Shown here: one piece after another, positions 1 to 64,000 of the stretch | Position numbering within the stretch: position 1 is the first letter of the stretch | Layout: every line of letters starts with the position of its first letter | Assembly: GCF_056746865.1 (NCBI RefSeq) | Contig: NZ_CM163382.1 | Length of the DNA stretch: 64,000 nt | Strand: one strand, 5' to 3' | Notes under the pieces: generated by a model | What the model saw: the letters and a program-made list of their open reading frames with translations, nothing else | What the model was told of the DNA's origin: nothing | Database searches by the model: none | Program-made: the position numbers and the translations under genes

Positions 1-281
1 CCGAAGTGGGCTATAGTCGGGCGCGAGTAATGAACGGTGGCGTTGATGCCGAAAAAGTGATTGGTATTTCCGGACATTTGCTGGCACCTGAGGTGTGTAT
101 TGTTGTTGGCGCTTCCGGCGCAGCAGCGTTAATGGCGGGCGTACGCAATAGCAAGTTTGTGGTGGCGATTAATCATGACGCCAGCGCGGCGGTATTTTCA
201 CAGGCAGATGTTGGCGTGGTTGATGACTGGAAAGCGGTGCTGGAGGCACTGGTGACAACCATTCACGCAGATTGCCAATAA
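1..281 (+). CDS. ygcQ: Electron-transfer-flavoprotein alpha-like protein, C-terminal part (5' end lies outside the window)
   Basis: ORF 6..281 with ETF-alpha-like C-terminus (GASGAAALMAGVRNSKFVVAINHDASAAVF); position and orientation fit the ygcQ-ygcP-ygcO-ygcN-queD order remembered from K-12. Confidence 0.55.
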   Translation, partial: EVGYSRARVMNGGVDAEKVIGISGHLLAPEVCIVVGASGAAALMAGVRNSKFVVAINHDASAAVFSQADVGVVDDWKAVLEALVTTIHADCQ

Positions 282-427
282 CGTGCTGCCGGATGATCCT
301 GCCTACGGTTCTGGCCTGGGGACTTGTAGGCCTGATAAGACGCGTCAAGCGTCGCATCAGACGCTGAATGTCGGATGTGGCGTGCAGCCTACAAATCACA
401 CAAATTCAATTCGTTACGATTATCCCG

Positions 428-1003
428 TCAAAGCAATTTTTTCGCTAGCGTCCAGACCCCGGTATTCGTGGTGGAAAGCGCCACGACACCTGCGTTAATC
501 GCATTACGCGCATCTTCTTCATCGCACACCAGCCCGCCAGCAATCAGCGGTTGGCGGATTTTCTCCGTCACCCAGCCCAGCACTTTGGGCATACAGCCTG
601 GCAGGATCTCAATACAATCCGGATTCGATTGCGCAACTTGCTTATCAATGTTGTGAAACGAAATTGAATCAACAATAAACAGGCGATGAATACAGAAAAA
701 ACCTTCCGCTCTTGCCGCTTTCAACATTGAGGCTTTGGTACTGATAATGCCGTCCGCCTCAGTCACCAGTTTCAAAAACTGAATCACCACTTCTTTATTT
801 GACGCGCCTTCCAGCAAATCAACATGAATAAAAGCATATTTTCCGGCGTTCTTAATCTTTTTAACGATATTACTGATGGTGCAGATATTGCCGTACAACA
901 CGGAAATAAACTGGCATTCAGAGTCGATTGCCAGTTGCAGGCTGGCATTATCTTTAACGGCAGCAATCACCGGATTCTGGCGGAGCAGGTGTAAGAGGGG
1001 CAT
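428..1003 (-). CDS. ygcP: GlpP-like antiterminator family protein
   Basis: 191 aa ORF; size and position match K-12 ygcP between ygcO and ygcQ. Confidence 0.6.
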   Translation of the reverse strand: MPLLHLLRQNPVIAAVKDNASLQLAIDSECQFISVLYGNICTISNIVKKIKNAGKYAFIHVDLLEGASNKEVVIQFLKLVTEADGIISTKASMLKAARAEGFFCIHRLFIVDSISFHNIDKQVAQSNPDCIEILPGCMPKVLGWVTEKIRQPLIAGGLVCDEEDARNAINAGVVALSTTNTGVWTLAKKLL

Positions 1004-1019
1004 AAATTATCCTTATTAT

Positions 1020-1280
1020 TTATCCAAAACGGTAGGTGATGCCGAATCCGGAAGGCGGATAGCGCCACTGTTGTAGTGTTGATTCGTCGCACAGCAAACG
1101 GCAGGTGCCACACTCCAGGCAGCCGCGATAATCAACGCGTAAGTCACCTTCCGGTGTGAGCGAAAAAAGACCAGCCGGACAAGCGTTAATCAACCGTTGT
1201 ACCGTCTGACGCTCAACGGAGTCAGCCGGAACAATGTGCGGCGCATCGGCAACGCGCCAGAGATTACGGGCTACAGACAT
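1020..1280 (-). CDS. ygcO: Ferredoxin-like protein
   Basis: ORF 1020..1316; internal start MSVARNLWRV gives an 86 aa product with the Cys cluster CLECGTCRLLC. The start is chosen to limit overlap with ygcN. Confidence 0.6.
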   Translation of the reverse strand: MSVARNLWRVADAPHIVPADSVERQTVQRLINACPAGLFSLTPEGDLRVDYRGCLECGTCRLLCDESTLQQWRYPPSGFGITYRFG

Positions 1281-2542
1281 CGCAGACTCATGATAACATC
1301 GCCCGCCAGATGCCACAGGCCGTGACGACGTAAATGACGCCAGAATAACTGGCGCAGCGGTGGAACAGGTTTATCACCCTGATCCCATAAATCACGGGAA
1401 ATATCCTGCATTAACGCAGGCCATGCACGGTACCATCCAGGGCGTTGCAAAAGCGCCGGAACATGCTGATAACGTTGTAGAACATCCCATAGCAGGCTGC
1501 GCTCTATGTTGTGATGATAAAGCGCAAACAGATTTTGCGGCTCGCGGTGCTGGCAGGCGCTTATCAGCGTTTGTGCCGCCGCCTGCGCGCCAGTCAGCGC
1601 CATATCCATGCCGCGCACGGAAATTCCGGTATTGACGCAACTGCGCAACGCATCGCCCAGCAGCAGCCAGCCGTTACCGGCGTATTGCACCGGCATACTG
1701 TGCAAGCCACCTTCTGGCACCAGATGCGCACCATACTCCAGTGATTCCGTGTTTTTGATAAGCGGGCGCACTGCCGGATGCGTTTTAAAGCGAGCCAGCA
1801 GCTCGCTTGCCGGAACACGACTTTGCGTAAGGGAAGAGAGCGGGCAAACAATCCCTAACGAGAGCGTTTGTTGATTAGTATAAAGAAATGTGCCGCCGGG
1901 TAAGTCATCACAGATCCCGCCGCTGAACAGCAACGCTGCGCCTTCGTTATTCTCCAGATGAAAACGTTCTTCAATAGCGGATGTTTCAAGCGCCAGCACT
2001 TCTTTGATCCCCAACGCCATCGCTTCGCCAGCAGGACGAGTCACTAACCCGTGACGTTCAGCCAGGACGCTGTTGGCTCCTTCTGCCAGCACCACATAAC
2101 GGGCGCGGAGAATATCGTCACCACAAATGACACCACACACCCTGCCGTTTTCTTCATACAGCGCATCCACCGTCGCACCGGGGATGCATTCGACACCTTC
2201 TTTTTCGGCTTCGGCAACCAGCCACGGATCGAACCGTGCACGTAATACACTCCAGGATTCACCGCCGGGCTGTAAGCTGGAAAACGTCGTTGCGCCATCC
2301 GGCGTTAACAGGGAAAGGCTTTCGTGAGTGATGCGTCGTTCAAGAGGCGCGGTCAGATGAAATTGTGGGAGGAGTTCCGCGAGCGCCTGGGTATATAAAC
2401 GCCCGCCGGAAAGATTTTTGCTGCCGGGGATTTCAGCGCGTTCCAGTAACAAAACGGATAAACCCGCTCGCGCGCAGCGTAACGCGCAAGCGGTGCCTGC
2501 AATACCGGCACCAATAATAATAATGTCGCAGTCGTCTTCCAT
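1271..2542 (-). CDS. ygcN: FAD-dependent oxidoreductase (FixC-like)
   Basis: ORF 1271..2572; start at MEDDCDIIIIGAGIAGTACAL (Rossmann GxGxxG FAD-binding motif) gives 423 aa. Confidence 0.7.
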   Translation of the reverse strand: MEDDCDIIIIGAGIAGTACALRCARAGLSVLLLERAEIPGSKNLSGGRLYTQALAELLPQFHLTAPLERRITHESLSLLTPDGATTFSSLQPGGESWSVLRARFDPWLVAEAEKEGVECIPGATVDALYEENGRVCGVICGDDILRARYVVLAEGANSVLAERHGLVTRPAGEAMALGIKEVLALETSAIEERFHLENNEGAALLFSGGICDDLPGGTFLYTNQQTLSLGIVCPLSSLTQSRVPASELLARFKTHPAVRPLIKNTESLEYGAHLVPEGGLHSMPVQYAGNGWLLLGDALRSCVNTGISVRGMDMALTGAQAAAQTLISACQHREPQNLFALYHHNIERSLLWDVLQRYQHVPALLQRPGWYRAWPALMQDISRDLWDQGDKPVPPLRQLFWRHLRRHGLWHLAGDVIMSLRCL

Positions 2543-2619
2543 GTCATGCCCCAGATATCCAGAACACAACACCCTAACATAGCGTTACTTAAGGGAAATT
2601 GACCGCCGACACACTCTTA

Positions 2620-2985
2620 TCATTCGCCGCGATAGATGCAACCTGCGGTGCAGGTTTCTTTCACCATAACCGCACTTAACAGCGGAACAACCGGTTTAAC
2701 CTGATCCCAAATCCATTTTGCTAAAACCTCGCTGGTCGGGTTTTCCAGGCCAGGAATATCATTGAGATAATAGTGATCGAGGCGCTCGTAGGTTGGCTTA
2801 AACGCCGCTTTTAGTTCAGCGAAATCGATAATCCAGCCCGTATGCGGATCGACTTCCCCGGTAATTTCCAGTCGCACCATAAAGGAATGCCCGTGCAGGC
2901 GACCACATTTATGCCCTTCCGGGACGTGTGGTAAGCGGTGAGCGGCTTCGAAGGTGAAATCTTTAAATAACGTGGTGGACATCAT
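2620..2985 (-). CDS. queD: 6-carboxy-5,6,7,8-tetrahydropterin synthase
   Basis: ORF 2620..3069; internal start [35 protein letters not shown] gives 121 aa with the QueD/PTPS His/Cys zinc-site pattern. Confidence 0.8.
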
Positions 2986-3099
2986 AATTTCTCTACAGGA
3001 CGATAAAACCGCCGTAGAGTACCGGAAAGGCTGTTTTTTCGCATTATCTAAAACGACTTTGTTGCGCAAAATCGCTGATTTATCTTAATGATTGGCTAA

Positions 3100-3300
3100 A
3101 TTCATTTGTTTTTCATTGGGTTGGTTAATCTGTTTTGTTGTTAAAGACTATTGCTAAAACAGGTTAGTCGATTTGGTTATTAGTTATCGCTATCCCGTCT
3201 TTAATCCACACCGTTCACCCCGTTAACCTTACCTTCTCTTCTGTTTTATGGGCGCTGACAGGGCGCAGAAACAGCTTTGCTTACTGGAACATAACGACGC
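3100..3300 (+). promoter_or_regulatory. AT-rich cysJIH upstream control region (expected CysB-activated promoter)
   Basis: About 230 bp AT-rich non-coding spacer between divergent queD and cysJ. The promoter assignment comes from knowledge of the cys regulon; I did not map individual sites. Confidence 0.3.
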
Positions 3301-5100
3301 ATGACGACACAGGTCCCACCTTCCGCGTTGCTTCCGTTGAACCCGGAGCAACTGGCACGCCTTCAGGCGGCCACGACCGATTTAACTCCCACCCAGCTTG
3401 CCTGGGTTTCTGGCTATTTCTGGGGCGTGCTCAACCAGCAGCCTGCTGCGCTTGCAGCGACGCCAGCGCCCGCCGCAGAAATGCCGGGTATAACTATTAT
3501 CTCCGCCTCGCAAACCGGCAATGCGCGCCGGGTTGCTGAAGCATTACGCGATGATTTATTGGCGGCAAAACTGAACGTTAAGCTGGTGAACGCGGGCGAC
3601 TATAAATTCAAACAAATCGCCAGCGAAAAACTGCTTATCGTGGTGACGTCAACGCAAGGGGAAGGGGAACCGCCGGAAGAAGCCGTCGCGCTGCATAAGT
3701 TCCTGTTCTCCAAAAAAGCGCCGAAGCTGGAAAACACCGCATTTGCCGTGTTTAGCCTCGGCGATAGCTCTTATGAATTTTTCTGCCAGTCCGGGAAAGA
3801 TTTTGACAGCAAGCTGGCGGAACTGGGCGGTGAACGCCTGCTCGACCGTGTCGATGCCGACGTTGAATACCAGGCTGCTGCCATCGAGTGGCGCGCCCGC
3901 GTGGTTGATGTTCTGAAGTCCCGTGCGCCTGTCGCGGCACCTTCGCAATCCGTCGCTACTGGCGCGGTAAATGAAATCCACACCAGCCCGTACAGCAAAG
4001 ACGCGCCGCTGGTGGCGAGCCTTTCGGTTAACCAGAAAATTACCGGGCGTAACTCTGAAAAAGACGTTCGCCATATCGAAATTGACTTAGGTGACTCTGG
4101 CCTGCGTTATCAGCCGGGTGACGCGCTGGGCATATGGTATCAGAACGATCCGGCACTGGTGAAAGAACTTGTCGAACTGCTGTGGCTGAAAGGCGATGAA
4201 ACTGTCACCGTTGACGGCAAAACGCTGACCCTGAGCGAAGCGCTCCAGTGGCACTTTGAACTGACCGTCAACACCGCCAACATTGTTGAGAACTACGCCA
4301 CGCTTACCCGCAGCGAAACGCTGCTGCCGCTGGTGGGCGATAAAGCGAAGTTACAGCATTACGCCGCGACCACGCCGATTGTTGACATGGTGCGTTTCTC
4401 TCCGGCGCAACTGGATGCCGAAGCGCTGATTAATCTGCTGCGCCCGCTGACCCCGCGCCTGTATTCCATCGCCTCCTCGCAGGCGGAAGTCGAGAACGAA
4501 GTGCACGTTACCGTTGGTGTGGTGCGTTACGACGTGGAAGGCCGCGCCCGTGCGGGTGGTGCCTCCAGCTTCCTCGCGGATCGTGTGGAAGAAGAGGGTG
4601 AAGTCCGCGTCTTTATCGAACATAACGATAACTTCCGCCTGCCAGCCAATCCGGAAACGTCGGTGATTATGATTGGCCCAGGCACCGGCATCGCGCCGTT
4701 CCGCGCCTTTATGCAGCAACGCGCCGCCGACGAAGCGCCGGGGAAAAACTGGCTGTTCTTTGGCAACCCGCACTTTACGGAAGATTTCCTCTACCAGGTG
4801 GAATGGCAGCGCTACGTCAAAGAGGGCGTGCTGACGCGTATCGATCTTGCCTGGTCGCGCGATCAAAAAGAAAAAATTTACGTACAAGACAAACTGCGCG
4901 AACAGGGCGCGGAGCTGTGGCGCTGGATCAATGACGGTGCCCACATTTATGTCTGCGGCGACGCTAATCGCATGGCGAAAGATGTTGAGCAGGCACTTCT
5001 GGAAGTGATTGCCGAATTTGGTGGCATGGACACCGAAGCGGCGGATGAATTTTTAAGTGAGCTGCGCGTAGAGCGCCGTTATCAGCGAGATGTCTACTAA
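3301..5100 (+). CDS. cysJ: Sulfite reductase [NADPH] flavoprotein alpha subunit
   Basis: 599 aa ORF with an N-terminal flavodoxin-like segment and a C-terminal FAD/NADPH reductase region ([20 protein letters not shown]); stop overlaps the cysI start. Confidence 0.95.
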
Positions 5101-6812
5101 TGAGCGAAAAACATCCAGGGCCTTTAGTGGTCGAAGGAAAACTGACAGACGCCGAGCGCATGAAGCTTGAAAGCAACTACCTGCGCGGCACCATTGCGGA
5201 AGATTTAAACGACGGTCTGACCGGCGGCTTTAAGGGCGATAACTTTCTGCTGATCCGCTTCCACGGCATGTATCAACAGGATGACCGCGACATTCGCGCC
5301 GAACGTGCTGAACAGAAGCTGGAGCCGCGCCACGCGATGCTGTTGCGCTGCCGTCTGCCGGGTGGCGTGATCACCACCAAACAGTGGCAGGCGATCGATA
5401 AATTTGCCGGTGAAAACACCATTTATGGCAGCATTCGCCTGACCAACCGCCAGACGTTCCAGTTCCACGGCATTCTGAAAAAGAACGTCAAACCGGTGCA
5501 CCAGATGCTGCACTCGGTCGGTCTTGATGCGCTGGCGACTGCTAACGACATGAACCGTAACGTACTCTGCACCTCGAACCCTTACGAGTCGCAGTTGCAC
5601 GCGGAAGCATATGAATGGGCGAAGAAAATCTCTGAACATCTGCTGCCGCGTACCCGCGCGTATGCGGAGATCTGGCTCGATCAGGAAAAAGTCGCCACCA
5701 CCGATGAAGAACCGATCCTCGGTCAGACTTATTTGCCGCGTAAATTCAAAACCACGGTAGTGATCCCGCCGCAGAACGATATCGATCTGCACGCCAACGA
5801 CATGAACTTCGTGGCGATCGCCGAAAACGGCAAGCTGGTGGGCTTTAACCTGCTGGTGGGCGGTGGGCTTTCCATCGAGCACGGCAACAAGAAAACCTAC
5901 GCCCGCACGGCGAGTGAGTTTGGTTATCTGCCGCTGGAGCATACGCTGGCGGTGGCAGAAGCCGTCGTGACGACTCAGCGCGACTGGGGTAACCGTACCG
6001 ATCGTAAAAATGCCAAAACCAAATACACGCTGGAGCGCGTGGGGGTTGAGACGTTTAAAGCGGAAGTGGAGCGTCGCGCGGGGATCAAATTTGAACCGAT
6101 CCGTCCATATGAGTTCACCGGACGCGGCGATCGTATTGGCTGGGTTAAAGGCATTGATGATAACTGGCACCTGACGCTGTTTATCGAAAATGGTCGCATC
6201 CTTGATTATCCTGGGCGTCCGCTGAAAACCGGCCTGCTGGAGATCGCGAAGATCCACAAAGGTGATTTCCGCATTACGGCGAACCAGAATCTGATCATCG
6301 CCGGAGTGCCGGAAAGCGAGAAAGCGAAGATCGAGAAGATCGCCAAAGAGAGCGGGTTAATGAATGCCGTCACGCCACAGCGTGAAAACTCAATGGCCTG
6401 CGTGTCATTCCCGACTTGCCCGCTGGCGATGGCCGAAGCGGAGCGTTTCCTGCCGTCTTTTATCGACAACATCGATAATTTAATGGCGAAACATGGTGTC
6501 AGCGATGAGCATATCGTGATGCGTGTAACAGGCTGCCCGAACGGTTGTGGTCGCGCGATGCTGGCGGAAGTGGGCCTGGTGGGTAAAGCGCCGGGTCGCT
6601 ACAACCTGCATCTTGGCGGCAACCGCATTGGGACACGTATCCCACGGATGTATAAAGAAAACATCACCGAACCGGAAATCCTGGCGTCGCTTGATGAACT
6701 GATAGGGCGCTGGGCGAAAGAGCGCGAAGCGGGTGAAGGCTTCGGCGACTTTACGGTGCGTGCGGGCATCATTCGCCCGGTGCTCGATCCGGCGCGCGAT
6801 TTGTGGGATTAA
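5100..6812 (+). CDS. cysI: Sulfite reductase [NADPH] hemoprotein beta subunit
   Basis: 570 aa ORF with siroheme/4Fe-4S Cys motifs ([26 protein letters not shown]); start overlaps the cysJ stop at 5100. Confidence 0.95.
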
Positions 6813-6870
6813 CCATCAGCCCGGTCTTGTAGGCCTGATAAGACGCGTGAGCGTCGCATCAGGCAAGGCA
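6813..6870. repeat. REP-type palindromic element in the cysI-cysH spacer
   Basis: Sequence gtaggcctgataagacgcgtgagcgtcgcatcaggc; near-identical copies occur at about 290-370 and 48550-48690. Confidence 0.5.
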
Positions 6871-6885
6871 AACAGTGAGGAATCT

Positions 6886-7620
6886 ATGTCCAAACTCGAT
6901 CTAAACGCCCTGAACGAACTGCCGAAGGTAGATCGCATTCTGGCGCTGGCAGAAACTAACGCCGAACTGGAAAAACTGGACGCTGAAGGCCGCGTTGCCT
7001 GGGCGCTGGATAATCTGCCCGGTGAATATGTACTTTCTTCCAGTTTCGGCATTCAGGCGGCGGTGAGCCTGCATCTGGTGAATCAGATTCGCCCGGATAT
7101 TCCAGTGATCCTCACCGATACGGGTTACTTGTTCCCGGAAACCTACCGCTTTATTGACGAGTTAACGGACAAACTCAAACTCAACCTGAAAGTGTACCGT
7201 GCTACCGAAAGCGCAGCCTGGCAGGAAGCACGCTACGGTAAACTATGGGAGCAGGGCGTTGAAGGCATTGAAAAGTACAATGACATCAACAAAGTCGAAC
7301 CGATGAACCGGGCGCTGAAAGAACTGAATGCGCAAACGTGGTTTGCTGGCCTGCGCCGCGAACAATCCGGCAGTCGCGCCAATTTACCGGTGCTGGCAAT
7401 TCAGCGTGGCGTATTTAAAGTGCTGCCGATTATCGACTGGGATAACCGAACGATATATCAGTATCTGCAAAAACATGGCCTGAAATATCACCCATTATGG
7501 GATGAAGGATATTTATCGGTCGGTGATACCCATACAACCCGTAAATGGGAACCCGGCATGGCGGAAGAAGAAACGCGTTTCTTTGGCTTAAAAAGAGAAT
7601 GTGGGTTACACGAAGGGTAA
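6886..7620 (+). CDS. cysH: Phosphoadenosine phosphosulfate (PAPS) reductase
   Basis: ORF 6733..7620; start at [15 protein letters not shown] gives 244 aa with the C-terminal ECGLH motif of PAPS reductases. Confidence 0.95.
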
Positions 7621-7637
7621 ATATTGCCGGATAAATT

Positions 7638-7676
7638 AAACGCCTCTGTCAGAAATGATGGGGGCGTTTTTATTTT
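7638..7676 (+). terminator. Probable intrinsic terminator after cysH
   Basis: Stem aacgcc...ggcgtt followed by a T-run (ggcgtttttatttt) about 20 bp after the cysH stop. Confidence 0.4.
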
Positions 7677-7883
7677 GCGAGCAGCATTCCTGATTTTAAA
7701 CGTGAACGCCGCTGGAAGAATTATCAGGTATAGAATGGCGTTGGGTGCTTGAGGCTGTCTGGCGTTAAGCATTCGCGAGGTTCCAGATGGACAAAAGCCC
7801 CAGGCGATATTTCTATCAACCTGAGGCCAGCGTTCGAACCTAAGCAATTCGAATGTTAGTCTCTTCTTTGCAGGGAGGCAAGA

Positions 7884-8036
7884 CATGCTGACAAAATATG
7901 CCCTTGTGGCAATCATCGTACTGTGTTGTACAGTACTGGGATTCACGCTGATGGTAGGCGACTCGTTGTGTGAGTTGAGTATCAGAGAACGTGGTATGGA
8001 GTTTAAGGCAGTTCTCGCTTACGAATCGAAGAAGTA
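7884..8036 (+). CDS. hokX: Hok/Gef-family small membrane toxin (type I toxin-antitoxin locus)
   Basis: 50 aa ORF ([50 protein letters not shown]) with a hydrophobic N-terminus and conserved Cys, typical of Hok proteins; SD ggagg 6 nt upstream. Absent from the ORF track because it is under 60 aa. Confidence 0.6.
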
Positions 8037-8058
8037 GCCACCACGCGGGGGTAAAACC

Positions 8059-9397
8059 CATAAGCGCTAACTTAAGGGTTGTGGTATTACGCCTGATATG
8101 ATTTAACGTGCCGATGAATTACTCTCACGATAACTGGTCAGCAATTCTGGCCCATATTGGTAAGCCCGAAGAACTGGATACTTCGGCACGTAATGCCGGG
8201 GCTCTAACCCGCCGCCGCGAAATTCGTGATGCTGCAACTCTGCTACGTCTGGGGCTGGCTTACGGCCCCGGGGGGATGTCATTACGTGAAGTCACTGCAT
8301 GGGCTCAGCTCCATGACGTTGCAACATTATCTGACGTGGCTCTCCTGAAGCGGCTGCGGAATGCCGCCGACTGGTTTGGCATACTTGCCGCACAAACACT
8401 TGCTGTACGCGCCGCAGTTACGGGTTGTACAAGCGGAAAGAGATTGCGTCTTGTCGATGGAACAGCAATCAGTGCGCCCGGGGGCGGCAGCGCTGAATGG
8501 CGACTACATATGGGATATGATCCTCATACCTGTCAGTTCACTGATTTTGAGCTAACCGACAGCAGAGACGCTGAACGGCTGGACCGATTTGCGCAAACGG
8601 CAGACGAGATACGCATTGCTGACCGGGGATTCGGTTCGCGTCCCGAATGTATCCGCTCACTTGCTTTTGGAGAAGCTGATTATATCGTCCGGGTTCACTG
8701 GCGAGGATTGCGCTGGTTAACTGCAGAAGGAATGCGCTTTGACATGATGGGTTTTCTGCGCGGGCTGGATTGCGGTAAGAACGGTGAAACCACTGTAATG
8801 ATAGGCAATTCAGGTAATAAAAAAGCCGGAGCTCCTTTTCCGGCACGTCTCATTGCCGTATCACTTCCTCCCGAAAAAGCATTAATCAGTAAAACCCGAC
8901 TGCTCAGCGAGAATCGTCGAAAAGGACGAGTAGTTCAGGCGGAAACGCTGGAAGCAGCGGGCCATGTGCTATTGCTAACATCATTACCGGAAGATGAATA
9001 TTCAGCAGAGCAAGTGGCTGATTGTTACCGTCTGCGATGGCAAATTGAACTGGCTTTTAAGCGGCTCAAAAGTTTGCTGCACCTGGATGCTTTGCGTGCA
9101 AAGGAACCTGAACTCGCGAAAGCGTGGATATTTGCTAATCTACTCGCCGCATTTTTAATTGACGACATAATCCAGCCATCGCTGGATTTCCCCCCCAGAA
9201 GTGCCGGATCCGAAAAGAAGAACTAACTCGTTGTGGAGAATAACAAAAATGGTCATCTGGAGCTTACAGGTGGCCATTCGTGGGACAGTATCCCTGACAG
9301 CCTACAAAACGCAATTGAAGAACGCGAGGCATCGTCTTAACGAGGCACCGAGGCGTCGCATTCTTCAGATGGTTCAACCCTTAAGTTAGCGCTTATG
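8059..9397 (+). mobile_element. IS186 (IS4 family) insertion sequence
   Basis: 23-bp terminal inverted repeats cataagcgctaacttaagggttg (8059-8081) and its reverse complement (9375-9397), flanked by duplicated ggggtaaaacc; total 1339 bp. Confidence 0.8.
8108..9226 (+). CDS. insL: IS186 transposase
   Basis: 372 aa ORF filling the space between the inverted repeats; recognised as the IS186/IS4-family DDE transposase from memory. Confidence 0.85.
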   Translation: MPMNYSHDNWSAILAHIGKPEELDTSARNAGALTRRREIRDAATLLRLGLAYGPGGMSLREVTAWAQLHDVATLSDVALLKRLRNAADWFGILAAQTLAVRAAVTGCTSGKRLRLVDGTAISAPGGGSAEWRLHMGYDPHTCQFTDFELTDSRDAERLDRFAQTADEIRIADRGFGSRPECIRSLAFGEADYIVRVHWRGLRWLTAEGMRFDMMGFLRGLDCGKNGETTVMIGNSGNKKAGAPFPARLIAVSLPPEKALISKTRLLSENRRKGRVVQAETLEAAGHVLLLTSLPEDEYSAEQVADCYRLRWQIELAFKRLKSLLHLDALRAKEPELAKAWIFANLLAAFLIDDIIQPSLDFPPRSAGSEKKN

Positions 9398-9419
9398 GGG
9401 TAAAACCCCGCGTATTGAA

Positions 9420-9580
9420 TTGTGATGGTTTGGTCTCCTGCACCCTTTTTTAATTTATATTGTTTATGTGAATATTATGCCTATGTTTATTATTCATATA
9501 TATTACTGATGAAAATTATTTGATTATTCATAATGTAAATATTTTATTGGACGATATATATCACAGATAATTTTTAATAT
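9420..9580 (+). promoter_or_regulatory. Extremely AT-rich cas3 upstream region (likely H-NS-silenced promoter)
   Basis: About 160 bp of more than 80% A+T immediately upstream of cas3; cas promoters in E. coli are known H-NS targets. Confidence 0.35.
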
Positions 9581-12280
9581 ATGCGTAAATATCCTTTAAG
9601 TTTACTGAAGGATAAAAATATTGTGACTTTTTTTGATTTCTGGGGAAAAACCCGACGCGGCGAGAAAGACGGGGGCGACGACTATCACCTTCTTTGCTGG
9701 CATTCGCTGGATGTAGCCGCGATGGGCTATTTAATGGTTAAAAGCAATTGCTTCGGACTGGCTGACTATTTTCGTCAATTAGAGATTTCTGACAAGGAAC
9801 AGGCGGCTCAATTTTTCGCCTGGTTGTTGTGCTGGCACGATACTGGTAAATTTGCCCGCTCATTTCAGCAACTTTACCTGCACCCGAAACTCAGGGTTCC
9901 GGAAGGTGCTAGAAAAAATTACGAAAAAATCTCTCATTCAACGCTGGGCTACTGGTTGTGGCATCATTATTTAAGTGAATGTCAGGAGTTACTTCCTTCC
10001 TCTTCACTCTCTCCCCGCAAACTTACACGTGTAATAGCGATGTGGATGCCCATAACTACCGGGCATCATGGTCGCCCGCCTGACCGTATTGATGAACTGG
10101 ATAATTTTCTGCCTGAAGACAAAGCTGCCGCGCGAGATTTTCTTCTTGAAATCAAACCACTGTTTCCGCTCATAGAGATCCCCGCATTCTGGGATGATGA
10201 TGAGGGCATTGAACTTATAAAACACCTTTCCTGGTATATCTCTGCAACCGTCGTACTCGCAGACTGGACGGGATCGTCAGCGCGGTTTTTTCCACGCGTT
10301 GCACAGGCAATGGATATTAAAGATTACTGGCAGAAGGCTTTAGTTCAGGCTCAAAACGCCTTAACCGTCTTTCCTCCAAAAGCACAAACCGCGCCTTTCA
10401 CCGGAATTAATACGCTGTTTCCTTTTATTGAGAATCCGACACCGTTACAGCAAAAGGTGCTGGATCTGGATATCAGCCAGCCAGGGCCACAGTTATTTAT
10501 TCTGGAAGATGTGACTGGCGCAGGTAAAACGGAAGCGGCGCTTATCCTGGCGCACAGGTTGATGGCTGCGGGTAAAGCGCAGGGTTTGTTTTTTGGCCTG
10601 CCAACAATGGCAACGGCCAATGCCATGTACGATCGACTGGTCAAAACCTGGCTTGCTTTCTATTCGCCAGAGTCCCGCCCCAGCCTGGTGCTGGCACACA
10701 GTGCCCGAACATTAATGGACCGCTTTAATGAATCACTCTGGTCCGGTGATTTAGTCGGGTCAGAAGAACCGGATGAACAAACGTTCAGTCAGGGATGTGC
10801 GGCCTGGTTTGCCGACAGTAACAAGAAGGCGCTACTGGCTGAAATTGGCGTCGGCACGCTGGATCAGGCGATGATGGCTGTGATGCCGTTCAAACATAAT
10901 AATCTGCGGCTTCTGGGACTGAGTAACAAAATCCTGCTGGCTGATGAGATCCATGCCTGTGACGCTTACATGTCATGCATTCTTGAAGGGCTGATCGAGC
11001 GGCAGGCGCGTGGCGGAAACAGCGTCATTTTGCTTTCTGCCACGTTATCTCAACAGCAGTGCGACAAACTCGTTGCTGCCTTTGCGCGTGGTACAGAGGG
11101 CCAGCAAGAAGCTCCGTTCCTGGAAAAGGATGATTACCCCTGGCTGACGCACGTTACGAAATCCGATGTGCATTCACACCGGGTAGCGACGCGCAAAGAC
11201 GTTGAGCGTAGCGTGAGCGTGGGTTGGCTTCATAGCGAACAAGAATGTATTGCGCGTATCGAATCGGCAGTAAGTCAGGGGAAATGCATCGCCTGGATCC
11301 GGAATTCTGTCGATGACGCTATTAAGGTTTATCGTCAGTTGCTTGCCCGCGGCGTCATTCCTGCTTCCAGCCTTTCTCTGTTTCATAGCCGCTTTGCTTT
11401 TAGCGATCGCCAGCGAATTGAAACGGAAACGCTGGCACGCTTCGGTAAAGAAGATAGCTCACAGCGTGCCGGAAAAGTCCTCATTTGTACTCAGGTCTTA
11501 GAGTCGAGCGTTGATTGCGATATGGACGAAATGATTTCCGACCTGGCCCCTGTTGATTTGCTGATCCAGCGAGCGGGGCGATTACAGCGGCATATCCGCG
11601 ATATTAATGGTCAGTTAAAGCGTGACGGAAAAGACGAGCGTTCCCCTCCTGAATTGCTGATTCTGGCCCCCGTCTGGGACGACGCTCCAGGTGACGAATG
11701 GTTCGGCAGTGCCATGCGTAACAGTGCATATGTCTATCCCGATCATGGACGAATCTGGCTGACGCAGCGTGTACTGCGTGAGCAAGGCGCTATTCAAATG
11801 CCACACGCAGCCCGCCTTCTTATTGAATCAGTCTACGGTGAGGACGTGGTAATGCCGGAAGGATTTGCCCGCAGCGAGCAGGAGCAAGTGGGCAAATATT
11901 ACTGCGATCGCGCAATGGCTAAAAAGTTTGTGCTGAACTTCAGGCCTGGCTATGCCGCCAATATCAACGATTACCTTCCGGAAAAGCTGTCGACACGTCT
12001 GGCGGAGGAGTCTGTTTCCCTGTGGCTGGCTACCTGTATTGCCAGTGTGGTGAAGCCTTATGCCAACGGTGCTCACGCATGGGAAATGAGCGTTGTCAGA
12101 GTGCGTCGAAGCTGGTGGAAAAAACATCGGGATGAGTTTTCTTTACTGGAAGGGGAAGCGTTCAGGCAGTGGTGCATTGAACAGCGGAAAGATCCGGAGA
12201 TGGCAAACGTGATTTTAGTTACCGATGACGAAAGTTGCGGGTATTCGGCTATGGAAGGATTGACTGGCAAGGTTGGTTGA
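9581..12280 (+). CDS. cas3: CRISPR-associated nuclease/helicase Cas3 (type I)
   Basis: 899 aa ORF with an N-terminal HD domain (HSLDVAAM...HDTGKF), helicase Walker A (DVTGAGKTEA) and a DExH box (LLADEIH). Confidence 0.9.
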   Translation: MRKYPLSLLKDKNIVTFFDFWGKTRRGEKDGGDDYHLLCWHSLDVAAMGYLMVKSNCFGLADYFRQLEISDKEQAAQFFAWLLCWHDTGKFARSFQQLYLHPKLRVPEGARKNYEKISHSTLGYWLWHHYLSECQELLPSSSLSPRKLTRVIAMWMPITTGHHGRPPDRIDELDNFLPEDKAAARDFLLEIKPLFPLIEIPAFWDDDEGIELIKHLSWYISATVVLADWTGSSARFFPRVAQAMDIKDYWQKALVQAQNALTVFPPKAQTAPFTGINTLFPFIENPTPLQQKVLDLDISQPGPQLFILEDVTGAGKTEAALILAHRLMAAGKAQGLFFGLPTMATANAMYDRLVKTWLAFYSPESRPSLVLAHSARTLMDRFNESLWSGDLVGSEEPDEQTFSQGCAAWFADSNKKALLAEIGVGTLDQAMMAVMPFKHNNLRLLGLSNKILLADEIHACDAYMSCILEGLIERQARGGNSVILLSATLSQQQCDKLVAAFARGTEGQQEAPFLEKDDYPWLTHVTKSDVHSHRVATRKDVERSVSVGWLHSEQECIARIESAVSQGKCIAWIRNSVDDAIKVYRQLLARGVIPASSLSLFHSRFAFSDRQRIETETLARFGKEDSSQRAGKVLICTQVLESSVDCDMDEMISDLAPVDLLIQRAGRLQRHIRDINGQLKRDGKDERSPPELLILAPVWDDAPGDEWFGSAMRNSAYVYPDHGRIWLTQRVLREQGAIQMPHAARLLIESVYGEDVVMPEGFARSEQEQVGKYYCDRAMAKKFVLNFRPGYAANINDYLPEKLSTRLAEESVSLWLATCIASVVKPYANGAHAWEMSVVRVRRSWWKKHRDEFSLLEGEAFRQWCIEQRKDPEMANVILVTDDESCGYSAMEGLTGKVG

Positions 12281-12371
12281 GATGCCTGCGACAGGGCTCT
12301 CTGAATAGTTGATACACCGAAAAGGATGGAATGATGGACAACCGACCTAGGATGGTCTTTTTTACGAGAGG

Positions 12372-13940
12372 ATGCGTATGAACTCGTTTTCACTTCTGAC
12401 AACCCCGTGGTTGCCCGTTCGTTATAAAGACGGAACGACAGGCAAACTGGCGCCTGTCGATCTGGCGGATGAAAATGTTGTCGATATTGCTGCGCCACGG
12501 GCAGATCTCCAGGGAGCGGCATGGCAGTTTTTGCTGGGGCTACTACAAACCAGCTTTGCGCCAAAAGATCATCGTCGTTGGGATGATATCTGGGAAGACG
12601 GACTGGAATCTGAAAAGCTACGGGAAGCATTGCTGTCCTTAGAACACGCTTTCCAGTTTGGGCCAGATTCCCCTTCATTTATGCAGGATTTCGAGGCGCT
12701 CACAGGAGATAAAGTTCAGGTCGCTTCGCTACTGCCTGAGATTCCCGGCGCTCAAACAACGAAGTTTAATAAAGACCACTTTATCAAGCGTGGTGTAACG
12801 GAATACCTGTGCCCACATTGTTCTGCGTTAGCTCTGTTCTCCCTACAGTTAAATGCGCCGTCAGGTGGTAAAGGCTACCGCACCGGTTTACGCGGCGGTG
12901 GGCCGATGACCACTCTGATTGAATTACAGGAATATCAGGGCAATCAACAAACGCCCTTGTGGCGCAAACTGTGGCTCAATGTGATGCCGCAGGACGAAGC
13001 CGACTTACCGCTACCCAAAAAATTTGACGATCTGGTTTTCCCCTGGCTTGGCCCGACGCGTACCAGCGAACTGGCCGGTGCGGTGGTAACCGATGATCAG
13101 GTTAATAAACTCCAGGCGTACTGGGGAATGCCGCGGCGTATTCGTATTGATTTTAATACCACGACAGTCGGCAACTGCGATATTTGCGGCGAGCAGAACG
13201 ACGCGCTCCTGAGCCTGATGACGACCAAAAATTACGGCGCGAATTATGCCATGTGGCAGCATCCCTTAACGCCTTACCGTGTACCCCTTAAAGAGGGCGG
13301 CGAGTTTTACTCGGTCAAACCACAACCAGGCGGTTTAATCTGGCGCGACTGGTTAGGCCTTATCGAAACGGGTAAATCAGAAAACAATACGGAACTTCCC
13401 GCGCTGGTGGTGAAACTCTTTAATGCCAGCAGTCTCAAGCAGGCAAAAGTGGGCCTGTGGGGATTTGGTTATGATTTTGACAACATGAAAGCGCGCTGTT
13501 GGTACGAACACCATTTTCCGCTGCTGCTCGATAAAAAAGAAGGCCAGATACCGAAGCTGCGGCTGGCTGCGCAAACGGCTTCACGGATTCTGAGTCTGTT
13601 ACGGAGTGCATTGAAAGAAGCGTGGTTCTCCGATCCAAAAGGTGCACGGGGTGATTTCAGTTTTGTGGATATCGACTTCTGGAACAAAACTCAGCATCGC
13701 TTCCTGAGGTTAGTGCGCCACATTGAAGAAGGTCAGGATGCGGATGAATTACTCAGCAAATGGCAAAAGGAAATTTGGTTATTCGCGCGTCAGGATTTTG
13801 ACGAGCGTGTCTTCACCAATCCATATGAGCCCGTTGATTTGAAACGCGTCATGACCGCGCGCAAGAAATATTTTACAACATCGGCGGAGAAGCAAAATGC
13901 TAAAGCCGCCAGGGAGAAAAAGCAGGAGGCTGCTGAATGA
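12372..13940 (+). CDS. cse1: Cascade large subunit Cse1 (CasA), type I-E
   Basis: 522 aa ORF directly after cas3; the central segment GKGYRTGLRGGGPMTTLIELQ resembles the conserved Cse1 glycine-rich region. Confidence 0.85.
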   Translation: MRMNSFSLLTTPWLPVRYKDGTTGKLAPVDLADENVVDIAAPRADLQGAAWQFLLGLLQTSFAPKDHRRWDDIWEDGLESEKLREALLSLEHAFQFGPDSPSFMQDFEALTGDKVQVASLLPEIPGAQTTKFNKDHFIKRGVTEYLCPHCSALALFSLQLNAPSGGKGYRTGLRGGGPMTTLIELQEYQGNQQTPLWRKLWLNVMPQDEADLPLPKKFDDLVFPWLGPTRTSELAGAVVTDDQVNKLQAYWGMPRRIRIDFNTTTVGNCDICGEQNDALLSLMTTKNYGANYAMWQHPLTPYRVPLKEGGEFYSVKPQPGGLIWRDWLGLIETGKSENNTELPALVVKLFNASSLKQAKVGLWGFGYDFDNMKARCWYEHHFPLLLDKKEGQIPKLRLAAQTASRILSLLRSALKEAWFSDPKGARGDFSFVDIDFWNKTQHRFLRLVRHIEEGQDADELLSKWQKEIWLFARQDFDERVFTNPYEPVDLKRVMTARKKYFTTSAEKQNAKAAREKKQEAAE

Positions 13941-14473
13941 GTATTGTAAAAGAGGAGCACAAAGCCACGCTGCGTAAATGGCACGAAGAGTTGCAGGAAA
14001 AACGCGGCAATCGTGCCAGTCTGCGGCGTAGCACAACGGTTAATGATGTTTGTCTGTCAGAAGGGTTTCGTTCTCTGCTGATGCAGACCCACACTTTGTG
14101 GAAAATTGAAGCACAAGAGTGGCGTTTTACCGCACTGGCGCTGGTCGCCGCAGTTAGCGCCAATGTTAAAGCTATTGATGAACGGCAGCCTTTTGCCGCG
14201 CAGCTGGCGGCGGTAATGTCGGAGGGGCGTTTTACTCGCCTGTCGGCAGTAAAAACGCCTGATGATTTACTGCGTCAGTTACGTCGCGCGGTCAAATTAT
14301 TAAATGGTTCCGTCAATCTTATCTCTTTGGCAGAAGATATTTTCCGCTGGTGCCAGGAGAGCGACGACCTGCTCAATCATCACCGCCGCCAGCAGCGGCC
14401 AACAGAATTTATCCGTATCCGCTGGGCGCTGGAATATTACCAGGCTGGCGACGCCGATAACGAACAAAATTAA
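13937..14473 (+). CDS. cse2: Cascade small subunit Cse2 (CasB), type I-E
   Basis: 178 aa basic helical protein; 4-nt overlap with the cse1 stop. Confidence 0.85.
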   Translation: MSIVKEEHKATLRKWHEELQEKRGNRASLRRSTTVNDVCLSEGFRSLLMQTHTLWKIEAQEWRFTALALVAAVSANVKAIDERQPFAAQLAAVMSEGRFTRLSAVKTPDDLLRQLRRAVKLLNGSVNLISLAEDIFRWCQESDDLLNHHRRQQRPTEFIRIRWALEYYQAGDADNEQN

Positions 14474-14487
14474 TAAAGGACTATCTC

Positions 14488-15543
14488 ATGACGACATTTA
14501 TTCAGCTTCATTTGTTAACCGCTTACCCTGCTGCCAACCTTAACCGTGATGACACCGGTGCGCCAAAAACTGTGGTACTGGGTGGAGCAACGCGTCTGCG
14601 CGTTTCCTCACAAAGTCTGAAACGTGCGTGGCGCACTTCTGCACTTTTTGAACAGGCACTGGCGGGCCATATTGGTATTCGCAGTGGGCGTATTGCGCGT
14701 GAGGCGGCAACTATCCTGATTGAGAAAGGCATCGAAGAGAAAAAAGCCATCGAATGGGCGGCAAAAATTGCGGATTATCTTGGGAAAGCTAAAAACGACA
14801 AAAAACCAAAAGATCCGCTCACTAACGCCGAAACTGAACAGCTAGTCCATATCAGCCCGGCAGAATTTGACGCCGTAAAAGCGCTGGCCCATCAACTGGC
14901 CGAAGAAAAGCGCGCGCCAAAAGAGGAAGATCTCGCTTTGTTACGTAAAGATCGCATGGCGGTAGATATCGCTATGTTTGGTCGTATGCTGGCGAATAAA
15001 CCCGAATTTAATGTTGAAGCCGCCTGCCAGGTCGCGCATGCATTTGGTGTCAGTGAAACGATTGTCGAAGATGATTTTTTCACCGCCGTTGATGATTTGC
15101 GCCAGGCTTCTGAAGATGCCGGTGCCGGGCATCTTGGTGAAACCGGATTCGGTTCTGCGCTGTTCTACACCTATATCTGCATCGATAAAGATCTGCTGGT
15201 CGAAAACCTCGGCGGTGACGAAGCGTTAGCTAATCAGACCTTGCGCGCCTTTACGGAAGCCGCACTTAAAGTCTCCCCAACCGGCAAACAGAACAGCTTT
15301 GCCAGCCGTGCCTACGCCTCCTGGGCGCTGGCAGAAAAAGGCACTGAACAACCACGCTCTCTGGCGGCGGCTTTCTATGAACCCATTAATGGCACCCGGC
15401 AGTTAGATGTGGCGGTGCAGCGTATTACAACGCTTCGCGAAAATATGAATACGGTCTATGAACAGAAGACCGAATGCGCAAGCTTTGACGTGATGAACAA
15501 ACAGGGAAGCATGAAGGACGTGCTGGACTTTATCTGCGCGTAA
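14488..15543 (+). CDS. cas7: Cascade backbone subunit Cas7 (CasC/Cse4), type I-E
   Basis: 351 aa ORF with N-terminus MTTFIQLHLLTAYPAANLNRDDTGAPKTV...LRVSSQSLKRAWR matching the Cas7e N-terminal consensus. Confidence 0.85.
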   Translation: MTTFIQLHLLTAYPAANLNRDDTGAPKTVVLGGATRLRVSSQSLKRAWRTSALFEQALAGHIGIRSGRIAREAATILIEKGIEEKKAIEWAAKIADYLGKAKNDKKPKDPLTNAETEQLVHISPAEFDAVKALAHQLAEEKRAPKEEDLALLRKDRMAVDIAMFGRMLANKPEFNVEAACQVAHAFGVSETIVEDDFFTAVDDLRQASEDAGAGHLGETGFGSALFYTYICIDKDLLVENLGGDEALANQTLRAFTEAALKVSPTGKQNSFASRAYASWALAEKGTEQPRSLAAAFYEPINGTRQLDVAVQRITTLRENMNTVYEQKTECASFDVMNKQGSMKDVLDFICA

Positions 15544-15553
15544 GGGGCGGCTA

Positions 15554-15628
15554 ATGAGCCAATATTTGATTTTTCAGCTTCATGGGCCAATGGCATCCTG
15601 GGGCGTCGATGCCCCGGCGAAGGGAACA
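15554..15628 (+). pseudogene. cas5: 5' fragment of cas5 (casD); coding similarity ends after about 25 codons
   Basis: Translation MSQYLIFQLHGPMASWGVDAPAKG matches the Cas5e N-terminus (MxxYLIxxLxGPMxxWG), but the remainder (TIQHHTRPVIARILRVLKSILYTFLYTF...) is non-Cas-like and runs into repeats. No cas6e/cas1/cas2 follow. Confidence 0.6.
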
Positions 15629-15685
15629 ATACAACATCACACAAGGCCAGTAATAGCGCGAATCCTGCGAGTTCTAAAATCAATT

Positions 15686-15709
15686 CTATACACATTTCTA
15701 TACACATTT
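15686..15709. repeat. 12-bp tandem direct repeat (tctatacacatt x2) at the element's left end
   Basis: Exact tandem duplication read directly from the sequence. Confidence 0.4.
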
Positions 15710-16113
15710 ATCCCTCGCTTGAGGGTTATGCGTCATCGTTATCGGCTATCTCGCTGGTGGATGATCACGGATGGCCTGATATCTACAGCCGCCTTAAAAA
15801 GCTGTACCCGACAAGCATTACTGCGTATCGGGTTCGTTCGCTCTTTCTACTCGTGGCAGATGAGTTTATCGGTGTGATTTTATCGGGCGAGGGTATTGTA
15901 TCAGGCATCCCCTTTTCTATGCAGATTTGCATAGTTCCGAATGGTGGCGTTATGGAAGCCTCCCATATCAGCATCATGCCCACCAGCGTGAAGTATTTTT
16001 TTATTTCGCGGGTGTAAAAATTTGACGAGGCGGGCGGTCCCATAAGCAATGGATTGTAGGGATTTCGCTCCCCCCCTCCTGAATGCAATTTTTCGTATAT
16101 ATATACAAAACAG

Positions 16114-16269
16114 TGCGGGTTATGCGGGTTACCGGGTTATCTTAGTATGCTAACTATTTTTTGTTCTTTAGTATCAATATGTTGCAAAATACACTGTTCA
16201 TTATTCAAGCATCACATAACCCGCAAAACATCCCAAATAACCCGCAAACGCCCCAAAATAACCCGCAAA
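16114..16269. repeat. Iteron cluster A (crr-like cis replication region)
   Basis: Three direct copies gcgggtta(t/c) at 16114-16140, an AT-rich spacer of about 75 bp, then three inverted copies ataacccgcaaa at 16216, 16237 and 16258 (21-bp spacing). Confidence 0.6.
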
Positions 16270-16876
16270 CACATTGCTGAAAGCAGGGGTTGATAGTTCC
16301 ACTGGTGCCACAGAACGGCTGAATACGGTAACTGTTGCTGGTGGTCTGTCCTGTTGTCGTTCCAGTCTCATCAAATTGAGAGGCAAGACAAAGTGCATTT
16401 TTGCACTATAGCCAAAGCCTCATAAAACAGAGTTACCCCCACAGGCTGGCAAACCATTACCCAACGCAATTAAGTGCGTCAGAATCGATTACAGCGCGTT
16501 CCTGTGGCACGTTGTTGCCGTTCTCAGCAGTGAAAGGAGAGAGTGAAAAGCGCATATCTATTACTGTTGAGGGGTGTAGCGGCATATATCGCGAATATCC
16601 ACGCCCTTAATCCCGATACCGTCACGGCGCATTGAGATCCACCAGAAGATTAAGATAGTTTTTACCTGAAATTATCCAAATAATTGTTTTAACTGATTAA
16701 TTTTTCGAATATCTATTGTTAGGGAATAAATCATCAGATACACCATAAAACGACATCTTTCAGGGTGTAGAAGATGCAAAGCCGGTACTGAAGAAAAGAC
16801 AAAGAATATGAATGGCTGGCCACACGATGGAAGGATTGTCCATTGAAGGATAAATCCCCGTGGTACAAGTTTTGGT

Positions 16877-16900
16877 AAGCCCGCAGCGCGGGCTTTTTTG
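16877..16900 (+). terminator. Intrinsic terminator (aagcccgc-agc-gcgggctt + T6)
   Basis: Perfect GC-rich hairpin followed by tttttt; ends a roughly 250 bp region without a convincing ORF. Confidence 0.5.
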
Positions 16901-16971
16901 TGGACGAAACAAAAGTCAGTGCTACATTCATTGACGCCACATCGAGGTGGCTTATAGATGGAAATTTCACA

Positions 16972-17133
16972 ATGAAAAAAGCATTTGCTGCACTGTTCGT
17001 TTTGTTGTCTCTGGTAGCTTCAACTCAGGCCTTTGCCGGTCGTTGTCAGCACGACAGCGATACTGCCGCTGACGGCTCCCGCTGCGGTGGGCGTTCTGCG
17101 GATTCCCGCCCGGGCGGCGGTGGCATTCGTTAA
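16972..17133 (+). CDS. Small secreted Gly/Arg-rich protein (hypothetical)
   Basis: 53 aa: MKKAFAALFVLLSLVASTQAFA signal peptide followed by a Gly/Arg/Cys-rich tail; the internal start of the 16900..17133 ORF is preferred because of the signal peptide. Confidence 0.35.
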   Translation: MKKAFAALFVLLSLVASTQAFAGRCQHDSDTAADGSRCGGRSADSRPGGGGIR

Positions 17134-17138
17134 AAACA

Positions 17139-17160
17139 AGGCCGCGAAAGCGGCCTGTTT
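17139..17160. terminator. Bidirectional intrinsic terminator between convergent genes
   Basis: Hairpin aggccgc-gaaa-gcggcct with A/T-rich flanks on both sides, between the 16972..17133 (+) and 17163..18014 (-) genes. Confidence 0.5.
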
Positions 17161-17162
17161 GA

Positions 17163-18014
17163 TCACTGTGCAGTTTTCGCTGATCGATTTTCAGCTCTAA
17201 ATTCAAGAACCGTTTCAATATTTCTTTCCTTCAGCATATCAATAACATTTTTATTCATTTGACTATCACTGGTTAATAACTGGTAAACGTTGCTTCTCTC
17301 TTTATCAGAATTTTCTTTAACAGCTGCTTTGCATGCCAAATGCTTATTGAAATTTTCTACATCGCTAGTACAGGAATTTACGGCTGCTGATGAAATATCA
17401 GACGCTGAAGAAACACCATCATCCAAACGTTTTATAGCATTTTCTATACATGAGTTAAGGGAATAAACGACAACTGAGCGATACCCTTCAGACGCACACC
17501 ATTCTAAATTTCTTGAAGGATCGAGTGGTTTTACTTCGCTGGATTGAATTAACTTGTCAAAAACTGACTTATATTCAATCTGTTTTTTATCTATAGCCCA
17601 TACTTCAGTAGCTGATTTATAATTCCCCGTATGCCTATTAACATCAAATCCATGTTTTATAAGCAAATCTGCCCATGAAAGATTTATTGATTCATTGTTA
17701 TGAGGCCATTTTCCTGTCAGAACCGCCCCCATAGACCCCATATATCCGCCATATGATGGTATAGCACCATGGCTCAGTAACTTCTCAGCAACCACAGGGC
17801 AATTAATTACATAAGAGGCGTAAAGCCCATTCCATAAAGCCCCTCTATAGTAATCGCCACGATTAGGTTCTTTTAAGTCGATAGCCTTTGATAATTGTTC
17901 ACACGTTTTGCATGCATCAAAGTTATCCTTATTGCATTGCAATGAACTGGCGGCTGTAGGATTTACAGAGACTATTGAAAGCACTATGCCAAAAAACAAA
18001 TTTATTTTTTTCAT
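17163..18014 (-). CDS. Secreted Cys-rich protein of unknown function (third gene of cargo operon)
   Basis: 283 aa; N-terminal signal peptide MKKINLFFGIVLSIVSVNPTAAS, multiple Cys pairs, possible ankyrin-like helical repeats (weak); start lies 1 nt after the stop of the 1129 aa gene. Confidence 0.7.
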   Translation of the reverse strand: MKKINLFFGIVLSIVSVNPTAASSLQCNKDNFDACKTCEQLSKAIDLKEPNRGDYYRGALWNGLYASYVINCPVVAEKLLSHGAIPSYGGYMGSMGAVLTGKWPHNNESINLSWADLLIKHGFDVNRHTGNYKSATEVWAIDKKQIEYKSVFDKLIQSSEVKPLDPSRNLEWCASEGYRSVVVYSLNSCIENAIKRLDDGVSSASDISSAAVNSCTSDVENFNKHLACKAAVKENSDKERSNVYQLLTSDSQMNKNVIDMLKERNIETVLEFRAENRSAKTAQ

Positions 18015-18015
18015 C

Positions 18016-21000
18016 CTATTTCATCTGCTCTTCAACTTTATTTAGTAATGGTGATATCGCCCACAGATTCTGAAAAGGTAGCATTTTACGGACAGCGTGG
18101 GTTTGCTGGCTGTCAAATTCTCCGTTAAGTACACCATTTGCAACCGTCGCGGCATCACCGCCAAGATCAAAGGTAGGACCAAGTAAAGCACCAATAGCAT
18201 TACGACTCTGAAACCTTGATACCGGAGGCGCACCAAACATCGCGCCAAGACCAAACCTACCGCCGCTTATGTTCTCAACGGTATTCAGCGGCTCAGAGAG
18301 CCAGCCAAGCATTCCGCCCCGGTCGATCCCCTCTTTCACAAGGTTATTCCAGCTGTAGTCGATATCGCGACCGCTTAACTTCTGTTTCATCATATAGACC
18401 ATTGAGCCAAGCGCAATCGTGCCAAGCGCACCAAGATAGAATGAAGCATCGCCCTGCTGGATACCAGATACCAACACCCTGTTATGCTGTGCGAAGATAA
18501 ACGTTTTGAACTGCGTGATCATCTTCCAGCCTTCTTTACTAAAAAACAGCGGTGTATCACCTACGCCAGGCGTTACAATCACTGAGTCTACATCTTTCAG
18601 CACTGCAGACTGGAAAATCTCTCTAGCGAAACGGTCATCCCACAGATGACTATGCCCGGTTAACAGCCCGTCCATATCCTCTCCGTGCTTCCCGAATTGC
18701 TCCCCGATTCGGCGCAGAACATCTTCATTGATGCCGACCTGTGCCATCTTCCGCATTTCACTTTTGGCGAGCGTGCCACCAGCAGAAACCTGGCGAGCCG
18801 CGTCAAGTATCCTCGACTGCACTATCATCCCGGACCATGATTTAAGTGCGCTGTTCCACTGATTCATCAGCGTCCAGTTACCGAATTTCTGCGTCATCCA
18901 GTTCAGGCCTCGCTCAGCGGCGCTTCTCCGGCTATAGGGGTCAGTAAGATCCGCTATAGCCTTTGTACGCGTAGACAGGACATAATCAAGCCCAACGGCC
19001 ATTTCTCGCAAATCCCTGGTTGCAATTTTCACTGAGTCCATATTTTTAAGCATGCTTACCATTGGTCCGAGAGATTTTCTCAGGCCATGCTGCATCATCG
19101 GTCGCATCAGATCAGTTGCAGCGGAGACGGTCATTCCACCAAGCAAACGGAGGAAGTTAATATTCCTAGCAACTCGCCCGGCACGAACAAAGAAACTGCG
19201 TGGATCTTGAGGTGCGCCGTAAGTACCAAGCAGTCGGTCACGCATAGCCGTAATATCCCTAATATCAGCCTCCCGTTGCTTCTCAAGAGCTGCACGTCGT
19301 TTAGGTGTTTTAGCCTCTTTTATTAGCCGGGTATATTCCTCACTAACCTGACGGATTTGCTCCCCCATATCTTTACGGCCAAACTGCGCAGTCAGCTCAA
19401 TTTCTGGTGCCACCTGCCGGAGATAACTTTCCATGATGTAGTTAACATCTGATTCAAGAAAATCTTCTATACGCTCATCAGGAATAAGCAGCGTTCGGCT
19501 TTTAGTGAAACCAGCCCGACCAACGAGTCTCTCTGGGATAATATCGGCTGGTACAAGCCCGGAAGGTGCGCCTATTATTTTATTCACGATCTCGTCAGCA
19601 GCGTCCTCTGCTTCCTCTCGGGATAGAGGCTCCATCTGCTTCAGTGCTCGCTCGCGGCTTGCATTCAGCCTTGTGGTTGAATTTGCCCGTTTTTGCAGTC
19701 GGCGAAGCTCAGAACGATATTTCCGTGGATTATCCAGCAACTCCATATGGCGCTGATAGACAGGAAGCTCACTCTTTGCCTGCGCTATATCATCAAGGCG
19801 TGTTTTAAGGTCAGAGCTTTCTTTCATCATTCTTGCCTGAAGTTTTTCTGATGAAGTCTCGGCCAACTCTTTTTCTATTCTTGTAAGACGCGCCTGTGTG
19901 TCAGTCTCCTGAGATATAAGCTTATTTCGTTTATCCAGTTCTTCCATGAGTAGAATTTTTTTACCAGACCATTTCTCCGCTTCAGCGATTTCACTAGCGA
20001 GAGCATCAGCGCGCGGTGCCGATTCCTCTGCAGTTTTTAGCAATGAATTTATCCTTTCAATTCGCTGACCTGCTTTGTCAGCACCTTTGGCACTAATCCC
20101 TTGTATCCAGTTGGCAATTCGCCCTCTGAATTCAGTGCGGTCGGAAAGTATCTTATCGAACTTATAAATGCGGGGAAGATAACTTTTCGCCGTCACGACA
20201 TCGATATCCTCAGGAAGGATCCCCAGTTCCTGCATACGGGCTTTTGTGGTCTCGAAAATGGGGCGGATTCTGGCGGCTGCTTGTGAAACCTCAGGAATAT
20301 CACTCTGATCACCACGGCGCATAGCCATGCCAACAGCTTCATTGAAATCAATAAAGCTCATCCTCTTCACGCCGCGGGCGCTGACAGATTTGCTGTACTG
20401 CTGGTAAGCATCACGAGTGGCTTCCATCTGCTTATAAAGCATGGCGTCGTATTGCTTAATCTTAGTCTCGACTGCCGTAAACGTAGCCAACCCCTCATCA
20501 TTTTTGGCGAAGAAATAGTTATTTTCGGCAAGCTGCTGGTTAATCTGACGGGAGACAAGAGATGGTGATTGCGCCAAGCGGCCAGCAGGAGTGACACTCA
20601 ACGTTTTGTTAGCAAGTCCAAGTCCAGCGAGCTGTTCCTGATCGAGTGTGGTATTGAAAACCTGAGCTGCACCAATGCTTTGAGGAGAATCCATACCTCG
20701 CAAATGATTACCTACTGAGTTAACCACTGCCTCGCGCGCGCTAGGTCCAGCAAGTAGCTGTGCACCAGCACCAAGGATCCCACCAACGAGAGCATCAACA
20801 ACAACGTTCGATACGCTCTCCATCGGTGAGCGAGCTTCCTGAGTGGCCTGCAATGCGGCCTCTGAAGCAACACTGCCAGCAGCATTGGCTAAAGCAAAAC
20901 GTCCGGCTGTTTCTGCAATACGACCGCCACGAACGACAGCGCCGAACGGAATAAACATAGAAATCGCATTGAATGGATCTGCTAATCTCATTGCTACAGA

Positions 21001-21405
21001 AGAGACTGTACCAGCAAATCCCAAGCCTGAATTGTATTCCATGTCAGCTCTCTGCTGATCGATTCGATGTTTAATTGCCATTGTTTCTTCAGGCGAACCG
21101 GAGTTGATAAACGAATCTGCAAAATCTTCATAGCCTTTAATATCTGCTGCATCGTTATCAAATGGGTTATATCCTTCAATCCTGTCAAACTGACTGAAAG
21201 GAGCACTGGCAATAAAGCTACCCAGCGTGTTATCTATACGAAATGCTGCTTGTCTAGACCTTTGAACGCGTTGATCACTGGTAAATGGGTTCACAGCAGA
21301 AAGCAAAGAAGGTGTTTCCATATAGAAATTACTGTCATCAGGTGCTGCTATTTGCTGAATATCCTCGCCAAGCAACTCTTTAGGATCCTGTTCATATATC
21401 GGCAT
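18016..21405 (-). CDS. Very large protein of unknown function (1129 aa; second gene of cargo operon)
   Basis: Long uninterrupted ORF; small-residue-rich hydrophobic segments (GAGAQLLAG, GALGTIALGSMVYMM, GLGAMFGAPP), long coiled-coil-like Glu/Lys/Arg/Gln-rich stretches, no P-loop or HExxH motif. Start codon overlaps the stop of the upstream 915 aa gene (TAATG). Confidence 0.75.
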   Translation of the reverse strand: MPIYEQDPKELLGEDIQQIAAPDDSNFYMETPSLLSAVNPFTSDQRVQRSRQAAFRIDNTLGSFIASAPFSQFDRIEGYNPFDNDAADIKGYEDFADSFINSGSPEETMAIKHRIDQQRADMEYNSGLGFAGTVSSVAMRLADPFNAISMFIPFGAVVRGGRIAETAGRFALANAAGSVASEAALQATQEARSPMESVSNVVVDALVGGILGAGAQLLAGPSAREAVVNSVGNHLRGMDSPQSIGAAQVFNTTLDQEQLAGLGLANKTLSVTPAGRLAQSPSLVSRQINQQLAENNYFFAKNDEGLATFTAVETKIKQYDAMLYKQMEATRDAYQQYSKSVSARGVKRMSFIDFNEAVGMAMRRGDQSDIPEVSQAAARIRPIFETTKARMQELGILPEDIDVVTAKSYLPRIYKFDKILSDRTEFRGRIANWIQGISAKGADKAGQRIERINSLLKTAEESAPRADALASEIAEAEKWSGKKILLMEELDKRNKLISQETDTQARLTRIEKELAETSSEKLQARMMKESSDLKTRLDDIAQAKSELPVYQRHMELLDNPRKYRSELRRLQKRANSTTRLNASRERALKQMEPLSREEAEDAADEIVNKIIGAPSGLVPADIIPERLVGRAGFTKSRTLLIPDERIEDFLESDVNYIMESYLRQVAPEIELTAQFGRKDMGEQIRQVSEEYTRLIKEAKTPKRRAALEKQREADIRDITAMRDRLLGTYGAPQDPRSFFVRAGRVARNINFLRLLGGMTVSAATDLMRPMMQHGLRKSLGPMVSMLKNMDSVKIATRDLREMAVGLDYVLSTRTKAIADLTDPYSRRSAAERGLNWMTQKFGNWTLMNQWNSALKSWSGMIVQSRILDAARQVSAGGTLAKSEMRKMAQVGINEDVLRRIGEQFGKHGEDMDGLLTGHSHLWDDRFAREIFQSAVLKDVDSVIVTPGVGDTPLFFSKEGWKMITQFKTFIFAQHNRVLVSGIQQGDASFYLGALGTIALGSMVYMMKQKLSGRDIDYSWNNLVKEGIDRGGMLGWLSEPLNTVENISGGRFGLGAMFGAPPVSRFQSRNAIGALLGPTFDLGGDAATVANGVLNGEFDSQQTHAVRKMLPFQNLWAISPLLNKVEEQMK

Positions 21406-24152
21406 TATTTGCCCCCTGCGTATATATTGCTCGGAAGGTAATTGGCTGAACCATAACCGAATGGTTTGGTCAGATCTGGAGGAGTATATCCATCTTTATT
21501 GCTGAACTGCGGCAGCGGATTGCCTTCTCTCCGCACTCTAGCCTCATCAACACGCTGTTGCTGGAACTGAATGGTTTGCCTGTACATTGGAGATGTCAGC
21601 TGATCCGGCTTGAAACGAACAGGGAGACCATTTTCTCCAATATAATTTCTCGGTTCTATCGCTCCGTTTGCGTCAGGCTGTAAAACCATAACAGCATAAC
21701 TCCTATCCCTTGCCGTAAGGCCATCAGAAACAAGTATTAAGTCCGTATCACTGCGAGGACCGCCAAAGGATTTTGATTTAAGCTCGCGTTTTTCCTGCTC
21801 CCACTGCCCCTGTATCCAGTTACCAGCACCATTATTTACTCCGTACAATGCCTCAGGTGCATACTTCATAACCTCTGCTTTGCCATTAACCGTAGAAACT
21901 CCCCAGGTGGTTCTGATCATGGCATTGGTCATTTTCTCAGCCTGTTCTGCATCGCCACCTGTCTGTACAAAGTTAGCATCGTAAATTGTCTGGTAATCTC
22001 GCTGATAGGCCGCATTTGATTTTCCTGGATCGGTAATATCCGGAGACCACGAACCAAAGGAAGTCAGACTGCTGGCGTTATTTTGTGCAGCAGTTACCCT
22101 CGCCGCGACATATTTTTTGTCTCGCATGGCAGTGGAAAGCATCTGTTTCATTCGGTCATCCTGTTGGAACACCTGACTGTAAGCCATATCAACAGCCTTA
22201 TCCTCCGGCACGCCAGCGCGGGAATAATCGTAAACCTTGCCATAAAATGCCATCGTACTTTTATCAAGTGTTGCCGCTGCCGCCGGATTATTATCGAATA
22301 ACTGACCGTAGAATTTTGCCATCGGGACAACCAGCGCAGGATCTCTTGATGTTGCTCCACTGTTAAGCATTGTTTTAACCTGAGTTGGTATCATGCCGCT
22401 TTTAGTTGTGACGGTGACCAGTGTATTGATGCTCTGCGGATCAGATATGGAAAACGAAGGCGCGATATCCTGCGCGAAATAACGGTCTACCGCTGCCTGA
22501 TTGTTTTTGTCGTTCGGGTCCAGCGGGAAGTTATTTTGCATTGAAGACACGAACCTGTTTCTTCCCTGCTGAATCTCCCACTCCCTATCCATCTCTTTAA
22601 ATTTGGCCTGCATTTTCTCCCAGCGTTGCTGGTTAGCAGCAAATCCAGGAGCATTTGGATCCTGTGGACGTAAACGTTCAAGAATGTCTTGTCGTCCTTC
22701 TGGAGTGAGGTCTTTAGCGGCACCAATGACACCTCCATATTGTATCTGCGCCTGCATATCCTTCCACTTCATAGCGCCAATGCGCGGACCATTGGCCCGG
22801 ATAAAATCGTCCTCAGAAGGTAACTTCTCAGGTTTCAATCCTTCATCAAGGGCTGAATATGCATCTTTAACTACGGTGCTAAGCTGGTCCGCATACTGCT
22901 GGCGGTACTGATTTCTCAGCTCATTAGCCTGCCTCAATGCCTGTATTTGCATTTGAGGGCTCATAGCATCAAATGCCGCATTGCCCGTATAACGCTTAGG
23001 TGAATCAAGGTTAGTTAGACCAAGGGCTGCCGAGATACCAGTTTCAAGCTGTTCGGTGCTATAAGGCATACTGCCATTTTCGTGTTTAATAATCCCAGCA
23101 CATAAAGCAGCTAGTGTCTTTGGGTTAGAGATATCAAGCTGATCATTCTCCCCAACACCAAGCTCACCACACAATGCCCTAATATAAGCATCAGTATTAT
23201 TACCATCACTAGCCGGAGCATAGCGATTAACAATCTCGCTAACGGTGTCATAGCCTTGACGCTGGTAAGACAACATATTTTTACCCAACGCGCGGATTCC
23301 ATGCTCAGGGGTAGCAAACGTTGCAAAACGTCCATCGCTACCGATCTGACCTTCCCACGGGTTAGATTTGCTCGCTTCAATATTACCAGGGTTATTATTA
23401 CGTAAACCACGAGCATCCAATGAATTACCATGTGATATTGCACGACTCACACCATCAAGATCCCCTGGCTCTCCATTAACCTGAAGAAACTCGTTGTATT
23501 TTTGAGCGATATTTCCTATCCATGCTTGCTGCCCCATTTGTTCCTTGAGCTGAGTTTTCTGCTGAACACGCCACTCATCAGGAAGCCCATGCGCATCAGC
23601 GTATTGATCAATAGATTCAAATCGCTGCTTGGCTAAATCGACAAATGCTTGGTTATAGCTATATAGCCCCGCAGACTGAGTGACAGCCAATGCATTTCCT
23701 GACAAATACGTTTGATCTTGGAATTGCTGAAACTGCCCAACTTCATATCGACGTGCCTGATTGTAATAAGACTGCATAGACTGCTGGAGTTGAAAGGATA
23801 ATTTATTCCTTTCCTCACTTTCAGGGATTGAGCCTAATAATGCCTGAGCCCTTTCCTGCATATTTTTCATAACAGCGTCACTCTGACCAAGAGCGTTTTT
23901 ACCCTGTTTAGAAATCAGCCCATTTTCAGGGTTGTTAATCTGGTCATCTGCAAATTGGTTAAATTGCAGTAACGCCTCCTGGGCCATAGCAACATTCGCT
24001 TTCTGCCTGGCTTCACCATATGCCACCGCATACTGATCTGCGACATTCGCCAGCACCTGACCTGCTTGAGGAACATCGAAGGTCTGAAAACCACCGGTTT
24101 GCACACCACGACTTTGCACCTGGCGTCCGGATGTAGTAGGAACAACAAGCAT
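21405..24152 (-). CDS. Very large protein of unknown function (915 aa; first large gene of cargo operon)
   Basis: Long ORF preceded by strong SD (AGGAGGT 6 nt upstream); Gln/Ala-rich helical protein with a central block RNNNPGNIEASKSNPWEGQIGSDGRFATFATPEHGIRALGKNMLSYQ that looks like a conserved domain I cannot assign. Confidence 0.75.
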   Translation of the reverse strand: MLVVPTTSGRQVQSRGVQTGGFQTFDVPQAGQVLANVADQYAVAYGEARQKANVAMAQEALLQFNQFADDQINNPENGLISKQGKNALGQSDAVMKNMQERAQALLGSIPESEERNKLSFQLQQSMQSYYNQARRYEVGQFQQFQDQTYLSGNALAVTQSAGLYSYNQAFVDLAKQRFESIDQYADAHGLPDEWRVQQKTQLKEQMGQQAWIGNIAQKYNEFLQVNGEPGDLDGVSRAISHGNSLDARGLRNNNPGNIEASKSNPWEGQIGSDGRFATFATPEHGIRALGKNMLSYQRQGYDTVSEIVNRYAPASDGNNTDAYIRALCGELGVGENDQLDISNPKTLAALCAGIIKHENGSMPYSTEQLETGISAALGLTNLDSPKRYTGNAAFDAMSPQMQIQALRQANELRNQYRQQYADQLSTVVKDAYSALDEGLKPEKLPSEDDFIRANGPRIGAMKWKDMQAQIQYGGVIGAAKDLTPEGRQDILERLRPQDPNAPGFAANQQRWEKMQAKFKEMDREWEIQQGRNRFVSSMQNNFPLDPNDKNNQAAVDRYFAQDIAPSFSISDPQSINTLVTVTTKSGMIPTQVKTMLNSGATSRDPALVVPMAKFYGQLFDNNPAAAATLDKSTMAFYGKVYDYSRAGVPEDKAVDMAYSQVFQQDDRMKQMLSTAMRDKKYVAARVTAAQNNASSLTSFGSWSPDITDPGKSNAAYQRDYQTIYDANFVQTGGDAEQAEKMTNAMIRTTWGVSTVNGKAEVMKYAPEALYGVNNGAGNWIQGQWEQEKRELKSKSFGGPRSDTDLILVSDGLTARDRSYAVMVLQPDANGAIEPRNYIGENGLPVRFKPDQLTSPMYRQTIQFQQQRVDEARVRREGNPLPQFSNKDGYTPPDLTKPFGYGSANYLPSNIYAGGK

Positions 24153-24248
24153 CAGTAACCTCCTATTTTGAATCGGGAGTCAGAATTCATAAAACCTGAG
24201 TTAGATAACATTGGCGTCCCTCTGCTTTGATGCTGTACCAGCGATTCA

Positions 24249-24455
24249 TTACTCACCCCCCGATGCAAAACCATTCTGATTAAGCCAGGCGTTTACGGCA
24301 TGTCTGACAATCTGCGCCACGCCTGGTAATGGCTGATCAGGGTGATTGTTCACATGGTCGATTCTGTACTGCTTAAGGCGCATCACGGTCTGTGCATCCA
24401 GATGAACGGAACCACCTCTGACATCGCCTGTGTTCAGGTCGTTAATACAATTCAC
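24249..24455 (-). CDS. Small protein (68 aa), possible DNA-binding/leader gene upstream of cargo operon
   Basis: ORF with SD (agagga) upstream and the same strand as the operon; not otherwise supported. Confidence 0.4.
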   Translation of the reverse strand: MNCINDLNTGDVRGGSVHLDAQTVMRLKQYRIDHVNNHPDQPLPGVAQIVRHAVNAWLNQNGFASGGE

Positions 24456-24555
24456 AGCAATTTCCTCTTACTGACTAAACTATGCACATTATTGATCTGA
24501 AAAAGTGGTAGATAAACATATTTCTATCACAAAAACAGATTAATTGATTTCAGCC

Positions 24556-24580
24556 AAAAAAAAGCCGGATTGCTCCGGCT
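24556..24580 (-). terminator. Intrinsic terminator on minus strand (agccggagcaatccggct + T8)
   Basis: Hairpin followed by eight T on the minus strand, placed between the IS200/IS605 element and the cargo operon. Confidence 0.45.
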
Positions 24581-24785
24581 CTGTGCTTACTTCTGGTAGT
24601 TACGCCATACTGATTTCCCGATCCCATCTATCCCCATTTCTTTTTCAGTGCGTTTAAGCGACCGTTTCAGGTCTTCTAAATTATCCGGTTGCTTCGGTGG
24701 CCTCTGTGCCTTCCTGGAACATTCCAGTCGTCGCATTGATATTTGACATCCTCCACGCCCTGAAGGACGTGGATTCCTGCTACGT

Positions 24786-25994
24786 TCAGGCTGTCGCCTG
24801 AATCATTTCGGTGGGTTCCTGCTTCAACGGGCGGCCTGACTGCACCATCCCTCCACAGGCAAGAACGGCGTGCCCCGCCGCTAAAATGTTACGAGCGCCG
24901 TTTACATCGGCGTTCGCTGTATATCCACATACCTGGCATCTGAATTGACTTTGTGACAGGCGATTTTCTTTCGCTGTATGACCACAGCACGCGCAACGCT
25001 GGCTTGTGTACGCTGGCGGAACAGCAAGCACCTGACCGCCACACCAGAGCTGCTTGTACTCAAGCTGACGGCGCATTTCATACCAGCCCTGATCCAGTAT
25101 CGAACGGTTTAAACCTGATTTTGCCCGGACATTGCGCCCCGGCTGGCTGACCGTACCCGAGGCTGACTTTGACATGTTGCTGACCTTCAAATCCTCAATG
25201 ACTATCATTGCGTGGTTTTTGCTGATGGTCGTTGTGACTTTGTGAAGGTAGTCCCTGCGGATATTTGCGATACGGGAATGCAGTCGCTGTATTTTGCGTT
25301 TCTGCTTCTGCCAGTTGTTGCTGAATTTAACCTTGCGGCTTAACTGGCGCTGAAGTCTCGCCAGCTTCTTCTGGTTTTTATGAAAACTGTTTACAGGCTC
25401 AAAGACCGTGCCATCTGACAGCGTGGCGAGTTTAGCCACGCCAGCATCCAGCCCGACCATTAATGCTGAAGGGTGAACCGGAGTTGATACTTCACTTTCT
25501 GTCTGAATACTGATGTACCACTTACCGCAGGACTGGCTGACAGTGACATTTTTCACAACACCCGTGACCTGACGGCTGTTCCGGTAGCGCATCCAGCCCA
25601 GTTTCGGCAGAAAAATACGGCTGTTTTCCTGATCGAGCTTAACACCCTGCGGATAGCGGAATGCATCATGCTGTCCCCGCTTTTTGAATCGGGGAAAAGC
25701 GGCACGCTTCTGAAAGAAATTTTTGTAGGCTCGCTCAAGGTCTTTCAGTGACTGCTGCAATGGCTGTGAGGGAGAATCTTTAAGCCATTGCGTTTCAGTA
25801 GCATTTTTCCATTCAACCAGCCAGGAAGTCATCTTTGCATAAGAAATATATTTGTTCCCGGCCTCATGATTCTCATTCTGAAGCGCCAGAGCACGATTGA
25901 AAACGAAACGACATGCGCCCGCGAAGCGCCTCATTTCACGCTCCTGTTTTCCATTTGGTCTTAACTGGAATTTGAAAGCTTGTAGTCGTTTCAT
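24786..25994 (-). CDS. tnpB: TnpB (OrfB) RNA-guided nuclease-like protein of IS200/IS605 family
   Basis: 402 aa with a C-terminal zinc finger (CACCGH...CQVCGY) and RuvC-III-like motif (DVNGARNI). Confidence 0.85.
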
Positions 25995-26016
25995 ATGCCA
26001 AATTATACTTTGGCCT

Positions 26017-26433
26017 ATGAAAAAAGAAACCGATATCCGACGTGGAAGGCACTGTGTCTTCCTGATGCACGTTCACCTGGTCTTTGTTACCAAGTACCGA
26101 CGCCAGATTTTTGACCATGACGCAATAGAAAAACTACGCACTTACTTTTCAAGTGTATGTGCTGATTTTGAAGCTGAACTGGTTGAAATGGATGGAGAAC
26201 GAGATCACGTTCACCTGCTAATTAACTATCCTCCCAAATTGGCGATATCCACCCTGGTGAACAGTCTCAAGGGCGTATCGAGTAGATTATTGCGACGAGA
26301 TCGACCAGATATTGCAGTCAGGTATTACTACAAAGGCGTTTTATGGAGTCCCAGCTATTTTGCCAGTAGCTGCGGAGGTGCGCCAATATCCATCATCCGC
26401 CAATACATTGAACAACAGCAAACACCTAGTTAG
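26017..26433 (+). CDS. tnpA: IS200/IS605 Y1 (HUH) transposase TnpA
   Basis: Internal start MKKETDIRRG of ORF 25897..26433; HUH motif HVHLVF and the catalytic-Tyr region YYYKGVLWSPSYFASSCGG. Confidence 0.85.
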   Translation: MKKETDIRRGRHCVFLMHVHLVFVTKYRRQIFDHDAIEKLRTYFSSVCADFEAELVEMDGERDHVHLLINYPPKLAISTLVNSLKGVSSRLLRRDRPDIAVRYYYKGVLWSPSYFASSCGGAPISIIRQYIEQQQTPS

Positions 26434-26516
26434 GTGGAAAACCGCGCCTTATATCCCCGACCTGAAGGACGGGGCTTTACGGCGCACTGGGTAATTACTC
26501 TGTTCGCTGTTGTGAA

Positions 26517-26942
26517 TTAAAACGGTATCCCGTCCCCGTACGGATCATCGTGCTGGCCTGTCTGTTGCTTTGCCCTGTTCAGTGCATCAGTAGCCTGCCC
26601 CTGCTGGCCTTTTTTGCCGCCCGGTCGCGCCGTTCGCGCACTGATTACGCTGTCTGCGATAACCTGCCATCCCTGCCTCGTTTCGCCGTTCTGGCCCGTC
26701 CACCAGCTCACCTGCATGTTACCGGCCACGCTCACCAGTTCGCCTTTGTGGTGTTTTGCCAGTGCGTCAGCCTGTCTGCCAAACGCCAGGACGGATAACC
26801 ACATCGTCGCCGTTCCGTCATCTGTCTGATTGCATGGAAGGGGGACCGCCATACTCGCCATCGCCATTTGTGTGCCCTTGCTGGTGGTCTTTAACTGCGG
26901 GTCAGCCACCAGCCGCCCGTAAGCTGATATTTGCGCCGTCAT
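26517..26942 (-). CDS. ssb: Single-stranded DNA-binding protein
   Basis: 141 aa OB-fold-like protein with a Gly/Gln-rich tail ending in the acidic tip DDPYGDGIPF (SSB C-terminal D..IPF signature). Confidence 0.85.
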   Translation of the reverse strand: MTAQISAYGRLVADPQLKTTSKGTQMAMASMAVPLPCNQTDDGTATMWLSVLAFGRQADALAKHHKGELVSVAGNMQVSWWTGQNGETRQGWQVIADSVISARTARPGGKKGQQGQATDALNRAKQQTGQHDDPYGDGIPF

Positions 26943-27002
26943 GCTGTTTGTTCTCCGGTTTTAACGTGATAGTTACGCTTGTTTACACTCTTACAGTGAA
27001 AT

Positions 27003-27130
27003 TTTGCGGGTTACAATCGCACATTTGCGGGTTATAACTGCCGTTTTGCGGGTTACGTGCGGGTTATTAATTTCCTTTTTAATCATTCAGTTAATTAACT
27101 TATGCACAGGATAACCCGCATAACCCGCAA
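27003..27130. repeat. Iteron cluster B (candidate replication origin next to primase gene)
   Basis: Four direct copies (t)gcgggtta at 27003-27067, an AT-rich spacer, then two inverted copies ataacccgca at 27111-27129; same 9-mer as cluster A. Confidence 0.6.
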
Positions 27131-27152
27131 CTTTTTACCTCACACAGGGAAG

Positions 27153-29279
27153 TTAATCTTCTGCTTCAGGCTGGAACATCAGCACGTAAAAAATATGTTG
27201 CTTCCCGCCAATCCTGCCGAGCGCCTTTTTCTTGTAACGGCGGTCGCCTCCCGCTTCCAGCATTCCGGCTGCACTCAACGCGCGGGCAAAGTGAGACGGA
27301 TTAAATCCCTGTGCTATCTCACCCTCAAACACATGCGGGAACGTGTAAAAACGGAACTCGTCATCTTCGTTTCTGATACTCCCCTTTCTGTATCCGGCAA
27401 GGTCTTTAATCGGTAAATCACGCTCGTCGCTGTTTGGATAGGGAAGGTATCGACTGAACCCGAACGACGACAAAAACGCCTCAGCCTGTTCAACCATCTG
27501 TTTAAACTCCCTGTTCCCCGTGCCGAACTCCTTCACCCAGGCATTAAAATTATGCTGAATGGCATCGCGGCATTCCTGCTCATCCCAGCCAGTAACATGA
27601 CCGGAAAGTACAAGCGCGGCCTCCAGTATGGCGAATCGTTCCCCCACACGGTGAACCTGTTCGCCGTAGCTCTCCGGTATCAGGTTGCGCCACCGCTCGC
27701 GACATGCCCTTACCGCGTCCTTTGCCTCCTGCTGGTGTTCTGCCAGCCATTTAACCCACTCACGACCTGCCGCCCCGTGATTTTCTGTCCAGGCATCTTT
27801 TAACGCGTCTGCGTGCGCCTTTCCGGTGCTGTATTCGTGAAACTGCGAGGCCTTTTCCATCGGCACGTTAAGCAGACGGACAAGCTGCCCCGCTTTAATT
27901 TTTATCCCTTCCGTTTTGAGGAATGTTTCAACGTCCATTTCTCCGGTGCTGATTGCCACCGTGCGCCAGTGTTTTATCTCCCTGTTGCCGCCGTCCTTCG
28001 CCCCCTGTAATTTCCCCGAACCGTTAAACAGCGTATAGGCTGACGTGGACACCTCCCGCGCGTTTCCGGCCTGGCCTATTTCATCCAGGGGTAACAGCCC
28101 GTCATTATGTGCTTCGGCCTCGTTGGCGATACCTAACGCCGTTCCGTACCAGGTCAGCCGTTGCGCGTCCGGCTCTCCCCATAAACTTGATGCAATGTTC
28201 TGTGTGGTGGTTTTACCTGCTGATGATTGCTCAAAAAGATGAACCCCGAAGCCGTCAGCACCCACCAGCCCGATTAATGGTGCAGATAGCGATACCGCCA
28301 CACCCAGCATCATGGACGGATTACCACCAGCCAGCCGTGCCACGGTATCGCGCCAGCCCTCCGCTGTTCCCGCCACGGAATAGCCATTAACAGCGGCAGT
28401 TTTTCCGGTAAACAGGATGGGTTTCTCTGATTCACCGATGATCGAACCATCCGGCATGATGTACGCACCAAAATGCCACCCCGTTGTTGTGCTTAACTGC
28501 CATTCCTCATGGTTTCCGCTTAACTGCATCCAGTCAGCCAGGATAGCCCTGTATTTGCCGTTGGTCGTCACGTTAAGGCCGTGGTCTTTCAGCAACCGCC
28601 AGCCGTCACGGTCACCAATGCCTCCGCACGGGACCGCCATTGTAATGACCTCATGGTTTGCTGGTTTTTTCCAGCGCATCACGCGGTAATGCTCTTTGCC
28701 GATTGTTCCTGTTCCCAGTAGTTCAAGCGGAGAACATAACCACGTCTCAGGCCGGATAATTTCGCCTGACTGCTTGTCCACTTTGGGCGTTACCCAGAAA
28801 ACACCATCGACGCGACTTTCAACACGAGGCTTTAATTCGTCATCATAATTTCCGGTGAAATTTGTCTTCGCCGGAAGGTTGATCACCAGACTGTTACCGC
28901 GTTCCGCATCATACTTCAGTCCAGCCATGCGCGGAGTCCAGTCCTCCGGCTGCTGATCAACAAAGCTGCGGTAGCAACGCGCCTCCTTCACACCCGCCAC
29001 TGCAAGCAGTGTCGCTATCTGTGTAAGGTGCTGCTCTGATATTTCACCAGCACGATAAATGCGCACGTAATAGCGTCCTTTGTCGATGATTTGCGTGTCT
29101 GCCAGACTCGCCAGTTGTTCCGGTCCAAGAATAACTGGATGTGTATCATCTGCCGCAATATGCTTTCCGGCCCATTCGCTCCACTCTTTCGCATGTGCCC
29201 AGGCATCACTACCCGCAAAGATAATCACCTCCGTCATTTTGTCTTTCGGCTGGTGCTTTAAATTCGGTGCGCGTTTCAT
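27153..29279 (-). CDS. Primase-helicase (TOPRIM-like N-terminus, P-loop NTPase of the DUF927/D5 type), P4 alpha-like replication protein
   Basis: 708 aa; N-terminal TOPRIM-like segment (VIIFAGSDAWAHAK...PVILGPEQ) and Walker A EQSSAGKTT; iterons lie immediately downstream. Confidence 0.75.
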   Translation of the reverse strand: MKRAPNLKHQPKDKMTEVIIFAGSDAWAHAKEWSEWAGKHIAADDTHPVILGPEQLASLADTQIIDKGRYYVRIYRAGEISEQHLTQIATLLAVAGVKEARCYRSFVDQQPEDWTPRMAGLKYDAERGNSLVINLPAKTNFTGNYDDELKPRVESRVDGVFWVTPKVDKQSGEIIRPETWLCSPLELLGTGTIGKEHYRVMRWKKPANHEVITMAVPCGGIGDRDGWRLLKDHGLNVTTNGKYRAILADWMQLSGNHEEWQLSTTTGWHFGAYIMPDGSIIGESEKPILFTGKTAAVNGYSVAGTAEGWRDTVARLAGGNPSMMLGVAVSLSAPLIGLVGADGFGVHLFEQSSAGKTTTQNIASSLWGEPDAQRLTWYGTALGIANEAEAHNDGLLPLDEIGQAGNAREVSTSAYTLFNGSGKLQGAKDGGNREIKHWRTVAISTGEMDVETFLKTEGIKIKAGQLVRLLNVPMEKASQFHEYSTGKAHADALKDAWTENHGAAGREWVKWLAEHQQEAKDAVRACRERWRNLIPESYGEQVHRVGERFAILEAALVLSGHVTGWDEQECRDAIQHNFNAWVKEFGTGNREFKQMVEQAEAFLSSFGFSRYLPYPNSDERDLPIKDLAGYRKGSIRNEDDEFRFYTFPHVFEGEIAQGFNPSHFARALSAAGMLEAGGDRRYKKKALGRIGGKQHIFYVLMFQPEAED

Positions 29280-29578
29280 TTCTTGCCCCTGAATGCGTTA
29301 ATCATGTTCTTTATTACCTGAATATTTGCCCGTGCTTTCTCTTTACTGGTGGGCTTACTGCGTGGTGCTGCACATACCAGTGAAAAATCACGCCGGAACT
29401 GATGAACGGGCATCACACAGTCATAGTCGTACCCTGCGCGGCGGTATGTAATGTGCCGTTCATACACGGAATTAATAACCACGCTGTCGCCATATTTATC
29501 CCGGAAAATATCCCCGATCCTGATTTTCGGATGAGTCTGTCCGCTGGCATTTAAGCCAGTAAATTTAATCTTCTTCAT
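29276..29578 (-). CDS. Hypothetical protein (100 aa), translationally coupled to primase gene
   Basis: ORF whose stop overlaps the primase start; no recognisable motif. Confidence 0.5.
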   Translation of the reverse strand: MKKIKFTGLNASGQTHPKIRIGDIFRDKYGDSVVINSVYERHITYRRAGYDYDCVMPVHQFRRDFSLVCAAPRSKPTSKEKARANIQVIKNMINAFRGKK

Positions 29579-29580
29579 GT

Positions 29581-29838
29581 TTATTTCCCGGTGTGAGGTT
29601 CTTCTTTATATTTATGGGCTAACAAATCTGGTAATTGCCTGTATTTATCCTCGGCAATATATTCAGAATAATCGACAGCACTGTTCAGTATATCTAACGC
29701 CGTTTCATGCTCCAGATTCGAAACTATAAGGAACGTTGCTACTTTTAGCATATTCGCGATATGCAAAAGAGCATCAATTTCATTTTTTGGCGCTTCACTG
29801 AATTTTTGCTCCAGAAGAATAAATCGTTCATCACGCAT
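29581..29838 (-). CDS. Hypothetical protein (85 aa)
   Basis: ORF in the same operon, 2 nt upstream of the next gene. Confidence 0.5.
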   Translation of the reverse strand: MRDERFILLEQKFSEAPKNEIDALLHIANMLKVATFLIVSNLEHETALDILNSAVDYSEYIAEDKYRQLPDLLAHKYKEEPHTGK

Positions 29839-30034
29839 AGTATTCCCCCTGACGGATGCGGGCAGTAAATACCATCACGCAGCCAGCCGGGGATTGCTGG
29901 CGTGCTTCCTGTTCGCTGGTGGCCACGATGGTAATCACACGCGGTTTTGCGGCGCTCAGGGCGATAAAACGCCAGGCGAATTTATTCAGGTTGTGCGAAT
30001 CCCGCCCTTGCGGGTGTATGGTATGATTTCTCAT
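29831..30034 (-). CDS. Hypothetical protein (67 aa), first gene of replication operon
   Basis: C-terminal part of the spurious 415 aa ORF 29831..31078; start ATG at 30034 is preceded by GAGGT and overlaps the next gene by 8 nt. Confidence 0.45.
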   Translation of the reverse strand: MRNHTIHPQGRDSHNLNKFAWRFIALSAAKPRVITIVATSEQEARQQSPAGCVMVFTARIRQGEYYA

Positions 30035-30130
30035 AGCTACCTCGATACTCTCGTTATCGTTGGTGGTTAGAAGCCCTGCGAGTGGTAACGACACTTGCGG
30101 GGCTTTGTTTTTTGTTGCACTTACTGTTAA

Positions 30131-30174
30131 TGTACGTACGTAATATTGATGATAATAGGAGTTACGTACGTACA
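30131..30174. promoter_or_regulatory. Operator: inverted repeat tgtacgtacgtaa-N18-ttacgtacgtaca in divergent promoter region
   Basis: 13-bp arms, each containing the self-complementary octamer GTACGTAC; the right arm overlaps the start codon of the RHH gene. Confidence 0.5.
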
Positions 30175-30365
30175 TGTCAACATTAAAGCGGGATAAATCA
30201 CCACGCGGCGAGGGATGGTCGCCGACATTCCAGATACGAATTAGCAAAGAACTACGCCAGCAAGTAAACGAGGCAGCAACCGCCGATGGCCTAACCCTCG
30301 GCAATTGGTTTAAAGAATTAGCTCGTGCCGAACTAAAGCGACGCGGCATTGAACCTAAAGGCTGA
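30174..30365 (+). CDS. Ribbon-helix-helix (Arc/Mnt/CopG-like) DNA-binding protein, candidate repressor
   Basis: 63 aa; FQIRISKELRQQVNEAATADGLTLGNWFKELARAEL fits the beta-strand/helix/helix RHH pattern; it sits on the palindromic operator. Confidence 0.55.
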   Translation: MSTLKRDKSPRGEGWSPTFQIRISKELRQQVNEAATADGLTLGNWFKELARAELKRRGIEPKG

Positions 30366-30551
30366 TGTATGACTGAAAAGCAGACCGATAACAAACTTTC
30401 TCTACCAGAGAATAAACCAGCAGGCTTCTTACCAAGAAAAATCCTTGATGAGATCAAACGCCGCCAGCGGCGCAAGGCCAAAGAGCAGGAGTAACCATCA
30501 CCAGCGCCGTGGTGCGGTGAACTGTGGCGCACAGGGTTACAGGTATCTACG

Positions 30552-30749
30552 ATGACTGACAAATCATTAAAGAAATTATCCTCATCCAGGAAAAAACAAC
30601 GCAAAAATGCGGTAAGCGAACAAGAACAGGAAAGATTTGCGCCATGTGCGTTTGTCCTTGAGAAGTTCTTAAAAGAGTACAGGCGCACAAAAATGGAATC
30701 GCATACCTGGAAAACATCGCAGTATGGCGATGCTAAAGAGCAGGAATAG
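30552..30749 (+). CDS. Hypothetical basic protein (65 aa)
   Basis: ORF only; weak support. Confidence 0.3.
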   Translation: MTDKSLKKLSSSRKKQRKNAVSEQEQERFAPCAFVLEKFLKEYRRTKMESHTWKTSQYGDAKEQE

Positions 30750-30917
30750 CCCACCAGCAAGCCAGCACACTGATCACATTGCCCACCAGCCGCAAATCTG
30801 GCATTGTTGGCGATGCGTTTGATTTCCTTTGTTCCCACTGGCGACCTATCCCGGTCGCCTTTGTTTTGCCTGTTATCCAGCAACGGGGCGCTTTTTCTTT
30901 CTGTAACGTTCGGATCG

Positions 30918-31475
30918 TTACACATTGCTTTCACCCTCCAGAAAATCAGGCTGATATTTACGCCATAGCGCCCGCTCTTCTCGTTCCAGTGCATCTTTTG
31001 CCTCTTTGCATTGCTGTAACCTGTAACCGCGTTTGCTGGCTTCCTGTTGATATGCAGCCTGACGTTTACTGAAATCATTCAGCATGGCAAACGGAACACC
31101 ATAACCCCCCGTTTTGCGGATTGAAGGAATCACCTCGCGGAATACCCAGTTACTGAAACGGTGCGCAAATGTGCCTGGTGTGGAAGCTTTACGGCTGCGG
31201 GCGATCAGTTTGTAGAAACCTGATTCAGAGACAACATTCCAGCTTCTGGCACCACCACGCTTACCGGAATGACCCTCGGTTAAAGCTAGGGTCATTACCT
31301 CATCGTTATCCAGAACTGAAACGGCATCAGTAACATTGCTGATTTCCAGCGCGGCACACACATCAGCGCCAACAAACCACGGCTCGCCGTTGATACTCAC
31401 TATGCGCACCTGAATGTCATCGAATTTAATGACAGAGATTTCAGTGCGACCGGCATAAAAGACAGGTTTACGCAT
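30918..31475 (-). CDS. Bro-N domain protein (phage antirepressor-like)
   Basis: 185 aa; N-terminal Bro-N-like segment FDDIQVRIVSINGEPWFVGADVCAALE. Confidence 0.7.
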   Translation of the reverse strand: MRKPVFYAGRTEISVIKFDDIQVRIVSINGEPWFVGADVCAALEISNVTDAVSVLDNDEVMTLALTEGHSGKRGGARSWNVVSESGFYKLIARSRKASTPGTFAHRFSNWVFREVIPSIRKTGGYGVPFAMLNDFSKRQAAYQQEASKRGYRLQQCKEAKDALEREERALWRKYQPDFLEGESNV

Positions 31476-32292
31476 GGCTGCTCACCTCCATGCGGCGGGC
31501 TAACCAGCGTTGCGAAAGACGAATTAATTCAGCTTTCCGCTGGTGGTAGTCCTGGCCTAACTCAATCAGCGTGATATTGCTCTGCTCAAGGTAAGAAAGG
31601 TGCTCAAGCTGCAGCGTGCTCATGTGGTCGCGTGGTTCGCCTGTGATGCCGTTCGCCTGCGCCCACTGTTTTGCATTCATGCCACCCAGCACGATACGCG
31701 CCAGCATATTGGCTTCCGTGGTGTAGTGGTGCTGGAGCGTGTTTTTACCCAGTTCAGCCCGGTACGCCTCCAGCGCGGCACACATTGGCTTAAAGTAGCT
31801 GGCTACGGTGATACGGGCTTTCAGTTCCCGGCGTAACGCTGCGGAACGTACAGGCGCTACCTTGTGTAGCTCCTCCTCGCATTTGATGAAGTACTGACGA
31901 ACGGCGCGGCCCTGTTCGGTGCGTTCGATCATTGCCAGTTCTTTCGCCATTCCGACACTTAACAGATAGTCTTTACCGGGTCTGCCAGAGTGCTTAATCT
32001 TGCTGTAAGCCTCGCCATTCGGGCTTTTCCCCAAATTTGGGGAAATTGTTTTATGGACTGAGTAATCGTACCCAATGGTGAAGTCATATTCAGAGATACG
32101 ATCAGTGATCCATGTAGAGAAGTCTTTTCCCACGCCCAACGCTTTGTGTAACGCTTTTGCGCTAACAACAGCGGCTTCACGCCCGCCAATAACGCCGGAA
32201 ATAACCGGGATAATTTCGCCGAAATTTTGCAGATTCTGGTTTTCAGGCCGAACAAAGCCCTGCCCCTGTACGGGCGTTTTTCGCAGTTTCAT
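31468..32292 (-). CDS. Phage antirepressor-like protein (Ant/KilAC-type)
   Basis: 274 aa; resembles prophage antirepressor proteins (ALHKALGVGKDFSTWITDRI); start overlaps the Bro-N gene. Confidence 0.55.
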   Translation of the reverse strand: MKLRKTPVQGQGFVRPENQNLQNFGEIIPVISGVIGGREAAVVSAKALHKALGVGKDFSTWITDRISEYDFTIGYDYSVHKTISPNLGKSPNGEAYSKIKHSGRPGKDYLLSVGMAKELAMIERTEQGRAVRQYFIKCEEELHKVAPVRSAALRRELKARITVASYFKPMCAALEAYRAELGKNTLQHHYTTEANMLARIVLGGMNAKQWAQANGITGEPRDHMSTLQLEHLSYLEQSNITLIELGQDYHQRKAELIRLSQRWLARRMEVSSHA

Positions 32293-32367
32293 AAAAACTC
32301 CGCTATCGAATTAAGTTACTTTTTATTTGCTAGTGGATAGCTTGGGCAATAACCCGTAGCTATTTAA

Positions 32368-32565
32368 TCAGGCAGCCGTTCCGCGTGATTCGGCAATACG
32401 CTGATTGATCCATTCGTCAATTTCACTTTCAACGAAAGCAATCGCTCGCGAGCCAATTTTAACTGATGCAGGAAATTTACCTTGCCCCATAAGGCGATAA
32501 ATCCATGCCTTGCTATATCCAGTTCTACGCTGAACTTCTGTTAAACGAATAAGCGTATTTGACAT
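32368..32565 (-). CDS. alpA: AlpA-family transcriptional regulator / excisionase-like protein
   Basis: 65 aa with the MerR-like HTH pattern of AlpA (LIRLTEVQRRTGYSKAWIYRLM...SEIDEWINQR). Confidence 0.8.
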   Translation of the reverse strand: MSNTLIRLTEVQRRTGYSKAWIYRLMGQGKFPASVKIGSRAIAFVESEIDEWINQRIAESRGTAA

Positions 32566-32668
32566 CTATTTACCTCATAACGTCTACTCAATTTGACGAG
32601 GTAATCATGGCACAGAAATAACGAATATTTTCATACCCTCAGGCCTAATGGTTACCGGAAGGAAATTA

Positions 32669-32777
32669 ACCCTAAGGGTGATGGTAATCGGGAGGAAATC
32701 TACCCTAAGGGTGATGGTAAAATTGACGGGGAAGATAAAAAAATACCCTCAGGGTAACAGTAAATCACCCTCAGGGT
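32669..32777. promoter_or_regulatory. Array of four palindromic sites ACCCT(A/C)AGGGT upstream of alpA
   Basis: Copies at 32669, 32702, 32745 and 32767; the first two are embedded in a longer direct repeat (accctaagggtgatggtaa). Confidence 0.45.
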
Positions 32778-32792
32778 ATGCGGTATGGTGCG

Positions 32793-33596
32793 TTAATCCG
32801 GCTTTGCGTTCTTTTGGCTGTTGTCTCGGTTAATAGGGCAGGCAGTCCTCTCTATGAGCGTTGCAAGAGCATTACTTGCCCCCCACTGCTTAAGCTCCCT
32901 AGTTATCGCTTCTTGATTTCCCCTGGTGGCAAAATCATTTTCTGGATCGTAATTGGCCCACTCTCTGTTTCTAATCTCAATAGCCTTAGCTAATGGGTCT
33001 TTATCCCAGTATTTATATAAGTGTATCGGGCGCTCTTGCTCTAACTGCTCTATCCTTGCCCTTAACTCTGCGTTTTCTCTTTCCAGCATTGCGATTTGGG
33101 ATAATAAATCATCCTCTGTACGCAACTCTTTCTTTTCAATATCGCGTCCTTGTACCTCGTCATTTTCAGAAGAGTTAGCGCCTTCCAGCTTCGTTAACGC
33201 GTCAAGGACATCGGGAAAAATTGCGAAAATTTCACCCCTTATAAATCCAATGTTCTCAAATTCGGGATCTTCCCAATAACCGGACACCAGAAAACCATTT
33301 TCATCCCTCTCACCAGGTAAACAACCATGTTTCCGAACCGCATCCAGATTTCTATAAAGAACATCATAATCAAATTCATCCCGATACGGGTTACAAAAAG
33401 ATTCCAACAGCTTAAATTCATTTACTGTGTACAGGCGGATATGTTCTCCGCTTATTCTCCTGAGTATCCAAGTTATGAGATCTGAAACATCATAATCATC
33501 ACCAGCGACCTTAAGCACGACCTCAAGAAATTCACGTAAAGAAATAAAATCTTTTTTGTATTCGTTTAATTCGGCATGAATATCAATCATACGCAC
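32793..33596 (-). CDS. Hypothetical protein (267 aa) between integrase and alpA
   Basis: Acidic protein with a coiled-coil segment (IAMLERENAELRARIEQLEQE); no catalytic motif recognised. Confidence 0.6.
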   Translation of the reverse strand: MRMIDIHAELNEYKKDFISLREFLEVVLKVAGDDYDVSDLITWILRRISGEHIRLYTVNEFKLLESFCNPYRDEFDYDVLYRNLDAVRKHGCLPGERDENGFLVSGYWEDPEFENIGFIRGEIFAIFPDVLDALTKLEGANSSENDEVQGRDIEKKELRTEDDLLSQIAMLERENAELRARIEQLEQERPIHLYKYWDKDPLAKAIEIRNREWANYDPENDFATRGNQEAITRELKQWGASNALATLIERTACPINRDNSQKNAKPD

Positions 33597-33718
33597 ACCT
33601 CAGCGTCCTCTACTGTAGTGGCTGTGCCAGCCCGTCGAGGTATACGGTTTTTCGGGAGCGACCCTAGACACAGCTTTTTCTTTCGTCGCTCAAAGTCTAC
33701 TACTGTATACTCAACCAG

Positions 33719-34972
33719 TCATCCACATTTTCCGAACTTGCCATGCACCACGTTGCCGCCCTGTTCCAGTGAGTCCATATAGTCGGCGTACCACTGGAGC
33801 ATCTCGCGCCGCCCGTCCAGATATTGCGCATGATTGTACGTGCCACGAATTGAGTTCTTATCAACGTGTGCAAGCTGCGTTTCTATCCACGCGGTGTTAT
33901 AGCCCTGCTCATGTAAAATCGTGCTCATCGTGTGCCGGAACCCATGACCAGTAACGCGCCCAGAATAGCCAATACGACGAATAAGCACGTTCATCGCCAT
34001 TTCACTCATCGGCTTACTGTGCTGGATTCGACCAGGGAAAATAAACTGATACTGCCCCGTCATGTGTTTTAACTGTTCCAGAATAGCGATCGCCTGTTCT
34101 GAAAGCGGCACACAATGAGGACGGCGCATCTTCATTCGTTCTTTAGGCACTTCCCACAAACGATTATCAAAATCGATCTCCTGCCATTCTGCCTGTCGTA
34201 ATTCCCCTGGCCGGAGCCCTGTCAGAATCAATAATCGCATACCCAGCTTGACGATCTGGCTTCCGGTGTACGTATTAAGAACGCGGAAAAATTCCGGCAG
34301 TTCGTCGGCCTTCAAATAGGCATAATGCTCTTTTTTGTGTGGAGCAAATGCGCTTGCCAGATCTGGTGCGGGGTTATATTCAGCGCGTCCGGTGATGATT
34401 GCGTACCGGAACACCTCGCCGCATCGCTGGCGAACCTTACGCAATTTTTCGGTCGCCCCACGGTCATTAAGACGGGAGAGAACCGCAAGCAACTCCATTG
34501 GCTTAATTTCTGCGATCGGCCTGCCGCCAATGTACGGAAAAACGTCTTTTTCAAACGTCTCGATCATTTCCTCGGCGTATGACGATGACCACCTGTCGAT
34601 CCGCTTTTCATACCATTCGCGAGCGATACCCTCAAAAGTATTGCCAAATTTGCTCGCCTGTTCTCGCTTTTGAGCTTTTCTGGCCTCACTTGGATTTATA
34701 CCACCAGCAAGAAGCCTTTTAGCCTCATCCCTTGCCGCTCTGGCATCAGACAGAGACACATCAGGGTACACGCCCAACGACAACATTTTGGGCTTTCCTG
34801 CAAATCTGTAACGTAGTCGCCACCCTTTCGAGCCGTTCGGCTCAATGAGTAACGAAAGCCCGTTACCGTCATTGAGTGTATAAGCCTTTTCTTTCGGCTT
34901 CGCGCGCCTGATAGCAAGGTCTGAAAGCAGCATGTGTATAGCTCCAAAAAATAAATTTTGTCCTATACGCAT
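33719..34972 (-). CDS. int: Tyrosine site-specific integrase (P4 / CP4-57 IntA family)
   Basis: 417 aa with an N-terminal arm-binding-like domain and a C-terminal catalytic region (HGFRHT, LAHVDKNSIRGTYNH); adjacent to the tRNA 3' end. The true start may be the internal MLLSDLAIRR. Confidence 0.9.
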   Translation of the reverse strand: MRIGQNLFFGAIHMLLSDLAIRRAKPKEKAYTLNDGNGLSLLIEPNGSKGWRLRYRFAGKPKMLSLGVYPDVSLSDARAARDEAKRLLAGGINPSEARKAQKREQASKFGNTFEGIAREWYEKRIDRWSSSYAEEMIETFEKDVFPYIGGRPIAEIKPMELLAVLSRLNDRGATEKLRKVRQRCGEVFRYAIITGRAEYNPAPDLASAFAPHKKEHYAYLKADELPEFFRVLNTYTGSQIVKLGMRLLILTGLRPGELRQAEWQEIDFDNRLWEVPKERMKMRRPHCVPLSEQAIAILEQLKHMTGQYQFIFPGRIQHSKPMSEMAMNVLIRRIGYSGRVTGHGFRHTMSTILHEQGYNTAWIETQLAHVDKNSIRGTYNHAQYLDGRREMLQWYADYMDSLEQGGNVVHGKFGKCG

Positions 34973-35097
34973 TACTATACACTTCTGTGTGTAGATTCTG
35001 GTAGTTGTGAGTAGACGTTAATAAGCTATGAAAATGGCTGAAAGGCTTGATATTCGTGGATTTGATGGACTTCAGTAGACGTTGAGAAATGTTTGTT

Positions 35098-35171
35098 TGG
35101 AGCGGGCGAAGGGAATCGAACCCTCGTATAGAGCTTGGGAAGCTCTCGTTCTACCATTGAACTACGCCCGC
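35098..35171 (-). tRNA. glyU: tRNA-Gly (anticodon CCC)
   Basis: Reverse complement reads GCGGGCGTAGTTCAATGGTAGAACGAGAGCTTCCCAAGCTCTATACGAGGGTTCGATTCCCTTCGCCCGCTCCA: cloverleaf-compatible, anticodon loop CTTCCCAAG, T-loop GGTTCGATTCC, 3' CCA. Confidence 0.9.
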
Positions 35172-35249
35172 TTCGAGATGCGTAAGGCATTATAAACCTT
35201 ACGCTCTCCTTAGCAAGTGCCGCGCTGCTGACTGCTGATTAATTCGCCA

Positions 35250-36026
35250 TCAGCATTTTGGCTTGCTGCCCTGAGGCGGCAAGTAACGCAGCGGATCAAT
35301 TGCCGTAGCACGGTAACGAATCTGGAAATGCAGGCGAACCGATGCCGCATCAGTGCTCCCCATAGTGGCGATTTTTTGCCCAGCCTTCACGCTTTGCCCA
35401 TTATTTACCAGCATCGTGTCATTATGGGCGTAAGCCGTAATGTAATCTTCACTGTGTTTAATCATGATGAGATTACCGTAGCCACGCAGCTGGTTGCCCA
35501 CATACACCACCTTTCCTGCACCCGCGGCGTAAATAGGTGTACCCCGTGGAGCTGAGATATCAATCCCTTTATTGCCGCCATCAGCTGTCGAATACGGCAT
35601 GATAACTTTCCCTGTCGTTGGCCATAACCAACAACGTTGCCCTACTGGCGGCCAGGAAGATTTCGGTACTGCTGATGACGGTGTAACCGATGCGGTTTTG
35701 GTCGTTGATTTGGCGGTTGATTTACGTGTACTGCTACTTTTCGCCCCACCCAGTTTTAGTTTCTGACCAACTTCAATGGTGTAAGGGGGGGAAATGCCGT
35801 TCAGTCGCGCCAGCTCTTTTACGCTGGTTCCCGTGGTGCGCGAAATACGATATAGCGTATCCCCCCGTTTCACGGTGTAAACGGAGCCGGAATACGTTCC
35901 TGTATCGGATGATTTGCTACCCGAGCAGCCCGCCAAAAGCAGTCCAACCGATAACAACATCACGATACCCAGAGATTTTTTATTCAGGCGTCCCGCACTC
36001 AAAATCTTTCCTCGCTTAAAAAACAA
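35250..36026 (-). CDS. ygeR: LysM-domain M23 peptidase lipoprotein
   Basis: Lipoprotein signal (LLLAGCSG), LysM (YTVKRGDTLYRISRTTGTSVKELARLNGI) and M23 motifs (HLHFQIR). Confidence 0.8.
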   Translation of the reverse strand: MFFKRGKILSAGRLNKKSLGIVMLLSVGLLLAGCSGSKSSDTGTYSGSVYTVKRGDTLYRISRTTGTSVKELARLNGISPPYTIEVGQKLKLGGAKSSSTRKSTAKSTTKTASVTPSSAVPKSSWPPVGQRCWLWPTTGKVIMPYSTADGGNKGIDISAPRGTPIYAAGAGKVVYVGNQLRGYGNLIMIKHSEDYITAYAHNDTMLVNNGQSVKAGQKIATMGSTDAASVRLHFQIRYRATAIDPLRYLPPQGSKPKC

Positions 36027-36346
36027 GACGCCATATCATAGCAGCCAGCCTCTGGATACCCAATCTCTTGCTTCTGGAAAAACGCGGTAATAGAGAAAGA
36101 GGTTAATTTCATTTGGCAAAGGGAAGTATCATCAGCAAAATATTCGCTGCAGAGGTATCGAATTTCCTGACTTTTTTACCCTATTTCCCATCCTGATGCG
36201 TAATAATCCTGATTTATCACATTGATTTTATCGCCACTCATATTGATACGTATCACTGCCCCTATTCAGGGTCCTGTTTCGTATCATATCTGTGTTTTTT
36301 TAACATCATCACACTTCCTTCCTCCCTTAACGCTTATCGTCGTTTC

Positions 36347-36362
36347 TGGCGTAAATCTTGCC
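36347..36362 (+). promoter_or_regulatory. Candidate sigma54 (-24/-12) promoter upstream of xdhA
   Basis: TGGCGTAAATCTTGCC matches the TGGC-N7-TTGC consensus about 95 bp upstream of the xdhA start; a sigma54 activator (ygeV) is encoded nearby. Confidence 0.4.
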
Positions 36363-36456
36363 TGCTTAGACTAAATCTTTGCCATAAGAACCAAATGTTC
36401 AAATCGAGGGGATTTCTATGGAAGCGCGGGAAGCAACCGCTACAGGTGAATCATGC

Positions 36457-38715
36457 ATGCGCGTAGATGCCATTGCTAAGGTCACCGGGCGGGCACGATA
36501 TACTGACGATTATGTTATGGCGGGCATGTGTTACGCGAAATATGTACGTAGCCCTATCGCACATGGTTATGCCGTAAGTATTAATGATGAACAAGCCAGA
36601 AGTTTACCGGGCGTACTGGCGATTTTTACCTGGGAAGATGTGCCTGATATCCCATTCGCTACAGCTGGGCATGCCTGGACACTTGACGAAAACAAGCGCG
36701 ATACCGCCGATCGTGCCCTGCTAACTCGCCATGTTCGTCACCATGGTGACGCCGTTGCCATCGTCGTGGCCCGTGATGAACTCACGGCAGAAAAAGCGGC
36801 GCAATTGGTCAGCATTGAGTGGCAAGAATTACCCGTTATCACCACCCCAGAAGCGGCGCTGGCTGATGACGCTGAACCAATCCATAATGGCGGCAATTTA
36901 CTAAAACAAAGCACGATGACGACGGGCAATGTCCAACAAACAATCGATGCCGCCGACTACCAGGTACAGGGGCACTATCAGACGCCGGTCATTCAACATT
37001 GTCACATGGAAAGCGTGACATCGCTGGCATGGATGGAGGATGACTCGCGAATTACCATCGTTTCCAGCACCCAGATCCCGCACATTGTTCGCCGTGTGGT
37101 TGGTCAGGCGCTGAATATTCCCTGGTCATGCGTACGAGTCATCAAACCGTTTGTCGGTGGCGGTTTTGGTAATAAACAGGATGTACTGGAAGAGCCAATG
37201 GCAGCATTCCTGACCAGCAAGCTTGGCGGCATTCCGGTGAAAGTTTCCCTTAGCCGTGAAGAGTGTTTCCTCGCAACCCGTACCCGCCACGCTTTTACTA
37301 TTGACGGGCAAATGGGCGTGAACCGCGACGGAACATTGAAAGGTTATAGTCTGGATGTTCTGTCTAACACCGGCGCTTATGCATCTCACGGGCACTCCAT
37401 CGCTTCTGCAGGGGGGAATAAAGTCGCTTACCTTTATCCTCGTTGTGCCTACGCTTACAGTTCAAAGACCTGCTATACCAACCTCCCCTCGGCTGGTGCG
37501 ATGCGTGGTTATGGCGCGCCACAAGTCGTATTTGCCGTTGAGTCTATGCTTGATGACGCCGCGACAGCGTTAGGTATTGATCCTGTTGAAATTCGTTTAC
37601 GCAACGCCGCCCGCGAAGGAGATGCTAATCCGCTCTCGGGCAAACGTATTTACAGCGCAGGGTTGCCGGAGTGTCTTGAAAAAGGCCGGAAAATCTTTGA
37701 ATGGGAAAAACGCCGTGCAGAATGCCAGAACCAGCAAGGCAATTTACGCCGCGGCGTTGGCGTCGCCTGTTTTAGCTACACCTCTAACACCTGGCCTGTC
37801 GGCGTAGAAATTGCTGGCGCGCGCCTGTTGATGAATCAGGATGGAACCATCAACGTACAGAGTGGTGCCACGGAAATCGGCCAGGGTGCCGACACCGTGT
37901 TCTCGCAAATGGTGGCAGAAACCGTGGGGGTTCCGGTCAGCGACGTTCGCGTTATTTCAACACAAGATACCGACGTTACGCCGTTCGATCCCGGTGCATT
38001 TGCCTCGCGCCAGAGCTATGTTGCCGCGCCCGCGCTGCGCAGTGCGGCACTGTTATTAAAAGAGAAAATCATCGCTCACGCCGCTGTCATGCTACATCAG
38101 TCAGCGATGAATCTTACCTTGATAAAAGGCCATATCGTGCTGGTTGAACGACCGGAAGAGCCGTTAATGTCGTTAAAAGATTTGGCGATGGACGCTTTCT
38201 ACCACCCTGAACGCGGTGGGCAGCTCTCTGCCGAAAGCTCCATCAAAACCACCACTAACCCACCAGCGTTTGGCTGTACCTTTGTTGATCTGACGATCGA
38301 TATTGCGCTGTGCAAAGTCACCATCAACCGCATCCTCAACGTTCATGATTCGGGCCATATTCTTAATCCGCTACTGGCAGAAGGTCAGGTACACGGCGGA
38401 ATGGGAATGGGCATTGGCTGGGCGCTATTTGAAGAGATGATCATTGATGCGAAAAGCGGCGTGGTCCGTAACCCCAACCTGCTGGATTACAAAATGCCGA
38501 CCATGCCGGATCTGCCACAACTGGAAAGCGCGTTCGTCGAAATCAATGAGCCGCAATCCGCATACGGACATAAGTCACTGGGTGAGCCACCAATAATTCC
38601 TGTTGCCGCTGCTATTCGTAACGCGGTGAAGATGGCTACCGGTGTTGCAATCAATACACTGCCGCTGACGCCAAAACGGTTATATGAAGAGTTCCATCTG
38701 GCAGGATTGATTTGA
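36457..38715 (+). CDS. xdhA: Xanthine dehydrogenase molybdenum-binding subunit
   Basis: ORF 36418..38715; start at MRVDAIAKVTGRARYTDD gives 752 aa, a molybdopterin-binding aldehyde-oxidase/xanthine-dehydrogenase-type protein. Confidence 0.9.
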   Translation: MRVDAIAKVTGRARYTDDYVMAGMCYAKYVRSPIAHGYAVSINDEQARSLPGVLAIFTWEDVPDIPFATAGHAWTLDENKRDTADRALLTRHVRHHGDAVAIVVARDELTAEKAAQLVSIEWQELPVITTPEAALADDAEPIHNGGNLLKQSTMTTGNVQQTIDAADYQVQGHYQTPVIQHCHMESVTSLAWMEDDSRITIVSSTQIPHIVRRVVGQALNIPWSCVRVIKPFVGGGFGNKQDVLEEPMAAFLTSKLGGIPVKVSLSREECFLATRTRHAFTIDGQMGVNRDGTLKGYSLDVLSNTGAYASHGHSIASAGGNKVAYLYPRCAYAYSSKTCYTNLPSAGAMRGYGAPQVVFAVESMLDDAATALGIDPVEIRLRNAAREGDANPLSGKRIYSAGLPECLEKGRKIFEWEKRRAECQNQQGNLRRGVGVACFSYTSNTWPVGVEIAGARLLMNQDGTINVQSGATEIGQGADTVFSQMVAETVGVPVSDVRVISTQDTDVTPFDPGAFASRQSYVAAPALRSAALLLKEKIIAHAAVMLHQSAMNLTLIKGHIVLVERPEEPLMSLKDLAMDAFYHPERGGQLSAESSIKTTTNPPAFGCTFVDLTIDIALCKVTINRILNVHDSGHILNPLLAEGQVHGGMGMGIGWALFEEMIIDAKSGVVRNPNLLDYKMPTMPDLPQLESAFVEINEPQSAYGHKSLGEPPIIPVAAAIRNAVKMATGVAINTLPLTPKRLYEEFHLAGLI

Positions 38716-38725
38716 GGATAACATC

Positions 38726-39604
38726 ATGTTTGATTTTGCTTCTTACCATCGCGCAGCAACCCTTGCCGATGCCATCAACCTGCTGGCTGACAACCCGCAG
38801 GCCAAACTGCTCGCCGGTGGCACTGACGTACTGATTCAGCTCCACCATCACAATGACCGTTATCGCCATATTGTTGATATTCATAATCTGGTGGAGCTGC
38901 GGGGAATTACGCTGGCGGAAGATGGCTCACTACGTATCGGCTCTGCAACGACATTTACCCAGCTCATTGAAGATCCTGTAACTCAACGTCATCTCCCAGC
39001 GTTATGTGCTGCGGCCTCATCCATTGCCGGACCGCAGATCCGTAACGTCGCTACCTACGGTGGAAATATTTGCAACGGTGCTACCAGCGCAGATTCTGCC
39101 ACGCCAACGCTAATTTATGACGCGAAACTGGAGATTCACTCCCCGCGCGGTGTTCGTTTCGTCCCGATTAATGGCTTTCACACTGGGCCGGGCAAAGTGT
39201 CTCTTGAGCATGACGAAATCCTTGTCGCCTTTCATTTTCCGCCCCAGCCGAAAGAACACGCGGGCAGCGCGCATTTTAAATATGCCATGCGCGACGCAAT
39301 GGATATTTCAACGATTGGCTGCGCCGCACATTGCCGACTGGATAACGGCAATTTCAGCGAATTACGTCTGGCATTTGGTGTTGCCGCGCCAACGCCGATT
39401 CGCTGCCAACATGCCGAACAGACTGCACAAAATGCGCCATTAAACCTGCAAACGCTGGAAGCTATCAGCGAATCTGTCCTGCAAGATGTCGCCCCGCGTT
39501 CTTCATGGCGGGCCAGTAAAGAGTTTCGTCTGCATCTCATCCAGACGATGACCAAAAAAGTGATTAGCGAAGCCGTCGCCGCGGCGGGGGGAAAATTGCA
39601 ATGA
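38726..39604 (+). CDS. xdhB: Xanthine dehydrogenase FAD-binding subunit
   Basis: 292 aa CO-dehydrogenase-flavoprotein-like ORF; synteny. Confidence 0.9.
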
Positions 39605-40080
39605 ATCACAGCGAAACAATTACCATCGAATGCGCCATTAACGGGATCCCTTTTCAGCTTCACGCCGCACCAGGCACGCCGCTCTCGGAATTACTCCGCG
39701 AACAAGGACTGCTAAGTGTCAAACAAGGGTGCTGCGTGGGTGAATGTGGTGCCTGTACGGTGCTGGTCGACGGCACAGCAATAGACAGTTGCTTATACCT
39801 TGCCGCCTGGGCTGAAGGAAAAGAGATCCGCACGCTGGAAGGTGAAGCGAAAGGCGGAAAACTTTCTCATGTTCAGCAGGCTTATGCGAAATCCGGCGCA
39901 GTGCAGTGCGGGTTTTGTACGCCTGGCCTGATTATGGCTACCACAGCAATGCTGGCGAAACCACGCGAGAAGCCATTAACCATTACGGAAATTCGTCGCG
40001 GACTGGCAGGAAATCTTTGTCGCTGCACGGGGTATCAGATGATTGTAAATACAGTTCTGGATTGCGAGAAAACGAAGTAA
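39601..40080 (+). CDS. xdhC: Xanthine dehydrogenase iron-sulfur subunit
   Basis: 159 aa with 2Fe-2S motifs ([12 protein letters not shown] and CGFCTPG). Confidence 0.9.
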
Positions 40081-40119
40081 AAGGATATCCGGCCTGAATT
40101 CAGGCCGGATTCACTGAGG

Positions 40120-41898
40120 TTATGTGTTTAACAACTCATATTTCTTAATCTTGCGATAGAGCGTAGCAATGCCGATGCCCAGTTCATCAGCAACTTGCTT
40201 CTTGCTGTTATGACGTGAAAGCGCCTCGCGGATCATTTGCTTTTCCATCTCCTCCAGCGCCGTGCCGCCCGCATCATCGAGTGCCAGGTGCGCCTCGCTG
40301 ACCTCTGTTACATCACTTTGCTCCGTTGTGCCATTATTCAGCAGATTTGGTGGCAATAGCGTGCTGTCGATAACTTCACCTGAAGGAACAACGTTAACCA
40401 GATATTCCATCAAATTGCTTAACTCGCGCAGGTTTCCGGGCCAACGATGCTTACGCAATATTTCGACGACATCGGGAGCAATGCCAGGATAAACCGATCC
40501 CAGACGACGGGTATGCAGATGTAAAAAGTAATGCACCAGTAGTTCAATATCTTCCTGACGTTCACGCAGCGGTGGCAGAGTTATCGGGATAACATTAAGT
40601 CGGTAGAAGAGATCTTCGCGGAATTTACCTTCGGCAATGAACTGGGCCAAATTCTGGTTAGTTGCAGAAATGATGCGAATGTCGACTTGTATTGGGCTAC
40701 TGGCACCAATCGGCAGAATTTCACGCGCCTCAATAGCGCGCAGTAATTTAGCCTGCAACATTAATGGCATATCACCTATTTCATCGAGAAACAGCGTGCC
40801 CGTATTCGCCGCCTGAATCAACCCTGTTTTACCGTTGGCAGAAGCGCCAGTAAATGCGCCTTTAACATAACCGAACAGTTCGCTCTCCAGAAGCTGCTCC
40901 GGAATCGCGGCACAGTTGATAGCAATAAAGGGTTTATTCCGTCTTCCGCTCAACTTATGGATTGCACGGGCGACAACTTCTTTACCCGTGCCGCTTTCAC
41001 CAACCACCATAACGCTGGATGGGCTGGGTGCAATACGGCTAATGAGTCGTTTTAATTGCCGCATAACACGGCACTCGCCAACCAATTGTTCAATATGCGG
41101 TTCATCAGGTGCATTTGCTACAGAAAAACTGGTATGCGATTGGTGAAACGCCATTAAAAATAATTGTCGGCCCTGAATGTTATGCAATTGACCAATGATT
41201 AATTCACTTTTATCGTCCCACGAAACAATATGCTGCATATGTCCATGGGTAAAATTACTCTCAAATGTTAATGGTCTGAAACGGATAGGTTTCCCAATAA
41301 TATTATTTTGTACAACACCAAGTGTTTTTAAGGCAGTCTGATTAACAAACTGAACCCGACTTTCATCATCAACAACTAATACGCCCTGATCCATATTATC
41401 GATCATGGTCGCGAATATTTTACTGATGTTATCTCCTGGCCCCTGATCCTCCAGAAGTTTCGAAACAAAAATGGTGGATATATGGCGAACATAATCAGAA
41501 AATTCGCGTAAATTATCACTGATATGCTCTTGTTGCTCGTGGGTAACGGCAATCAAACTTATCACCCCAACACAACGATCCTGTAAAATGACAGGCGTAC
41601 CCAGAAATGCTTTTTCGCGGCAATTTTCTTTACTATCGCAACCTTCACAAAGGGGATCGAAGCGAGACTGTGTCACAACTTTTTCAGTTTTCGTTTCCAG
41701 GACGTGGCGGAGCAGGCGTGAGTTGCCGCTCAACTGGCGACCAAGAAACTTCCCATACGCGCCCGTTCCGGCGACGCGACACAAGTTTTCATCAACGATC
41801 TCAACCTCAAGCTGCAAAACGCTGGCAAGCATTCTGGCAAAACGCTGAATTGTCGGTTGAATTTGCATCAATACTGACTGCGTAGTAGCAAGCTCCAT
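40120..41898 (-). CDS. ygeV: Sigma54-dependent transcriptional activator
   Basis: 592 aa; AAA+ Walker A GESGTGKE, the GAFTGA sigma54-contact motif, and a C-terminal HTH. Confidence 0.9.
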   Translation of the reverse strand: MELATTQSVLMQIQPTIQRFARMLASVLQLEVEIVDENLCRVAGTGAYGKFLGRQLSGNSRLLRHVLETKTEKVVTQSRFDPLCEGCDSKENCREKAFLGTPVILQDRCVGVISLIAVTHEQQEHISDNLREFSDYVRHISTIFVSKLLEDQGPGDNISKIFATMIDNMDQGVLVVDDESRVQFVNQTALKTLGVVQNNIIGKPIRFRPLTFESNFTHGHMQHIVSWDDKSELIIGQLHNIQGRQLFLMAFHQSHTSFSVANAPDEPHIEQLVGECRVMRQLKRLISRIAPSPSSVMVVGESGTGKEVVARAIHKLSGRRNKPFIAINCAAIPEQLLESELFGYVKGAFTGASANGKTGLIQAANTGTLFLDEIGDMPLMLQAKLLRAIEAREILPIGASSPIQVDIRIISATNQNLAQFIAEGKFREDLFYRLNVIPITLPPLRERQEDIELLVHYFLHLHTRRLGSVYPGIAPDVVEILRKHRWPGNLRELSNLMEYLVNVVPSGEVIDSTLLPPNLLNNGTTEQSDVTEVSEAHLALDDAGGTALEEMEKQMIREALSRHNSKKQVADELGIGIATLYRKIKKYELLNT

Positions 41899-42374
41899 AG
41901 CTTTACCTTCCAGACTTACTTAAAAGTCGATCATTGAAGACGTTGATGGTTCATAGATCATGATGATATTAACTCAGGCGAAATTGGCTTTGATAAAAAC
42001 ATAAGATTTTTATCACTTTCTAATGAAATTATGGAAGAGATATCACATTTCTATATCAATATGAGAATTACGGCGGTGAGTTTATCAAACTGACGAGGGA
42101 TAACCTGCCCCTTTATCTTATTTCTGATACTTAGCAGCAAATAAATAACGCGATAAAAAAAGCCAAACGTTTTCGTATTTTACAAACAACCAGAAGCTGG
42201 CATCAATTTGTGATCAACCCCACACATTACCCGTCAAATTAGTCTTTTGCAGCCGCTTGGATAATTCTGGCATAGTTATTGTTAGTCCCAGGTATAGCTG
42301 TGAAAAGACCAATCACTTTTGGCAAATCACAGTGAAATAAACCTCTTTGCCTGTCATTCCACTACCGGGACTTT

Positions 42375-43565
42375 ATGATGAAAACTGTTAATGAGCTGAT
42401 TAAGGATATCAATTCGCTGACCTCTCACCTTCACGAGAAAGATTTTTTGTTAACGTGGGAACAGACGCCAGATGAACTGAAACAAGTACTGGACGTTGCC
42501 GCAGCATTAAAAGCACTGCGTGCTGAAAACATCTCAACCAAAGTCTTTAATAGTGGATTAGGTATTTCCGTATTCCGCGACAACTCCACCCGTACCCGCT
42601 TCTCTTATGCTTCCGCGCTTAACCTGCTCGGCCTCGCACAGCAAGATCTCGACGAAGGCAAATCACAAATCGCTCACGGCGAAACCGTGCGTGAAACCGC
42701 CAATATGATCTCCTTCTGCGCCGATGCCATCGGTATTCGTGACGATATGTATCTGGGCGCAGGCAACGCTTATATGCGTGAAGTTGGCGCTGCACTTGAT
42801 GACGGCTACAAGCAGGGCGTACTGCCGCAGCGTCCGGCTTTAGTGAACCTGCAATGCGATATTGACCACCCGACTCAGTCAATGGCTGACCTCGCATGGT
42901 TACGTGAACACTTTGGTTCACTGGAAAACCTGAAAGGTAAAAAAATCGCCATGACCTGGGCCTACTCCCCAAGCTATGGCAAACCGCTCTCTGTACCACA
43001 AGGCATCATCGGTCTGATGACTCGCTTCGGTATGGATGTCACCCTGGCCCATCCGGAAGGCTACGACCTGATCCCGGATGTCGTTGAAGTCGCTAAAAAC
43101 AATGCTAAAGCCTCCGGCGGTAGCTTCCGTCAGGTCACCAGCATGGAAGAAGCCTTCAAAGACGCAGACATCGTTTATCCGAAGTCATGGGCACCTTACA
43201 AAGTGATGGAAGAGCGTACTGAATTGCTGCGTGCGAACGATCACGAAGGCTTAAAAGCACTGGAAAAACAGTGTCTGGCACAGAACGCGCAACACAAAGA
43301 CTGGCATTGTACTGAAGAGATGATGGAACTGACCCGTGATGGCGAAGCCCTGTACATGCACTGCCTGCCAGCTGATATCAGCGGCGTATCCTGCAAAGAA
43401 GGTGAAGTGACTGAAGGCGTATTCGAAAAATACCGTATCGCGACCTACAAAGAAGCCAGCTGGAAGCCTTATATCATCGCCGCGATGATCCTGTCCCGTA
43501 AATACGCCAAACCAGGTGCACTGCTCGAGCAACTGCTGAAAGAAGCGCAAGAACGCGTGAAATAA
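42375..43565 (+). CDS. ygeW: Carbamoyltransferase-family protein
   Basis: 396 aa with the STRTR carbamoyl-phosphate-binding motif (NSTRTRFS). Confidence 0.85.
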   Translation: MMKTVNELIKDINSLTSHLHEKDFLLTWEQTPDELKQVLDVAAALKALRAENISTKVFNSGLGISVFRDNSTRTRFSYASALNLLGLAQQDLDEGKSQIAHGETVRETANMISFCADAIGIRDDMYLGAGNAYMREVGAALDDGYKQGVLPQRPALVNLQCDIDHPTQSMADLAWLREHFGSLENLKGKKIAMTWAYSPSYGKPLSVPQGIIGLMTRFGMDVTLAHPEGYDLIPDVVEVAKNNAKASGGSFRQVTSMEEAFKDADIVYPKSWAPYKVMEERTELLRANDHEGLKALEKQCLAQNAQHKDWHCTEEMMELTRDGEALYMHCLPADISGVSCKEGEVTEGVFEKYRIATYKEASWKPYIIAAMILSRKYAKPGALLEQLLKEAQERVK

Positions 43566-43622
43566 CCCCTCGGGCCGATCAGCTGGTCGGCCCTCTATTT
43601 CCAGAGGCCAAAAGGATAGGAT

Positions 43623-44819
43623 ATGTCCGTTTTCTCATTGAAGATTGATATCGCCGATAACAAATTTTTCAACGGCGAAACATCACCGCTCTTTTCGCAA
43701 AGCCAGGCCAAACTGGCGCGCCAGTTCCACCAGAAAATTGCTGGTTATCGCCCAACACCGCTTTGTGCGCTGGACGATCTCGCAAACCTTTTTGGTGTGA
43801 AGAAAATTCTCGTCAAAGACGAATCAAAACGATTCGGTCTGAACGCCTTCAAAATGCTCGGCGGTGCATACGCCATCGCTCAATTATTGTGCGAAAAATA
43901 TCATCTTGATATCGAAACGCTGTCATTTGAGCACCTGAAAAATGCCATCGGCGAAAAAATGACTTTCGCGACCACCACCGACGGCAACCACGGGCGCGGT
44001 GTGGCGTGGGCAGCACAGCAACTCGGACAGAATGCGGTGATTTACATGCCGAAAGGTTCTGCTCAGGAACGCGTTGACGCCATTCTGAACCTCGGTGCCG
44101 AGTGCATCGTCACGGATATGAACTATGACGATACCGTTCGCCTGACCATGCAACACGCGCAGCAGCACGGCTGGGAAGTGGTGCAAGATACCGCCTGGGA
44201 AGGTTACACCAAAATCCCAACCTGGATCATGCAAGGCTACGCAACACTGGCAGATGAAGCCGTCGAGCAAATGCGTGAAATGGGCGTAACCCCGACACAC
44301 GTTCTGCTGCAAGCCGGTGTCGGTGCAATGGCCGGTGGTGTGCTGGGTTATCTGGTCGACGTCTACAGCCCGCAAAATCTGCACAGCATTATTGTTGAAC
44401 CTGACAAAGCTGACTGTATTTATCGCTCCGGCGTCAAAGGCGACATCGTCAACGTTGGCGGTGATATGGCCACCATCATGGCGGGCCTGGCCTGCGGCGA
44501 ACCTAACCCGCTGGGCTGGGAAATCCTACGTAACTGCGCCACCCAATTCATCTCCTGCCAGGACAGCGTTGCCGCATTAGGTATGCGTGTGCTGGGTAAT
44601 CCGTACGGCAATGACCCGCGCATCATCTCCGGTGAATCCGGCGCTGTCGGTTTGGGCGTTCTCGCAGCGGTTCATTATCACCCGCAACGTCAAAGCCTGA
44701 TGGAAAAACTGGCGCTGAACAAAGATGCCGTAGTGCTGGTTATCAGCACTGAAGGCGACACAGACGTGAAGCACTACCGCGAAGTTGTCTGGGAAGGCAA
44801 ACACGCTGTAGCACCTTAA
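43623..44819 (+). CDS. ygeX: Diaminopropionate ammonia-lyase (PLP-dependent)
   Basis: 398 aa ORF; PLP-dependent fold-type II enzyme-like; synteny. Confidence 0.85.
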   Translation: MSVFSLKIDIADNKFFNGETSPLFSQSQAKLARQFHQKIAGYRPTPLCALDDLANLFGVKKILVKDESKRFGLNAFKMLGGAYAIAQLLCEKYHLDIETLSFEHLKNAIGEKMTFATTTDGNHGRGVAWAAQQLGQNAVIYMPKGSAQERVDAILNLGAECIVTDMNYDDTVRLTMQHAQQHGWEVVQDTAWEGYTKIPTWIMQGYATLADEAVEQMREMGVTPTHVLLQAGVGAMAGGVLGYLVDVYSPQNLHSIIVEPDKADCIYRSGVKGDIVNVGGDMATIMAGLACGEPNPLGWEILRNCATQFISCQDSVAALGMRVLGNPYGNDPRIISGESGAVGLGVLAAVHYHPQRQSLMEKLALNKDAVVLVISTEGDTDVKHYREVVWEGKHAVAP

Positions 44820-44876
44820 TCACCCTATTGGAACTGCTCCCTGCAAAACGGGGAGTAAAAAATCTGGAGAAAAATA

Positions 44877-46088
44877 ATGGCTAAGAATATTCCATTCAAA
44901 CTGATTCTTGAAAAAGCAAAAGATTACCAGGCGGACATGACTCGCTTCCTGCGCGACATGGTTGCTATTCCCAGTGAAAGCTGCGACGAAAAACGCGTAG
45001 TACATCGTATTAAAGAAGAGATGGAAAAAGTCGGCTTCGATAAAGTTGAAATCGACCCGATGGGCAACGTTCTCGGTTATATCGGCCACGGCCCGCGTCT
45101 GGTGGCAATGGACGCTCATATTGATACCGTCGGCATTGGTAACATCAAAAACTGGGACTTCGATCCGTACGAAGGCATGGAAACTGATGAACTGATCGGT
45201 GGTCGCGGTACTTCCGACCAGGAAGGCGGCATGGCCTCTATGGTTTATGCCGGTAAAATCATTAAAGACCTCGGTCTGGAAGATGAATATACCCTGCTGG
45301 TTACCGGTACGGTGCAGGAAGAAGACTGCGACGGCCTGTGCTGGCAGTACATTATTGAACAATCCGGCATTCGCCCGGAATTTGTGGTCAGTACCGAACC
45401 AACCGACTGCCAGGTATACCGTGGTCAGCGCGGTCGTATGGAAATTCGTATTGATGTTCAGGGTGTTAGCTGCCACGGTTCTGCACCAGAACGCGGTGAC
45501 AACGCCATTTTCAAAATGGGTCCGATTCTTGGCGAATTACAAGAACTCTCCCAACGTCTGGGTTATGACGAATTCCTCGGCAAAGGCACCCTCACCGTTT
45601 CTGAAATCTTCTTCACATCCCCAAGCCGTTGCGCTGTAGCAGATAGCTGCGCCGTCTCTATTGACCGCCGTCTGACCTGGGGCGAAACCTGGGAAGGCGC
45701 GCTGGACGAAATCCGCGCCCTGCCTGCAGTACAGAAAGCTAACGCGGTTGTTTCTATGTACAACTACGACCGTCCGTCCTGGACTGGCCTGGTTTACCCA
45801 ACCGAATGCTACTTCCCGACCTGGAAAGTGGAAGAAGATCACTTCACCGTTAAAGCACTGGTGAATGCCTACGAAGGTCTGTTTGGCAAAGCGCCGGTTG
45901 TTGATAAGTGGACCTTCTCAACTAACGGCGTATCTATCATGGGCCGTCACGGCATTCCAGTGATCGGCTTTGGCCCAGGTAAAGAACCTGAAGCGCATGC
46001 ACCTAACGAAAAAACCTGGAAATCTCACCTGGTGACCTGTGCCGCGATGTACGCGGCAATCCCGTTAAGCTGGCTGGCAACCGAATAA
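44877..46088 (+). CDS. ygeY: M20-family peptidase/deacylase
   Basis: 403 aa with metal-binding His/Asp/Glu pattern typical of M20 (HIDTV...DQEGG); synteny. Confidence 0.85.
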
Positions 46089-46140
46089 TTACTCTTCACT
46101 TATTCCCCTCCGGTTCGCCGGAGGGTTTTTGGAGTTTGCT

Positions 46141-47526
46141 ATGCGCGTATTGATCAAAAACGGCACTGTCGTTAACGCAGATGGACAAGCCAAACAGGAT
46201 TTGCTGATTGAAAGCGCGATTGTTCGCCAGTTGGGCAACAATATTTCGCCACAGCTCCCGTATGAAGAAATTGATGCCACTGGCTGTTACGTTTTCCCTG
46301 GCGGCGTGGATGTCCATACGCATTTCAATATTGATGTCGGCATCGCGCGCAGTTGTGATGATTTTTTTACCGGTACCCGCGCAGCTGCGTGTGGCGGTAC
46401 AACAACCATTATTGACCATATGGGATTTGGCCCGAATGGCTGCCGGTTACGCCATCAACTGGAGGTTTATCGTGGTTATGCCGCCCATAAGGCGGTCATC
46501 GACTACAGCTTTCACGGTGTGATCCAGCACATTAATCACGCCATCCTCGACGAAATTCCGATGATGGTCGAAGAAGGACTGAGCAGTTTTAAACTCTATT
46601 TAACCTATCAATACAAACTCAACGATGACGAGGTTTTGCAGGCGTTACGCCGCTTGCATGAGTCCGGCGCGCTGACCACCGTGCACCCGGAAAATGATGC
46701 AGCTATCGCCAGCAAGCGGGCGGAGTTTATCGCCGCAGGGTTAACCGCGCCGCGCTATCACGCCTTGAGTCGCCCTCTGGAATGCGAAGCGGAAGCCATC
46801 GCCCGCATGATTAACCTGGCACAAATTGCCGGTAACGCCCCGCTCTATATCGTGCACCTGTCTAACGGCTTAGGTCTGGATTATCTGCGTCTTGCCCGTG
46901 CGAATCACCAGCCAGTCTGGGTTGAAACCTGCCCACAATATCTCCTGTTGGACGAACGCAGTTACGATACAGAAGATGGCATGAAGTTCATTCTTAGCCC
47001 ACCGCTGCGTAACGTACGCGAGCAGGACAAACTGTGGTGTGGCATCAGCGATGGTGCGATTGACGTGGTAGCGACCGATCACTGCACGTTCTCGATGGCT
47101 CAACGCCTGCAAATTTCTAAAGGCGATTTCAGTCGCTGCCCAAATGGCTTACCCGGTGTGGAAAACCGCATGCAGTTACTGTTTTCCAGTGGCGTAATGA
47201 CGGGACGTATAACACCGGAACGTTTTGTTGAATTAACCAGCGCGATGCCCGCCAGGCTGTTTGGCCTGTGGCCGCAAAAAGGATTATTAGCGCCCGGTTC
47301 CGATGGCGACGTGGTGATTATCGACCCACGTCAGAGCCAACAAATTCAGCATCGCCATCTCCACGACAACGCTGACTATTCGCCATGGGAGGGTTTTACC
47401 TGTCAGGGCGCGATTGTCAGAACTTTATCCCGTGGTGAAACGATTTTCTGTGACGGCACCTTTACAGGCAAAGCCGGGCGAGGTCGTTTCCTGCGACGCA
47501 AACCGTTTGTCCCTCCCGTGCTCTAA
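46141..47526 (+). CDS. hyuA: D-phenylhydantoinase (cyclic amidohydrolase)
   Basis: ORF 46129..47526; start at MRVLIKNGTVVN gives 461 aa with the metal-binding motif GGVDVHTHF. Confidence 0.85.
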   Translation: MRVLIKNGTVVNADGQAKQDLLIESAIVRQLGNNISPQLPYEEIDATGCYVFPGGVDVHTHFNIDVGIARSCDDFFTGTRAAACGGTTTIIDHMGFGPNGCRLRHQLEVYRGYAAHKAVIDYSFHGVIQHINHAILDEIPMMVEEGLSSFKLYLTYQYKLNDDEVLQALRRLHESGALTTVHPENDAAIASKRAEFIAAGLTAPRYHALSRPLECEAEAIARMINLAQIAGNAPLYIVHLSNGLGLDYLRLARANHQPVWVETCPQYLLLDERSYDTEDGMKFILSPPLRNVREQDKLWCGISDGAIDVVATDHCTFSMAQRLQISKGDFSRCPNGLPGVENRMQLLFSSGVMTGRITPERFVELTSAMPARLFGLWPQKGLLAPGSDGDVVIIDPRQSQQIQHRHLHDNADYSPWEGFTCQGAIVRTLSRGETIFCDGTFTGKAGRGRFLRRKPFVPPVL

Positions 47527-47573
47527 CCACTGCCAGGGATCTATACACAATCAAGAATGATGAGTGAGGAAAA

Positions 47574-48506
47574 ATGAGTAAGAAAATTGTTCTCGCCCTG
47601 GGCGGGAATGCGCTGGGCGATGACCTGGCCGGACAAATGAAAGCGGTAAAAATTACTTCTCAGGCAATTGTTGATTTAATTGCCCAGGGACATGAGGTCA
47701 TCGTCACTCACGGTAACGGGCCACAGGTGGGCATGATTAACCAGGCCTTTGAAGCTGCCGCAAAAACTGAAGCGCACTCGCCAATGCTGCCGATGTCTGT
47801 CTGTGTTGCCTTAAGCCAGGGTTATATTGGTTACGATCTACAAAACGCATTAAGAGAAGAACTGCTTTCTCGTGGCATTAATAAACCTGTAGCAACGCTG
47901 GTTACCCAGGTCGAAGTCGATGCTAACGACCCGGCATTCCTCAACCCGACCAAGCCGATCGGTTCGTTCTTTACCGAGCAAGAAGCAGAGCAACTGACAA
48001 AACAGGGTTACACTCTGAAAGAAGATGCTGGTCGCGGCTATCGCCGTGTTGTTGCCTCGCCAAAACCGGTTGATATCATTGAAAAAGAAACGGTTAAAGC
48101 GTTGGTAGATGCAGGCCAGGTGGTGATCACCGTTGGCGGTGGTGGTATCCCTGTTATTCGTGAAGGTAACCACCTGCGTGGTGCCAGTGCGGTTATCGAT
48201 AAAGACTGGGCCAGCGCCCGTTTAGCAGAAATGATTGATGCCGATATGCTGATCATTCTGACTGCGGTAGAAAAAGTGGCCATTAACTTCGGTAAAGAGA
48301 ATGAACAGTGGCTCGATCGCCTGTCATTAAGTGATGCTGAACGCTTTATCGAAGAAGGTCATTTTGCGAAAGGTTCTATGCTGCCTAAAGTGGAAGCTGC
48401 CGCCTCGTTTGCTCGCTCTCGCGCAGGTCGTGAAGCACTGATTACCGTATTGAGCAAAGCGAAAGAAGGGATTGAAGGCAAAACCGGAACGGTGATTTGT
48501 CAGTAA
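47574..48506 (+). CDS. yqeA: Carbamate kinase-like protein
   Basis: 310 aa with an N-terminal amino-acid-kinase motif (IVLALGGNAL). Confidence 0.85.
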   Translation: MSKKIVLALGGNALGDDLAGQMKAVKITSQAIVDLIAQGHEVIVTHGNGPQVGMINQAFEAAAKTEAHSPMLPMSVCVALSQGYIGYDLQNALREELLSRGINKPVATLVTQVEVDANDPAFLNPTKPIGSFFTEQEAEQLTKQGYTLKEDAGRGYRRVVASPKPVDIIEKETVKALVDAGQVVITVGGGGIPVIREGNHLRGASAVIDKDWASARLAEMIDADMLIILTAVEKVAINFGKENEQWLDRLSLSDAERFIEEGHFAKGSMLPKVEAAASFARSRAGREALITVLSKAKEGIEGKTGTVICQ

Positions 48507-48509
48507 TTT

Positions 48510-48720
48510 AAAGGCCGGGTGGGTAATACCATCCGGCCAAAGATTGTCAAGTAAGTGCGCTTTGTTGATGCCGGATGCGGCGCGAGCGCCTTATCCGTCC
48601 TACAAAACATCGCAAATTCAATAGATTGCAATGCACTTGTAGGCCTGATAAGCGTAGCGCATCAGGCAATTTGGCGTTTGTCATCAGTCTCAGGCCGGGG
48701 GGTAATACCATCCGGCCATT
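48510..48720. repeat. REP/BIME-type repeat cluster with flanking hairpins
   Basis: Two near-identical hairpins ggccgggtgggtaataccatccggcc (48516-48541, 48693-48717) flanking REP-like sequence gatgccggatgcggcgcgagcgccttatccg...gtaggcctgataagcg. Confidence 0.6.
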
Positions 48721-48725
48721 TTCAT

Positions 48726-50351
48726 TTAAGCCACTTCCAGCACTTCTTTTGTCGCTTTCACGCCCTGATGCATCAACATCATTAACGCCTCAAGTACGCC
48801 GCCGCCAATTGCCCGGGCTTTATCAGAAACGCTGGTGAAATCAGCCGTTTCACCACGAGGATCGATATCACCAATTTTAAAACCACCGACCACTGCTAGT
48901 CCGTCGTTCAACAAGCCACGCACCATCCCCGTCAACGGTGCTTTAATTTCATGCTCACCAATCCAGGCAATCACATCGCCCTCTTTCACCAGATCGCCTA
49001 ATTTCACGTTGGATCGCATAATGCCTGCAGCAGGAGCACGGATCACCCGTCGGGTGGTATGCCCCATAATATTGCCAGGAACACCGGTATTCTCCTGCGC
49101 ACAACCAGAGTAAATCACCTGACCGAGCCAGTGCCCGCGATTTGTTTCAATTACCGCATGACAATCCTTCCCTGCAATAAAGCCCGGCCCAAGCGCGATT
49201 GTTACTGGTGCCATATCTGCCCGCGTCCCCAAATTCTGTTTCGCCAGAATAGCGTCCACCACGCAAAGCGGTTTCAGTTCATCAAGCAATGAACAGGCGG
49301 GATCTACCATCACAGGGATGAATCCGCGTTCGGTAAGTTTCATCGCTTCCGCAGAGCTGGTTGCCAGGCGGGCAGTGACGCCTTCGACCGTCATTTCGCC
49401 ATCGAACACGGCCTGGGCAAACGCCACGGTACAACGAATCACTGTCGGTTTTTCCACTTCCAACATGATCACTTTAAAACCCGCATGATACAGACGTAGC
49501 GCCACACCACTGGCGATATCCCCCGCACCGCGAATCACCACCAGCTGGTGTCCGGAAGGATGAGAAGGTTTCATCATCAGCCCACCCGGCGCGTTATTTT
49601 TCACCTGTAATATTTCTGCCAGCACGCTGATGGCGATCTCCTGCGGCGTTTCCGCACCTATGTTGTAACCAACGGGCGCATGTAAACGGGCAATATGTTC
49701 TTCAGCCACGCCTTTCTCACGCAATTGACGTAGGAAAAGCTGAACCTTGCGGCGACTTGCCAGCAACCCCAGCCATGCAATGGGCTGTTCAATGAGTTTG
49801 TCGAGGGCTTCACGATCCTGATTATTCGTGGCAATCAGGACAAAATTATCAGGGCGAATATCCAGTGCTTCCACTGCCGCACCAAACGACTCAGCATGGA
49901 GAAGCGTGGTTGATGGTGGGAATAGTTCAGGATTGAGGCTTTCGCGATAAATATCAGCAACGGCAATATCAAATCCTAATAGCGCCGCACTCTGGGCTAT
50001 CGCCCGGTTGACATGCCCCGCGCCAATCAACACCAGACGTGGACGCATACCATGGACGCTGATAAATACTGACATTGCACCTCCACAATCTGACCCGACA
50101 GCATCCGCACCGTTACGAGCCATACGTCCATGGAATAATCGCGGCTTACGTTCCTGCAATGCCTGAAGCGACTCTTCAATCACCTTCCGCTCAACCATTC
50201 CGCCACCAATTGTACCGACGATAGAACCATCGGCGCGCACTAACATTTGTGCAGAATGGCGGGGAGTAGAGCCTCGGCTATCAACAATTTGCGCCATCGC
50301 AAACGGACAATTTTGCTCTTCGAGTTTTGCAGCCTCTGTGAAAATATTCAT
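48726..50351 (-). CDS. yqeB: XdhC/CoxI-like accessory protein of selenium-dependent molybdenum hydroxylase system
   Basis: 541 aa ORF; synteny with the xdh/ygf cluster. Confidence 0.8.
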   Translation of the reverse strand: MNIFTEAAKLEEQNCPFAMAQIVDSRGSTPRHSAQMLVRADGSIVGTIGGGMVERKVIEESLQALQERKPRLFHGRMARNGADAVGSDCGGAMSVFISVHGMRPRLVLIGAGHVNRAIAQSAALLGFDIAVADIYRESLNPELFPPSTTLLHAESFGAAVEALDIRPDNFVLIATNNQDREALDKLIEQPIAWLGLLASRRKVQLFLRQLREKGVAEEHIARLHAPVGYNIGAETPQEIAISVLAEILQVKNNAPGGLMMKPSHPSGHQLVVIRGAGDIASGVALRLYHAGFKVIMLEVEKPTVIRCTVAFAQAVFDGEMTVEGVTARLATSSAEAMKLTERGFIPVMVDPACSLLDELKPLCVVDAILAKQNLGTRADMAPVTIALGPGFIAGKDCHAVIETNRGHWLGQVIYSGCAQENTGVPGNIMGHTTRRVIRAPAAGIMRSNVKLGDLVKEGDVIAWIGEHEIKAPLTGMVRGLLNDGLAVVGGFKIGDIDPRGETADFTSVSDKARAIGGGVLEALMMLMHQGVKATKEVLEVA

Positions 50352-50398
50352 ACCAACCTCAATGGATATCCTTTCAGTAACCCGGAATACCCGGGCCG

Positions 50399-51169
50399 CT
50401 AATTCACAAATCTGCGCGCGATTGCAGGATGTTCTTGTATATCGCCCAGCCAGATTGCCTCTACGTCGTGTTGTTGCAGCGGTTGAAGGAGCTCGCTTTG
50501 CGCAATCGCATTCTCACATTGAGAAAAACGGTTAATGAACCAGACTCGCCGACAACCTTGCGGTACGTTTTTAAATGCGCCCTGAGGGTGGCGAACCAGC
50601 GCAACGAGATCGCTCAGTTGCAAGGTTGCATCAGGTGTTAACCCGGTAATATCAGCAAACTGCGACCAGCGATGGACATTTTCTGTGCTCACTTTCGCGC
50701 CCAAAATATGTCCTCCCATCACAGCAATCACGCAGCAACTGCTTTTGGGTATGCAAGGTTCGTGCTCATCAGGCGCTTTTAACGGCATTCCACGCGAGCC
50801 ATCTGCTTCAATGAGAATTACGTCACACTCTGGTCGTTGCACCAGTGCATCAATCGCTTCTGGCGTAAATCCCTGCACTTTTCCCTGGTTCGCTTTCCAG
50901 CTGTGAAAACAAAATGAAATGGGGGATGTAAGAGACGCATGAGGAAGCATGGCGGGATCACGACAGAAAACCACGGGCCAGTGAGACGTTGGCATAAACA
51001 TATGTGTCGTCGTAGTGATTAACACACGCCTGCCGCTAGCCTGGAGCAGTTCTGCCAGCCAAAAAAGCAAGCTGGTTTTTCCCCCAGCCCCAACAACAGA
51101 AATCACAGTGGGACGTTTCTGCGCGCCTAAATCAATGAATAATGCCGATGGGTCAACTATACTTTTCAC
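50399..51169 (-). CDS. yqeC: Putative selenium-dependent hydroxylase accessory protein
   Basis: 256 aa with a P-loop-like VVGAGGKTS; synteny. Confidence 0.8.
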   Translation of the reverse strand: MKSIVDPSALFIDLGAQKRPTVISVVGAGGKTSLLFWLAELLQASGRRVLITTTTHMFMPTSHWPVVFCRDPAMLPHASLTSPISFCFHSWKANQGKVQGFTPEAIDALVQRPECDVILIEADGSRGMPLKAPDEHEPCIPKSSCCVIAVMGGHILGAKVSTENVHRWSQFADITGLTPDATLQLSDLVALVRHPQGAFKNVPQGCRRVWFINRFSQCENAIAQSELLQPLQQHDVEAIWLGDIQEHPAIARRFVN

Positions 51170-51271
51170 GAGTCTTTATGACCTCTCTGGGATAAATTAT
51201 CCCCAACTTAATCCATCAGGAAGTAACGCAATTATCAGGCGTTATTAGCCCCTATAAATAATGGAACCACT

Positions 51272-51850
51272 ATGTCAGCCATCGACTGTATAATTACCGC
51301 TGCCGGATTATCATCAAGAATGGGGCAATGGAAAATGATGTTACCCTGGCAACAGGGAACAATTCTTGATACAAGTATCAAAAATGCGTTGCAGTTTTGT
51401 AGCCGAATTATTTTAGTCACCGGCTATCGTGGTAATGAACTGCACGAACGTTACGCGAACCAGAGCAATATCACTATTATCCACAACCCAGATTATGCAC
51501 AGGGTTTACTAACATCAGTAAAGGCCGCAGTACCTGCGGTACAAACAGAATATTGTTTTCTCACCCACGGTGACATGCCTACCCTCACCATCGATATTTT
51601 TAGTAAAATCTGGTCGTTACGAAATGATGGCGCAATACTGCCACTCCATAATGGCATTCCCGGCCATCCGATTTTAGTGTCAAAGCCATGCCTGATGCAG
51701 GCAATCCAGCGTCCCAATATCACCAATATGCGTCAGGCACTCCTTATGGGAGAACATTATTCCGTCGAAATAGAAAATGCAGAAATAATTTTAGATATTG
51801 ATACTCCGGACGACTTTATTACAGCGAAAAAAAGGCATACTGAAATTTAG
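51272..51850 (+). CDS. mocA: Molybdenum cofactor cytidylyltransferase (MobA-like)
   Basis: 192 aa nucleotidyltransferase-like N-terminus (IITAAGLSSRMG); synteny (ygfJ). Confidence 0.8.
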   Translation: MSAIDCIITAAGLSSRMGQWKMMLPWQQGTILDTSIKNALQFCSRIILVTGYRGNELHERYANQSNITIIHNPDYAQGLLTSVKAAVPAVQTEYCFLTHGDMPTLTIDIFSKIWSLRNDGAILPLHNGIPGHPILVSKPCLMQAIQRPNITNMRQALLMGEHYSVEIENAEIILDIDTPDDFITAKKRHTEI

Positions 51851-52171
51851 AAAACGTAGTTAAACGATTGCGTTCAAATATTTAATCCCTCCAGCACTCT
51901 TTATCATAATGATAAGGAATCACTGATTTTGAGAAAAGAGAAAAAGTGATAAATGGGCTGGCAATAATAATTTTCAGGAGTGATTTTAATTCTCATTTGG
52001 CACCTGTGAGTTCATTCACAAAAAGCTCCTAAGTTTCGAGCCGCCTCACATTTTTTTATATTTCCCGCCAAACCTGGCAAGAGTGGTGCGATTGTTGCTC
52101 TATCCCCCTAAACCACCGGATTTCTCAACACCGGTCACTCAATGATATCTGTATAAGCTAAGGAGAGGGTT

Positions 52172-55100
52172 ATGGGGGATATTATGCGTCCCATTCCGTT
52201 TGAGGAACTTTTGACGCGCATATTTGATGAATACCAACAACAACGCTCAATCTTTGGTATTCCCGAGCAACAGTTTTACTCACCCGTAAAAGGTAAAACT
52301 GTTAGTGTCTTCGGTGAAACCTGTGCCACTCCCGTCGGCCCTGCCGCTGGCCCGCACACGCAGCTCGCGCAAAATATTGTCACTTCCTGGCTAACTGGCG
52401 GACGCTTCATCGAACTAAAAACCGTCCAAATTCTTGACCGCCTGGAGCTGGAAAAGCCCTGTATTGATGCCGAAGACGAGTGCTTTAACACCGAATGGTC
52501 CACCGAATTTACCCTGCTTAAAGCCTGGGATGAATACCTCAAAGCCTGGTTTGCCCTGCATCTGTTGGAAGCGATGTTCCAGCCATCAGGATCCGGTAAG
52601 TCATTTATCTTTAATATGAGCGTCGGTTATAACCTTGAAGGGATTAAACAGCCGCCCATGCAGCAGTTCATCGATAATATGATGGACGCGTCTGACCATC
52701 CGAAATTCGCACAGTACCGCGATACGCTTAATAAACTACTCCAGGATGACGCATTTTTAGCCCGCCACGGCTTACAGGAAAAACGCGAATGCTTGCAGGC
52801 CTTACCGGCACGCATCCCCACCAGCATGGTACAAGGCGTTACCCTCTCCACGATGCACGGCTGTCCTCCGCATGAAATCGAAGCCATTTGCCGCTACATG
52901 CTGGAAGAAAAAGGGCTCAATACCTTTGTGAAACTCAACCCGACCTTACTGGGGTACGCGCGTGTTCGTGAGATCCTCGATGTCTGCGGTTTCGGTTACA
53001 TAGGCTTAAAAGAAGAGTCATTTGATCACGACCTCAAGCTGACGCAAGCGCTGGAAATGCTGGAACGCCTGATGGTACTGGCAAAAGAAAAATCACTCGG
53101 CTTTGGCGTAAAACTGACTAACACTCTCGGCACCATCAACAATAAAGGCGCACTGCCTGGTGAAGAGATGTATATGTCAGGCCGTGCGCTGTTCCCGCTC
53201 TCCATCAATGTTGCAGCAGTTCTCTCTCGCGCCTTTGACGGCAAACTGCCCATTTCTTATTCCGGTGGTGCCAGTCAGCTGACTATCCGCGATATTTTTG
53301 ATACTGGTATTCGCCCTATTACTATGGCAACCGACCTGCTGAAACCTGGCGGCTATCTGCGCTTAAGTGCCTGCATGCGCGAGCTGGAAGGCTCCGACGC
53401 CAGGGGGCTTGACCATGTTGACGTCGAACGCCTGAACAAACTGGCAGCAGACGCGTTAACCATGGAATACACCCAGAAACACTGGAAGCCAGAAGAGCGT
53501 ATTGAAGTGGCAGAAGACCTGCCGCTGACCGACTGCTACGTTGCCCCCTGTGTTACTGCCTGCGCTATCAAGCAAGATATTCCGGAATACATTCGGCTGC
53601 TTGGCGAACACCGCTATGCTGACGCGCTGGAACTCATCTACCAACGCAACGCCCTGCCCGCCATTACCGGTCATATTTGCGATCACCAGTGCCAATACAA
53701 CTGTACCCGCCTGGATTACGACAGTGCGCTGAATATCCGCGAACTGAAAAAAGTCGCGCTGGAAAAAGGTTGGGATGAATATAAGCAACGCTGGCACAAA
53801 CCCGCCGGTTCTGGTTCACGCCATCCGGTTGCCGTGATTGGTGCAGGTCCGGCGGGTCTGGCAGCAGGTTACTTCCTTGCCAGAGCGGGCCATCCGGTTA
53901 CGCTGTTTGAACGCGAAGCCAATGCGGGCGGCGTAGTGAAAAATATCATTCCTCAGTTCCGTATTCCTGCAGAGTTAATTCAGCACGATATCGATTTTGT
54001 TGCCGATCACGGCGTGAAATTTGAGTATGGCTGCTCACCCGATTTGACCGTTGAACAGTTAAAAAATCAGGGCTTCCACTATGTTCTGATTGCCACCGGC
54101 ACTGATAAAAATAGCGGTGTGAAACTGGCGGGCGACAACCAAAATGTCTGGAAATCACTCCCCTTCCTGCGTGAATACAACAAGGGCACAGCGCTCAAGC
54201 TGGGCAAACATGTGGTCGTTGTCGGGGCGGGTAACACGGCAATGGACTGCGCTCGTGCGGCGTTACGCGTTCCAGGCGTAGAAAAAGCAACGGTCGTTTA
54301 CCGTCGTTCACTGCAAGAGATGCCAGCATGGCGCGAAGAGTATGAAGAAGCGTTGCACGACGGCGTGGAGTTCCGTTTCCTGAATAATCCGGAACGTTTC
54401 GATGCTGATGGCACCTTAACCTTGCGCGTTATGTCGCTTGGCGAACCTGATGAGAAAGGTCGTCGCCGTCCGGTTGAAACCAACGAAACAGTAACACTGC
54501 ATGTAGACAGCCTGATCACCGCCATTGGTGAACAGCAGGATACTGAAGCCCTGAATGCGATGGGCGTGCCGCTGGACAAAAACGGCTGGCCAGACGTCGA
54601 CCATAATGGCGAAACTCGTCTGACTGACGTCTTTATGATCGGCGACGTACAGCGCGGACCATCCTCCATTGTCGCTGCTGTCGGAACCGCGCGTCGGGCG
54701 ACCGATGCCATCCTTAGTCGGGAAAATATCCGTTCCCACCAGAACGATAAATACTGGAACAACGTCAATCCGGCGGAAATCTATCAACGCAAAGGCGATA
54801 TCTCTATCACCCTGGTGGATAGCGACGATCGTGACGCGTTTGTCGCCCAGGAAGCCGCACGCTGCCTTGAATGTAACTACGTTTGCAGCAAGTGTGTGGA
54901 TGTCTGCCCGAACCGTGCCAACGTATCCATTGCGGTCCCTGGCTTCCAGAACCGTTTCCAGACGCTGCACCTCGACGCTTACTGTAACGAATGCGGCAAC
55001 TGCGCTCAGTTCTGCCCGTGGAACGGTAAACCGTACAAAGACAAAATCACCGTCTTCAGCCTGTCGCAAGACTTTGATAACAGCAGCAATCCTGGCTTCC

Positions 55101-55270
55101 TTGTGGAAGATTGCCGGGTACGAGTACGTCTGAATAACCAAAGCTGGGTGTTAAACATCGACAGCGAAGGTCAGTTCAACAACGTACCACCGGAGCTGAA
55201 CGATATGTGCCGCATTATTAGCCATGTCCACCAGCATCATCATTATCTGCTGGGCCGCGTGGAGGTGTAA
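52172..55270 (+). CDS. ygfK: Putative Fe-S/FAD oxidoreductase (selenate reductase-associated)
   Basis: 1032 aa with a dinucleotide-binding motif (VIGAGPAGLAAG) and Cys clusters (CLECNYVCSKCVDVCP, CNECGNCAQFCP). Confidence 0.85.
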   Translation: MGDIMRPIPFEELLTRIFDEYQQQRSIFGIPEQQFYSPVKGKTVSVFGETCATPVGPAAGPHTQLAQNIVTSWLTGGRFIELKTVQILDRLELEKPCIDAEDECFNTEWSTEFTLLKAWDEYLKAWFALHLLEAMFQPSGSGKSFIFNMSVGYNLEGIKQPPMQQFIDNMMDASDHPKFAQYRDTLNKLLQDDAFLARHGLQEKRECLQALPARIPTSMVQGVTLSTMHGCPPHEIEAICRYMLEEKGLNTFVKLNPTLLGYARVREILDVCGFGYIGLKEESFDHDLKLTQALEMLERLMVLAKEKSLGFGVKLTNTLGTINNKGALPGEEMYMSGRALFPLSINVAAVLSRAFDGKLPISYSGGASQLTIRDIFDTGIRPITMATDLLKPGGYLRLSACMRELEGSDARGLDHVDVERLNKLAADALTMEYTQKHWKPEERIEVAEDLPLTDCYVAPCVTACAIKQDIPEYIRLLGEHRYADALELIYQRNALPAITGHICDHQCQYNCTRLDYDSALNIRELKKVALEKGWDEYKQRWHKPAGSGSRHPVAVIGAGPAGLAAGYFLARAGHPVTLFEREANAGGVVKNIIPQFRIPAELIQHDIDFVADHGVKFEYGCSPDLTVEQLKNQGFHYVLIATGTDKNSGVKLAGDNQNVWKSLPFLREYNKGTALKLGKHVVVVGAGNTAMDCARAALRVPGVEKATVVYRRSLQEMPAWREEYEEALHDGVEFRFLNNPERFDADGTLTLRVMSLGEPDEKGRRRPVETNETVTLHVDSLITAIGEQQDTEALNAMGVPLDKNGWPDVDHNGETRLTDVFMIGDVQRGPSSIVAAVGTARRATDAILSRENIRSHQNDKYWNNVNPAEIYQRKGDISITLVDSDDRDAFVAQEAARCLECNYVCSKCVDVCPNRANVSIAVPGFQNRFQTLHLDAYCNECGNCAQFCPWNGKPYKDKITVFSLSQDFDNSSNPGFLVEDCRVRVRLNNQSWVLNIDSEGQFNNVPPELNDMCRIISHVHQHHHYLLGRVEV

Positions 55271-55272
55271 TC

Positions 55273-56601
55273 ATGTTGATTCTGAAGAATGTCACCGCAG
55301 TGCAGTTACACCCGGCGAAAGTGCAGGAAGGCGTTGATATCGCCATCGAAAATGATGTGATTGTCGCTATCGGCGATGCCCTGACGCAACGCTACCCCGA
55401 TGCCAGCTACAAAGAGATGCATGGTCGGATTGTGATGCCGGGAATTGTCTGCTCGCACAACCATTTTTACTCGGGACTGTCCCGCGGAATTATGGCAAAC
55501 ATCGCCCCCTGCCCGGATTTCATCTCAACGCTGAAAAATCTCTGGTGGCGACTCGATCGCGCCCTTGATGAAGAGTCGCTCTATTACAGCGGACTGATTT
55601 GTTCCCTGGAAGCGATTAAGAGCGGATGTACATCGGTTATCGATCACCATGCCTCTCCGGCGTATATCGGCGGGTCGCTCTCCACATTGCGCAACGCATT
55701 TTTAAAAGTTGGCCTGCGCGCGATGACCTGTTTTGAAACTACTGACCGTAACAACGGCATCAAAGAGTTGCAGGAAGGTGTAGAAGAAAACATCCGCTTC
55801 GCCCGTCAGATTGATGAGGCGAAGAAAGCAGCAACCGAGCCGTATCTGGTGGAAGCACATATCGGCGCTCACGCGCCGTTTACCGTGCCGGATGCCGGTC
55901 TGGAGATGCTGCGTGAAGCCGTGAAAGCCACAGGTCGTGGTTTGCATATTCACGCTGCGGAAGACCTTTACGACGTTTCCTACAGTCACCACTGGTACGG
56001 CAAAGACCTGCTGGCACGACTGGCGCAATTCGATCTCATCGACAGCAAAACGCTGGTCGCTCATGGGCTGTACTTGTCGAAAGATGACATCGCCCTACTC
56101 AATCAGCGCGATGCGTTCCTGGTGCATAACGCCCGTTCAAACATGAACAACCATGTCGGCTACAACCATCACCTTAGCGACATCCGCAATCTGGCGTTGG
56201 GAACTGACGGCATTGGTTCGGACATGTTTGAAGAGATGAAATTTGCCTTCTTTAAACATCGCGATGCGGGTGGTCCGCTGTGGCCTGACAGTTTTGCCAA
56301 AGCACTGGCTAACGGCAACGAACTGATGAGCCGCAACTTTGGCGCGAAATTTGGCCTTCTGGAAGCCGGTTACAAAGCCGATTTAACCATTTGCGATTAC
56401 AACTCGCCGACACCGCTGCTTGCAGACAATATCGCCGGGCATATCGCTTTCGGTATGGGCTCAGGCAGCGTTCATAGCGTGATGGTCAATGGCGTGATGG
56501 TCTATGAAGACCGTCAGTTTAACTTCGATTGCGATTCCATTTATGCGCAAGCCAGAAAAGCCGCTGCCAGTATGTGGCGTCGGATGGATGCGCTGGCATA
56601 A
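55273..56601 (+). CDS. ssnA: Amidohydrolase-family protein
   Basis: 442 aa with the metal-binding HxH motif (CSHNHFYSG). Confidence 0.85.
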   Translation: MLILKNVTAVQLHPAKVQEGVDIAIENDVIVAIGDALTQRYPDASYKEMHGRIVMPGIVCSHNHFYSGLSRGIMANIAPCPDFISTLKNLWWRLDRALDEESLYYSGLICSLEAIKSGCTSVIDHHASPAYIGGSLSTLRNAFLKVGLRAMTCFETTDRNNGIKELQEGVEENIRFARQIDEAKKAATEPYLVEAHIGAHAPFTVPDAGLEMLREAVKATGRGLHIHAAEDLYDVSYSHHWYGKDLLARLAQFDLIDSKTLVAHGLYLSKDDIALLNQRDAFLVHNARSNMNNHVGYNHHLSDIRNLALGTDGIGSDMFEEMKFAFFKHRDAGGPLWPDSFAKALANGNELMSRNFGAKFGLLEAGYKADLTICDYNSPTPLLADNIAGHIAFGMGSGSVHSVMVNGVMVYEDRQFNFDCDSIYAQARKAAASMWRRMDALA

Positions 56602-56651
56602 ATGACAAATACCCTCTTCCCGCAGGGAAGAGGGTTAAATAAGGAAAGAAG

Positions 56652-57431
56652 ATGATTGAACAATTTTTCAGGCCCGACTCTGTCGAACAGGCGCTGGAAC
56701 TGAAGCGCCGCTACAAGGATGAAGCCGTCTGGTTCGCCGGGGGCAGCAAACTCAACGCTACACCAACCCGTACCGATAAAAAGATTGCCATTTCCTTACA
56801 GGATCTGGAACTGGACTGGGTTGACTGGGATAACGGTGCACTGCGGATTGGTGCAATGTCTCGCTTGCAGCCACTGCGTGATGCGCGATTTATTCCTGCA
56901 GCACTGCGTGAAGCCCTCGGTTTTGTTTACTCACGCCATGTTCGTAATCAGTCGACCATTGGTGGTGAAATCGCCGCCCGGCAGGAAGAGTCGGTGCTGC
57001 TTCCCGTCCTGCTGGCACTGGATGCTGAACTGGTTTTTGGCAACGGCGAAACGCTGTCAATCGAGGACTACCTGGCCTGCCCATGCGATCGCCTGCTAAC
57101 CGAAATTATCATTAAAGATCCGTATCGCACCTGTGCGACCCGCAAAATTAGCCGTTCTCAGGCAGGTTTAACCATCGTGACGGCAGCCGTTGCAATGACA
57201 GACCACGACGGTATGCGAATTGCGCTGGATGGCGTCGCCAGTAAAGCCCTGCGTCTGCACGATGTCGAAAAACAAAATCTGGAAGGCAATGCACTTGAAC
57301 AGGCTGTCGCCAACGCCATTTTCCCGCAGGAAGATTTGCGGGGCAGCGTGGCCTATAAACGCTATATCACGGGAGTTCTGGTAGCCGACCTGTATGCCGA
57401 CTGCCAACAGGCTGGGGAGGAAGCCGTATGA
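56652..57431 (+). CDS. ygfM: FAD-binding subunit of molybdopterin oxidoreductase
   Basis: 259 aa CO-dehydrogenase-flavoprotein-like; overlaps the xdhD start. Confidence 0.8.
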   Translation: MIEQFFRPDSVEQALELKRRYKDEAVWFAGGSKLNATPTRTDKKIAISLQDLELDWVDWDNGALRIGAMSRLQPLRDARFIPAALREALGFVYSRHVRNQSTIGGEIAARQEESVLLPVLLALDAELVFGNGETLSIEDYLACPCDRLLTEIIIKDPYRTCATRKISRSQAGLTIVTAAVAMTDHDGMRIALDGVASKALRLHDVEKQNLEGNALEQAVANAIFPQEDLRGSVAYKRYITGVLVADLYADCQQAGEEAV

Positions 57432-60298
57432 TCATCCACTTTACTTTAAATGGCGCGCCTCAGGAGCTAACCGTTAATCCAGGCGAAAACGTGCAAAAGC
57501 TGTTGTTTAACATGGGAATGCACTCTGTACGCAACAGTGATGATGGCTTTGGGTTTGCCGGTTCTGACGCAATTATCTTTAACGGTAATATCGTTAACGC
57601 GTCCTTGCTTATCGCCGCACAGTTAGAGAAGGCAGATATTCGTACTGCAGAATCTCTGGGCAAATGGAATGAGTTAAGTCTGGTTCAACAGGCCATGGTT
57701 GATGTTGGCGTGGTGCAGTCTGGTTATAACGATCCAGCTGCGGCTCTGATTATCACCGATCTTCTCGATCGCATCGACGCACCTACCCGCGAAGAGATCG
57801 ACGATGCACTCTCAGGTCTGTTTAGCCGCGATGCTGGCTGGCAGCAATACTATCAGGTCATTGAACTGGCGGTTGCACGTAAAAATAATCCGCAGGCCAC
57901 CATTGATATCGCTCCGACTTTCCGTGACGACCTTGAAGTCATTGGCAAGCATTATCCTAAAACTGATGCCGCGAAAATGGTGCAGGCGAAACCCTGCTAT
58001 GTTGAAGACCGCGTAACGGCTGACGCCTGCGTCATTAAAATGTTACGTAGCCCACACGCTCACGCACTGATTACTCATCTGGATGTCAGCAAAGCTGAAG
58101 CCTTACCGGGCGTTGTTCACGTTATTACTCACCTGAATTGCCCGGATATCTACTATACCCCGGGCGGTCAGAGCGCACCGGAACCGTCACCGCTTGACCG
58201 CCGTATGTTCGGTAAGAAAATGCGTCACGTCGGCGATCGCGTTGCTGCGGTCGTCGCAGAAAGTGAAGAAATTGCGCTCGAAGCACTGAAGCTCATCGAC
58301 GTTGAATATGAAGTGCTTAAGCCGGTAATGTCGATCGACGAAGCAATGGCGGAAGATGCGCCTGTCGTGCACGATGAACCGGTGGTGTATGTTGCTGGTG
58401 CGCCAGATACTCTGGAAGACGATAACAGCCATGCAGCCCAGCGCGGCGAGCATATGATCATCAACTTCCCGATCGGTTCTCGCCCTCGCAAAAATATCGC
58501 CGCCAGTATTCATGGTCATATTGGCGATATGGACAAAGGCTTTGCCGATGCCGATGTGATCATTGAGCGAACCTATAACTCAACGCAGGCGCAGCAGTGC
58601 CCGACTGAAACACATATCTGCTTTACCCGTATGGACGGCGATCGTCTGGTTATCCACGCCTCCACCCAGGTACCATGGCACTTACGCCGCCAGGTCGCGC
58701 GCCTCGTGGGCATGAAACAACATAAAGTTCATGTCATTAAAGAGCGAGTTGGCGGCGGTTTTGGGTCTAAACAGGACATCCTGCTGGAAGAAGTGTGCGC
58801 TTGGGCAACCTGCGTGACCGGGCGTCCGGTACTGTTCCGCTACACCCGTGAAGAAGAGTTTATTGCTAACACCTCTCGTCACGTCGCGAAAGTCACCGTC
58901 AAACTGGGAGCGAAAAAAGATGGTCGCCTGACGGCAGTGAAGATGGATTTCCGCGCCAACACTGGCCCTTACGGCAACCACTCACTCACCGTACCGTGTA
59001 ACGGACCGGCGCTGTCGCTGCCGTTATATCCGTGCGATAACGTCGATTTCCAGGTCACCACCTACTACAGCAACATTTGCCCAAATGGTGCTTATCAGGG
59101 TTATGGCGCACCGAAAGGTAACTTCGCTATCACCATGGCATTAGCGGAACTGGCTGAACAGTTACAGATCGACCAACTGGAAATTATCGAACGTAACCGG
59201 GTACACGAAGGGCAAGAGCTGAAAATTCTCGGTGCAATCGGTGAAGGTAAAGCGCCGACCTCCGTTCCTTCCGCCGCCAGCTGCGCACTGGAAGAGATCC
59301 TGCGTCAGGGTCGCGAGATGATCCAATGGTCTTCACCGAAACCGCAAAATGGTGACTGGCACATCGGTCGCGGCGTCGCCATTATCATGCAGAAATCGGG
59401 TATCCCGGATATCGATCAGGCTAACTGTATGATCAAACTGGAATCGGACGGCACCTTTATCGTTCATTCTGGCGGTGCGGATATTGGTACTGGTCTGGAT
59501 ACTGTAGTGACGAAACTGGCAGCAGAAGTGCTGCACTGCCCACCGCAGGACGTGCATGTTATCTCCGGTGATACCGATCATGCGTTGTTTGATAAAGGCG
59601 CATATGCCTCGTCCGGTACTTGCTTCTCGGGTAACGCGGCGCGTTTGGCAGCGGAAAATCTGCGGGAGAAAATTCTGTTCCACGGCGCGCAAATGTTGGG
59701 TGAGCCAGTGGCAGATGTTCAACTAGCAACGCCGGGCGTCGTTCGCGGCAAGAAAGGCGAAGTTAGTTTCGGGGATATTGCCCATAAAGGCGAAACCGGC
59801 ACCGGCTTTGGTTCACTGGTGGGAACTGGCAGTTATATCACGCCTGATTTCGCCTTCCCGTATGGCGCGAACTTCGCTGAAGTTGCCGTCAATACGCGTA
59901 CGGGTGAAATCCGCCTGGATAAATTCTACGCCTTGCTGGACTGCGGTACACCGGTCAATCCAGAGTTAGCGTTGGGACAAATCTACGGTGCTACCCTACG
60001 TGCTATCGGCCACAGTATGAGCGAAGAAATCATTTATGACGCCGAAGGTCACCCGTTAACGCGTGATTTACGCAGTTATGGCGCACCGAAAATAGGCGAT
60101 ATTCCGCGTGATTTCCGCGCTGTGCTGGTGCCGAGCGACGATAAAGTCGGCCCGTTCGGGGCGAAATCGATCTCGGAAATCGGTGTAAATGGCGCAGCTC
60201 CGGCGATTGCTACCGCAATTCACGATGCCTGCGGCATCTGGTTACGCGAATGGCATTTCACACCGGAGAAAATACTCACCGCGCTGGAAAAAATATAA
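57428..60298 (+). CDS. xdhD: Molybdopterin-dependent oxidoreductase (xanthine dehydrogenase family) with N-terminal Fe-S-like domain
   Basis: 956 aa ORF; aldehyde-oxidase/xanthine-dehydrogenase-like; synteny. Confidence 0.85.
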   Translation: MIIHFTLNGAPQELTVNPGENVQKLLFNMGMHSVRNSDDGFGFAGSDAIIFNGNIVNASLLIAAQLEKADIRTAESLGKWNELSLVQQAMVDVGVVQSGYNDPAAALIITDLLDRIDAPTREEIDDALSGLFSRDAGWQQYYQVIELAVARKNNPQATIDIAPTFRDDLEVIGKHYPKTDAAKMVQAKPCYVEDRVTADACVIKMLRSPHAHALITHLDVSKAEALPGVVHVITHLNCPDIYYTPGGQSAPEPSPLDRRMFGKKMRHVGDRVAAVVAESEEIALEALKLIDVEYEVLKPVMSIDEAMAEDAPVVHDEPVVYVAGAPDTLEDDNSHAAQRGEHMIINFPIGSRPRKNIAASIHGHIGDMDKGFADADVIIERTYNSTQAQQCPTETHICFTRMDGDRLVIHASTQVPWHLRRQVARLVGMKQHKVHVIKERVGGGFGSKQDILLEEVCAWATCVTGRPVLFRYTREEEFIANTSRHVAKVTVKLGAKKDGRLTAVKMDFRANTGPYGNHSLTVPCNGPALSLPLYPCDNVDFQVTTYYSNICPNGAYQGYGAPKGNFAITMALAELAEQLQIDQLEIIERNRVHEGQELKILGAIGEGKAPTSVPSAASCALEEILRQGREMIQWSSPKPQNGDWHIGRGVAIIMQKSGIPDIDQANCMIKLESDGTFIVHSGGADIGTGLDTVVTKLAAEVLHCPPQDVHVISGDTDHALFDKGAYASSGTCFSGNAARLAAENLREKILFHGAQMLGEPVADVQLATPGVVRGKKGEVSFGDIAHKGETGTGFGSLVGTGSYITPDFAFPYGANFAEVAVNTRTGEIRLDKFYALLDCGTPVNPELALGQIYGATLRAIGHSMSEEIIYDAEGHPLTRDLRSYGAPKIGDIPRDFRAVLVPSDDKVGPFGAKSISEIGVNGAAPAIATAIHDACGIWLREWHFTPEKILTALEKI

Positions 60299-60462
60299 GT
60301 AATAAATGGCCGCTTCGGCGGCCTGTTTCTCTGTTTGAACGACGACCAAATAGTGACTGCGAAAATGAGATAAGCCGTTCTCAAGGCGTCCTGCGCCCCA
60401 AATTCGTGGGAATTTATTTTACTGATTCAGATGATCAAATTTACTTTAAAAGGAGTGAAGGG

Positions 60463-61863
60463 ATGTCTGATATAAACCATGCAGGTTCTGACCTTATATT
60501 TGAACTGGAGGATCGCCCTCCCTTTCATCAGGCTCTCGTTGGTGCCATTACCCATCTGTTGGCAATTTTCGTTCCGATGGTAACCCCCGCGTTAATCGTG
60601 GGTGCGGCCTTACAGCTTTCCGCTGAAACAACTGCCTATCTTGTTTCAATGGCGATGATCGCCTCTGGTATTGGTACCTGGTTACAAGTAAACCGCTATG
60701 GCATCGTCGGTTCTGGCCTACTCTCAATTCAGTCAGTCAATTTTTCATTTGTTACGGTCATGATTGCGCTGGGCAGCAGCATGAAAAGCGACGGTTTTCA
60801 CGAAGAGTTAATCATGTCGTCGCTCCTCGGCGTCTCCTTCGTTGGCGCATTTCTGGTTGTCGGCTCTTCTTTTATCCTGCCCTATTTACGTCGGGTTATT
60901 ACGCCTACCGTCAGCGGCATTGTGGTGCTGATGATCGGCTTAAGCCTGATTAAAGTCGGCATTATCGATTTTGGTGGAGGATTTGCAGCCAAAAGCAGCG
61001 GTACATTCGGCAATTACGAACATCTCGGCGTTGGTTTATTGGTTTTGATTGTGGTGATCGGCTTTAACTGCTGTCGCAGTCCGTTGCTACGCATGGGAGG
61101 GATCGCCATTGGGCTATGTGTCGGCTATATCGCATCGTTATGCCTGGGCATGGTGGATTTCAGCAGTATGCGCAATTTGCCGTTAATCACCATCCCACAT
61201 CCGTTCAAATACGGCTTTAGTTTTAGCTTCCATCAGTTCCTGGTGGTTGGCACGATTTATCTGCTTAGCGTGCTGGAAGCTGTCGGCGATATCACCGCCA
61301 CGGCAATGGTTTCCCGCCGCCCCATTCAGGGGGAAGAGTATCAGTCCCGACTGAAAGGCGGCGTGCTGGCAGACGGTCTGGTTTCTGTTATCGCCTCCGC
61401 TGTCGGATCATTACCCTTAACCACATTTGCGCAAAATAATGGGGTTATTCAGATGACTGGCGTCGCTTCACGTTATGTCGGGCGAACCATCGCGGTAATG
61501 CTGGTTATCCTCGGCTTATTTCCGATGATTGGCGGCTTCTTCACGACCATTCCCTCGGCTGTTCTGGGAGGCGCAATGACGTTGATGTTTTCCATGATTG
61601 CTATCGCTGGGATTCGCATCATCATCACCAACGGTTTAAAGCGCCGAGAAACACTTATTGTCGCCACTTCTTTAGGTTTAGGGCTTGGCGTCTCCTACGA
61701 TCCCGAAATTTTTAAAATATTGCCAGCCTCTATTTATGTACTAGTTGAAAACCCTATTTGTGCTGGCGGGTTAACTGCGATTTTATTAAATATTATCCTC
61801 CCTGGTGGCTACCGACAGGAAAACGTTCTGCCTGGTATTACCTCAGCGGAAGAGATGGATTAA
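60463..61863 (+). CDS. xanQ: Xanthine permease (NCS2/NAT family)
   Basis: ORF 60250..61863; start at MSDINHAG (SD aaggag upstream) gives 466 aa, a multi-pass membrane protein. Confidence 0.85.
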   Translation: MSDINHAGSDLIFELEDRPPFHQALVGAITHLLAIFVPMVTPALIVGAALQLSAETTAYLVSMAMIASGIGTWLQVNRYGIVGSGLLSIQSVNFSFVTVMIALGSSMKSDGFHEELIMSSLLGVSFVGAFLVVGSSFILPYLRRVITPTVSGIVVLMIGLSLIKVGIIDFGGGFAAKSSGTFGNYEHLGVGLLVLIVVIGFNCCRSPLLRMGGIAIGLCVGYIASLCLGMVDFSSMRNLPLITIPHPFKYGFSFSFHQFLVVGTIYLLSVLEAVGDITATAMVSRRPIQGEEYQSRLKGGVLADGLVSVIASAVGSLPLTTFAQNNGVIQMTGVASRYVGRTIAVMLVILGLFPMIGGFFTTIPSAVLGGAMTLMFSMIAIAGIRIIITNGLKRRETLIVATSLGLGLGVSYDPEIFKILPASIYVLVENPICAGGLTAILLNIILPGGYRQENVLPGITSAEEMD

Positions 61864-61877
61864 CAGTAAAGGAGTCA

Positions 61878-63197
61878 ATGATGTCAGGAGAACACACGTT
61901 AAAAGCGGTACGAGGCAGTTTTATTGATGTCACCCGTACAGTCGATAACCCGGAAGAGATTGCCTCTGCGCTGCGGTTTATTGAGGATGGTTTATTACTC
62001 ATTAAACAAGGAAAAGTGGAATGGTTTGGCGAATGGGAAGACGGAAAGCATCAAATTCCTGACACTATTCGCGTGCGCGACTATCGCGGCAAACTGATAG
62101 TACCGGGCTTTGTCGATACACATATCCATTATCCGCAAAGTGAAATGGTGGGGGCCTATGGTGAACAATTGCTGGAGTGGTTGAATAAACACACCTTCCC
62201 TACTGAACGTCGTTATGAGGATTTAGAGTACGCCCGCGAAATGTCGGCGTTCTTCATCAAGCAGCTTTTACGTAACGGAACCACCACGGCGCTGGTGTTT
62301 GGCACTGTTCATCCGCAATCCGTTGATGCGCTGTTTGAAGCCGCCAGCCATATCAATATGCGTATGATTGCCGGTAAGGTGATGATGGACCGCAACGCAC
62401 CGGATTATCTGCTCGACACTGCCGAAAGCAGCTATCACCAAAGCAAAGAACTGATCGAGCGCTGGCACAAAAATGGTCGTCTGTTGTATGCGATTACGCC
62501 ACGCTTCGCCCCTACCTCATCTCCTGAACAGATGGCGATGGCGAAACACCTGAAAGAAGAATATCCGGATACGTGGGTACATACCCATCTCTGTGAAAAC
62601 AAAGATGAAATTGCCTGGGTGAAATCGCTTTATCCTGACCATGATGGTTATCTGGATGTTTACCATCAGTACGGCCTGACCGGTAAAAACTGTGTCTTTG
62701 CTCACTGCGTCCATCTCGAAGAAAAAGAGTGGGATCGTCTTAGCGAAACCAAATCCAGCATTGCTTTCTGTCCGACCTCCAACCTTTACCTCGGCAGCGG
62801 CTTATTCAACTTGAAAAAAGCATGGCAGAAGAAAGTCAAAGTGGGCATGGGAACGGATATCGGTGCCGGAACAACTTTCAACATGCTGCAAACGCTAAAC
62901 GAAGCCTACAAAGTGTTGCAACTACAAGGCTATCGCCTCTCGGCATATGAAGCGTTTTACCTGGCCACGCTCGGCGGAGCGAAATCTCTGGGCCTTGACG
63001 ATTTGATTGGCAACTTTTTACCTGGCAAAGAGGCTGATTTCGTGGTGATGGAACCCACCGCCACTCCGCTACAGCAGCTGCGCTATGACAACTCTGTTTC
63101 TTTAGTCGACAAATTGTTCGTGATGATGACGTTGGGCGATGACCGTTCGATCTACCGCACCTACGTTGATGGTCGTCTGGTATACGAACGCAACTAA
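61878..63197 (+). CDS. guaD: Guanine deaminase
   Basis: ORF 61758..63197; start at MMSGEHTLKA (SD ggag upstream) gives 439 aa with amidohydrolase motif VDTHIHYPQ. Confidence 0.9.
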   Translation: MMSGEHTLKAVRGSFIDVTRTVDNPEEIASALRFIEDGLLLIKQGKVEWFGEWEDGKHQIPDTIRVRDYRGKLIVPGFVDTHIHYPQSEMVGAYGEQLLEWLNKHTFPTERRYEDLEYAREMSAFFIKQLLRNGTTTALVFGTVHPQSVDALFEAASHINMRMIAGKVMMDRNAPDYLLDTAESSYHQSKELIERWHKNGRLLYAITPRFAPTSSPEQMAMAKHLKEEYPDTWVHTHLCENKDEIAWVKSLYPDHDGYLDVYHQYGLTGKNCVFAHCVHLEEKEWDRLSETKSSIAFCPTSNLYLGSGLFNLKKAWQKKVKVGMGTDIGAGTTFNMLQTLNEAYKVLQLQGYRLSAYEAFYLATLGGAKSLGLDDLIGNFLPGKEADFVVMEPTATPLQQLRYDNSVSLVDKLFVMMTLGDDRSIYRTYVDGRLVYERN

Positions 63198-63233
63198 TAA
63201 TAAAACTTTAACATCCTCGTGAGGACATCATTA

Positions 63234-64000
63234 TGTCTGGAGACATCCTACAAACACCGGACGCACCAAAGCCACAGGGCGCGCTGGATAATTATTTTAA
63301 AATTACCGCTCGTGGCAGTACCGTTCGTCAGGAAGTACTGGCTGGCTTAACGACCTTTCTGGCCATGGTTTATTCCGTTATCGTCGTTCCGGGAATGCTG
63401 GGCAAAGCAGGTTTTCCTCCCGCAGCTGTGTTTGTTGCCACCTGTCTGGTCGCGGGCTTCGGCTCGTTGCTGATGGGATTATGGGCCAATTTGCCAATGG
63501 CGATTGGTTGCGCGATTTCCTTGACGGCGTTTACCGCATTCAGTCTGGTTCTCGGGCAACAAATTAGCGTTCCTGTCGCACTGGGCGCGGTCTTTCTGAT
63601 GGGCGTCATCTTCACCGCCATTTCCGTAACCGGTGTGCGTACCTGGATCTTACGTAATTTGCCCATGGGGATCGCTCACGGTACAGGTATCGGTATCGGC
63701 CTGTTTCTGCTGCTGATTGCTGCTAACGGTGTGGGAATGGTTATCAAAAACCCGATTGAAGGCTTGCCAGTGGCGCTCGGTGCGTTTACCTCCTTCCCGG
63801 TGATGATGAGCTTGCTGGGGCTGGCGGTCATCTTCGGTCTGGAAAAGTGTCGCGTACCCGGCGGGATCTTGTTGGTGATTATTGCAATTTCGATCATCGG
63901 CTTAATCTTTGACCCAGCGGTGAAATACCACGGTCTGGTGGCGATGCCAAGCCTGACTGGCGAAGATGGTAAGTCTCTGATTTTCAGCCTCGATATTATG
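63234..64000 (+). CDS. ghxQ: Guanine/hypoxanthine permease (NCS2 family), 5' part; gene continues beyond window
   Basis: ORF starting [49 protein letters not shown], hydrophobic throughout, and runs off the 3' end. Confidence 0.8.

Follow-up and report, generated by a model that had tools for sequence, protein, structure and literature searches.

A candidate Arc-like repressor and its operators form an exchangeable cassette at the replication promoter of a P4/PICI-type satellite

Introduction

The immI region of phage P22 encodes the ribbon-helix-helix (RHH) repressors Mnt and Arc, together with the Pant and Pmnt promoters and the sar antisense RNA; Mnt represses one of these promoters and activates its own, overlapping and divergent, promoter. 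The immI region of phage P1 comprises c4 RNA, icd, and ant. In plasmid pMV158, the RHH protein CopG acts on a pseudosymmetric promoter element and the antisense RNAII acts over the repB translation start.

Among satellites, the P4-like core used by SatelliteFinder consists of int, psu, delta, sid, alpA, epsilon, as well as alpha (PMC8628076), and Gram-negative PICIs are divided into Integration, Bro, Replication, and Late zones (Tommasini 2023, PMC10111431). The repressor genes of SaPIs (Stl) and Gram-positive PICIs (Rpr) are divergent from the satellite excision-replication operon (PMC6092414). It has been called unclear if Gram-negative PICIs possess a global repressor, the activator AlpA being the only regulator known (Fillol-Salom 2018, PMC6092414). 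AlpA activates EcCICFT073 and an ORF3 fusion in that island (PMC6092414).

Here, we analyze a control region within a stretch of 64,000 nucleotides (hereafter, the window) in which a preliminary description had noted a palindromic operator pair. Our comparisons indicate that an Arc-like repressor acting on boxes within a leftward promoter (P_L) likely controls a replication operon, and that repressor and boxes form a swappable cassette in a P4/PICI-type satellite.

Island Context and the Leftward Operon

The island end, the genes upstream of and co-oriented with the replication operon, and the operon itself are arranged as follows.

35098 to 35171, minus strand: tRNA-Gly(CCC), island end
33719 to 34972, minus strand: tyrosine integrase, island end
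33607 to 33674, minus strand: int-alpA RNA motif, island end
32368 to 32565, minus strand: AlpA-like gene, upstream
31468 to 32292, minus strand: AntA gene, upstream
30918 to 31475, minus strand: Bro-N gene, upstream
29831 to 30034, minus strand: 67-aa Icd-like gene heading the leftward operon, of an NCBIfam family shared with P4 Kil (NF033153)
26517 to 29838, minus strand: remainder of the leftward operon, four genes
29581 to 29838, minus strand: 85-aa gene, second in the operon
29276 to 29578, minus strand: DUF4222 gene (100 aa)
27153 to 29279, minus strand: DUF927 replication protein (708 aa)
26517 to 26942, minus strand: SSB gene, after the DUF927 gene

The order int, AlpA-like, AntA plus Bro-N, DUF927, and SSB is that of Gram-negative PICIs and the same as in EcCICFT073. 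Searches with PADLOC and Pfam returned no capsid, packaging, or defence family for the three large ORFs beyond SSB, where IS200/IS605 is also found. No sid, psu, or delta was recovered among the ORFs scanned in the window, a scan that used general rather than dedicated profiles.

The preliminary description had proposed a divergent operon of genes for 67, 85, and 100 aa followed by a primase, beginning about 100 bp from the palindromes and constituting a replication module. The gene sizes and the distance stand, since the operon start (30034) lies 96 nt leftward of the left arm of the repeat described below, and family matches (Icd/Kil-like, DUF4222, DUF927, and SSB) agree with a replication module. 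The term primase calls for correction: the matches of the 708-aa protein are limited to DUF927 and a cassette-chromosome helicase model, with neither a Toprim nor a zinc-ribbon primase domain detected, and ‘replication protein’ is therefore the safer name. Longer relatives of this protein (887–904 aa) do have Toprim and zinc-ribbon primase domains. P4 Kil matches the Icd-like family with E = 1.6e-21, and the Kil-containing ORF of P4, labeled ‘cI gene product’ in an old annotation, belongs to this family. PHROG labels the Icd-like protein ‘transcriptional repressor’, a name that seems to have been inherited and was rejected.

An Inverted Repeat Within a Near-Consensus Promoter

The following elements lie between the Icd-like gene and the end of the regulator gene.

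30130 to 30143: box L, left arm ATGTACGTACGTAA with core GTACGTAC at 30132–30139 (from the repeat scan, shuffles, and a 6-locus comparison)
30162 to 30175: box R, right arm TTACGTACGTACAT with core GTACGTAC at 30166–30173 (from the repeat scan and the 6-locus comparison)
30152 to 30180, minus strand: P_L, leftward sigma-70 promoter, TTGACA (30180–30175), 17-nt spacer, TATTAT (30157–30152); 11/12 match, predicted start ~30145
30125 to 30133, plus strand: P_R, proposed extended -10 of the regulator, TGtTAATGT, put forward from inference; predicted start ~30140, inside box L
30174 to 30365, plus strand: 63-aa RHH repressor candidate, class A, with predicted base-reading beta-strand residues T18, Q20, and R22

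Two palindromic 13-bp arms sharing an octamer and lying 18 bp apart at a divergent promoter, the right one overlapping the ATG of the 63-aa gene, had been described previously, and our scans bear out each of these points. The arms (TGTACGTACGTAA at 30131–30143 and TTACGTACGTACA at 30162–30174, each containing GTACGTAC, with an 18-bp gap) are perfectly complementary over 14 bp (30130–30143 and 30162–30175). The A of the ATG at 30174 is the last base of the 13-bp right arm, and its AT ends the 14-bp arm. Across the 64 kb, these arms are the only spaced perfect inverted repeat (at least 12 bp, arms within 60 bp), and GTACGTAC occurs twice against an expected count of 0.35. In 2000 dinucleotide shuffles of the intergenic region, the longest repeat obtained was 11 bp, and none had 14 bp. 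In a consensus scan of the 64-kb window, P_L was the sole sigma-70 match of at least 11/12. These shuffles and window-wide counts rule out a chance origin of the repeat and promoter.

The inverted repeat brackets the -10 of P_L, and the -35 overlaps the regulator ATG. Box R occupies the -35/-10 spacer and adjoins that ATG; box L, at roughly +1 to +15 relative to P_L, also overlaps the -10/+1 proposed for P_R. Because one box lies in the spacer and the other over the start site, their occupancy should stop transcription from P_L. No rightward promoter for the regulator emerged from the consensus scan. However, a TGnTAnnnT motif lies exactly 6 nt upstream of box L in 7 of the 11 class A loci, with 5 regulator types represented. 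The proposed divergent promoters would have -10 regions ~20 bp apart and starts ~5 nt apart. The distance from the regulator SD to its ATG is long, at 12 nt. Across 6 loci compared, box L is invariant and box R conserved. The spacing of the boxes ranges from 30 to 35 bp between loci, so that cooperative binding on the same helix face is not obvious.

The 63-aa Protein Has a Ribbon-Helix-Helix Fold

The AF2 model of the 63-aa protein comprises an extended segment (residues 18–24) and two helices (25–37 and 42–56), which is the topology of the RHH superfamily (beta-strand, helix, helix, ~45 residues). Top Foldseek matches were almost exclusively RHH proteins, including CopG and many RHH antitoxins (E-values of at least 0.2), and Arc (TM 0.86, rmsd 1.7) was the best match in both structure and sequence. 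A class A profile matched Arc in the PDB (E = 0.008), and the protein itself matched the PHROG ‘Arc-like repressor’ family (E = 1.8e-4). At the positions aligned with the base-contacting Q9, N11, and R13 of Arc, R22 and Q20 are invariant and T18 is nearly so. The model and its fold matches support the RHH fold that had been suggested from the sequence.

Curated families score below their cut-offs for this protein. The HicB model gives 17.6 bits against 21 and is matched only at profile positions 19–47 (Pfam), and the YlcI/YnfO model (YlcI_YnfO_N, NF041551) gives 20.3 bits against 30 (E = 4e-4), which places the protein outside that family. The RHH domains of class A and of YlcI/YnfO proteins (hereafter, class B) are nonetheless homologous (hhalign probability 88%, E = 3e-6). 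On these profile comparisons, class A is a distinct class related to YlcI/YnfO.

Regulator and Boxes Are Exchanged Together

Three further features lie rightward of the regulator gene.

30369 to 30494, plus strand: 41-aa ORF, whose C-terminal IKRRQRRKAKEQE and the DNA beyond match class B (YlcI/YnfO) regulator genes at their 3′ end
30552 to 30749, plus strand: 65-aa conserved partner gene in the regulator operon (phrog_21027), common to class A and class B islands
30840 to 30869, plus strand: terminator-like hairpin and T-run closing the rightward regulator operon

The 65-aa partner is restricted to Escherichia and carries no annotation.

The boxes and the reverse-strand TTGACA are kept in Escherichia, Edwardsiella, Morganella, Klebsiella, and one metagenome locus, with diverging flanks. 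Wherever the 63-aa family occurs, the GTACGTAC boxes are invariant while the flanking DNA and the replication protein vary, the adjoining replication types including D5_N/DUF5906, Toprim plus DUF927, DUF927 alone, and a Mu-like operon. The class A cassette is rare in E. coli (at least 80% query coverage in 5 of 5426 genomes).

Approximately 85 Icd-anchored loci carry 18–28 regulator types, each with its own boxes, and the boxes of every type keep the same position relative to a TTGAC(A/G)/TTGAAG -35; other cassette types show a P_L geometry identical to that of the window. For box 8-mers, the Jaccard overlap is 0.335 inside regulator clusters versus 0.007 between them. The near-identical DUF927 proteins WP_000710148 and WP_000710147 are accompanied by different boxes where the regulator differs. 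A YQMRL-type regulator with GGTAATTACC-type boxes is found both in an enterobacterial locus and in Pasteurella phage Pmp8. The centres of the boxes vary with the regulator beta-strand residues, and the GGTACGTACC box is shared by a different protein with the beta-strand KKNIRFE (L080). Class B cassettes, which in sister islands are annotated as YlcI/YnfO, have asymmetric boxes, present only as direct repeats in locus L044 and in EcCICFT073, and a third box directly after the -10 of the regulator’s own promoter. Autoregulation by the regulator is plausible given this third box and the overlap of box L with the extended -10-like motif.

These comparisons indicate that regulator and boxes are exchanged together as a ~350-bp specificity cassette (about 30113–30460) between conserved flanks. 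Judged from its match to class B genes, the end of the 41-aa ORF marks the right recombination junction, at about 30455–30465, and similarity to other genomes starts again at ~30464. Collectively, the co-conservation of the boxes and their joint exchange with the regulator, together with the promoter and the fold, lend support at the sequence level to the preliminary reading of an autoregulated repressor that controls the replication module.

A Long Frame Antisense to the Cassette and a Candidate Antisense RNA

Two features overlap the start of the Icd-like gene.

29831 to 31078, minus strand: eta-like open frame, 415 codons as listed, ending in frame through the Icd-like gene
30019 to 30116, plus strand: predicted cis-antisense RNA of ~80 nt, with conserved TTGGTGGTTAGA

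The eta-like frame has an in-frame ATG (30925–30923) that overlaps the bro stop codon, and it runs antisense across the 65-aa, 41-aa, and RHH genes and the boxes before entering the Icd-like gene in frame. Between 30032 and 30925, the icd frame has 0 stops and the other two frames have 22 and 10. Of 53 distinct loci, 44 keep it open over 146–376 codons; 17 of the 18 cassette types lie in a single phase relative to it, and equivalent long ORFs are present in EcCICFT073 and P4 (eta). Exceptions are the commonest cassette type (L016) and Edwardsiella, where it is closed, and synonymous nulls for the individual types are each weak (P of 0 stops, 0.08 to 0.84). The frame-specific depletion of stops led us to reject an accidental ORF. 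A conventional conserved protein is also unlikely, as the middle of the frame is wholly different between cassette types and has no Pfam match.

The candidate antisense RNA has an extended -10 (TGgTATGAT, 30019–30027) with a predicted start at about 30033–30036, a CGATA/TATCG stem (30043–30047 and 30055–30059), and a terminator hairpin (30070–30106) with a T-run after it. Its sequence complements the icd-like SD (30040–30043) and AUG. Among 48 distinct segments, 47 carry the motif TGnTAnnAT fixed at 4 nt before the start codon of icd, a conservation that may in part reflect the protein, since this -10 lies within coding sequence. The terminator hairpin covaries: double changes occur in 15 of its 20 pairs, the observed values being reached by 0 of 500 shuffles. 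T-runs 3′ of the hairpin are weaker among class B cassettes. Owing to its G.U pairs, the hairpin is stabler on the plus strand in 54 of 54 variants, which led us to discard its reading as a stem-loop at the 5′ end of the leftward mRNA. On the whole, these features lead us to infer that the ~80-nt RNA exists and acts on icd.

Rfam returned no family for the leader or hairpin, either at the gathering threshold (whole window) or at E ≤ 10 (29700–31000). Matches to mir-297 on the arms and to R1162 antisense RNA on the minus strand (E of 6–8) were taken as chance.

Alternative Explanations

The RHH protein might instead be the antitoxin of a small toxin-antitoxin operon whose palindromes autoregulate that operon only, with no role in replication. 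Several homologues are named ‘HicB family antitoxin’ in databases, the protein weakly matches the RHH part of Pfam HicB and a PHROG HicB-like antitoxin, RHH antitoxins are numerous among its fold matches, and its gene is followed by two small ones in a shared operon. However, it consists of a ~45-residue RHH unit in which the HicB N-terminal domain is absent, and family profiles, including PHROG, matched neither HicA nor any other toxin family among the adjoining genes, the 41-aa and 65-aa neighbors included. Some class A homologues (L005 and L008) stand alone with no downstream partner, the module is always opposite an Icd-like/replication operon, and the promoter whose core holds the boxes is the strong leftward one, not a rightward one, which makes the antitoxin reading very improbable. 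Iterons or origin sites bound by the replication protein would resemble P4, where alpha binds octamers in ori and crr and 8-bp type 1 repeats lie near the control region; the boxes likewise adjoin a replication operon. We consider this extremely improbable: identical GTACGTAC boxes occur with the same RHH protein beside four replication or operon types, the boxes beside the near-identical DUF927 proteins follow the regulator, and just two or three boxes are present, set precisely on promoter elements.

The inverted repeat could also act as RNA, through a 14-bp stem that has the SD looped out and the AUG at its base, to control translation of the regulator or to function inside the long read-through transcript, with no protein bound. 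The perfect complementarity of the arms and an AGGAG inside the 18-nt loop fit such a stem, and any two copies of a palindromic box are able to pair. The predicted starts (~30145 leftward and ~30140 rightward) leave neither local transcript with both arms, the asymmetric class B boxes that occur as direct repeats only cannot form a stem, and the boxes co-vary with regulator beta-strand residues, such that a role as RNA appears quite improbable. An Mnt-like switch, in which the RHH protein represses P_L, relieves promoter competition, and thereby activates its own divergent promoter, would suit the close spacing of the proposed -10 regions and starts. Yet box L over the proposed P_R -10 and start, and the class B box directly behind the regulator’s own -10, are in positions typical of repression, and P_R is itself a proposal; we therefore regard this switch as unlikely.

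Proposed Mechanism and Significance

In the repressor model that we favor, one Arc/MetJ-type RHH dimer would bind each GTACGTAC box. Occupied boxes would shut off P_L and silence the Icd/Kil-like, DUF4222, DUF927, and SSB operon, and the RHH repressor thus probably keeps the replication genes of the satellite island switched off. The boxes also overlap the weak promoter and 5′ end of the regulator, which would provide negative autoregulation, and the ~80-nt antisense RNA would block the icd-like ribosome binding site. Induction could proceed by AlpA-dependent transcription from upstream, with the AlpA-like, AntA, and Bro-N genes as its proposed source, that is translated through the eta-like ORF across the cassette and bypasses both blocks.

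More tentatively, RHH/YlcI-YnfO cassettes may supply Gram-negative PICI-type satellites, EcCICFT073 among them, with their missing master repressors or immunity determinants, by way of a three-layer switch; we see this broader proposal as possible, but somewhat doubtful. Its layers would be a repressor protein bound at an early, internal promoter, a hitherto unrecognized ~80-nt antisense RNA covering the Kil/Icd ribosome binding site, and an eta-like frame kept open across the repressor genes that lie antisense to it, such that AlpA-driven translated read-through overrides the protein and RNA blocks. If so, many exchangeable specificities would let several islands coexist in a cell without cross-repression. 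The EcCICFT073 module offers a concrete repressor candidate for Gram-negative PICIs, where only AlpA is known, and the immunity determinant of a P4-type early region could be an RNA in one case and a protein in another. The exchangeable regulator-operator specificities, at least 18 in number, would constitute a natural set of orthogonal small repressors, and a repressor encoded antisense inside another frame kept open by selection would be an unusual case of constrained overlapping coding. Should these findings hold, they would help to annotate thousands of enterobacterial islands and to explain satellite silence and mutual compatibility.

Comparison With Known Systems

A search of literature outside subscription journals (PICI repressors, YlcI/YnfO, P4-like RHH proteins, and Icd-like satellites) returned no account of this module. 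As with SaPI Stl and Rpr, the repressor gene is divergent from a satellite replication operon. Those repressors are larger HTH proteins relieved by helper-phage proteins, whereas the protein here is an RHH protein for which no helper interaction is either known or predicted. The P22 and P1 immI regions share with the arrangement predicted at this locus, as a functional likeness only, a small RHH repressor on operators in a strong promoter that overlaps a divergent one, a short antisense RNA over the ribosome site of the first gene, and an Icd-type first gene; Rfam detected no sequence homology of the candidate RNA to the c4 or sar families. In immI an antirepressor is controlled, in contrast to a replication operon here, where the cassette moreover lies antisense inside another ORF. 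Dual control of replication by an RHH repressor and a counter-transcribed RNA, the latter predicted here, is common to pMV158. However, CopG is co-transcribed with repB on a plasmid, whereas the regulator here is divergent, has many exchangeable specificities, and resides in an integrated satellite. The exchangeable ~350-bp unit of regulator and boxes is also reminiscent of the immunity region of a phage.

The complete module is present in EcCICFT073, with the same order (int, AlpA, Bro-network gene, Icd-like, DUF4222, primase-type protein, and SSB). Its antisense -10 is the same, its terminator hairpin identical, and its long ORF has 428 aa. It has a class B regulator with three boxes, whereas the window has a class A cassette (GTACGTAC) and separate AntA and Bro-N genes; after SSB, EcCICFT073 has capsid genes and the window IS200/IS605 and large genes of no known family. 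Descriptions of EcCICFT073 make no mention of the class B regulator (PMC6092414, PMC10111431), and the module genes there bear recently added locus tags.

The layout of the P4 early region (vis – eta/kil – PLE – CI RNA – alpha operon) is found here as well: a gene of the Icd-like family heads the replication operon and occupies, in the same frame, the 3′ end of a long ORF beginning where the upstream gene on the AlpA/Vis side has its stop codon, the promoter is internal to that ORF, with P_L at the position equivalent to PLE, and an AlpA-type gene lies upstream in the same orientation. An Rfam search placed C4 and isrK RNAs inside P4 eta, whereas C4 and isrK (CI RNA, seqA) are absent from the window at the gathering threshold and from 29700–31000 at E ≤ 10. 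Immunity in P4 rests on CI RNA and seqA; the window has instead a divergent RHH gene with predicted operators, antisense in the eta-like frame, and adds a candidate cis-antisense RNA. Because P_L would drive an Icd-like gene of the P4 Kil family, this locus appears to be a P4-type early control region in which a protein repressor replaces CI RNA.

The proposed operator pair and the predicted leftward promoter

The preliminary description had placed two palindromic arms at the divergent promoter between a small ribbon-helix-helix (RHH)-like gene and a replication operon. This observation is confirmed by re-reading of the sequence, in which the right arm overlaps the ATG of a 63-aa ORF and the operon encodes 67-, 85- and 100-aa proteins ahead of a 708-aa protein. 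The features concerned are:

30131-30143, left arm, TGTACGTACGTAA (box L)
30162-30174, right arm, TTACGTACGTACA (box R)
30174-30365, 63-aa ORF (the regulator), its ATG entered by box R
30180-30175 and 30157-30152, - strand, TTGACA and TATTAT with a 17-nt spacer (P_L, 11/12 match in a consensus scan)
30034 leftward, - strand, operon with genes of 67, 85, 100 and 708 aa

The arms are separated by 18 bp and are complementary without mismatch over 14 bp, a length reached in 0 of 2000 dinucleotide shuffles of the intergenic region (longest, 11). The window contains no other spaced perfect inverted repeat that reaches 12 bp with its arms no more than 60 bp apart, and the GTACGTAC octamer occurs twice in the 64 kb where 0.35 copies are expected. 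In the operon, the 67-aa product is Icd-like (NF033153), the 100-aa product is DUF4222, and the 708-aa product has matches to DUF927 and to a cassette-chromosome helicase model; an SSB gene lies after it.

Across both strands of the window, P_L alone matches the consensus at 11/12 or better (block shuffles yield 0.73 such sites per 64 kb). Its spacer is filled by box R, approximately +1 to +15 are covered by box L, and bases 2-7 of the regulator CDS (ATGTCAA) are the reverse complement of its -35 hexamer. The consensus scan revealed no canonical rightward promoter. An extended -10-like motif, TGnTAnnnT, lies exactly 6 nt 5' of box L in 7/11 loci with regulators of the window's class (class A), comprising five regulator types, and a promoter at this motif would place the regulator's own start within box L. 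The proposed reading, an autoregulated repressor of the replication module, is supported by the comparative evidence set out below.

The regulator as an Arc-like protein

Matches of the 63-aa protein to HicB, DUF6290, YlcI_YnfO_N and MobA were of RHH type and all below threshold, while the PHROG 'Arc-like repressor' was matched at E=1.8e-4. An AlphaFold model built with 21 homologues (pLDDT 73) comprised an extended segment followed by helices at residues 25-37 and 42-56. Nearly all Foldseek matches to this model were RHH proteins, with Arc first (TM 0.86, rmsd 1.7), at E-values of at least 0.2, as expected at 45 residues; a class A profile of 13 sequences matched Arc at E=0.008. Aligned with Arc, the regulator has T18, Q20 and R22 at the positions of Arc Q9, N11 and R13, and these residues are invariant or nearly so across close homologues. 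These results uphold the RHH-like assignment.

Boxes follow the regulator

Homologs of the regulator (63-97% identity) were identified in Escherichia, Edwardsiella, Citrobacter, Salmonella, Morganella and Klebsiella. In each of the six loci compared, the gene is transcribed divergently from an operon of small genes; this operon is Mu-like in one locus, and elsewhere its last gene encodes a D5_N/DUF5906 primase, a Toprim+DUF927 protein or DUF927 alone. Alignment of the upstream DNA gave a mean column identity of 71%, with the left GTACGTAC and ATGTCAA invariant and the right box conserved. Since the boxes are kept beside differing replication proteins, they are, as judged from these alignments, associated with the regulator and not with the replication protein.

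A Klebsiella locus (L008, 2860-3192) encodes the same RHH type, and its GTACGTAC-type boxes, hairpin and promoter are laid out as in the window. It borders a Mu-like region (Mor, Gp27-like, protease) and not a primase operon, so the module is portable between element types. In an IMG/VR locus (L080), the regulator upstream of the icd-like gene has a very different beta-strand (KKNIRFE) and 36% identity to the window protein, and it uses a box, TGGTACGTACCA, that contains the GTACGTAC core; this likeness may reflect convergent or cross-reacting specificity.

The behavior of the boxes across loci, together with their context, also bears on other explanations of the repeat. Iterons for the replication protein, a toxin-antitoxin operator and an RNA hairpin are each disfavored on both grounds relative to a repressor operator. 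A variant in which the regulator acts as a Mnt-like activating switch is possible.

An exchangeable cassette

A search of 5,426 complete E. coli genomes found the icd-like gene with its leader in 1,232, and coverage of the query reaches 80% in only 5; similarity to the window stops near 30115 and starts again near 30464. Sister islands encode a YlcI/YnfO protein (class B) at the regulator position, with different repeats in the same layout. The two classes share a homologous RHH unit (hhalign probability 88%, E=3e-6).

We typed 80 IMG/VR loci anchored on the Icd-like protein together with the other loci and identified 28 distinct regulator N-termini in 18 clusters at 80% identity. In every type, a -35 element (TTGACA, TTGACG or TTGAAG) is present 131-148 nt away from the ATG of icd; the promoter spacer holds one box, and a second follows the -10. 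A third box is found in class B types, just 3' of the TATACT or TATATT that belongs to the regulator itself. The Jaccard similarity for repeated 8-mers was 0.335 within regulator clusters versus 0.007 between them. Class A boxes share a GGT-N4-ACC frame, accompanied by an invariant beta-strand Arg in the regulator, and their centers vary with the neighboring beta-strand residues; class B boxes are mostly GTG-N5-CAC. The layout of hairpin and promoter is also shared by the Pasteurella element Pmp8, whose YQMRL-type regulator is accompanied by boxes GGTAATTACC/GGTATATACC, as in an enterobacterial locus (L079).

The right cassette junction is marked by a further feature:

30369-30494, + strand, 41-aa ORF with C-terminal IKRRQRRKAKEQE, then TAACCATCACCAGCGCCG

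Class B YlcI/YnfO genes have the identical IKRRQRRKAKEQE and TAACCATCACCAGCGCCG at their 3' end, and this predicted ORF looks like a recombination junction remaining from cassette exchange. In another comparison, of IMG/VR and E. coli loci, the 101-aa class B regulators of the L016/L004 and L019 types are near-identical save for the N-terminal ~25 residues, which hold the beta-strand, and their boxes differ too. This suggests specificity exchange via recombination inside the regulator gene.

A candidate antisense RNA and a long open frame

The relevant features are:

30019-30116, + strand, candidate ~80-nt cis-antisense RNA covering the SD and AUG of icd-like on the opposite strand
30070-30106, + strand, hairpin then T-run, scoring as a terminator
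29831-31078, - strand, long frame running in frame into icd-like (17767-19053, +, in locus L097)

The candidate RNA combines a fixed extended -10 in icd codons 3-5, a small 5' stem, a conserved TTGGTGGTTAGA and a strongly covarying terminator, and matches no Rfam family. Among ~20 hairpin variants, the + strand folds better in 54/54 segments (mean -22.9 versus -17.0 kcal/mol) because of G.U pairs. A two-hairpin model of a 20-sequence alignment has double changes at 15/20 pairs; the observed values were reached by 0/500 shuffles, and the covariation score was 0.40 versus at most 0.14 in slid controls. TGnTATGAT, TATAAT, TATATT or TACGAT occurs at one fixed position in 47/48 distinct segments, its end 4 nt ahead of the start codon of icd even where the Icd N-terminus differs, although coding constraint could account for part of this conservation. 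The predicted RNA would be antisense to both the SD and the AUG of icd.

The icd-like frame has no stops on the - strand from 30032 to 30925, where an in-frame ATG overlaps the bro stop codon, versus 22 and 10 stops in the other two frames; it passes antisense through regulator genes and operators. It is open for 146-376 codons in 44/53 distinct loci, the other frames having 9-26 stops. The regulator gene lies in one phase relative to it in 17/18 cassette types, all 17 without stops, the exception being the L016 type (other phase, 8 stops). Synonymous resampling gave a probability of zero stops of 0.08-0.84 per type, so that the signal is collective rather than per locus.

Other features of the window

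Within 32793-33674 (-), an int-alpA RNA motif (RF02996, 46.9 bits) lies just 3' of the integrase and is followed, between int and alpA, by a 267-aa gene without a family match, in the position of variable cargo in related satellites. In the distal island, three consecutive ORFs of 283, 1129 and 915 aa (17163-24152, -) gave no informative hit to Pfam and none to PADLOC, and are possibly uncharacterized cargo or a defense system. An IS200/IS605-type element (24786-26433) with divergent, overlapping ORFs of 402 and 178 aa, TnpB-like and TnpA-like by eye, lies immediately 3' of the island SSB gene, where related PICIs have a late or capsid zone. The stretch 9581-17160 comprises a type I-E cas operon (cas3, cse1, cse2, cas7) and the DNA between it and the island. 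No long ORF follows cas7, which ends at 15543 (casD, casE, cas1 and cas2 fell outside the look-up); the ~1.6 kb up to the first island genes holds no ORF above 107 aa but includes an AT-rich palindrome (16085-16116), and may represent either a deletion or the distal junction of the island. A full-length sok antitoxin RNA of the hok/sok type I toxin-antitoxin (7743-7900, +, Rfam 111.7 bits) adjoins cysH and an IS (DDE transposase, 8108-9226).

Comparison with P4 and PICIs

The gene order of the window (int, AlpA-like, AntA, Bro-N, cassette, Icd-like, DUF4222, DUF927, SSB) agrees with the Integration, Bro and Replication zones of Gram-negative PICIs (PMC10111431). In EcCICFT073 (NC_004431.1, 1377930-1388654), a model Gram-negative PICI, the module recurs with a regulator of class B, boxes GGTGTGGCCCAC, promoter TTGACG-18-TATAGT and a hairpin identical to that of the window. 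AlpA is reported to be an activator in EcCICFT073, for which a global repressor was called 'unclear' in 2018 (PMC6092414), and our literature search found no description of the present regulator. The EcCICFT073 equivalent of the long frame, a 428-aa ORF beginning 53 nt after alpA, matches the N-terminus of the window AntA over its first 49 residues (E=9e-18) and is probably the 'ORF3' of the AlpA-dependent fusion.

In the phage satellite P4, Kil (65 aa) fits the same Icd-like model as the 67-aa protein (E=1.6e-21), is encoded by the first gene of the alpha operon and lies in frame inside eta, whose ATGA start overlaps the vis stop codon; the long frame and icd-like gene parallel this arrangement. 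By analogy with P4 eta (summarized in PMC10111431), translated read-through from the AlpA-dependent promoter would bypass both the proposed repressor and the candidate antisense RNA. Unlike P4, which has the C4 (CI) and isrK (seqA) RNAs within eta, the window contains neither. Collectively, these comparisons indicate that the region is a P4/PICI early control region with an RHH repressor and its operators, exchanged as a cassette, as the proposed immunity determinant.

What the first reader, a model, noticed from the sequence alone, without database searches (positions are those of the whole stretch)
32566..32792. Four ACCCT(A/C)AGGGT palindromes upstream of alpA
Perfect 11-bp palindromes occur at 32669, 32702, 32745 and 32767 in the 227 bp spacer between the 267 aa gene and alpA; the first two sit inside a longer direct repeat. 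Such arrays are typical of operator or arm-type binding sites for a dimeric regulator (AlpA, integrase N-domain or a host factor) controlling excision.
Basis: seen in the sequence. Interest (0 to 1): 0.35.

Follow-up and report, generated by a model that had tools for sequence, protein, structure and literature searches.

The report
Operator repeats upstream of satellite alpA
Four identical 11-bp palindromes in front of alpA, the master-switch gene of an E. coli phage satellite, are real and conserved, look like protein-binding sites, and always occur with one protein domain of the unannotated gene just upstream, which points to an unrecognised regulator of satellite induction.

Summary
ACCCT(A/C)AGGGT occurs four times at the stated coordinates, against 0.01 expected, and nowhere else in the 64 kb. 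A fifth, split copy abuts the alpA promoter.

The window holds a PICI-like phage satellite at tRNA-Gly. Its order is int, Rfam int-alpA RNA, a 267-aa gene, the palindrome array, then alpA.

In diverged relatives the spacers no longer align, yet the 11-mer persists. Site spacings fall near multiples of about 10.8 bp, and site positions relative to a conserved extended -10 element are fixed. This is the signature of a DNA-level operator.

Islands with a 97% identical AlpA but a different upstream gene lack the motif. Integrases vary freely while the motif stays.

The motif tracks the conserved C-terminal domain of the 267-aa protein, which follows a leucine zipper. In an AlpA-anchored sample, 30 of 31 loci with that domain carry the palindrome and 0 of 36 others do. 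It persists when the N-domain is swapped and is replaced by other repeats when the C-domain is swapped.

Best reading: cognate operators of an island-encoded dimeric regulator that gates the alpA promoter. Direct binding, the sign of regulation and the helper signal are inferred. The domain's fold is unassignable.

The parts
32767..32777 (.). Palindrome site 4 (distal), ACCCTCAGGGT. Its centre is about -175 from the predicted TSS.
   Evidence: Exact match. The site is mutated in L016/L023 and deleted in L032, so single sites are dispensable.
32745..32755 (.). Palindrome site 3, (T)ACCCTCAGGGT(A). In the alpA sense it is followed by T7 (32737-32743). Its centre is about -153. It may double as a weak terminator of the 267-aa gene.
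   Evidence: Exact match. The consensus scan flags it as terminator-like, but the hairpin is only -5.0 kcal/mol.
32702..32712 (.). Palindrome site 2, ACCCTAAGGGT, centre about -110.
   Evidence: It lies inside the second 33-bp repeat unit.
32669..32679 (.). Palindrome site 1, ACCCTAAGGGT, centre about -77 (-109 from the alpA ATG). A site at -107 to -109 is found in most related islands.
32635..32652 (.). Promoter-proximal 18-bp composite element (ACCATTAGGCCTGAGGGT in the alpA sense). Its right half is an AGGGT half-site ending just upstream of the -35 position. Its centre is about -46.
   Evidence: Degenerate match. Relatives carry CCCTCATGCCTGAGGG or CCATTAGGCCTAATGG at the same place, and the window has a hybrid of the two.
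32648..32713 (.). Two tandem 33-bp units, each holding TACCAT plus one palindrome. Copy number varies between strains.
   Evidence: 85% identity. L029 has one unit and L033 has three. Length variants of -33 and +33/34 bp occur among E. coli genomes H18-H21.
32604..32612 (-). Predicted extended -10 element of the alpA promoter: TG-c-CATGAT. The predicted TSS is about 32597.
   Evidence: T, G, A(2) and T(6) are invariant or nearly so in 17 diverged upstream regions (alignment A3). The generic sigma-70 scan found no promoter here, so this call rests on conservation only.
32566..32601 (-). alpA 5' leader with a stem that includes the Shine-Dalgarno sequence and an invariant TAGACGTTA core.
   Evidence: 92% of cells paired, little covariation. 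It is shared even with L002, which lacks the palindromes.
32368..32565 (-). alpA (65 aa), Phage_AlpA / HTH_17.
   Evidence: Pfam PF05930, E = 2.4e-19.
32793..33596 (-). 267-aa gene (RefSeq aa from 33590). Residues 1-145 form a variable alpha/beta domain. Residues 161-188 form a leucine zipper (33033-33116). Residues 189-257 form the conserved C-terminal domain (32826-33032). This is the proposed binder of the palindromes.
   Evidence: No Pfam, PHROG or NCBIfam family. The AF2 model has pLDDT 86.9. Only residues about 166-257 are conserved across 64 representative clusters, and always at the C-terminus.
33607..33674 (-). Rfam int-alpA RNA (RF02996), the leader of the 267-aa gene.
   Evidence: 46.9 bits against a gathering score of 35.8. 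It holds the same position in 8 related loci.
33719..34972 (-). Tyrosine integrase of the island, next to tRNA-Gly(CCC) at 35098-35171.

Best explanation
The palindromes are the cognate operator array of the island's own 267-aa protein. That protein is predicted to be a parallel leucine-zipper dimer. Its two conserved C-terminal domains would read the two ACCCT half-sites. Four full sites and one split promoter-proximal site lie on one face of the DNA helix. They sit at fixed distances upstream of a conserved extended -10 promoter, so a cooperative protein array would gate alpA transcription. Published work on related E. coli satellites shows that alpA is the switch for excision and replication. 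The variable N-terminal domain is proposed to sense the helper phage.

Shown here: the sites are real, conserved, phased and positioned relative to the promoter, and they co-occur strictly with the C-terminal domain. Inferred: direct binding, dimerisation and the sensing role. The sign of regulation is also inferred. I slightly favour a repressor released by the helper, in the manner of Stl, over an activator.
For: 1. Enrichment: 4 sites against 0.01 expected, and none elsewhere in 64 kb.
2. Footprint: in diverged islands (L018, L024, L025, L026, L030, L031, L044 and others) the spacers no longer align, yet 1-5 perfect 11-mers plus near-copies persist.
3. DNA-level geometry: 45 of 51 adjacent spacings lie within 1.5 bp of a multiple of 10.8 bp, against about 28% expected by chance. 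Site centres recur at -108, -151, -174 and -206 from the alpA ATG across lineages (-109, -142, -185 and -207 in the window type). A conserved TGnCATSAT extended -10 lies downstream.
4. AlpA-anchored, motif-blind sample of 67 distinct upstream regions: 30 of 31 with a canonical C-domain (HMM E < 1e-10) have at least one perfect palindrome, and 0 of 36 others do (Fisher p = 3e-18, uncorrected).
5. Natural domain swaps. With the N-domain replaced and the C-domain kept (window, L053, L018 and short forms), the motif is kept. With the C-domain replaced and the N-domain kept (L246 = P0074, L247 = P0069), the motif is replaced by CACTTCCAA or TACCAAT repeats.
6. In L049 the C-domain is followed at once by palindromes although the next gene is convergent and alpA is 2.8 kb away.
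7. The zipper has heptad a/d residues I168, L171, N175, L178, I182 and L185. A buried Asn is typical of parallel dimers, which fits a dyad site.
8. Literature: alpA promoters of E. coli PICIs are switched on by helper phages independently of SOS and partly independently of AlpA, and the inducer and any repressor are unknown (PMC6092414, PMC11773190).
Against: - The domain's coding sequence ends 5-40 bp from the first site, so co-inheritance of one block could produce the association without any binding.
- No site overlaps the -10 element or the TSS, which is unusual for a simple repressor.
- There are no sites upstream of the 267-aa gene itself.
- EcCICFT073, the best-studied E. coli PICI, has neither the gene nor the motif yet is helper-inducible. 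The module is therefore not universal.
- The TSS is predicted, not mapped.
Confidence: 0.55

Rival explanations
1. The palindromes are AlpA's own sites, through which AlpA activates its own promoter.
For: AlpA activates PalpA in EcCICFT073 and contributes to alpA-lux activity in EcCIMP1. The sites lie upstream of the promoter at distances compatible with an activator.
Against: AlpA's recognition helix TGYSKAWxYRL is invariant in every enterobacterial locus examined. That includes L002/L003 (97% identical AlpA) and L246, whose upstream regions contain no copy. In the AlpA-anchored sample, 36 of 67 upstream regions lack the motif entirely. L049 has the motif without an adjacent alpA. A different short motif, TACCAT, is shared between the window and L002 and is a better AlpA candidate. 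From background knowledge, small Xis/AlpA-type winged-helix proteins usually bind as monomers to direct repeats.
Confidence: 0.1
2. The sites are bound by a helper-phage-encoded activator, or by a host factor, that turns alpA on. The upstream gene would be unrelated cargo.
For: alpA induction depends on the helper, and the inducer is unknown. The slot between int and alpA holds very diverse unannotated genes, as a cargo hotspot would. The motif is identical across several enterobacterial genera.
Against: Within one host species and one AlpA clade, the repeat motif changes whenever the C-terminal domain of the upstream protein changes, and only then. The IMG/VR scan for paired sites returned 36 alpA islands and L049. 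The remaining 15 hits were unrelated repeats, and none came from a recognisable enterobacterial phage. Single sites in phages could not be searched. I recall no E. coli regulator with this consensus. MqsA's ACCT-N3-AGGT is only superficially similar, and that comparison is from memory and untested.
Confidence: 0.15
3. The palindromes act in RNA, as hairpins in the 3' UTR of the 267-aa gene that terminate, attenuate or stabilise its transcript and insulate alpA from read-through.
For: Sites 3 and 4 are flagged as terminator-like, and site 3 is followed by T7. In Pasteurellaceae-like relatives a longer hairpin with ACCCTG...CAGGGT arms, a T-run and compensatory changes sits at the same place (L095, L105, L109, L113, L114). 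The region folds better than shuffles, with z = -3.2.
Against: The hairpins are weak, at -3.5 to -5.3 kcal/mol with 4-5 bp stems. Only one of the four has a T-tract. The sequence itself is conserved rather than just the pairing, with no compensatory changes in the enterobacterial clade. An RNA model explains neither the helical phasing nor the fixed distances to the -10 element. The z-score is expected from any set of mutually complementary repeats.
Confidence: 0.08
4. The palindromes are recombination or DNA-handling sites: integrase arm-type sites, a pac/cos site or an origin.
For: Repeat arrays near int, and next to the gene of their binding protein, are typical of att arms, pac sites and iteron origins.
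Against: The array is about 2.3 kb from the tRNA att core. The sites are dyad-symmetric, not directional. Integrase identity among islands that carry the motif ranges from 54% to 97%, and some of them use a different att site. In these satellites the origin is described as lying downstream of the primase gene (PMC10111431). The fixed register with a promoter element argues for transcription control.
Confidence: 0.03

Closest known systems
Stl master repressor and its operators in staphylococcal pathogenicity islands (SaPIs, Gram-positive PICIs)
   Same: A regulator gene lies next to int. Its sites lie between it and the gene that starts the satellite cycle. The proposed logic is the same: a constant DNA-binding module joined to a variable module that meets different helper-phage proteins. 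Induction is independent of SOS (PMC6092414).
   Different: Stl is divergently transcribed from its target and, from background knowledge, has a recognisable N-terminal HTH. Here the gene is co-directional with alpA. The conserved candidate DNA-binding domain is C-terminal, follows a leucine zipper and has no assignable fold. There is no sequence similarity. Repression itself is not shown.
alpA promoters of the E. coli PICIs EcCICFT073 and EcCIMP1
   Same: They share the int-to-alpA layout, the primase, SSB and PerC-type genes, and the AlpA family. EcCIMP1-like islands share a 97% identical AlpA and the same 5' leader with the window. Those promoters are helper-induced and AlpA-boosted.
   Different: EcCICFT073 has no gene between int and alpA and no palindromes. 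EcCIMP1-like islands carry another gene there (EcCIMP1_002, function unknown) and other repeats. No operator has been described for either island.
Multipartite, helically phased operators of temperate-phage repressors (for example lambda OR/OL), bound cooperatively by dimers
   Same: Several dyad-symmetric sites sit near a promoter with integral-turn spacing, and site number and quality vary.
   Different: Lambda-type sites are 17 bp and overlap -35/-10. Here the sites are 11 bp, with half-site centres only 6 bp apart, and all lie upstream of -35. This comparison is from background knowledge, not a test.
AlpA binding element (ABE) of Pseudomonas aeruginosa AlpA, a Q-like antiterminator
   Same: The regulator carries the same name, and its target is a promoter-embedded DNA element upstream of a terminator.
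   Different: The ABE is a single asymmetric hexamer, 5'-GGGACG-3', between -35 and -10, bound by one AlpA molecule (PMC9371919). That is not a palindromic array, and the protein is much larger than the 65-aa AlpA here.
Rfam int-alpA RNA motif (RF02996)
   Same: It lies in the same int-to-alpA interval and is present in the window at 33607-33674.
   Different: It is a different element about 0.9 kb away, upstream of the 267-aa gene. It does not include the palindromes.

Membership tests
Gram-negative PICI-type phage satellite (context of the finding) | Integrase next to a specific att site, oriented inward | tested here: met
   The integrase (Arm-DNA-bind_3, Phage_int_M and Phage_integrase domains) at 33719-34972 lies next to tRNA-Gly(CCC) at 35098-35171.
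Gram-negative PICI-type phage satellite (context of the finding) | alpA downstream of and co-oriented with int, followed by Bro/AntA-zone genes and a primase | tested here: met
   The order is alpA, AntA, Bro-N, Icd-like, DUF4222, DUF927 primase, then SSB, all on the - strand. This matches the four-zone scheme of PMC10111431.
Gram-negative PICI-type phage satellite (context of the finding) | Excision, replication and transfer only with a helper phage | not testable with these tools
   This needs experiments. It has been shown for the related EcCIMP1 and EcCICFT073.
Operator array of a dimeric transcription regulator | Dyad-symmetric sites, over-represented and conserved while the flanks diverge | tested here: met
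Operator array of a dimeric transcription regulator | Fixed register with promoter elements and helical phasing | tested here: met
   The TSS itself is predicted, not mapped.
Operator array of a dimeric transcription regulator | Identified binding protein with a DNA-binding fold | tested here: inconclusive
   The candidate is identified by co-occurrence and by domain swaps. Its fold matches nothing.
AlpA autoregulatory sites | Motif present wherever the same AlpA is present | tested here: not met
   L002, L003 and L246 lack the motif, as do 36 of 67 AlpA-anchored upstream regions.
Integrase arm-type sites | Directional repeats within a few hundred bp of the att core that co-vary with the integrase | tested here: not met
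   The sites are palindromic and about 2.3 kb from the tRNA. The same motif occurs with integrases 54-97% identical.
Intrinsic terminator | Stable GC-rich stem followed by a U-tract | tested here: inconclusive
   Site 3 only: 5-bp stem, -5.0 kcal/mol, T7 tail. Sites 1, 2 and 4 lack a tail or stability.
Stl-type satellite master repressor system | Regulator encoded next to int, with its sites in front of the induction gene | tested here: met
   Gene order and site positions.
Stl-type satellite master repressor system | Homology to Stl, or a recognisable repressor DNA-binding domain | tested here: not met
   No Pfam, PHROG, NCBIfam or PDB match.
Stl-type satellite master repressor system | Repression relieved by binding of a helper-phage protein | not testable with these tools
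   The only indirect hint is the modular, highly variable N-terminal domain.

The most novel reading that the evidence does not exclude
The palindromes are one specificity class of a general, undescribed control module in Gram-negative phage satellites. Its order is int, int-alpA RNA leader, a modular sensor-regulator gene, a cognate repeat array, and the alpA promoter. The regulator would combine a variable helper-sensing N-domain, a dimerising zipper and a swappable DNA-binding C-domain of novel fold. The module would be the missing link, comparable to Stl in Gram-positive islands, through which helper phages switch on alpA. Exchange of N- or C-domains would re-wire helper specificity and operator specificity independently.
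Probability: 0.35. Interest if true: 0.75.

Novelty: new variant of a known kind. Interest (0 to 1): 0.55.

Why it matters
How helper phages induce Gram-negative PICIs is an acknowledged open question. The 2018 paper that defined these islands states that a global repressor is unclear and that the phage inducer is unidentified (PMC6092414). The 2025 EcCIMP1 study still treats the gene between int and alpA as an accessory gene of unknown function (PMC11773190).

This analysis supplies a concrete DNA element, a concrete candidate protein and natural domain-swap controls. The question becomes testable with a gel shift, a two-plasmid reporter and one deletion. If the model holds, it defines a new DNA-binding domain family. 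It would also allow helper range to be predicted and re-programmed in PICI-based tools. The island type is present in 161 of 5,426 complete E. coli genomes, including strain 55989.

Tried and rejected
- Generic promoter scan of 32200-33800: no sigma-70-like site. The -10 call therefore rests on conservation only.
- Literature search for the four 11-mer spellings: only eukaryotic primers and unrelated hits. Searches for PICI, alpA, repressor, binding site and antitermination found no description of this element.
- BLASTN of the spacer against 50,697 phage genomes: only chance hits of 20-39 nt.
- The genome contigs pattern scan was wasted. It gave no information on Enterobacterales chromosomes or prophages.
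- Rfam on the spacer: only a sub-threshold RAGATH-25 hit, 16 bits against a gathering score of 49.
- Search for an att direct repeat of the tRNA 3' end within the window: no exact repeat of 13 nt or more, so the far island boundary is not defined.
- P0031, an apparent fusion of the zipper region to a LacI-type ligand-binding domain, is an assembly chimera.
- Pfam on ten other proteins from the int-to-alpA slot: only DUF6387 in two, so there is no independent 'regulator' annotation.
- Resemblance to lambda boxB (GCCCU...AGGGC) and to the MqsA palindrome was considered from memory and rejected. The loop here is too short for boxB, and the half-site and spacing differ from MqsA's.

Full report
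**1. The observation**

An exact search finds ACCCT(A/C)AGGGT at 32669, 32702, 32745 and 32767 and nowhere else in the 64-kb window. Shuffles give a mean of 0.01 matches, and none of 100 shuffles reaches four. The sites lie in the 227-bp spacer between a 267-aa ORF (32793-33596) and alpA (32368-32565), both on the minus strand. The first two sites sit inside a 33-bp tandem duplication, 32648-32680 and 32681-32713, 85% identical.

Allowing mismatches adds one more copy in the spacer, ACCCTCAGGCC at 32635. Read in the alpA sense, this copy is the right half of an 18-bp element, ACCATTAGGCCTGAGGGT (32652-32635). Centre-to-centre spacings of the four perfect sites are 33, 43 and 22 bp.

**2. Context**

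The region is a PICI-type phage satellite inserted at tRNA-Gly(CCC) (35098-35171), next to actS and xdhA. All listed genes are on the minus strand, in this order:
- integrase
- the 267-aa gene
- alpA (Pfam Phage_AlpA, E = 2e-19)
- AntA and Bro-N proteins
- an Icd-like gene
- DUF4222
- a DUF927 primase
- SSB

The same 1.35-kb segment occurs in 161 of 5,426 complete E. coli genomes, and 145 of them hold at least 80% of it. Strain 55989 is among them. Some copies are 33 bp shorter or 33-34 bp longer.

Published work on related islands shows three things:
- AlpA is required for induction and activates its own promoter.
- Helper phages switch on alpA transcription independently of SOS and partly independently of AlpA.
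- Neither a repressor nor the phage inducer is known (PMC6092414; PMC11773190).

**3. Conservation**

I scanned IMG/VR for two 11-mers within 8-36 bp of each other. This returned 52 loci, of which 36 are alpA islands. In every one, the array sits between the stop codon of a homologue of the 267-aa gene and alpA.

In the more distant islands (for example L018, L024, L025, L026, L030, L031 and L044) the spacers between sites can no longer be aligned with the window. Even so, 2-3 perfect 11-mers and several one-mismatch copies remain. The central base can be any of the four. Within the window type, alleles with 3, 4 and 5 perfect sites exist (L029 and L032, the window, and L033). Single sites are mutated in L016, L023 and L056.

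**4. Geometry**

Across 23 distinct architectures, 45 of 51 adjacent spacings lie within 1.5 bp of a multiple of 10.8 bp. They cluster at 21-23, 32-33, 42-44, 54-55 and 76 bp. About 28% would be expected without phasing.

Site centres recur at about -108, -151, -174 and -206 from the alpA ATG. In the window type the centres are at -109, -142, -185 and -207.

An alignment of 17 diverged upstream regions shows a conserved extended -10 element, TGnCATSAT. Its T, G, second A and last T are invariant or nearly so. In the window it lies at 32612-32604. Immediately upstream of the -35 position lies an 18-bp palindrome in two versions, CCCTCATGCCTGAGGG and CCATTAGGCCTAATGG. The window carries a hybrid of the two.

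With a TSS predicted near 32597, the elements are centred at about -46, -77, -110, -153 and -175. The generic promoter scan found nothing here, so the promoter call rests on conservation alone.

Phasing and a fixed register with a promoter element point to action on double-stranded DNA. As RNA hairpins the sites are weak, at -3.5 to -5.3 kcal/mol. Only site 3 has a T-tract.

**5. Who binds?**

AlpA is an unlikely binder.
- Its recognition helix (TGYSKAWxYRL) is invariant in all enterobacterial loci examined.
- L002 and L003 are EcCIMP1-like islands at tRNA-Thr with a 97% identical AlpA and the same 5' leader. They have no copy of the motif.
- EcCICFT073 has no gene between int and alpA and no palindromes.

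Integrase is also unlikely. It varies from 54% to 97% identity among motif-bearing islands, which use different att sites.

What does co-vary with the motif is the C-terminal part of the upstream protein. An exhaustive HMMER search found 64 representative clusters. They share only residues about 166-257 of the 267-aa protein, always at their C-terminus, behind unrelated N-terminal regions. The shared part is a coiled coil followed by a domain with the signature DDPLxLAIxIRNxEWxxYD...AIExVACPIxR.

I then sampled loci by that domain alone, blind to the motif. Every enterobacterial-type locus has perfect or near-perfect 11-mers directly after the stop codon.

Sampling by AlpA alone gave 80 loci and 67 distinct upstream regions. 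Among these, 30 of 31 with a canonical C-domain have at least one perfect palindrome, and 0 of 36 others do. The Fisher p value is 3e-18, uncorrected for phylogeny or physical linkage.

**6. Natural swaps**

- N-domain replaced, C-domain kept: the window, L053, L018 and short forms keep the palindromes.
- N-domain similar to the window's, C-domain replaced: L246 (P0074) keeps the alpA clade and leader but has four CACTTCCAA repeats and no palindrome. L247 (P0069) has TACCAAT repeats.
- C-domain present without an adjacent alpA: in L049 two perfect ACCCTCAGGGT and a third near-copy start 7 bp after the stop codon. The next gene is convergent.
- More distant C-domain subtypes, in Pasteurellaceae-like loci, come with related but different elements. 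These include a TACCCTG-N10-CAGGGTA hairpin with a T-run and compensatory changes, CYCTATATC repeats, GGGTGATAG...CTATCACCC, and ACTAT-N-ATAGT.
- Other, unrelated C-terminal classes in the same slot have their own repeat arrays upstream of alpA. Examples are AATTGCGG, GCATGCA and AATATTCCA, four copies each.

**7. The protein**

The AlphaFold2 model has pLDDT 86.9. It shows:
- an alpha/beta N-domain (residues 1-145)
- a disordered linker (146-160)
- one long helix (161-188)
- a four-helix C-domain

The long helix has a/d residues I168, L171, N175, L178, I182 and L185. This is the pattern of a parallel dimeric leucine zipper. It would place two C-domains symmetrically, as an 11-bp dyad requires. 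That step is inference.

**8. Mechanism proposed**

The island expresses the 267-aa protein from a leader that matches the Rfam int-alpA RNA (33607-33674). Dimers of the protein occupy the phased array upstream of the alpA promoter. A helper-phage signal received by the variable N-domain changes that occupancy or its effect. alpA is then transcribed, and AlpA reinforces its own expression and starts the satellite cycle.

I cannot tell whether the protein represses or activates. The promoter has a good extended -10 element and a poor -35. The sites lie upstream of -35, with a half-site abutting it. This fits either anti-activation or occlusion, or class I/II-type activation. I slightly favour repression, by analogy with Stl of SaPIs.

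**9. Rivals**

The rival explanations are AlpA auto-sites, a phage or host factor, RNA hairpins or a terminator, and recombination, packaging or replication sites. They are weighed in the rival section. The main caveat to the preferred model is that domain and sites are physically adjacent. Co-inheritance as a block is therefore expected even without binding. Against mere hitch-hiking stand three observations: strict sequence conservation amid diverged spacers, the phasing, and the fixed register with the promoter.

**10. Novelty**

Operators for satellite regulators are a known kind of element. This motif, its association with an unannotated modular protein family, and the general 'slot' architecture are not described in the literature I could search. 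I rate it a new variant of a known kind, of moderate-to-good interest, because it makes the induction problem of Gram-negative PICIs directly testable.

Noticed in passing
window 33607-33674 (- strand); also L025, L053, L044, L057, L246, L247, L004, L060: The Rfam int-alpA RNA (RF02996) lies between the int stop codon and the start of the 267-aa gene. It is therefore the leader of whatever variable gene follows int, not of alpA. This holds across gene types (p267 family, P0074 and P0069 types, a phrog_7144 protein).
   Followed up: partly
window 32566-32601 (- strand); alignment A3 columns 130-156: The alpA 5' leader can form a 7-bp stem (CTCGTAA-N13-TTACGAG in relatives) that includes the Shine-Dalgarno sequence. 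Its loop core TAGACGTTA is nearly invariant, even in islands without the palindromes. 92% of cells are paired, but there is almost no covariation, so it could be a translational gate or a DNA site (for AlpA?).
   Followed up: partly
window 32685-32690, 32718-32723 and 32648-32653; L002 3335-3355: A short motif, TACCAT/ATGGTA, abuts the palindromes in each 33-bp unit. It is the only upstream motif shared with the palindrome-free EcCIMP1-like islands that encode the same AlpA. It is a candidate AlpA site.
   Followed up: partly
L249-L328 (AlpA-anchored loci), e.g. L327, L280, L291, L317: Almost every related island has a 200-390 aa unannotated gene between int and alpA. Several C-terminal classes each bring their own 3-5-copy repeat upstream of alpA (CTTCCAA, AATTGCGG, GCATGCA, AATATTCCA). 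Pfam recognises only DUF6387, in two of ten proteins tested.
   Followed up: partly
window 24786-25994 (- strand): A TnpB (IS605 OrfB / Cas12f-like) ORF lies inside the island. The otherwise 99.9% identical copy in strain SCU-105 (L001) has ProQ/FinO-like and PerC genes in that area instead.
   Followed up: no
window 18016-24152 (- strand): Two very large ORFs (1129 and 915 aa) in the island's cargo region have no PADLOC hit and essentially no Pfam hit. They could be an uncharacterised defence or accessory system.
   Followed up: partly
window 7743-7900 (+ strand): A sok antitoxin RNA (RF01794, 111.7 bits), i.e. a hok/sok-type toxin-antitoxin locus, lies elsewhere in the window.
   Followed up: no
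L095, L096, L105, L109, L112-L114, L119-L122 (Pasteurellaceae-like islands): Between the C-domain gene and alpA these islands have a strong terminator hairpin whose arms change by compensatory substitutions (ACCCTGYC/GRCAGGGT, ATCCTCCC/GGGGGGAT, ATCCCGTC/GGCGGGAT). Two CYCTATATC repeats follow it, and nearer to alpA lies a CGTAACGTTACG or CGTTCGAAC palindrome.
   Followed up: no
L126-L205 (Chloroflexi MAGs); L014; L040; L050: The same 11-mer pair is part of unrelated dispersed or tandem repeats in Anaerolineae-type genomes and in some uncultivated viral contigs. The sequence alone is therefore not diagnostic outside the alpA context.
   Followed up: no

Follow-up and report, generated by a model that had tools for sequence, protein, structure and literature searches.

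A modular coiled-coil protein encoded in front of alpA in an Escherichia coli phage satellite is a candidate gatekeeper of island induction

Introduction

How does a helper phage switch on a Gram-negative PICI? AlpA is the helper-induced master activator of these satellites (PMC6092414, PMC11773190), in which no repressor is known and activation of alpA is needed (PMC6092414); the helper-phage signal that activates alpA has not yet been identified (PMC6092414, PMC11773190). The module described here bears on this open problem. Its centre is a gene that lies between the integrase gene and alpA of an island in an E. coli chromosome, within the window, by which we mean the whole stretch of 64 kb analysed; we use X as shorthand for this gene, at 32793-33590. 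An earlier note, made from the letters alone, had described an unassigned, acidic protein of 267 aa with a central coiled coil, and had guessed that it was a stand-alone anti-phage or addiction function held in a variable slot beside the integrase.

Results

The island and the gene model of X

The integrase-proximal end of the island carries the following features.

35098..35171, minus strand: tRNA-Gly(CCC), the attachment site of the island (ARAGORN; Rfam tRNA, 71.6 bits)
33719..34972, minus strand: tyrosine integrase (Pfam Arm-DNA-bind_3, Phage_int_M and Phage_integrase, E 6e-33 to 2e-26)
32793..33590, minus strand: X, 265 aa from ATG, of no known family
32368..32565, minus strand: alpA, 65 aa (Pfam Phage_AlpA, E 2.4e-19)

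Leftwards from the tRNA, the order is integrase, X, alpA, antA, a Bro-N gene, an icd-like gene, DUF4222, a DUF927 primase-helicase, ssb and proQ/perC-type genes; the RefSeq annotation of the identical sibling island starts the integrase further in, at 404 aa. An integrase by the attachment site, a co-oriented alpA, a primase/replicase, a size of about 10-20 kb and the absence of lysis and tail genes are all found here, in the same layout as in Gram-negative PICIs such as EcCIMP1 (PMC11773190). EcCIMP1 and EcCICFT073 share with the window island int, alpA, the antA/ash/icd region, DUF4222, primase and PerC. Judged by its gene layout, the island is a PICI-type phage satellite. A search of its left end for an exact direct repeat of at least 12 bp that could serve as att found none.

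The open reading frame of the earlier note (32793-33596, minus strand, 267 aa if started at GTG) is present, while its start is better placed at the ATG. By our reading, a GAGG Shine-Dalgarno sequence lies 7 nt 5′ of the ATG at 33590 and just 2 nt from the GTG; since this spacing fits the ATG and not the GTG, we prefer 32793-33590 as the gene model and regard the 267-aa GTG form as unlikely. The RefSeq counterpart, WP_001580987, a 'coiled-coil domain-containing protein' of 265 aa, likewise starts at the ATG at 33590. X is located 128 bp downstream of the tyrosine integrase, as its description as an integrase neighbour implied, and its product is indeed acidic (pI 4.67; 56 D+E against 35 K+R).

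A conserved family without an assignment

X is a genuine gene and not a chance reading frame, because near-identical full-length copies exist in 146 of 5426 genomes and remote homologues, down to about 20% N-terminal identity, retain both frame and synteny. Its allele was found in 147 of the 5426 complete E. coli genomes searched, with one copy not at full length, and carriers include O104:H4 C227-11 and strain 55989. In approximately 37 genomes X stands with the window-type integrase at glyU, and in about 110 further genomes X and alpA lie behind a different integrase at thrW.

The word 'unassigned' also held: X has no significant match in Pfam, PADLOC, PHROGs or NCBIfam, where only sub-cut-off coiled-coil noise appeared, and no family of PADLOC-DB 2.0 was reached at E up to 10. 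A PDB sequence search with X profiles gave no match, and no enzymatic, membrane or toxin-like motif was seen in the protein. Homologues are nonetheless plentiful, with 31 clusters recovered by word-indexed search and 93 by an exhaustive profile search of 1.84 billion representatives (60 at E up to 1e-10). All named clusters among the 93 are called 'hypothetical', and none of 67 family members carries a Pfam domain. Some copies of X are labelled 'bZIP transcription factor' in RefSeq. A tblastn search of 50,697 phage records found no homologue. The hosts are E. coli, Salmonella, Citrobacter, Kluyvera, Pantoea, Dickeya, Xenorhabdus, Photorhabdus, Orbaceae and Aggregatibacter, and the family spans at least three gammaproteobacterial orders. 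This family is undescribed so far and modular, and it accompanies alpA in a subset of Gram-negative PICI-type satellites.

X is tied to alpA

In all loci fetched, the gene immediately ahead of alpA, in the same orientation, is X or encodes a protein that shares one of its modules, an arrangement seen in E. coli (including O104:H4), Citrobacter, Dickeya, Kluyvera, Pantoea, Xenorhabdus, Photorhabdus, Orbaceae and Aggregatibacter. The pair accompanies a glyU integrase in the window and in loci L004 and L071, and a thrW integrase in L002 and L072; it also occurs beside a prophage in Citrobacter (L006), in Dickeya (L013) and in Kluyvera, Pantoea, Xenorhabdus and Photorhabdus (L016-L019). In Aggregatibacter islands, which have their own capsid and terminase genes, X comes after TerS/TerL, with two small ORFs between TerL and X, and no integrase is nearby. 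The replicase downstream varies by locus among DUF927, AAA_25 helicase and D5_N/DUF5906. As the synteny holds with different integrases and without a nearby integrase, the link of X is to alpA and not to int.

Comparison of the slot across islands, a check that the earlier note had proposed, gave a two-sided answer: the slot varies, yet the pairing of X with alpA is kept across genera. In favour of a variable slot, other proteins occupy it in L009 and L010, the N-terminal part of X is itself swapped, and the slot is empty in EcCIMP1, whose 427-bp int-alpA gap contains neither an X homologue nor ACCCT palindromes; against it stands the conservation of X as the partner of alpA. The slot protein of L009 contains a recognisable, very divergent copy of the C-terminal domain of X, and a Pfam search with the proteins that fill the slot in other islands yielded nothing beyond coiled-coil noise. 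EcCIMP1_002, described as about 10% of the size of UvrB, was considered as an X homologue and rejected, the tblastn search of the int-alpA gap being negative.

An Rfam motif that precedes X

33607..33674, minus strand: Rfam RF02996, 'int-alpA RNA' (cmscan, 46.9 bits against a gathering score of 35.8; full length, 1-71)

Between the end of this motif and the start codon of X lie 16 nt. It is found 12-20 nt upstream of the X start in 31 of 34 loci, that is, in the window and 30 of 33 others (12 of 13 X-bearing loci in one batch and 18 of 20 loci in the next), and the Aggregatibacter islands, where no integrase is close by, show it as well. In EcCIMP1, L009 and L010 the motif is absent. Rfam names it after the flanking int and alpA, whereas here its position tracks X instead. 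Fixed near the X start, present without an integrase and absent without X, RF02996 therefore behaves as a leader of X, and is probably the 5′ leader of this gene rather than a feature of int or alpA. Its predicted folding energy is not significant (z -0.39), and the support for the RNA comes from the Rfam covariance model. The int-alpA RNA has been typed as an sRNA (Weinberg et al. 2017, PMC5737381); our literature search met it as a list mention only and found no functional study of it.

Three parts of the protein

X can be divided as follows.

33171..33590, minus strand: N-terminal module, about residues 1-140 (AF2 secondary structure, homologue identity and module swaps)
33030..33119, minus strand: leucine zipper, residues 158-187 (helix in both models, invariant Leu, heptad reading)
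32826..33029, minus strand: C-terminal helical domain, residues 188-255 (alignments, model and co-occurrence with palindromes)

The N-module opens with a conserved MIDI...FISL, for which AF2 predicts a helix-strand-helix-helix-strand-strand order (pLDDT about 80), so that its start is predicted to follow a winged-helix-like order of elements. Beyond this opening the module, of pI 4.5, is highly variable, with 20-97% identity between homologues and the window protein.

The central coiled coil read from the letters agrees with structure prediction: the AF2 secondary structure places a central helix at residues 159-186, with four heptad leucines. In our reading of the sequence, L162, L169, L176 and L183 take the d positions and I166, N173 and I180 the a positions; L169, L176 and L183 are invariant in the homologue alignment. 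In Pfam the region gives weak bZIP_2 and DivIC matches. In GCN4-type zippers, an Asn at an a position favours parallel dimers. The heptad pattern suggests that X probably dimerises via this zipper.

The C-domain is far better conserved than the N-module (46-100% identity), with the consensus ...DPLxxAIxxRNxEW..YDP....AIExVACPIxR, the AIExVACPIxR end being near-invariant. A second structure model gave this domain a confident fold (pLDDT 90.9), and its model has no fold match in the PDB. At pI 7.1 it is near neutral inside an acidic protein. We propose from the sequence comparisons that it is a sequence-specific DNA-binding domain.

The N- and C-modules are independent of each other. Profile searches found many proteins that have just the C-domain behind other N-termini, and the N-module is also fused to two other types of C-terminal domain. 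In Kluyvera, Pantoea, Orbaceae and several IMG/VR contigs X is split into two ORFs; the first (106-123 aa) starts right after the leader RNA, consists of the N-module and ends in (EPP)MDFDDDIPF, and the second holds the middle region, the zipper and the C-domain. The C-terminal peptide of SSB recruits replication, repair and recombination proteins. The tail of the first ORF reproduces the C-terminus of E. coli SSB in 12 identical residues (PDB 1EQQ residues 167-178), and because of this identity the split forms point to the N-module as a protein-interaction module. The fused X of the window has no SSB-like tail.

A phased palindrome array between X and alpA

Four perfect ACCCTNAGGGT palindromes and one degenerate copy lie in the 227 bp that separate X from alpA, together with features nearer to alpA.

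32767..32777, unstranded: palindrome site 1, ACCCTCAGGGT
32745..32755, unstranded: palindrome site 2, ACCCTCAGGGT, followed by a minus-strand T run that makes a weak terminator-like match
32702..32712, unstranded: palindrome site 3, ACCCTAAGGGT, within a 33-bp tandem unit
32669..32679, unstranded: palindrome site 4, ACCCTAAGGGT, within a 33-bp tandem unit
32635..32645, unstranded: degenerate site 5, the promoter-proximal one, which reads GGCCTGAGGGT on the minus strand and precedes the alpA ATG by about 73 nt
32603..32612, minus strand: TGcCAT(G/C)AT(T) block, conserved in a promoter-proximal alignment of 12 loci
32570..32604, minus strand: possible hairpin in the alpA 5′ UTR, pairing the Shine-Dalgarno GAGG with CCUC, its arms conserved across loci

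Perfect ACCCTNAGGGT copies occur four times in the 64-kb window, all within 32669-32777, and with one mismatch allowed there are five matches against 1.08 expected, a number that none of 100 shuffles reached. We extended this to 39 distinct X-alpA spacers drawn from more than 60 loci. Enterobacterales spacers with the C-domain type of the window have at least one and up to five perfect ACCCTNAGGGT copies, with the exception of two spacer types, the Photorhabdus-like L019/L051 and L050/L052, which have only ACCCTNAGGGT variants with two mismatches. In other genera the position of site 5 is taken by a CCCTCATGCYTGAGGG palindrome. Among near-identical E. coli islands the site copy number ranges from three to five.

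The order and spacing of the sites are kept across genera (about 32, 23, 43 and 34 bp), and the sequence between them has diverged despite this fixed layout. All spacings seen fall into four groups (21-23, 29-34, 42-44 and 52-53 bp), each a multiple of about 10.7 bp, and the sites therefore share one face of the DNA helix. In most spacers with a detected promoter-proximal site, the last site is 73-74 nt from the alpA ATG. Since motif and phasing are retained even in places where the DNA around the sites has become unalignable, the motif appears to be functional. The TGcCAT(G/C)AT(T) block may be an extended -10 element of the alpA promoter, a weakly supported candidate, as a consensus promoter scan around 32603-32612 found nothing; the hairpin, too, is a weak candidate (MFE -8.2 kcal/mol, z -1.05, not significant).

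Two other roles for the palindromes were rejected. They are not terminators, the T run being present at one site only and not conserved elsewhere, and they are not integrase arm sites, as the att core is 2.3 kb away and the sites are retained beside different integrases or where none is nearby.

The motif follows the C-domain

Exchanges between loci indicate which island protein goes with the palindromes. AlpA was rejected as their binder, because L009 has an AlpA that is 95% identical and yet lacks ACCCT sites; L014, in turn, has an AlpA just 26% identical to that of the window but a C-domain of the same family, along with ATCACCCT/AGGGTGAT half-sites and ACTATCATAGT. Between L009 and the window, similarity breaks 21 bp upstream of alpA, and C-domain, spacer and alpA promoter were exchanged as a single block. 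Two loci combine a window-type N-module with another C-domain, and their repeats differ: L011 has five copies of CTACCAAT, and L013 has four to five of CTTCCAA; in L010 the L013-type C-domain stands behind a different N-module, and CTTCCA repeats appear again. Three C-domain types thus accompany three different repeat motifs. In the split forms, the full array adjoins the second ORF, which lacks the N-module.

The motif follows the C-domain, and neither AlpA nor the N-module. With AlpA, the integrase, the replicase and the neighbouring genes differing from locus to locus, we found no island-encoded partner of the motif that stays constant except the C-domain. Its coding sequence adjoins the spacer, and linkage contributes to the correlation between motif and C-domain.

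Discussion

A candidate gatekeeper of the alpA promoter

We propose, with a probability of roughly 0.55, that X binds DNA as a zipper-held dimer and guards the alpA promoter, its N-module serving as sensor. DNA binding, dimerisation, control of alpA and sensing are all inferred here. In such a scheme the zipper dimer would pair two C-domains to read 11-bp palindromes (ACCCTNAGGGT in the window clade), the proposed complex being an X dimer on ACCCTGAGGGT DNA. The four to six phased sites would end beside the alpA promoter, and their occupancy by X would decide whether alpA fires; AlpA would then switch on excision and replication of the satellite. The exchangeable N-module would be the input, most likely as a bait for a helper-phage or host protein, with the result that the island is induced just when a suitable phage replicates, and the int-alpA RNA ahead of the start codon may control how much X is produced. 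Of the two possible signs we tentatively favour a repressor lifted by the helper, similar to SaPI Stl, over a helper-dependent activator.

A broader version of this proposal is tentative, and we would sooner doubt it than rely on it: X could be the missing helper sensor of many Gram-negative satellites, combining a zipper-dimerised domain of new fold, which would hold the alpA promoter through the phased array, with a bait module, in split relatives an SSB-tail decoy, in an Stl-like switch that evolved independently. Phage recombinases and replication proteins bind the C-terminal tail of SSB, and the decoy hints at the class of phage protein that would be sensed.

Other explanations of X

The guess of the earlier note, that X is stand-alone anti-phage or addiction cargo, deserves a hearing. 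Such cargo would detect infection with its variable N-terminus and turn on phage or host, and would have nothing to do with the palindromes. Arms-race interfaces typically look like this N-terminus, whose identity falls to about 20% next to a well-preserved remainder; some relatives have nothing or another gene in the slot; satellites are known carriers of defence genes; and the SSB-tail decoy of the split forms could disturb phage recombination or replication proteins. Yet no PADLOC match, enzymatic or membrane motif or toxin-like feature is present, the 50,697 phage records contain no homologue, X is linked to alpA rather than to int, and an operator-like array and a leader RNA accompany it. 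The place for cargo, moreover, is elsewhere. In this island family the cargo slot lies at the integrase-distal end, where L002 carries PARIS: between conserved flanks, window positions 17163-24100 differ from the sibling L001, with three large ORFs (within 17163-24152) that have no Pfam or PADLOC match in the window, different large ORFs without known family in L001, and PARIS AriA/AriB in the O104:H4 sibling island. The P4-like defence slot next to the integrase that the note had invoked was accordingly not borne out, since the variable cargo sits at the distal end; nor does the P4-like hotspot between psu and int apply, Psu, Sid and Delta being unannotated in the identical sibling island. 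The note had itself named a protein conserved in all relatives of the element as evidence against its guess, and the alpA synteny comes close to this, although X is absent from some relatives. We consider cargo distinctly unlikely and the guess unsupported, X being a conserved partner of alpA with its own array and leader RNA; a secondary part in defence is conceivable.

Two further explanations keep the array in view. X could be an origin-binding initiator resembling lambda O, in which case the phased array would be the satellite replication origin and the N-module would recruit replication proteins, by way of the SSB-type tail in the split forms. Four to six repeats spaced by about 22-44 bp beside the gene of their binder typify iteron origins, the promoter-proximal CCCTCATGCYTGAGGG resembles the lambda ori iterons (TCCCTCAAAACGAGGGA), the MDFDDDIPF at the end of the split relatives matches the SSB tip exactly, and the island encodes its own SSB and primase-helicase. 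This explanation is nevertheless very unlikely in our view. A conserved AT-rich unwinding element was not found between the sites, and the array keeps a fixed distance from both the alpA start and conserved promoter-like blocks; it stays with the C-domain while the replicase changes (DUF927, AAA_25 helicase, D5_N/DUF5906). Co-variation of N-module and replicase was rejected as well, given that the same N-type goes with an AAA_25 helicase in L004 and with DUF927 in L071, and relatives with the same primase family exist without X. Alternatively, X might bind no DNA and act as a protein-protein adaptor, be it in interference, against the helper, or with AlpA or RNA polymerase as its partner. A host or helper factor would then sit on the palindromes, which would just be passed on together with the 3′ end of X. 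The protein is acidic and lacks a recognisable DNA-binding fold, linkage alone can yield the co-occurrence of motif and C-domain, and the invariant C-terminal ACPIxR could be a docking peptide. What makes an adaptor unlikely is that motif and phasing persist across genera in which the remaining spacer cannot be aligned, and that the C-domain is the sole constant island-encoded partner, with three types for three motifs.

What a gatekeeper would mean

Leader RNA, modular protein and operator array in front of alpA would together constitute an undescribed satellite regulatory module. If X is indeed a gatekeeper of alpA, it would offer a handle on the specificity of satellite induction, reassign an orphan Rfam motif to gene X and add a DNA-binding domain without known structural relative. 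Should this reading be wrong, X would still be a conserved gene in need of an explanation.

Comparison with known regulators

The closest functional parallel is Stl (Rpr) of SaPI/PICI elements. Like X, Stl is satellite-encoded, adjoins int and stands in front of the induction genes; it combines a DNA-binding part (a candidate in X) with a highly variable part, which in Stl binds different helper-phage proteins, and its operators lie in the adjacent intergenic region, as the palindrome array would for X. The proposed common logic is an island that stays silent until a helper protein appears. In contrast, we found no similarity of sequence or fold between the two; Stl has an N-terminal HTH, whereas the candidate DNA-binding domain of X is C-terminal, after the zipper; and Stl is divergent from the operon it represses, whereas X is co-directional with alpA in all loci. 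Membership of X in the Stl family was rejected on these grounds of missing similarity, opposite orientation and different domain order.

Lambdoid immunity cassettes offer a second parallel, in that C-domain sequence, operator array and promoter are swapped together among islands that are otherwise alike, and several phased palindromic operators are present. They differ from the X module in protein family, in the divergent promoter pair and in the LexA/CI-type cleavage domain, the latter two lacking in X, and the gene that would be regulated here is the satellite activator alpA.

With eukaryote-type bZIP factors, X has in common the Leu at d and Asn at a positions and short palindromic targets with close half-sites. 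A bZIP factor proper was rejected, as the basic region is absent (residues 136-157 have a pI of 4.5) and the bZIP_2 match, at 14 bits, stays below the cut-off of 22.3; unlike in bZIP proteins, the candidate DNA-reading domain of X is globular, predicted to be helical, and located after the zipper.

A putative leader RNA and the gene X slot

RF02996, the Rfam int-alpA RNA, was matched in the window and in related loci from several genera (L004, L006, L008, L011, L013, L014, L016-L018, L020, L039-L072).

33607-33674, minus strand: int-alpA RNA (Rfam match)

Among the window and related loci, this match lies 12-20 nt 5′ of the gene X start codon in 31 of 34, a placement that is kept even in loci without a nearby integrase, and no RF02996 was found in loci where gene X is missing. 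Typed by Rfam as an sRNA, it looks like the 5′ leader of gene X.

In two islands (L009, L010) and a Dickeya locus (L013), proteins made up of other modules occupy the slot of gene X.

L009 5390-6172; L010 5340-5930; L013 4001-4774: slot proteins

In these proteins a TxxEAAxLLAG-type sequence marks the N-terminal module and GKDTALxLIAGxAIALEK the C-terminal one; none was matched by Pfam, and each is accompanied by its own repeat motif ahead of alpA. Further downstream, alpA itself has a possible 5′ UTR hairpin in which CCUC pairs with the Shine-Dalgarno GAGG.

32570-32604, minus strand: possible alpA hairpin

Its arms are kept across genera, and those of L009 are variant in an apparently compensatory manner; the folding energy of the window hairpin was not significant (z -1.05). 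Near-identical E. coli islands (L030, L031 and L037, compared with window 32669-32777) differ in the number of perfect palindromes between gene X and alpA, from 3 to 5, in 33-bp units.

Split gene X and SSB-type tails

In some genera gene X is found in two pieces (L016 from Kluyvera, L017 from Pantoea, L020, L044-L049).

L016 3444-3764; L017 ending at 3749; L020 3075-3395: N-terminal ORF of split gene X
26517-26942, minus strand: island-encoded short SSB, 141 aa (window)

The N-terminal ORF has 106-123 aa, and its last residues, (EPP)MDFDDDIPF, match the E. coli SSB C-terminal tip exactly (PDB 1EQQ); it is a non-SSB protein carrying an SSB-tail decoy. The SSB of the window island ends in a variant of this tail, DDPYGDGIPF.

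Other island segments

In sibling islands (L003, L010, L011, L016, L039, L044, L047, L072 and others), the stretch from antA/ash to icd contains isrK and C4 antisense RNA, immunity RNAs of the P4/P1 type. The window gave no isrK/C4 match at E up to 0.1, and its corresponding segment, 30076-30769, is replaced relative to the sibling island L001.

29831-31078, minus strand: 415-aa ORF
24786-25994, minus strand: TnpB gene (IS605 OrfB/Cas12f-like), inserted in the island
24730-24853, minus strand: weak HgcC-family RNA match (27.3 bits, E 0.008)
17163-24152, minus strand: three large ORFs in the same direction (283, 1129 and 915 aa), distal cargo slot

The 415-aa ORF, which overlaps small annotated genes and intergenic sequence of the sibling record, is probably not a gene. 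Located at the TnpB 3′ end, the HgcC-family match may represent the guide (omega) RNA of TnpB.

Neither Pfam nor PADLOC matched the three cargo ORFs. The corresponding slot holds four other ORFs without assigned function in L001, and PARIS AriA/AriB in the O104:H4 sibling (L002); the window ORFs are a candidate for an as yet unrecognised defence system.

Follow-up and report, generated by a model that had tools for sequence, protein, structure and literature searches.

Organisation of the cluster

The DNA analysed here, referred to as the window, is a stretch of 64,000 nucleotides of an Escherichia coli chromosome other than that of K-12, and shares 99.4% identity with strain SCU-105. It carries a cluster of operons (Table 1) that encode the reductive uric-acid pathway and the xanthine dehydrogenase of gut bacteria, a pathway that has recently been worked out (PMC12507026). 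The segment from 36030 to 36456 is the spacer between actS and xdhA, up to the K-12-type start of xdhA. The gene ygeV lies 3.8 kb from the xdhA promoter, just downstream of xdhC and on the opposite strand. An initial annotation of the sequence had placed a sigma-54 promoter in the actS-xdhA spacer and a weaker candidate upstream of ygfK, and had suggested that YgeV, as a sigma-54 enhancer-binding protein encoded in the cluster, could control these operons.

Table 1. Genes and regulatory features of the cluster, with positions in the window. A1 and A2 are the alignments of the regions upstream of xdhA and ygfK; A3 is the alignment used for ygeW.
Feature	Sequence	Position	Strand	Centre relative to start site	Matrix rank; score	Basis
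actS/ygeR		35250-36026	-			ORFs; RefSeq annotation of the matching record
Candidate enhancer site 1, xdhA	TATCACATTGATT	36215-36227	.	-152		invariant TATCA block in A1
Candidate enhancer site 2, xdhA	ACTCATATTGATA	36236-36248	.	-131 (21 bp from site 1)		invariant TCA..TGA.A in A1
CRP-like element, xdhA	TTTTAACATCATCACA	36298-36313	.	-67.5		TTTTA-N6-TCACA, 8/10 positions
xdhABC sigma-54 promoter (GG 36348-36349, GC 36360-36361)	CTGGCGTAAATCTTGCC	36346-36362	+		20; 10.3 bits	matrix, conservation, published identity
Predicted xdhABC transcription start		36373	+			motif centre + 19 nt, Bonocora convention (PMC4591121)
xdhA coding sequence		36418-38715	+			ORF; RefSeq annotation
xdhB and xdhC, downstream genes of the xdhA operon		38726-40080	+			ORFs; annotation
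ygeV		40120-41898	-			Pfam and NCBIfam scans; GAFTGA motif
Candidate enhancer, ygeW	TATCAATATGAGA	42054-42066	.	-234		invariant block in A3
Candidate enhancer, ygeW	TATCAAACTGACG	42083-42095	.	-205		invariant TATCA...TG in A3
CRP-type site, ygeW	TGTGATCAACCCCACA	42209-42224	.	-77.5		TGTGA-N6-CCACA, 9/10 consensus positions
ygeW (ygeWXY-hyuA...) sigma-54 promoter	CTGGCATAGTTATTGTT	42267-42283	+		1; 15.0 bits	matrix rank, conservation, OS30
ygeW, then ygeX/dpaL, ygeY, hyuA, arcC		from 42375	+			ORFs; annotation
yqeB, yqeC			-			ORFs; annotation
mocA			+			ORFs; annotation
Sigma-54 promoter inside yqeC, driving yqeB	TGAGCACGAACCTTGCA	50752-50768	-			exact match to Bonocora IS34
Candidate enhancer, ygfK (perfect palindrome)	TATCATAATGATA	51902-51914	.	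-202
Perfect CRP consensus core, ygfK	TGTGAGTTCATTCACA	52005-52020	.	-97.5		TGTGA-N6-TCACA, 10/10
CRP-like element, ygfK	TTCGAGCCGCCTCACA	52035-52050	.	-67.5, as at xdhA		TTCGA-N6-TCACA, 8/10
ygfK site in the register of the initial annotation	TGGCAAGAGTGGTGC	52075-52089 (matrix match 52074-52090)	+		13; 11.05 bits	overlaps the conserved-register site; equals the Zhao 2010 prediction (PMC2831329)
ygfK-ssnA... sigma-54 promoter, conserved register	GTGGTGCGATTGTTGCT	52083-52099	+		5; 12.1 bits	matrix, conservation, ChIP-seq
ygfK, then ssnA, ygfM, xdhD		from 52172	+			ORFs; annotation

Recognising sigma-54 sites in the window

The xdhA site had been picked out by its fit to the GG-N10-GC rule. 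The fit is genuine, and reading the sequence at 36347-36362 confirms TGGCGTAAATCTTGCC there, but the rule does not serve as evidence: it has 594 matches in the window and 601 ± 22 in dinucleotide shuffles, and is uninformative, with no discriminating power. The motif TGGC-N7-TTGC occurs 4 times, where 4.7 are expected. Because both patterns occur at chance frequency, they were replaced by a leave-out matrix of 17 positions, built from 38 intergenic sites that Bonocora 2015 lists for sigma-54 in its Table 1 (PMC4591121), a set that leaves out the cluster's own four. The scan covered both strands of the window (127,968 positions). The extended sigma-54 consensus is YTGGCACGrNNNTTGCW, in which GG and GC are ten bases apart.

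The highest-scoring position in the window is the site upstream of ygeW, and the sites upstream of ygfK and xdhA follow at ranks 5 and 20. The xdhA site is a below-average sigma-54 match, with GCGTAA in place of GCACG and a final C. Shuffled windows contain about 12 matches of at least 10.3 bits each, and about 0.04 such matches are expected by chance on the sense strand of each of the three upstream regions (391 nt in the case of xdhA). Taken by itself the xdhA match is suggestive, not decisive. Chance would very rarely place a sense-orientation match in each of the three spacers beside the gene of a sigma-54 activator. The order of the three promoters differs between the matrix (ygeW > ygfK > xdhA) and the ChIP-seq signal (ygfK > xdhA > ygeW).

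Two intragenic matches score as well as or better than the xdhA site, one in ssnA (56011-56027, 12.1 bits) and one in xdhB (39424-39440, 11.4 bits). As neither is in the high-stringency ChIP-seq set, both were treated as chance matches and rejected as sigma-54 sites.

The xdhABC promoter

Orthologous loci were collected with a YgeY probe, one genome per species, which gave 80 loci with 10-kb flanks in which genes were mapped by tblastn; they span Citrobacter to Aeromonas, Photobacterium, Shewanella and some Betaproteobacteria. Counting the window, ten loci have an orthologous xdhA with usable upstream sequence, and represent five genera: Escherichia, Citrobacter, Atlantibacter, Morganella and Buttiauxella. 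The top matrix match is the same element in 10/10 loci, CTGGCGTA-N4-TTGCY, and in each of them it sits 86-98 nt upstream of the K-12-type start. In alignment A1, columns C320-A327 and T332-C335 are invariant, whereas the spacer between these blocks is variable (AAATC, AATTC, AAATT, AAAAA, TTTA, CTTC, CATC). Invariance of CTGGCGTA and TTGC around a variable spacer is the mark left by selection on the bases contacted at -24 and -12. As far as sequence comparison can tell, this conservation settles the xdhA site as a real sigma-54 promoter.

The same picture holds within the species. The xdhA upstream region is found in 5,326 of 5,426 complete E. coli genomes. In five diverse E. coli strains, the GG, the TTGC and the upstream palindromes described below are free of substitutions, and the sole change in the -24/-12 blocks is a T-to-A just before the GG in one strain.

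The promoter is already known, since the same sequence is found in two published studies. Table 2 of Zhao 2010 (NAR 38:1273, PMC2831329) lists xdhA (tttcTGGCGTAAATCTTGCCTGctta) and ygfK (aaccTGGCAAGAGTGGTGCGATtgtt) as new genes of the sigma-54 regulon: xdhA goes up 4.9-fold on sigma-54 induction and down 2.1-fold in an rpoN deletion, and ygfK up 2.1-fold and down 2.4-fold, respectively. These rpoN effects are small, roughly 2- to 5-fold. Bonocora 2015 (PLoS Genet 11:e1005552, PMC4591121) considered the majority of the remaining predictions of Zhao 2010 to be false positives. In the ChIP-seq data of Bonocora 2015 the xdhA site is OS29, with the sequence CTGGCGTAAATCTTGCC, a fold above threshold of 11 and a motif centre 6 bp from the peak; OS29 is also marked there as experimentally confirmed in EcoCyc. 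In genomic SELEX with purified RpoN holoenzyme, the ygeV/ygeW spacer was detected and those of xdhA and ygfK were not. The K-12 promoter and the one described here are the same object in different strains, with an identical 17-mer, position relative to xdhA and orientation; the window strain and K-12 differ at flanking bases only. The proposal that a sigma-54 promoter drives xdhABC is thus borne out, by identity with the published promoter and ChIP-seq site and by phylogenetic conservation.

It is nevertheless conceivable that the xdhA match reflects chance or non-productive sigma-54 binding, and that the actual promoter of xdhABC is of the sigma-70 type. The match has a p of only about 0.04 from sequence alone, the ssnA and xdhB matches equal or exceed it outside the high-stringency ChIP-seq sites, and sites bound by sigma-54 need not be promoters (Bonocora 2015, PMC4591121). 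Against this stand the preservation of the key bases in five genera, at a fixed position and in the sense orientation 45 nt ahead of a conserved start codon, the enhancer-like palindromes further upstream and the rpoN-dependent expression of xdhA (Zhao 2010, PMC2831329). Sigma-70-like matches in the xdhA spacer occur at chance level only; the single, weak one lies inside an E. coli-specific insertion that is missing from the other genera, and was rejected as the driver of xdhABC. Transcription from a sigma-70 promoter is therefore highly improbable. The xdhA listed in a 2025 paper on sigma factors belongs to Pseudomonas putida, another organism, and was set aside as irrelevant.

The distance between promoter and gene depends on which start codon is used. 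The published distance from the xdhA site to the K-12 start is 84 nt (PMC4591121), and that start corresponds to 36457 in the window. Translation most likely begins at the ATG at 36418, not at the K-12-type ATG: the upstream ATG is invariant in 8 taxa and has a purine-rich, Shine-Dalgarno-like stretch just 5' of it, while in Morganella and Buttiauxella the codon at 36457 reads CTG, TTA or TTG. The start at 36418 is also the one annotated in RefSeq, and the NCBIfam XdhA model, which spans residues 5-765, agrees with it. With the conserved start at 36418, the leader that runs from the predicted transcription start would be about 45 nt long. No known RNA family in Rfam matches this leader (across the whole window Rfam finds only tRNA, sok and int-alpA), and the idea of a riboswitch or other known RNA there was rejected.

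The ygfK promoter and its register

The candidate that had been proposed ahead of ygfK, TGGCAAGAGTGGTGC, is indeed found on reading 52075-52089, and it is in the right place. Its register is wrong: the conserved motif lies nine bases downstream, at 52083-52099. The downstream register, CTGG[TC]NNGAWTGTTGCT, is the top match in 50/52 ygfK upstream regions scanned, and alignment A2 keeps TGG[TC]NNGAWTGTTGCT in every one of its 11 taxa. The upstream register is a runner-up match in E. coli loci only, and its TGGC is conserved in no other genus, being already gone in Citrobacter amalonaticus. Nor is the ygfK promoter the weaker of the two, as had been supposed, because the real site exceeds that of xdhA both in the matrix (12.1 vs 10.3 bits) and in the ChIP-seq fold above threshold (26 vs 11).

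The two published studies disagree in the same way. Zhao 2010 predicted TGGCAAGAGTGGTGCGAT (PMC2831329), which is the same sequence as the candidate of the initial annotation, and Bonocora 2015 reported OS31 as GTGGTGCGATTGTTGCT, with a fold above threshold of 26 (PMC4591121); the two lie 9 nt apart, and the window contains both. The cross-genus comparison supports the register of Bonocora, and the match at 52075-52089 is probably a chance second match that overlaps the real site.

Use of the upstream register, or of both overlapping registers, in E. coli is unlikely. Its score of 11.05 bits is close to the 12.1 bits of its neighbour, it was the motif selected by Zhao 2010 (PMC2831329), and the ygfK ChIP-seq peak centre is 18 bp from the motif centre, so that sites 9 bp apart are not separable (PMC4591121). 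However, no locus outside Escherichia has its TGGC, not even that of the closest, C. amalonaticus; MEME applied to the ChIP-seq peaks picked the downstream register (PMC4591121); and only the downstream register puts the candidate enhancer at -202 and the two CRP-type elements of ygfK at -67.5 and -97.5, positions that match those of xdhA and ygfT.

Promoters of ygeW, yqeB and ygfT

The best sigma-54 match in the window, that of ygeW, was missed by the initial annotation. It is almost always kept across the 78 loci examined, whether in Escherichia or as far away as Aeromonas, Photobacterium and Shewanella; the exceptions are a few betaproteobacterial loci, in which it is absent or weak. It corresponds to OS30, with a fold above threshold of 3 (Bonocora 2015, PMC4591121).

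A further validated promoter that had been missed lies inside yqeC. When its published counterpart, IS34, was mutated, sigma-54 binding was greatly reduced and YqeB became undetectable (Bonocora 2015, PMC4591121). The sigma-54 site of ygfT, OS32 in the same study (PMC4591121), falls outside the window, and the sequence of the uacT-ygfT spacer was taken from strain SCU-105.

YgeV and a shared upstream palindrome

The cluster does encode a sigma-54 enhancer-binding protein. In Pfam and NCBIfam scans, YgeV (592 aa) consists of an N-terminal region without a family match, a PAS domain, a sigma-54 AAA+ domain (Sigma54_activat, 8e-71) with its GAFTGA loop at residue 347, an AAA lid and a Fis-type helix-turn-helix (HTH_8), in that order; no receiver domain was found by these scans.

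A decomposition of RNA-seq data into iModulons groups xdhABC, ygeWXY, hyuA, ygfK, ssnA, ygfM, xdhD, ygfT and uacT as a single module; its authors cite a prior study in which ygfT expression was lower in a ygeV mutant. The accessible text of publications that mention ygeV appears to describe no DNA site for the protein. An EHEC virulence study, in which YgeV appears as IsrR, gives no DNA-site data, and the name 'UacR' turned up only as a clinical abbreviation.

A candidate site emerges from the sequences upstream of the promoters. Upstream of the promoters of xdhA, ygeW, ygfK and ygfT, at distances of 130-235 bp, stands the palindrome TATCA-N3-TGATA, which recurs across genera at the three promoters within the window. 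At ygfK it is perfect, and a perfect copy is likewise found at -202 of ygfK in Edwardsiella and Aeromonas; at ygfT, the palindrome TCTCATATTGATA is at -198 from the published sigma-54 site. With up to 2 mismatches, it is present in 10/10 upstream regions of xdhA, 72/75 of ygeW and 51/52 of ygfK, and the number of sites is well above that in shuffled sequences (xdhA 22 vs about 2, ygeW 130 vs about 14, ygfK 64 vs about 11). When 9,216 palindromes of the form 5-N(0-8)-5 were enumerated, TATCA-N3-TGATA was the only one present in all four E. coli regions, and shuffled sets reached 2-3 of the four regions at most. Spacers of 0-2, 4, 5 and 7 nt were rejected, with much lower enrichment than N3. N6 was intermediate (ygeW 52/75, ygfK 37/52) and was also rejected, its commonest matches being shifted readings of N3 palindromes. 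These comparisons give good support to TATCA-N3-TGATA as the putative recognition site of YgeV. Control of the xdhABC, ygeW and ygfK operons by YgeV, as had been suggested, is plausible by association, through the GAFTGA-bearing AAA+ domain and HTH, the co-expression module and the shared palindrome, though the connection is indirect.

An alternative is that the xdhA promoter is a real sigma-54 promoter that answers to another enhancer-binding protein, such as NtrC when nitrogen is limiting, and that YgeV is confined to ygeW and ygfT. An NtrC target was detected at the xdhB/xdhC junction in genomic SELEX, nitrogen limitation induces another sigma-54 promoter of the cluster, the one inside yqeC (PMC4591121), and the link of YgeV to xdhA is one of association. 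Against NtrC, the palindrome common to ygeW, ygfK and ygfT stands at enhancer distance from xdhA and is invariant across genera, and xdhABC falls in one co-expression module with the other YgeV-linked genes. The NtrC-type palindrome has the consensus TGCACC-N5-GGTGCA, and none was noticed in the conserved blocks when these were inspected by eye. A different activator at xdhA thus appears quite unlikely, and YgeV is the preferred candidate.

CRP-like elements in the loop DNA

Between the candidate enhancers and the promoters lie elements that resemble CRP sites, scored by the number of mismatches against TGTGA-N6-TCACA. The clearest are the perfect consensus core at -97.5 of ygfK, a conserved block in A2 whose position bin is matched in 29/52 loci, and the site at ygeW, where about two thirds of 75 loci have a match in the -70 to -80 bins. 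The ygeV-ygeW spacer is reported to contain a native Crp-binding site, and glucose represses urate breakdown (PMC12507026). The second ygfK element, at -67.5, forms a conserved TTnGA..TCAC block in A2 and has its position bin matched in 32/52 loci.

At xdhA, the right half of the element, TCACA (36309-36313), is invariant in A1 and the left half is weak; 9/10 loci have a match with up to 2 mismatches in the same position bin. The left halves of both -67.5 elements, at xdhA and at ygfK, are weak and lack one or both G residues. As both are missing at xdhA, the element there may not bind CRP, and its occupancy by CRP is uncertain. The CRP-type elements (-67.5, -77.5, -97.5) are phased by whole helical turns, and related genera show them at the same positions.

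At classical sigma-54 promoters the architectural role belongs to IHF; the loop regions of xdhA, ygeW and ygfK contain no match to WATCAANNNNTTR with up to 1 mismatch. The sole IHF-consensus match coincides with palindrome 1 of the xdhA enhancer.

A model for activation of xdhABC

The best overall explanation, to which a probability of roughly 90% can be given, is that xdhABC has a sigma-54 promoter at 36346-36362 that is probably fired by YgeV, as part of one YgeV/sigma-54 regulon. Activation at xdhA would proceed in five steps: (i) sigma-54 holoenzyme would bind the -24/-12 element as a closed complex, unable to open the DNA alone, (ii) YgeV would most likely bind the two TATCA-N3-TGATA palindromes at -152 and -131, (iii) a DNA loop would bring YgeV to the polymerase, a step that bending at the conserved T-tract/CRP-like element at -67.5 probably assists, (iv) the GAFTGA loop and ATP hydrolysis of YgeV would open the promoter, and (v) transcription would begin near 36373, giving a leader of predicted length ahead of the conserved ATG. 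The same layout of palindrome, CRP-type element and -24/-12 element is seen at ygeW, ygfK and ygfT, which suggests that the purine and uric-acid catabolic genes form one YgeV/sigma-54 regulon. This regulon is probably also under catabolite control.

A more specific joint reading, offered only tentatively and somewhat more doubtful than not, is that TATCA-N3-TGATA is the YgeV site of a compact regulon, comprising xdhABC, ygeWXY-hyuA, ygfK-ssnA-ygfM-xdhD and ygfT and extending from Escherichia to Aeromonas, Photobacterium and Shewanella, in which CRP-type elements take the architectural place of IHF.

The classical enhancer-dependent sigma-54 promoter is glnAp2, activated by NtrC from an enhancer more than 100 bp upstream through DNA looping. 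The arrangement proposed for xdhA is similar in its -24 GG and -12 GC, in an activator with a GAFTGA-containing AAA+ domain and a Fis-type HTH, in palindromes more than 100 bp upstream and in looping. It differs in that YgeV has an unassigned N-terminal region and a PAS domain instead of a receiver domain, that the enhancer motif would be TATCA-N3-TGATA, and that the loop carries a CRP-type element and no IHF consensus. The prpBCDE promoter, activated by PrpR, is sigma-54 dependent and depends positively on CRP. The likeness here is that of a catabolic operon with a sigma-54 promoter, a divergent activator that is not a response regulator, and catabolite control by CRP, which for the present cluster would be the expectation from sequence. 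In contrast with prpBCDE, the involvement of CRP at xdhA and ygfK is suggested by conserved sequence, and the Crp site in the literature is only that of the ygeV-ygeW spacer (PMC12507026).

Implications for urate catabolism

What the analysis adds to the published promoters is modest: the register of the ygfK promoter, the ygeW and yqeC promoters that had been overlooked, a probable YgeV palindrome, conserved CRP-type elements in loop regions that lack an IHF consensus, and an upstream start for xdhA. The control region between ygeV and ygeW has already been swapped in engineered probiotic strains to increase urate breakdown. For such engineering of the urate pathway, and for the search for the inducing signal that YgeV is presumed to sense, the ygfK register, the probable YgeV palindrome and the CRP-type elements would be useful. 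If the proposed arrangement is true, catabolite repression would be wired directly into the sigma-54-dependent anaerobic breakdown of purines and urate.

Sigma-54 sites across the cluster

The strongest sigma-54 match in the entire window, as judged by a scan with a 17-position matrix built from 38 published intergenic sites (this cluster's own four left out), is CTGGCATAGTTATTGTT, positioned upstream of ygeW and divergent from ygeV. The site coincides with one published from ChIP-seq and SELEX; of 78 scanned loci, almost all retain it. It was absent from the initial annotation. The spacer it shares with ygeV also carries a conserved GATACTA block which, as TAGTAT on the ygeV strand, might act as the -10 element of a promoter for ygeV itself.

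Two further matches lie within genes, antisense in xdhB and sense in ssnA, and score at least as high with this matrix as the real xdhA promoter. The published list of high-stringency ChIP-seq sites includes neither. An NtrC target close to the xdhB/xdhC junction appears in a genomic SELEX study. Within yqeC, TGAGCACGAACCTTGCA is an exact copy of a published intragenic sigma-54 promoter that drives yqeB. Because induction of this promoter by nitrogen limitation has been reported, it may be under an activator other than that of the rest of the cluster. No TATCA-N3-TGATA, the candidate recognition palindrome of YgeV, was found at enhancer distance upstream of it, and TCTCACATTGAGA is found downstream.

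Conserved CRP-type elements lie ahead of the ygfK, ygeW and xdhA promoters, and their distances from the predicted sigma-54 start sites correspond to whole-helical-turn phasing. The loop regions of these promoters contain no IHF consensus.

Positions of features in the window or, where stated, in L082 (uacT-ygfT spacer of E. coli strain SCU-105, outside the window)
Feature	Position	Strand	Remark
ygeW sigma-54 site	42267-42283	+	15.0 bits
Match in xdhB	39424-39440	-	11.4 bits
Match in ssnA	56011-56027	+	12.1 bits
yqeC-internal promoter	50752-50768	-
TCTCACATTGAGA	50512-50524
GATACTA block	41960-41972		ygeV-ygeW spacer
CRP-type, ygfK	52005-52020		-97.5
CRP-type, ygfK	52035-52050		-67.5
CRP-type, ygeW	42209-42224		-77.5
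CRP-type, xdhA	36298-36313		-67.5
ygeV	40120-41898	-
xdhA ATG	36418		765 aa
xdhA ATG, K-12-type	36457		752 aa
Non-conserved spacer	36060-36165		~100 bp
Sigma-70-like match	36113-36141
tRNA-Gly gene	35101-35171	-	adjoins actS
Tyrosine integrase	33719-34972	-	matching record
int-alpA RNA	33607-33674	-	Rfam
sok antitoxin RNA	7743-7900
Palindrome and ygfT sigma-54 site	L082 5326-5338 and 5503-5519

Surroundings of the xdhA control region

Annotations disagree on the xdhA start codon: the upstream ATG is invariant across the genera compared and preceded by a purine-rich, Shine-Dalgarno-like stretch, whereas the K-12-type ATG is replaced by another codon in Morganella and Buttiauxella. The sole sigma-70-like match of the actS-xdhA spacer falls inside a segment absent or unalignable in the other genera compared, and is thus unlikely to be a conserved promoter.

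Apparently mobile DNA extends from the tRNA-Gly gene out to ~7.7 kb (~7700-35200). Besides the integrase, the matching record, whose annotation of this stretch runs from ~15 kb onward, has genes for a DUF927 protein, an antirepressor, and ProQ/FinO-like and PerC-like proteins; the sok RNA lies further out, beyond the annotated part. The xdhA control region thus starts ~850 bp from an integration hotspot.

YgeV and the shared palindrome

One paper terms YgeV an 'orphan response regulator'; a receiver domain was looked for and not found. No Pfam family matches residues 1-160, where cysteines cluster at C84-x2-C87-x5-C93, with C39 and C109 in addition; the region might serve to sense a metal or a ligand.

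The ygfT sigma-54 site, TATGCCCATTTATTGCA, lacks the GG doublet. The palindrome TCTCATATTGATA, the same as in the cluster, stands at -198 relative to this promoter and, on sequence grounds, would tie ygfT to one regulon with the cluster's sigma-54 promoters.
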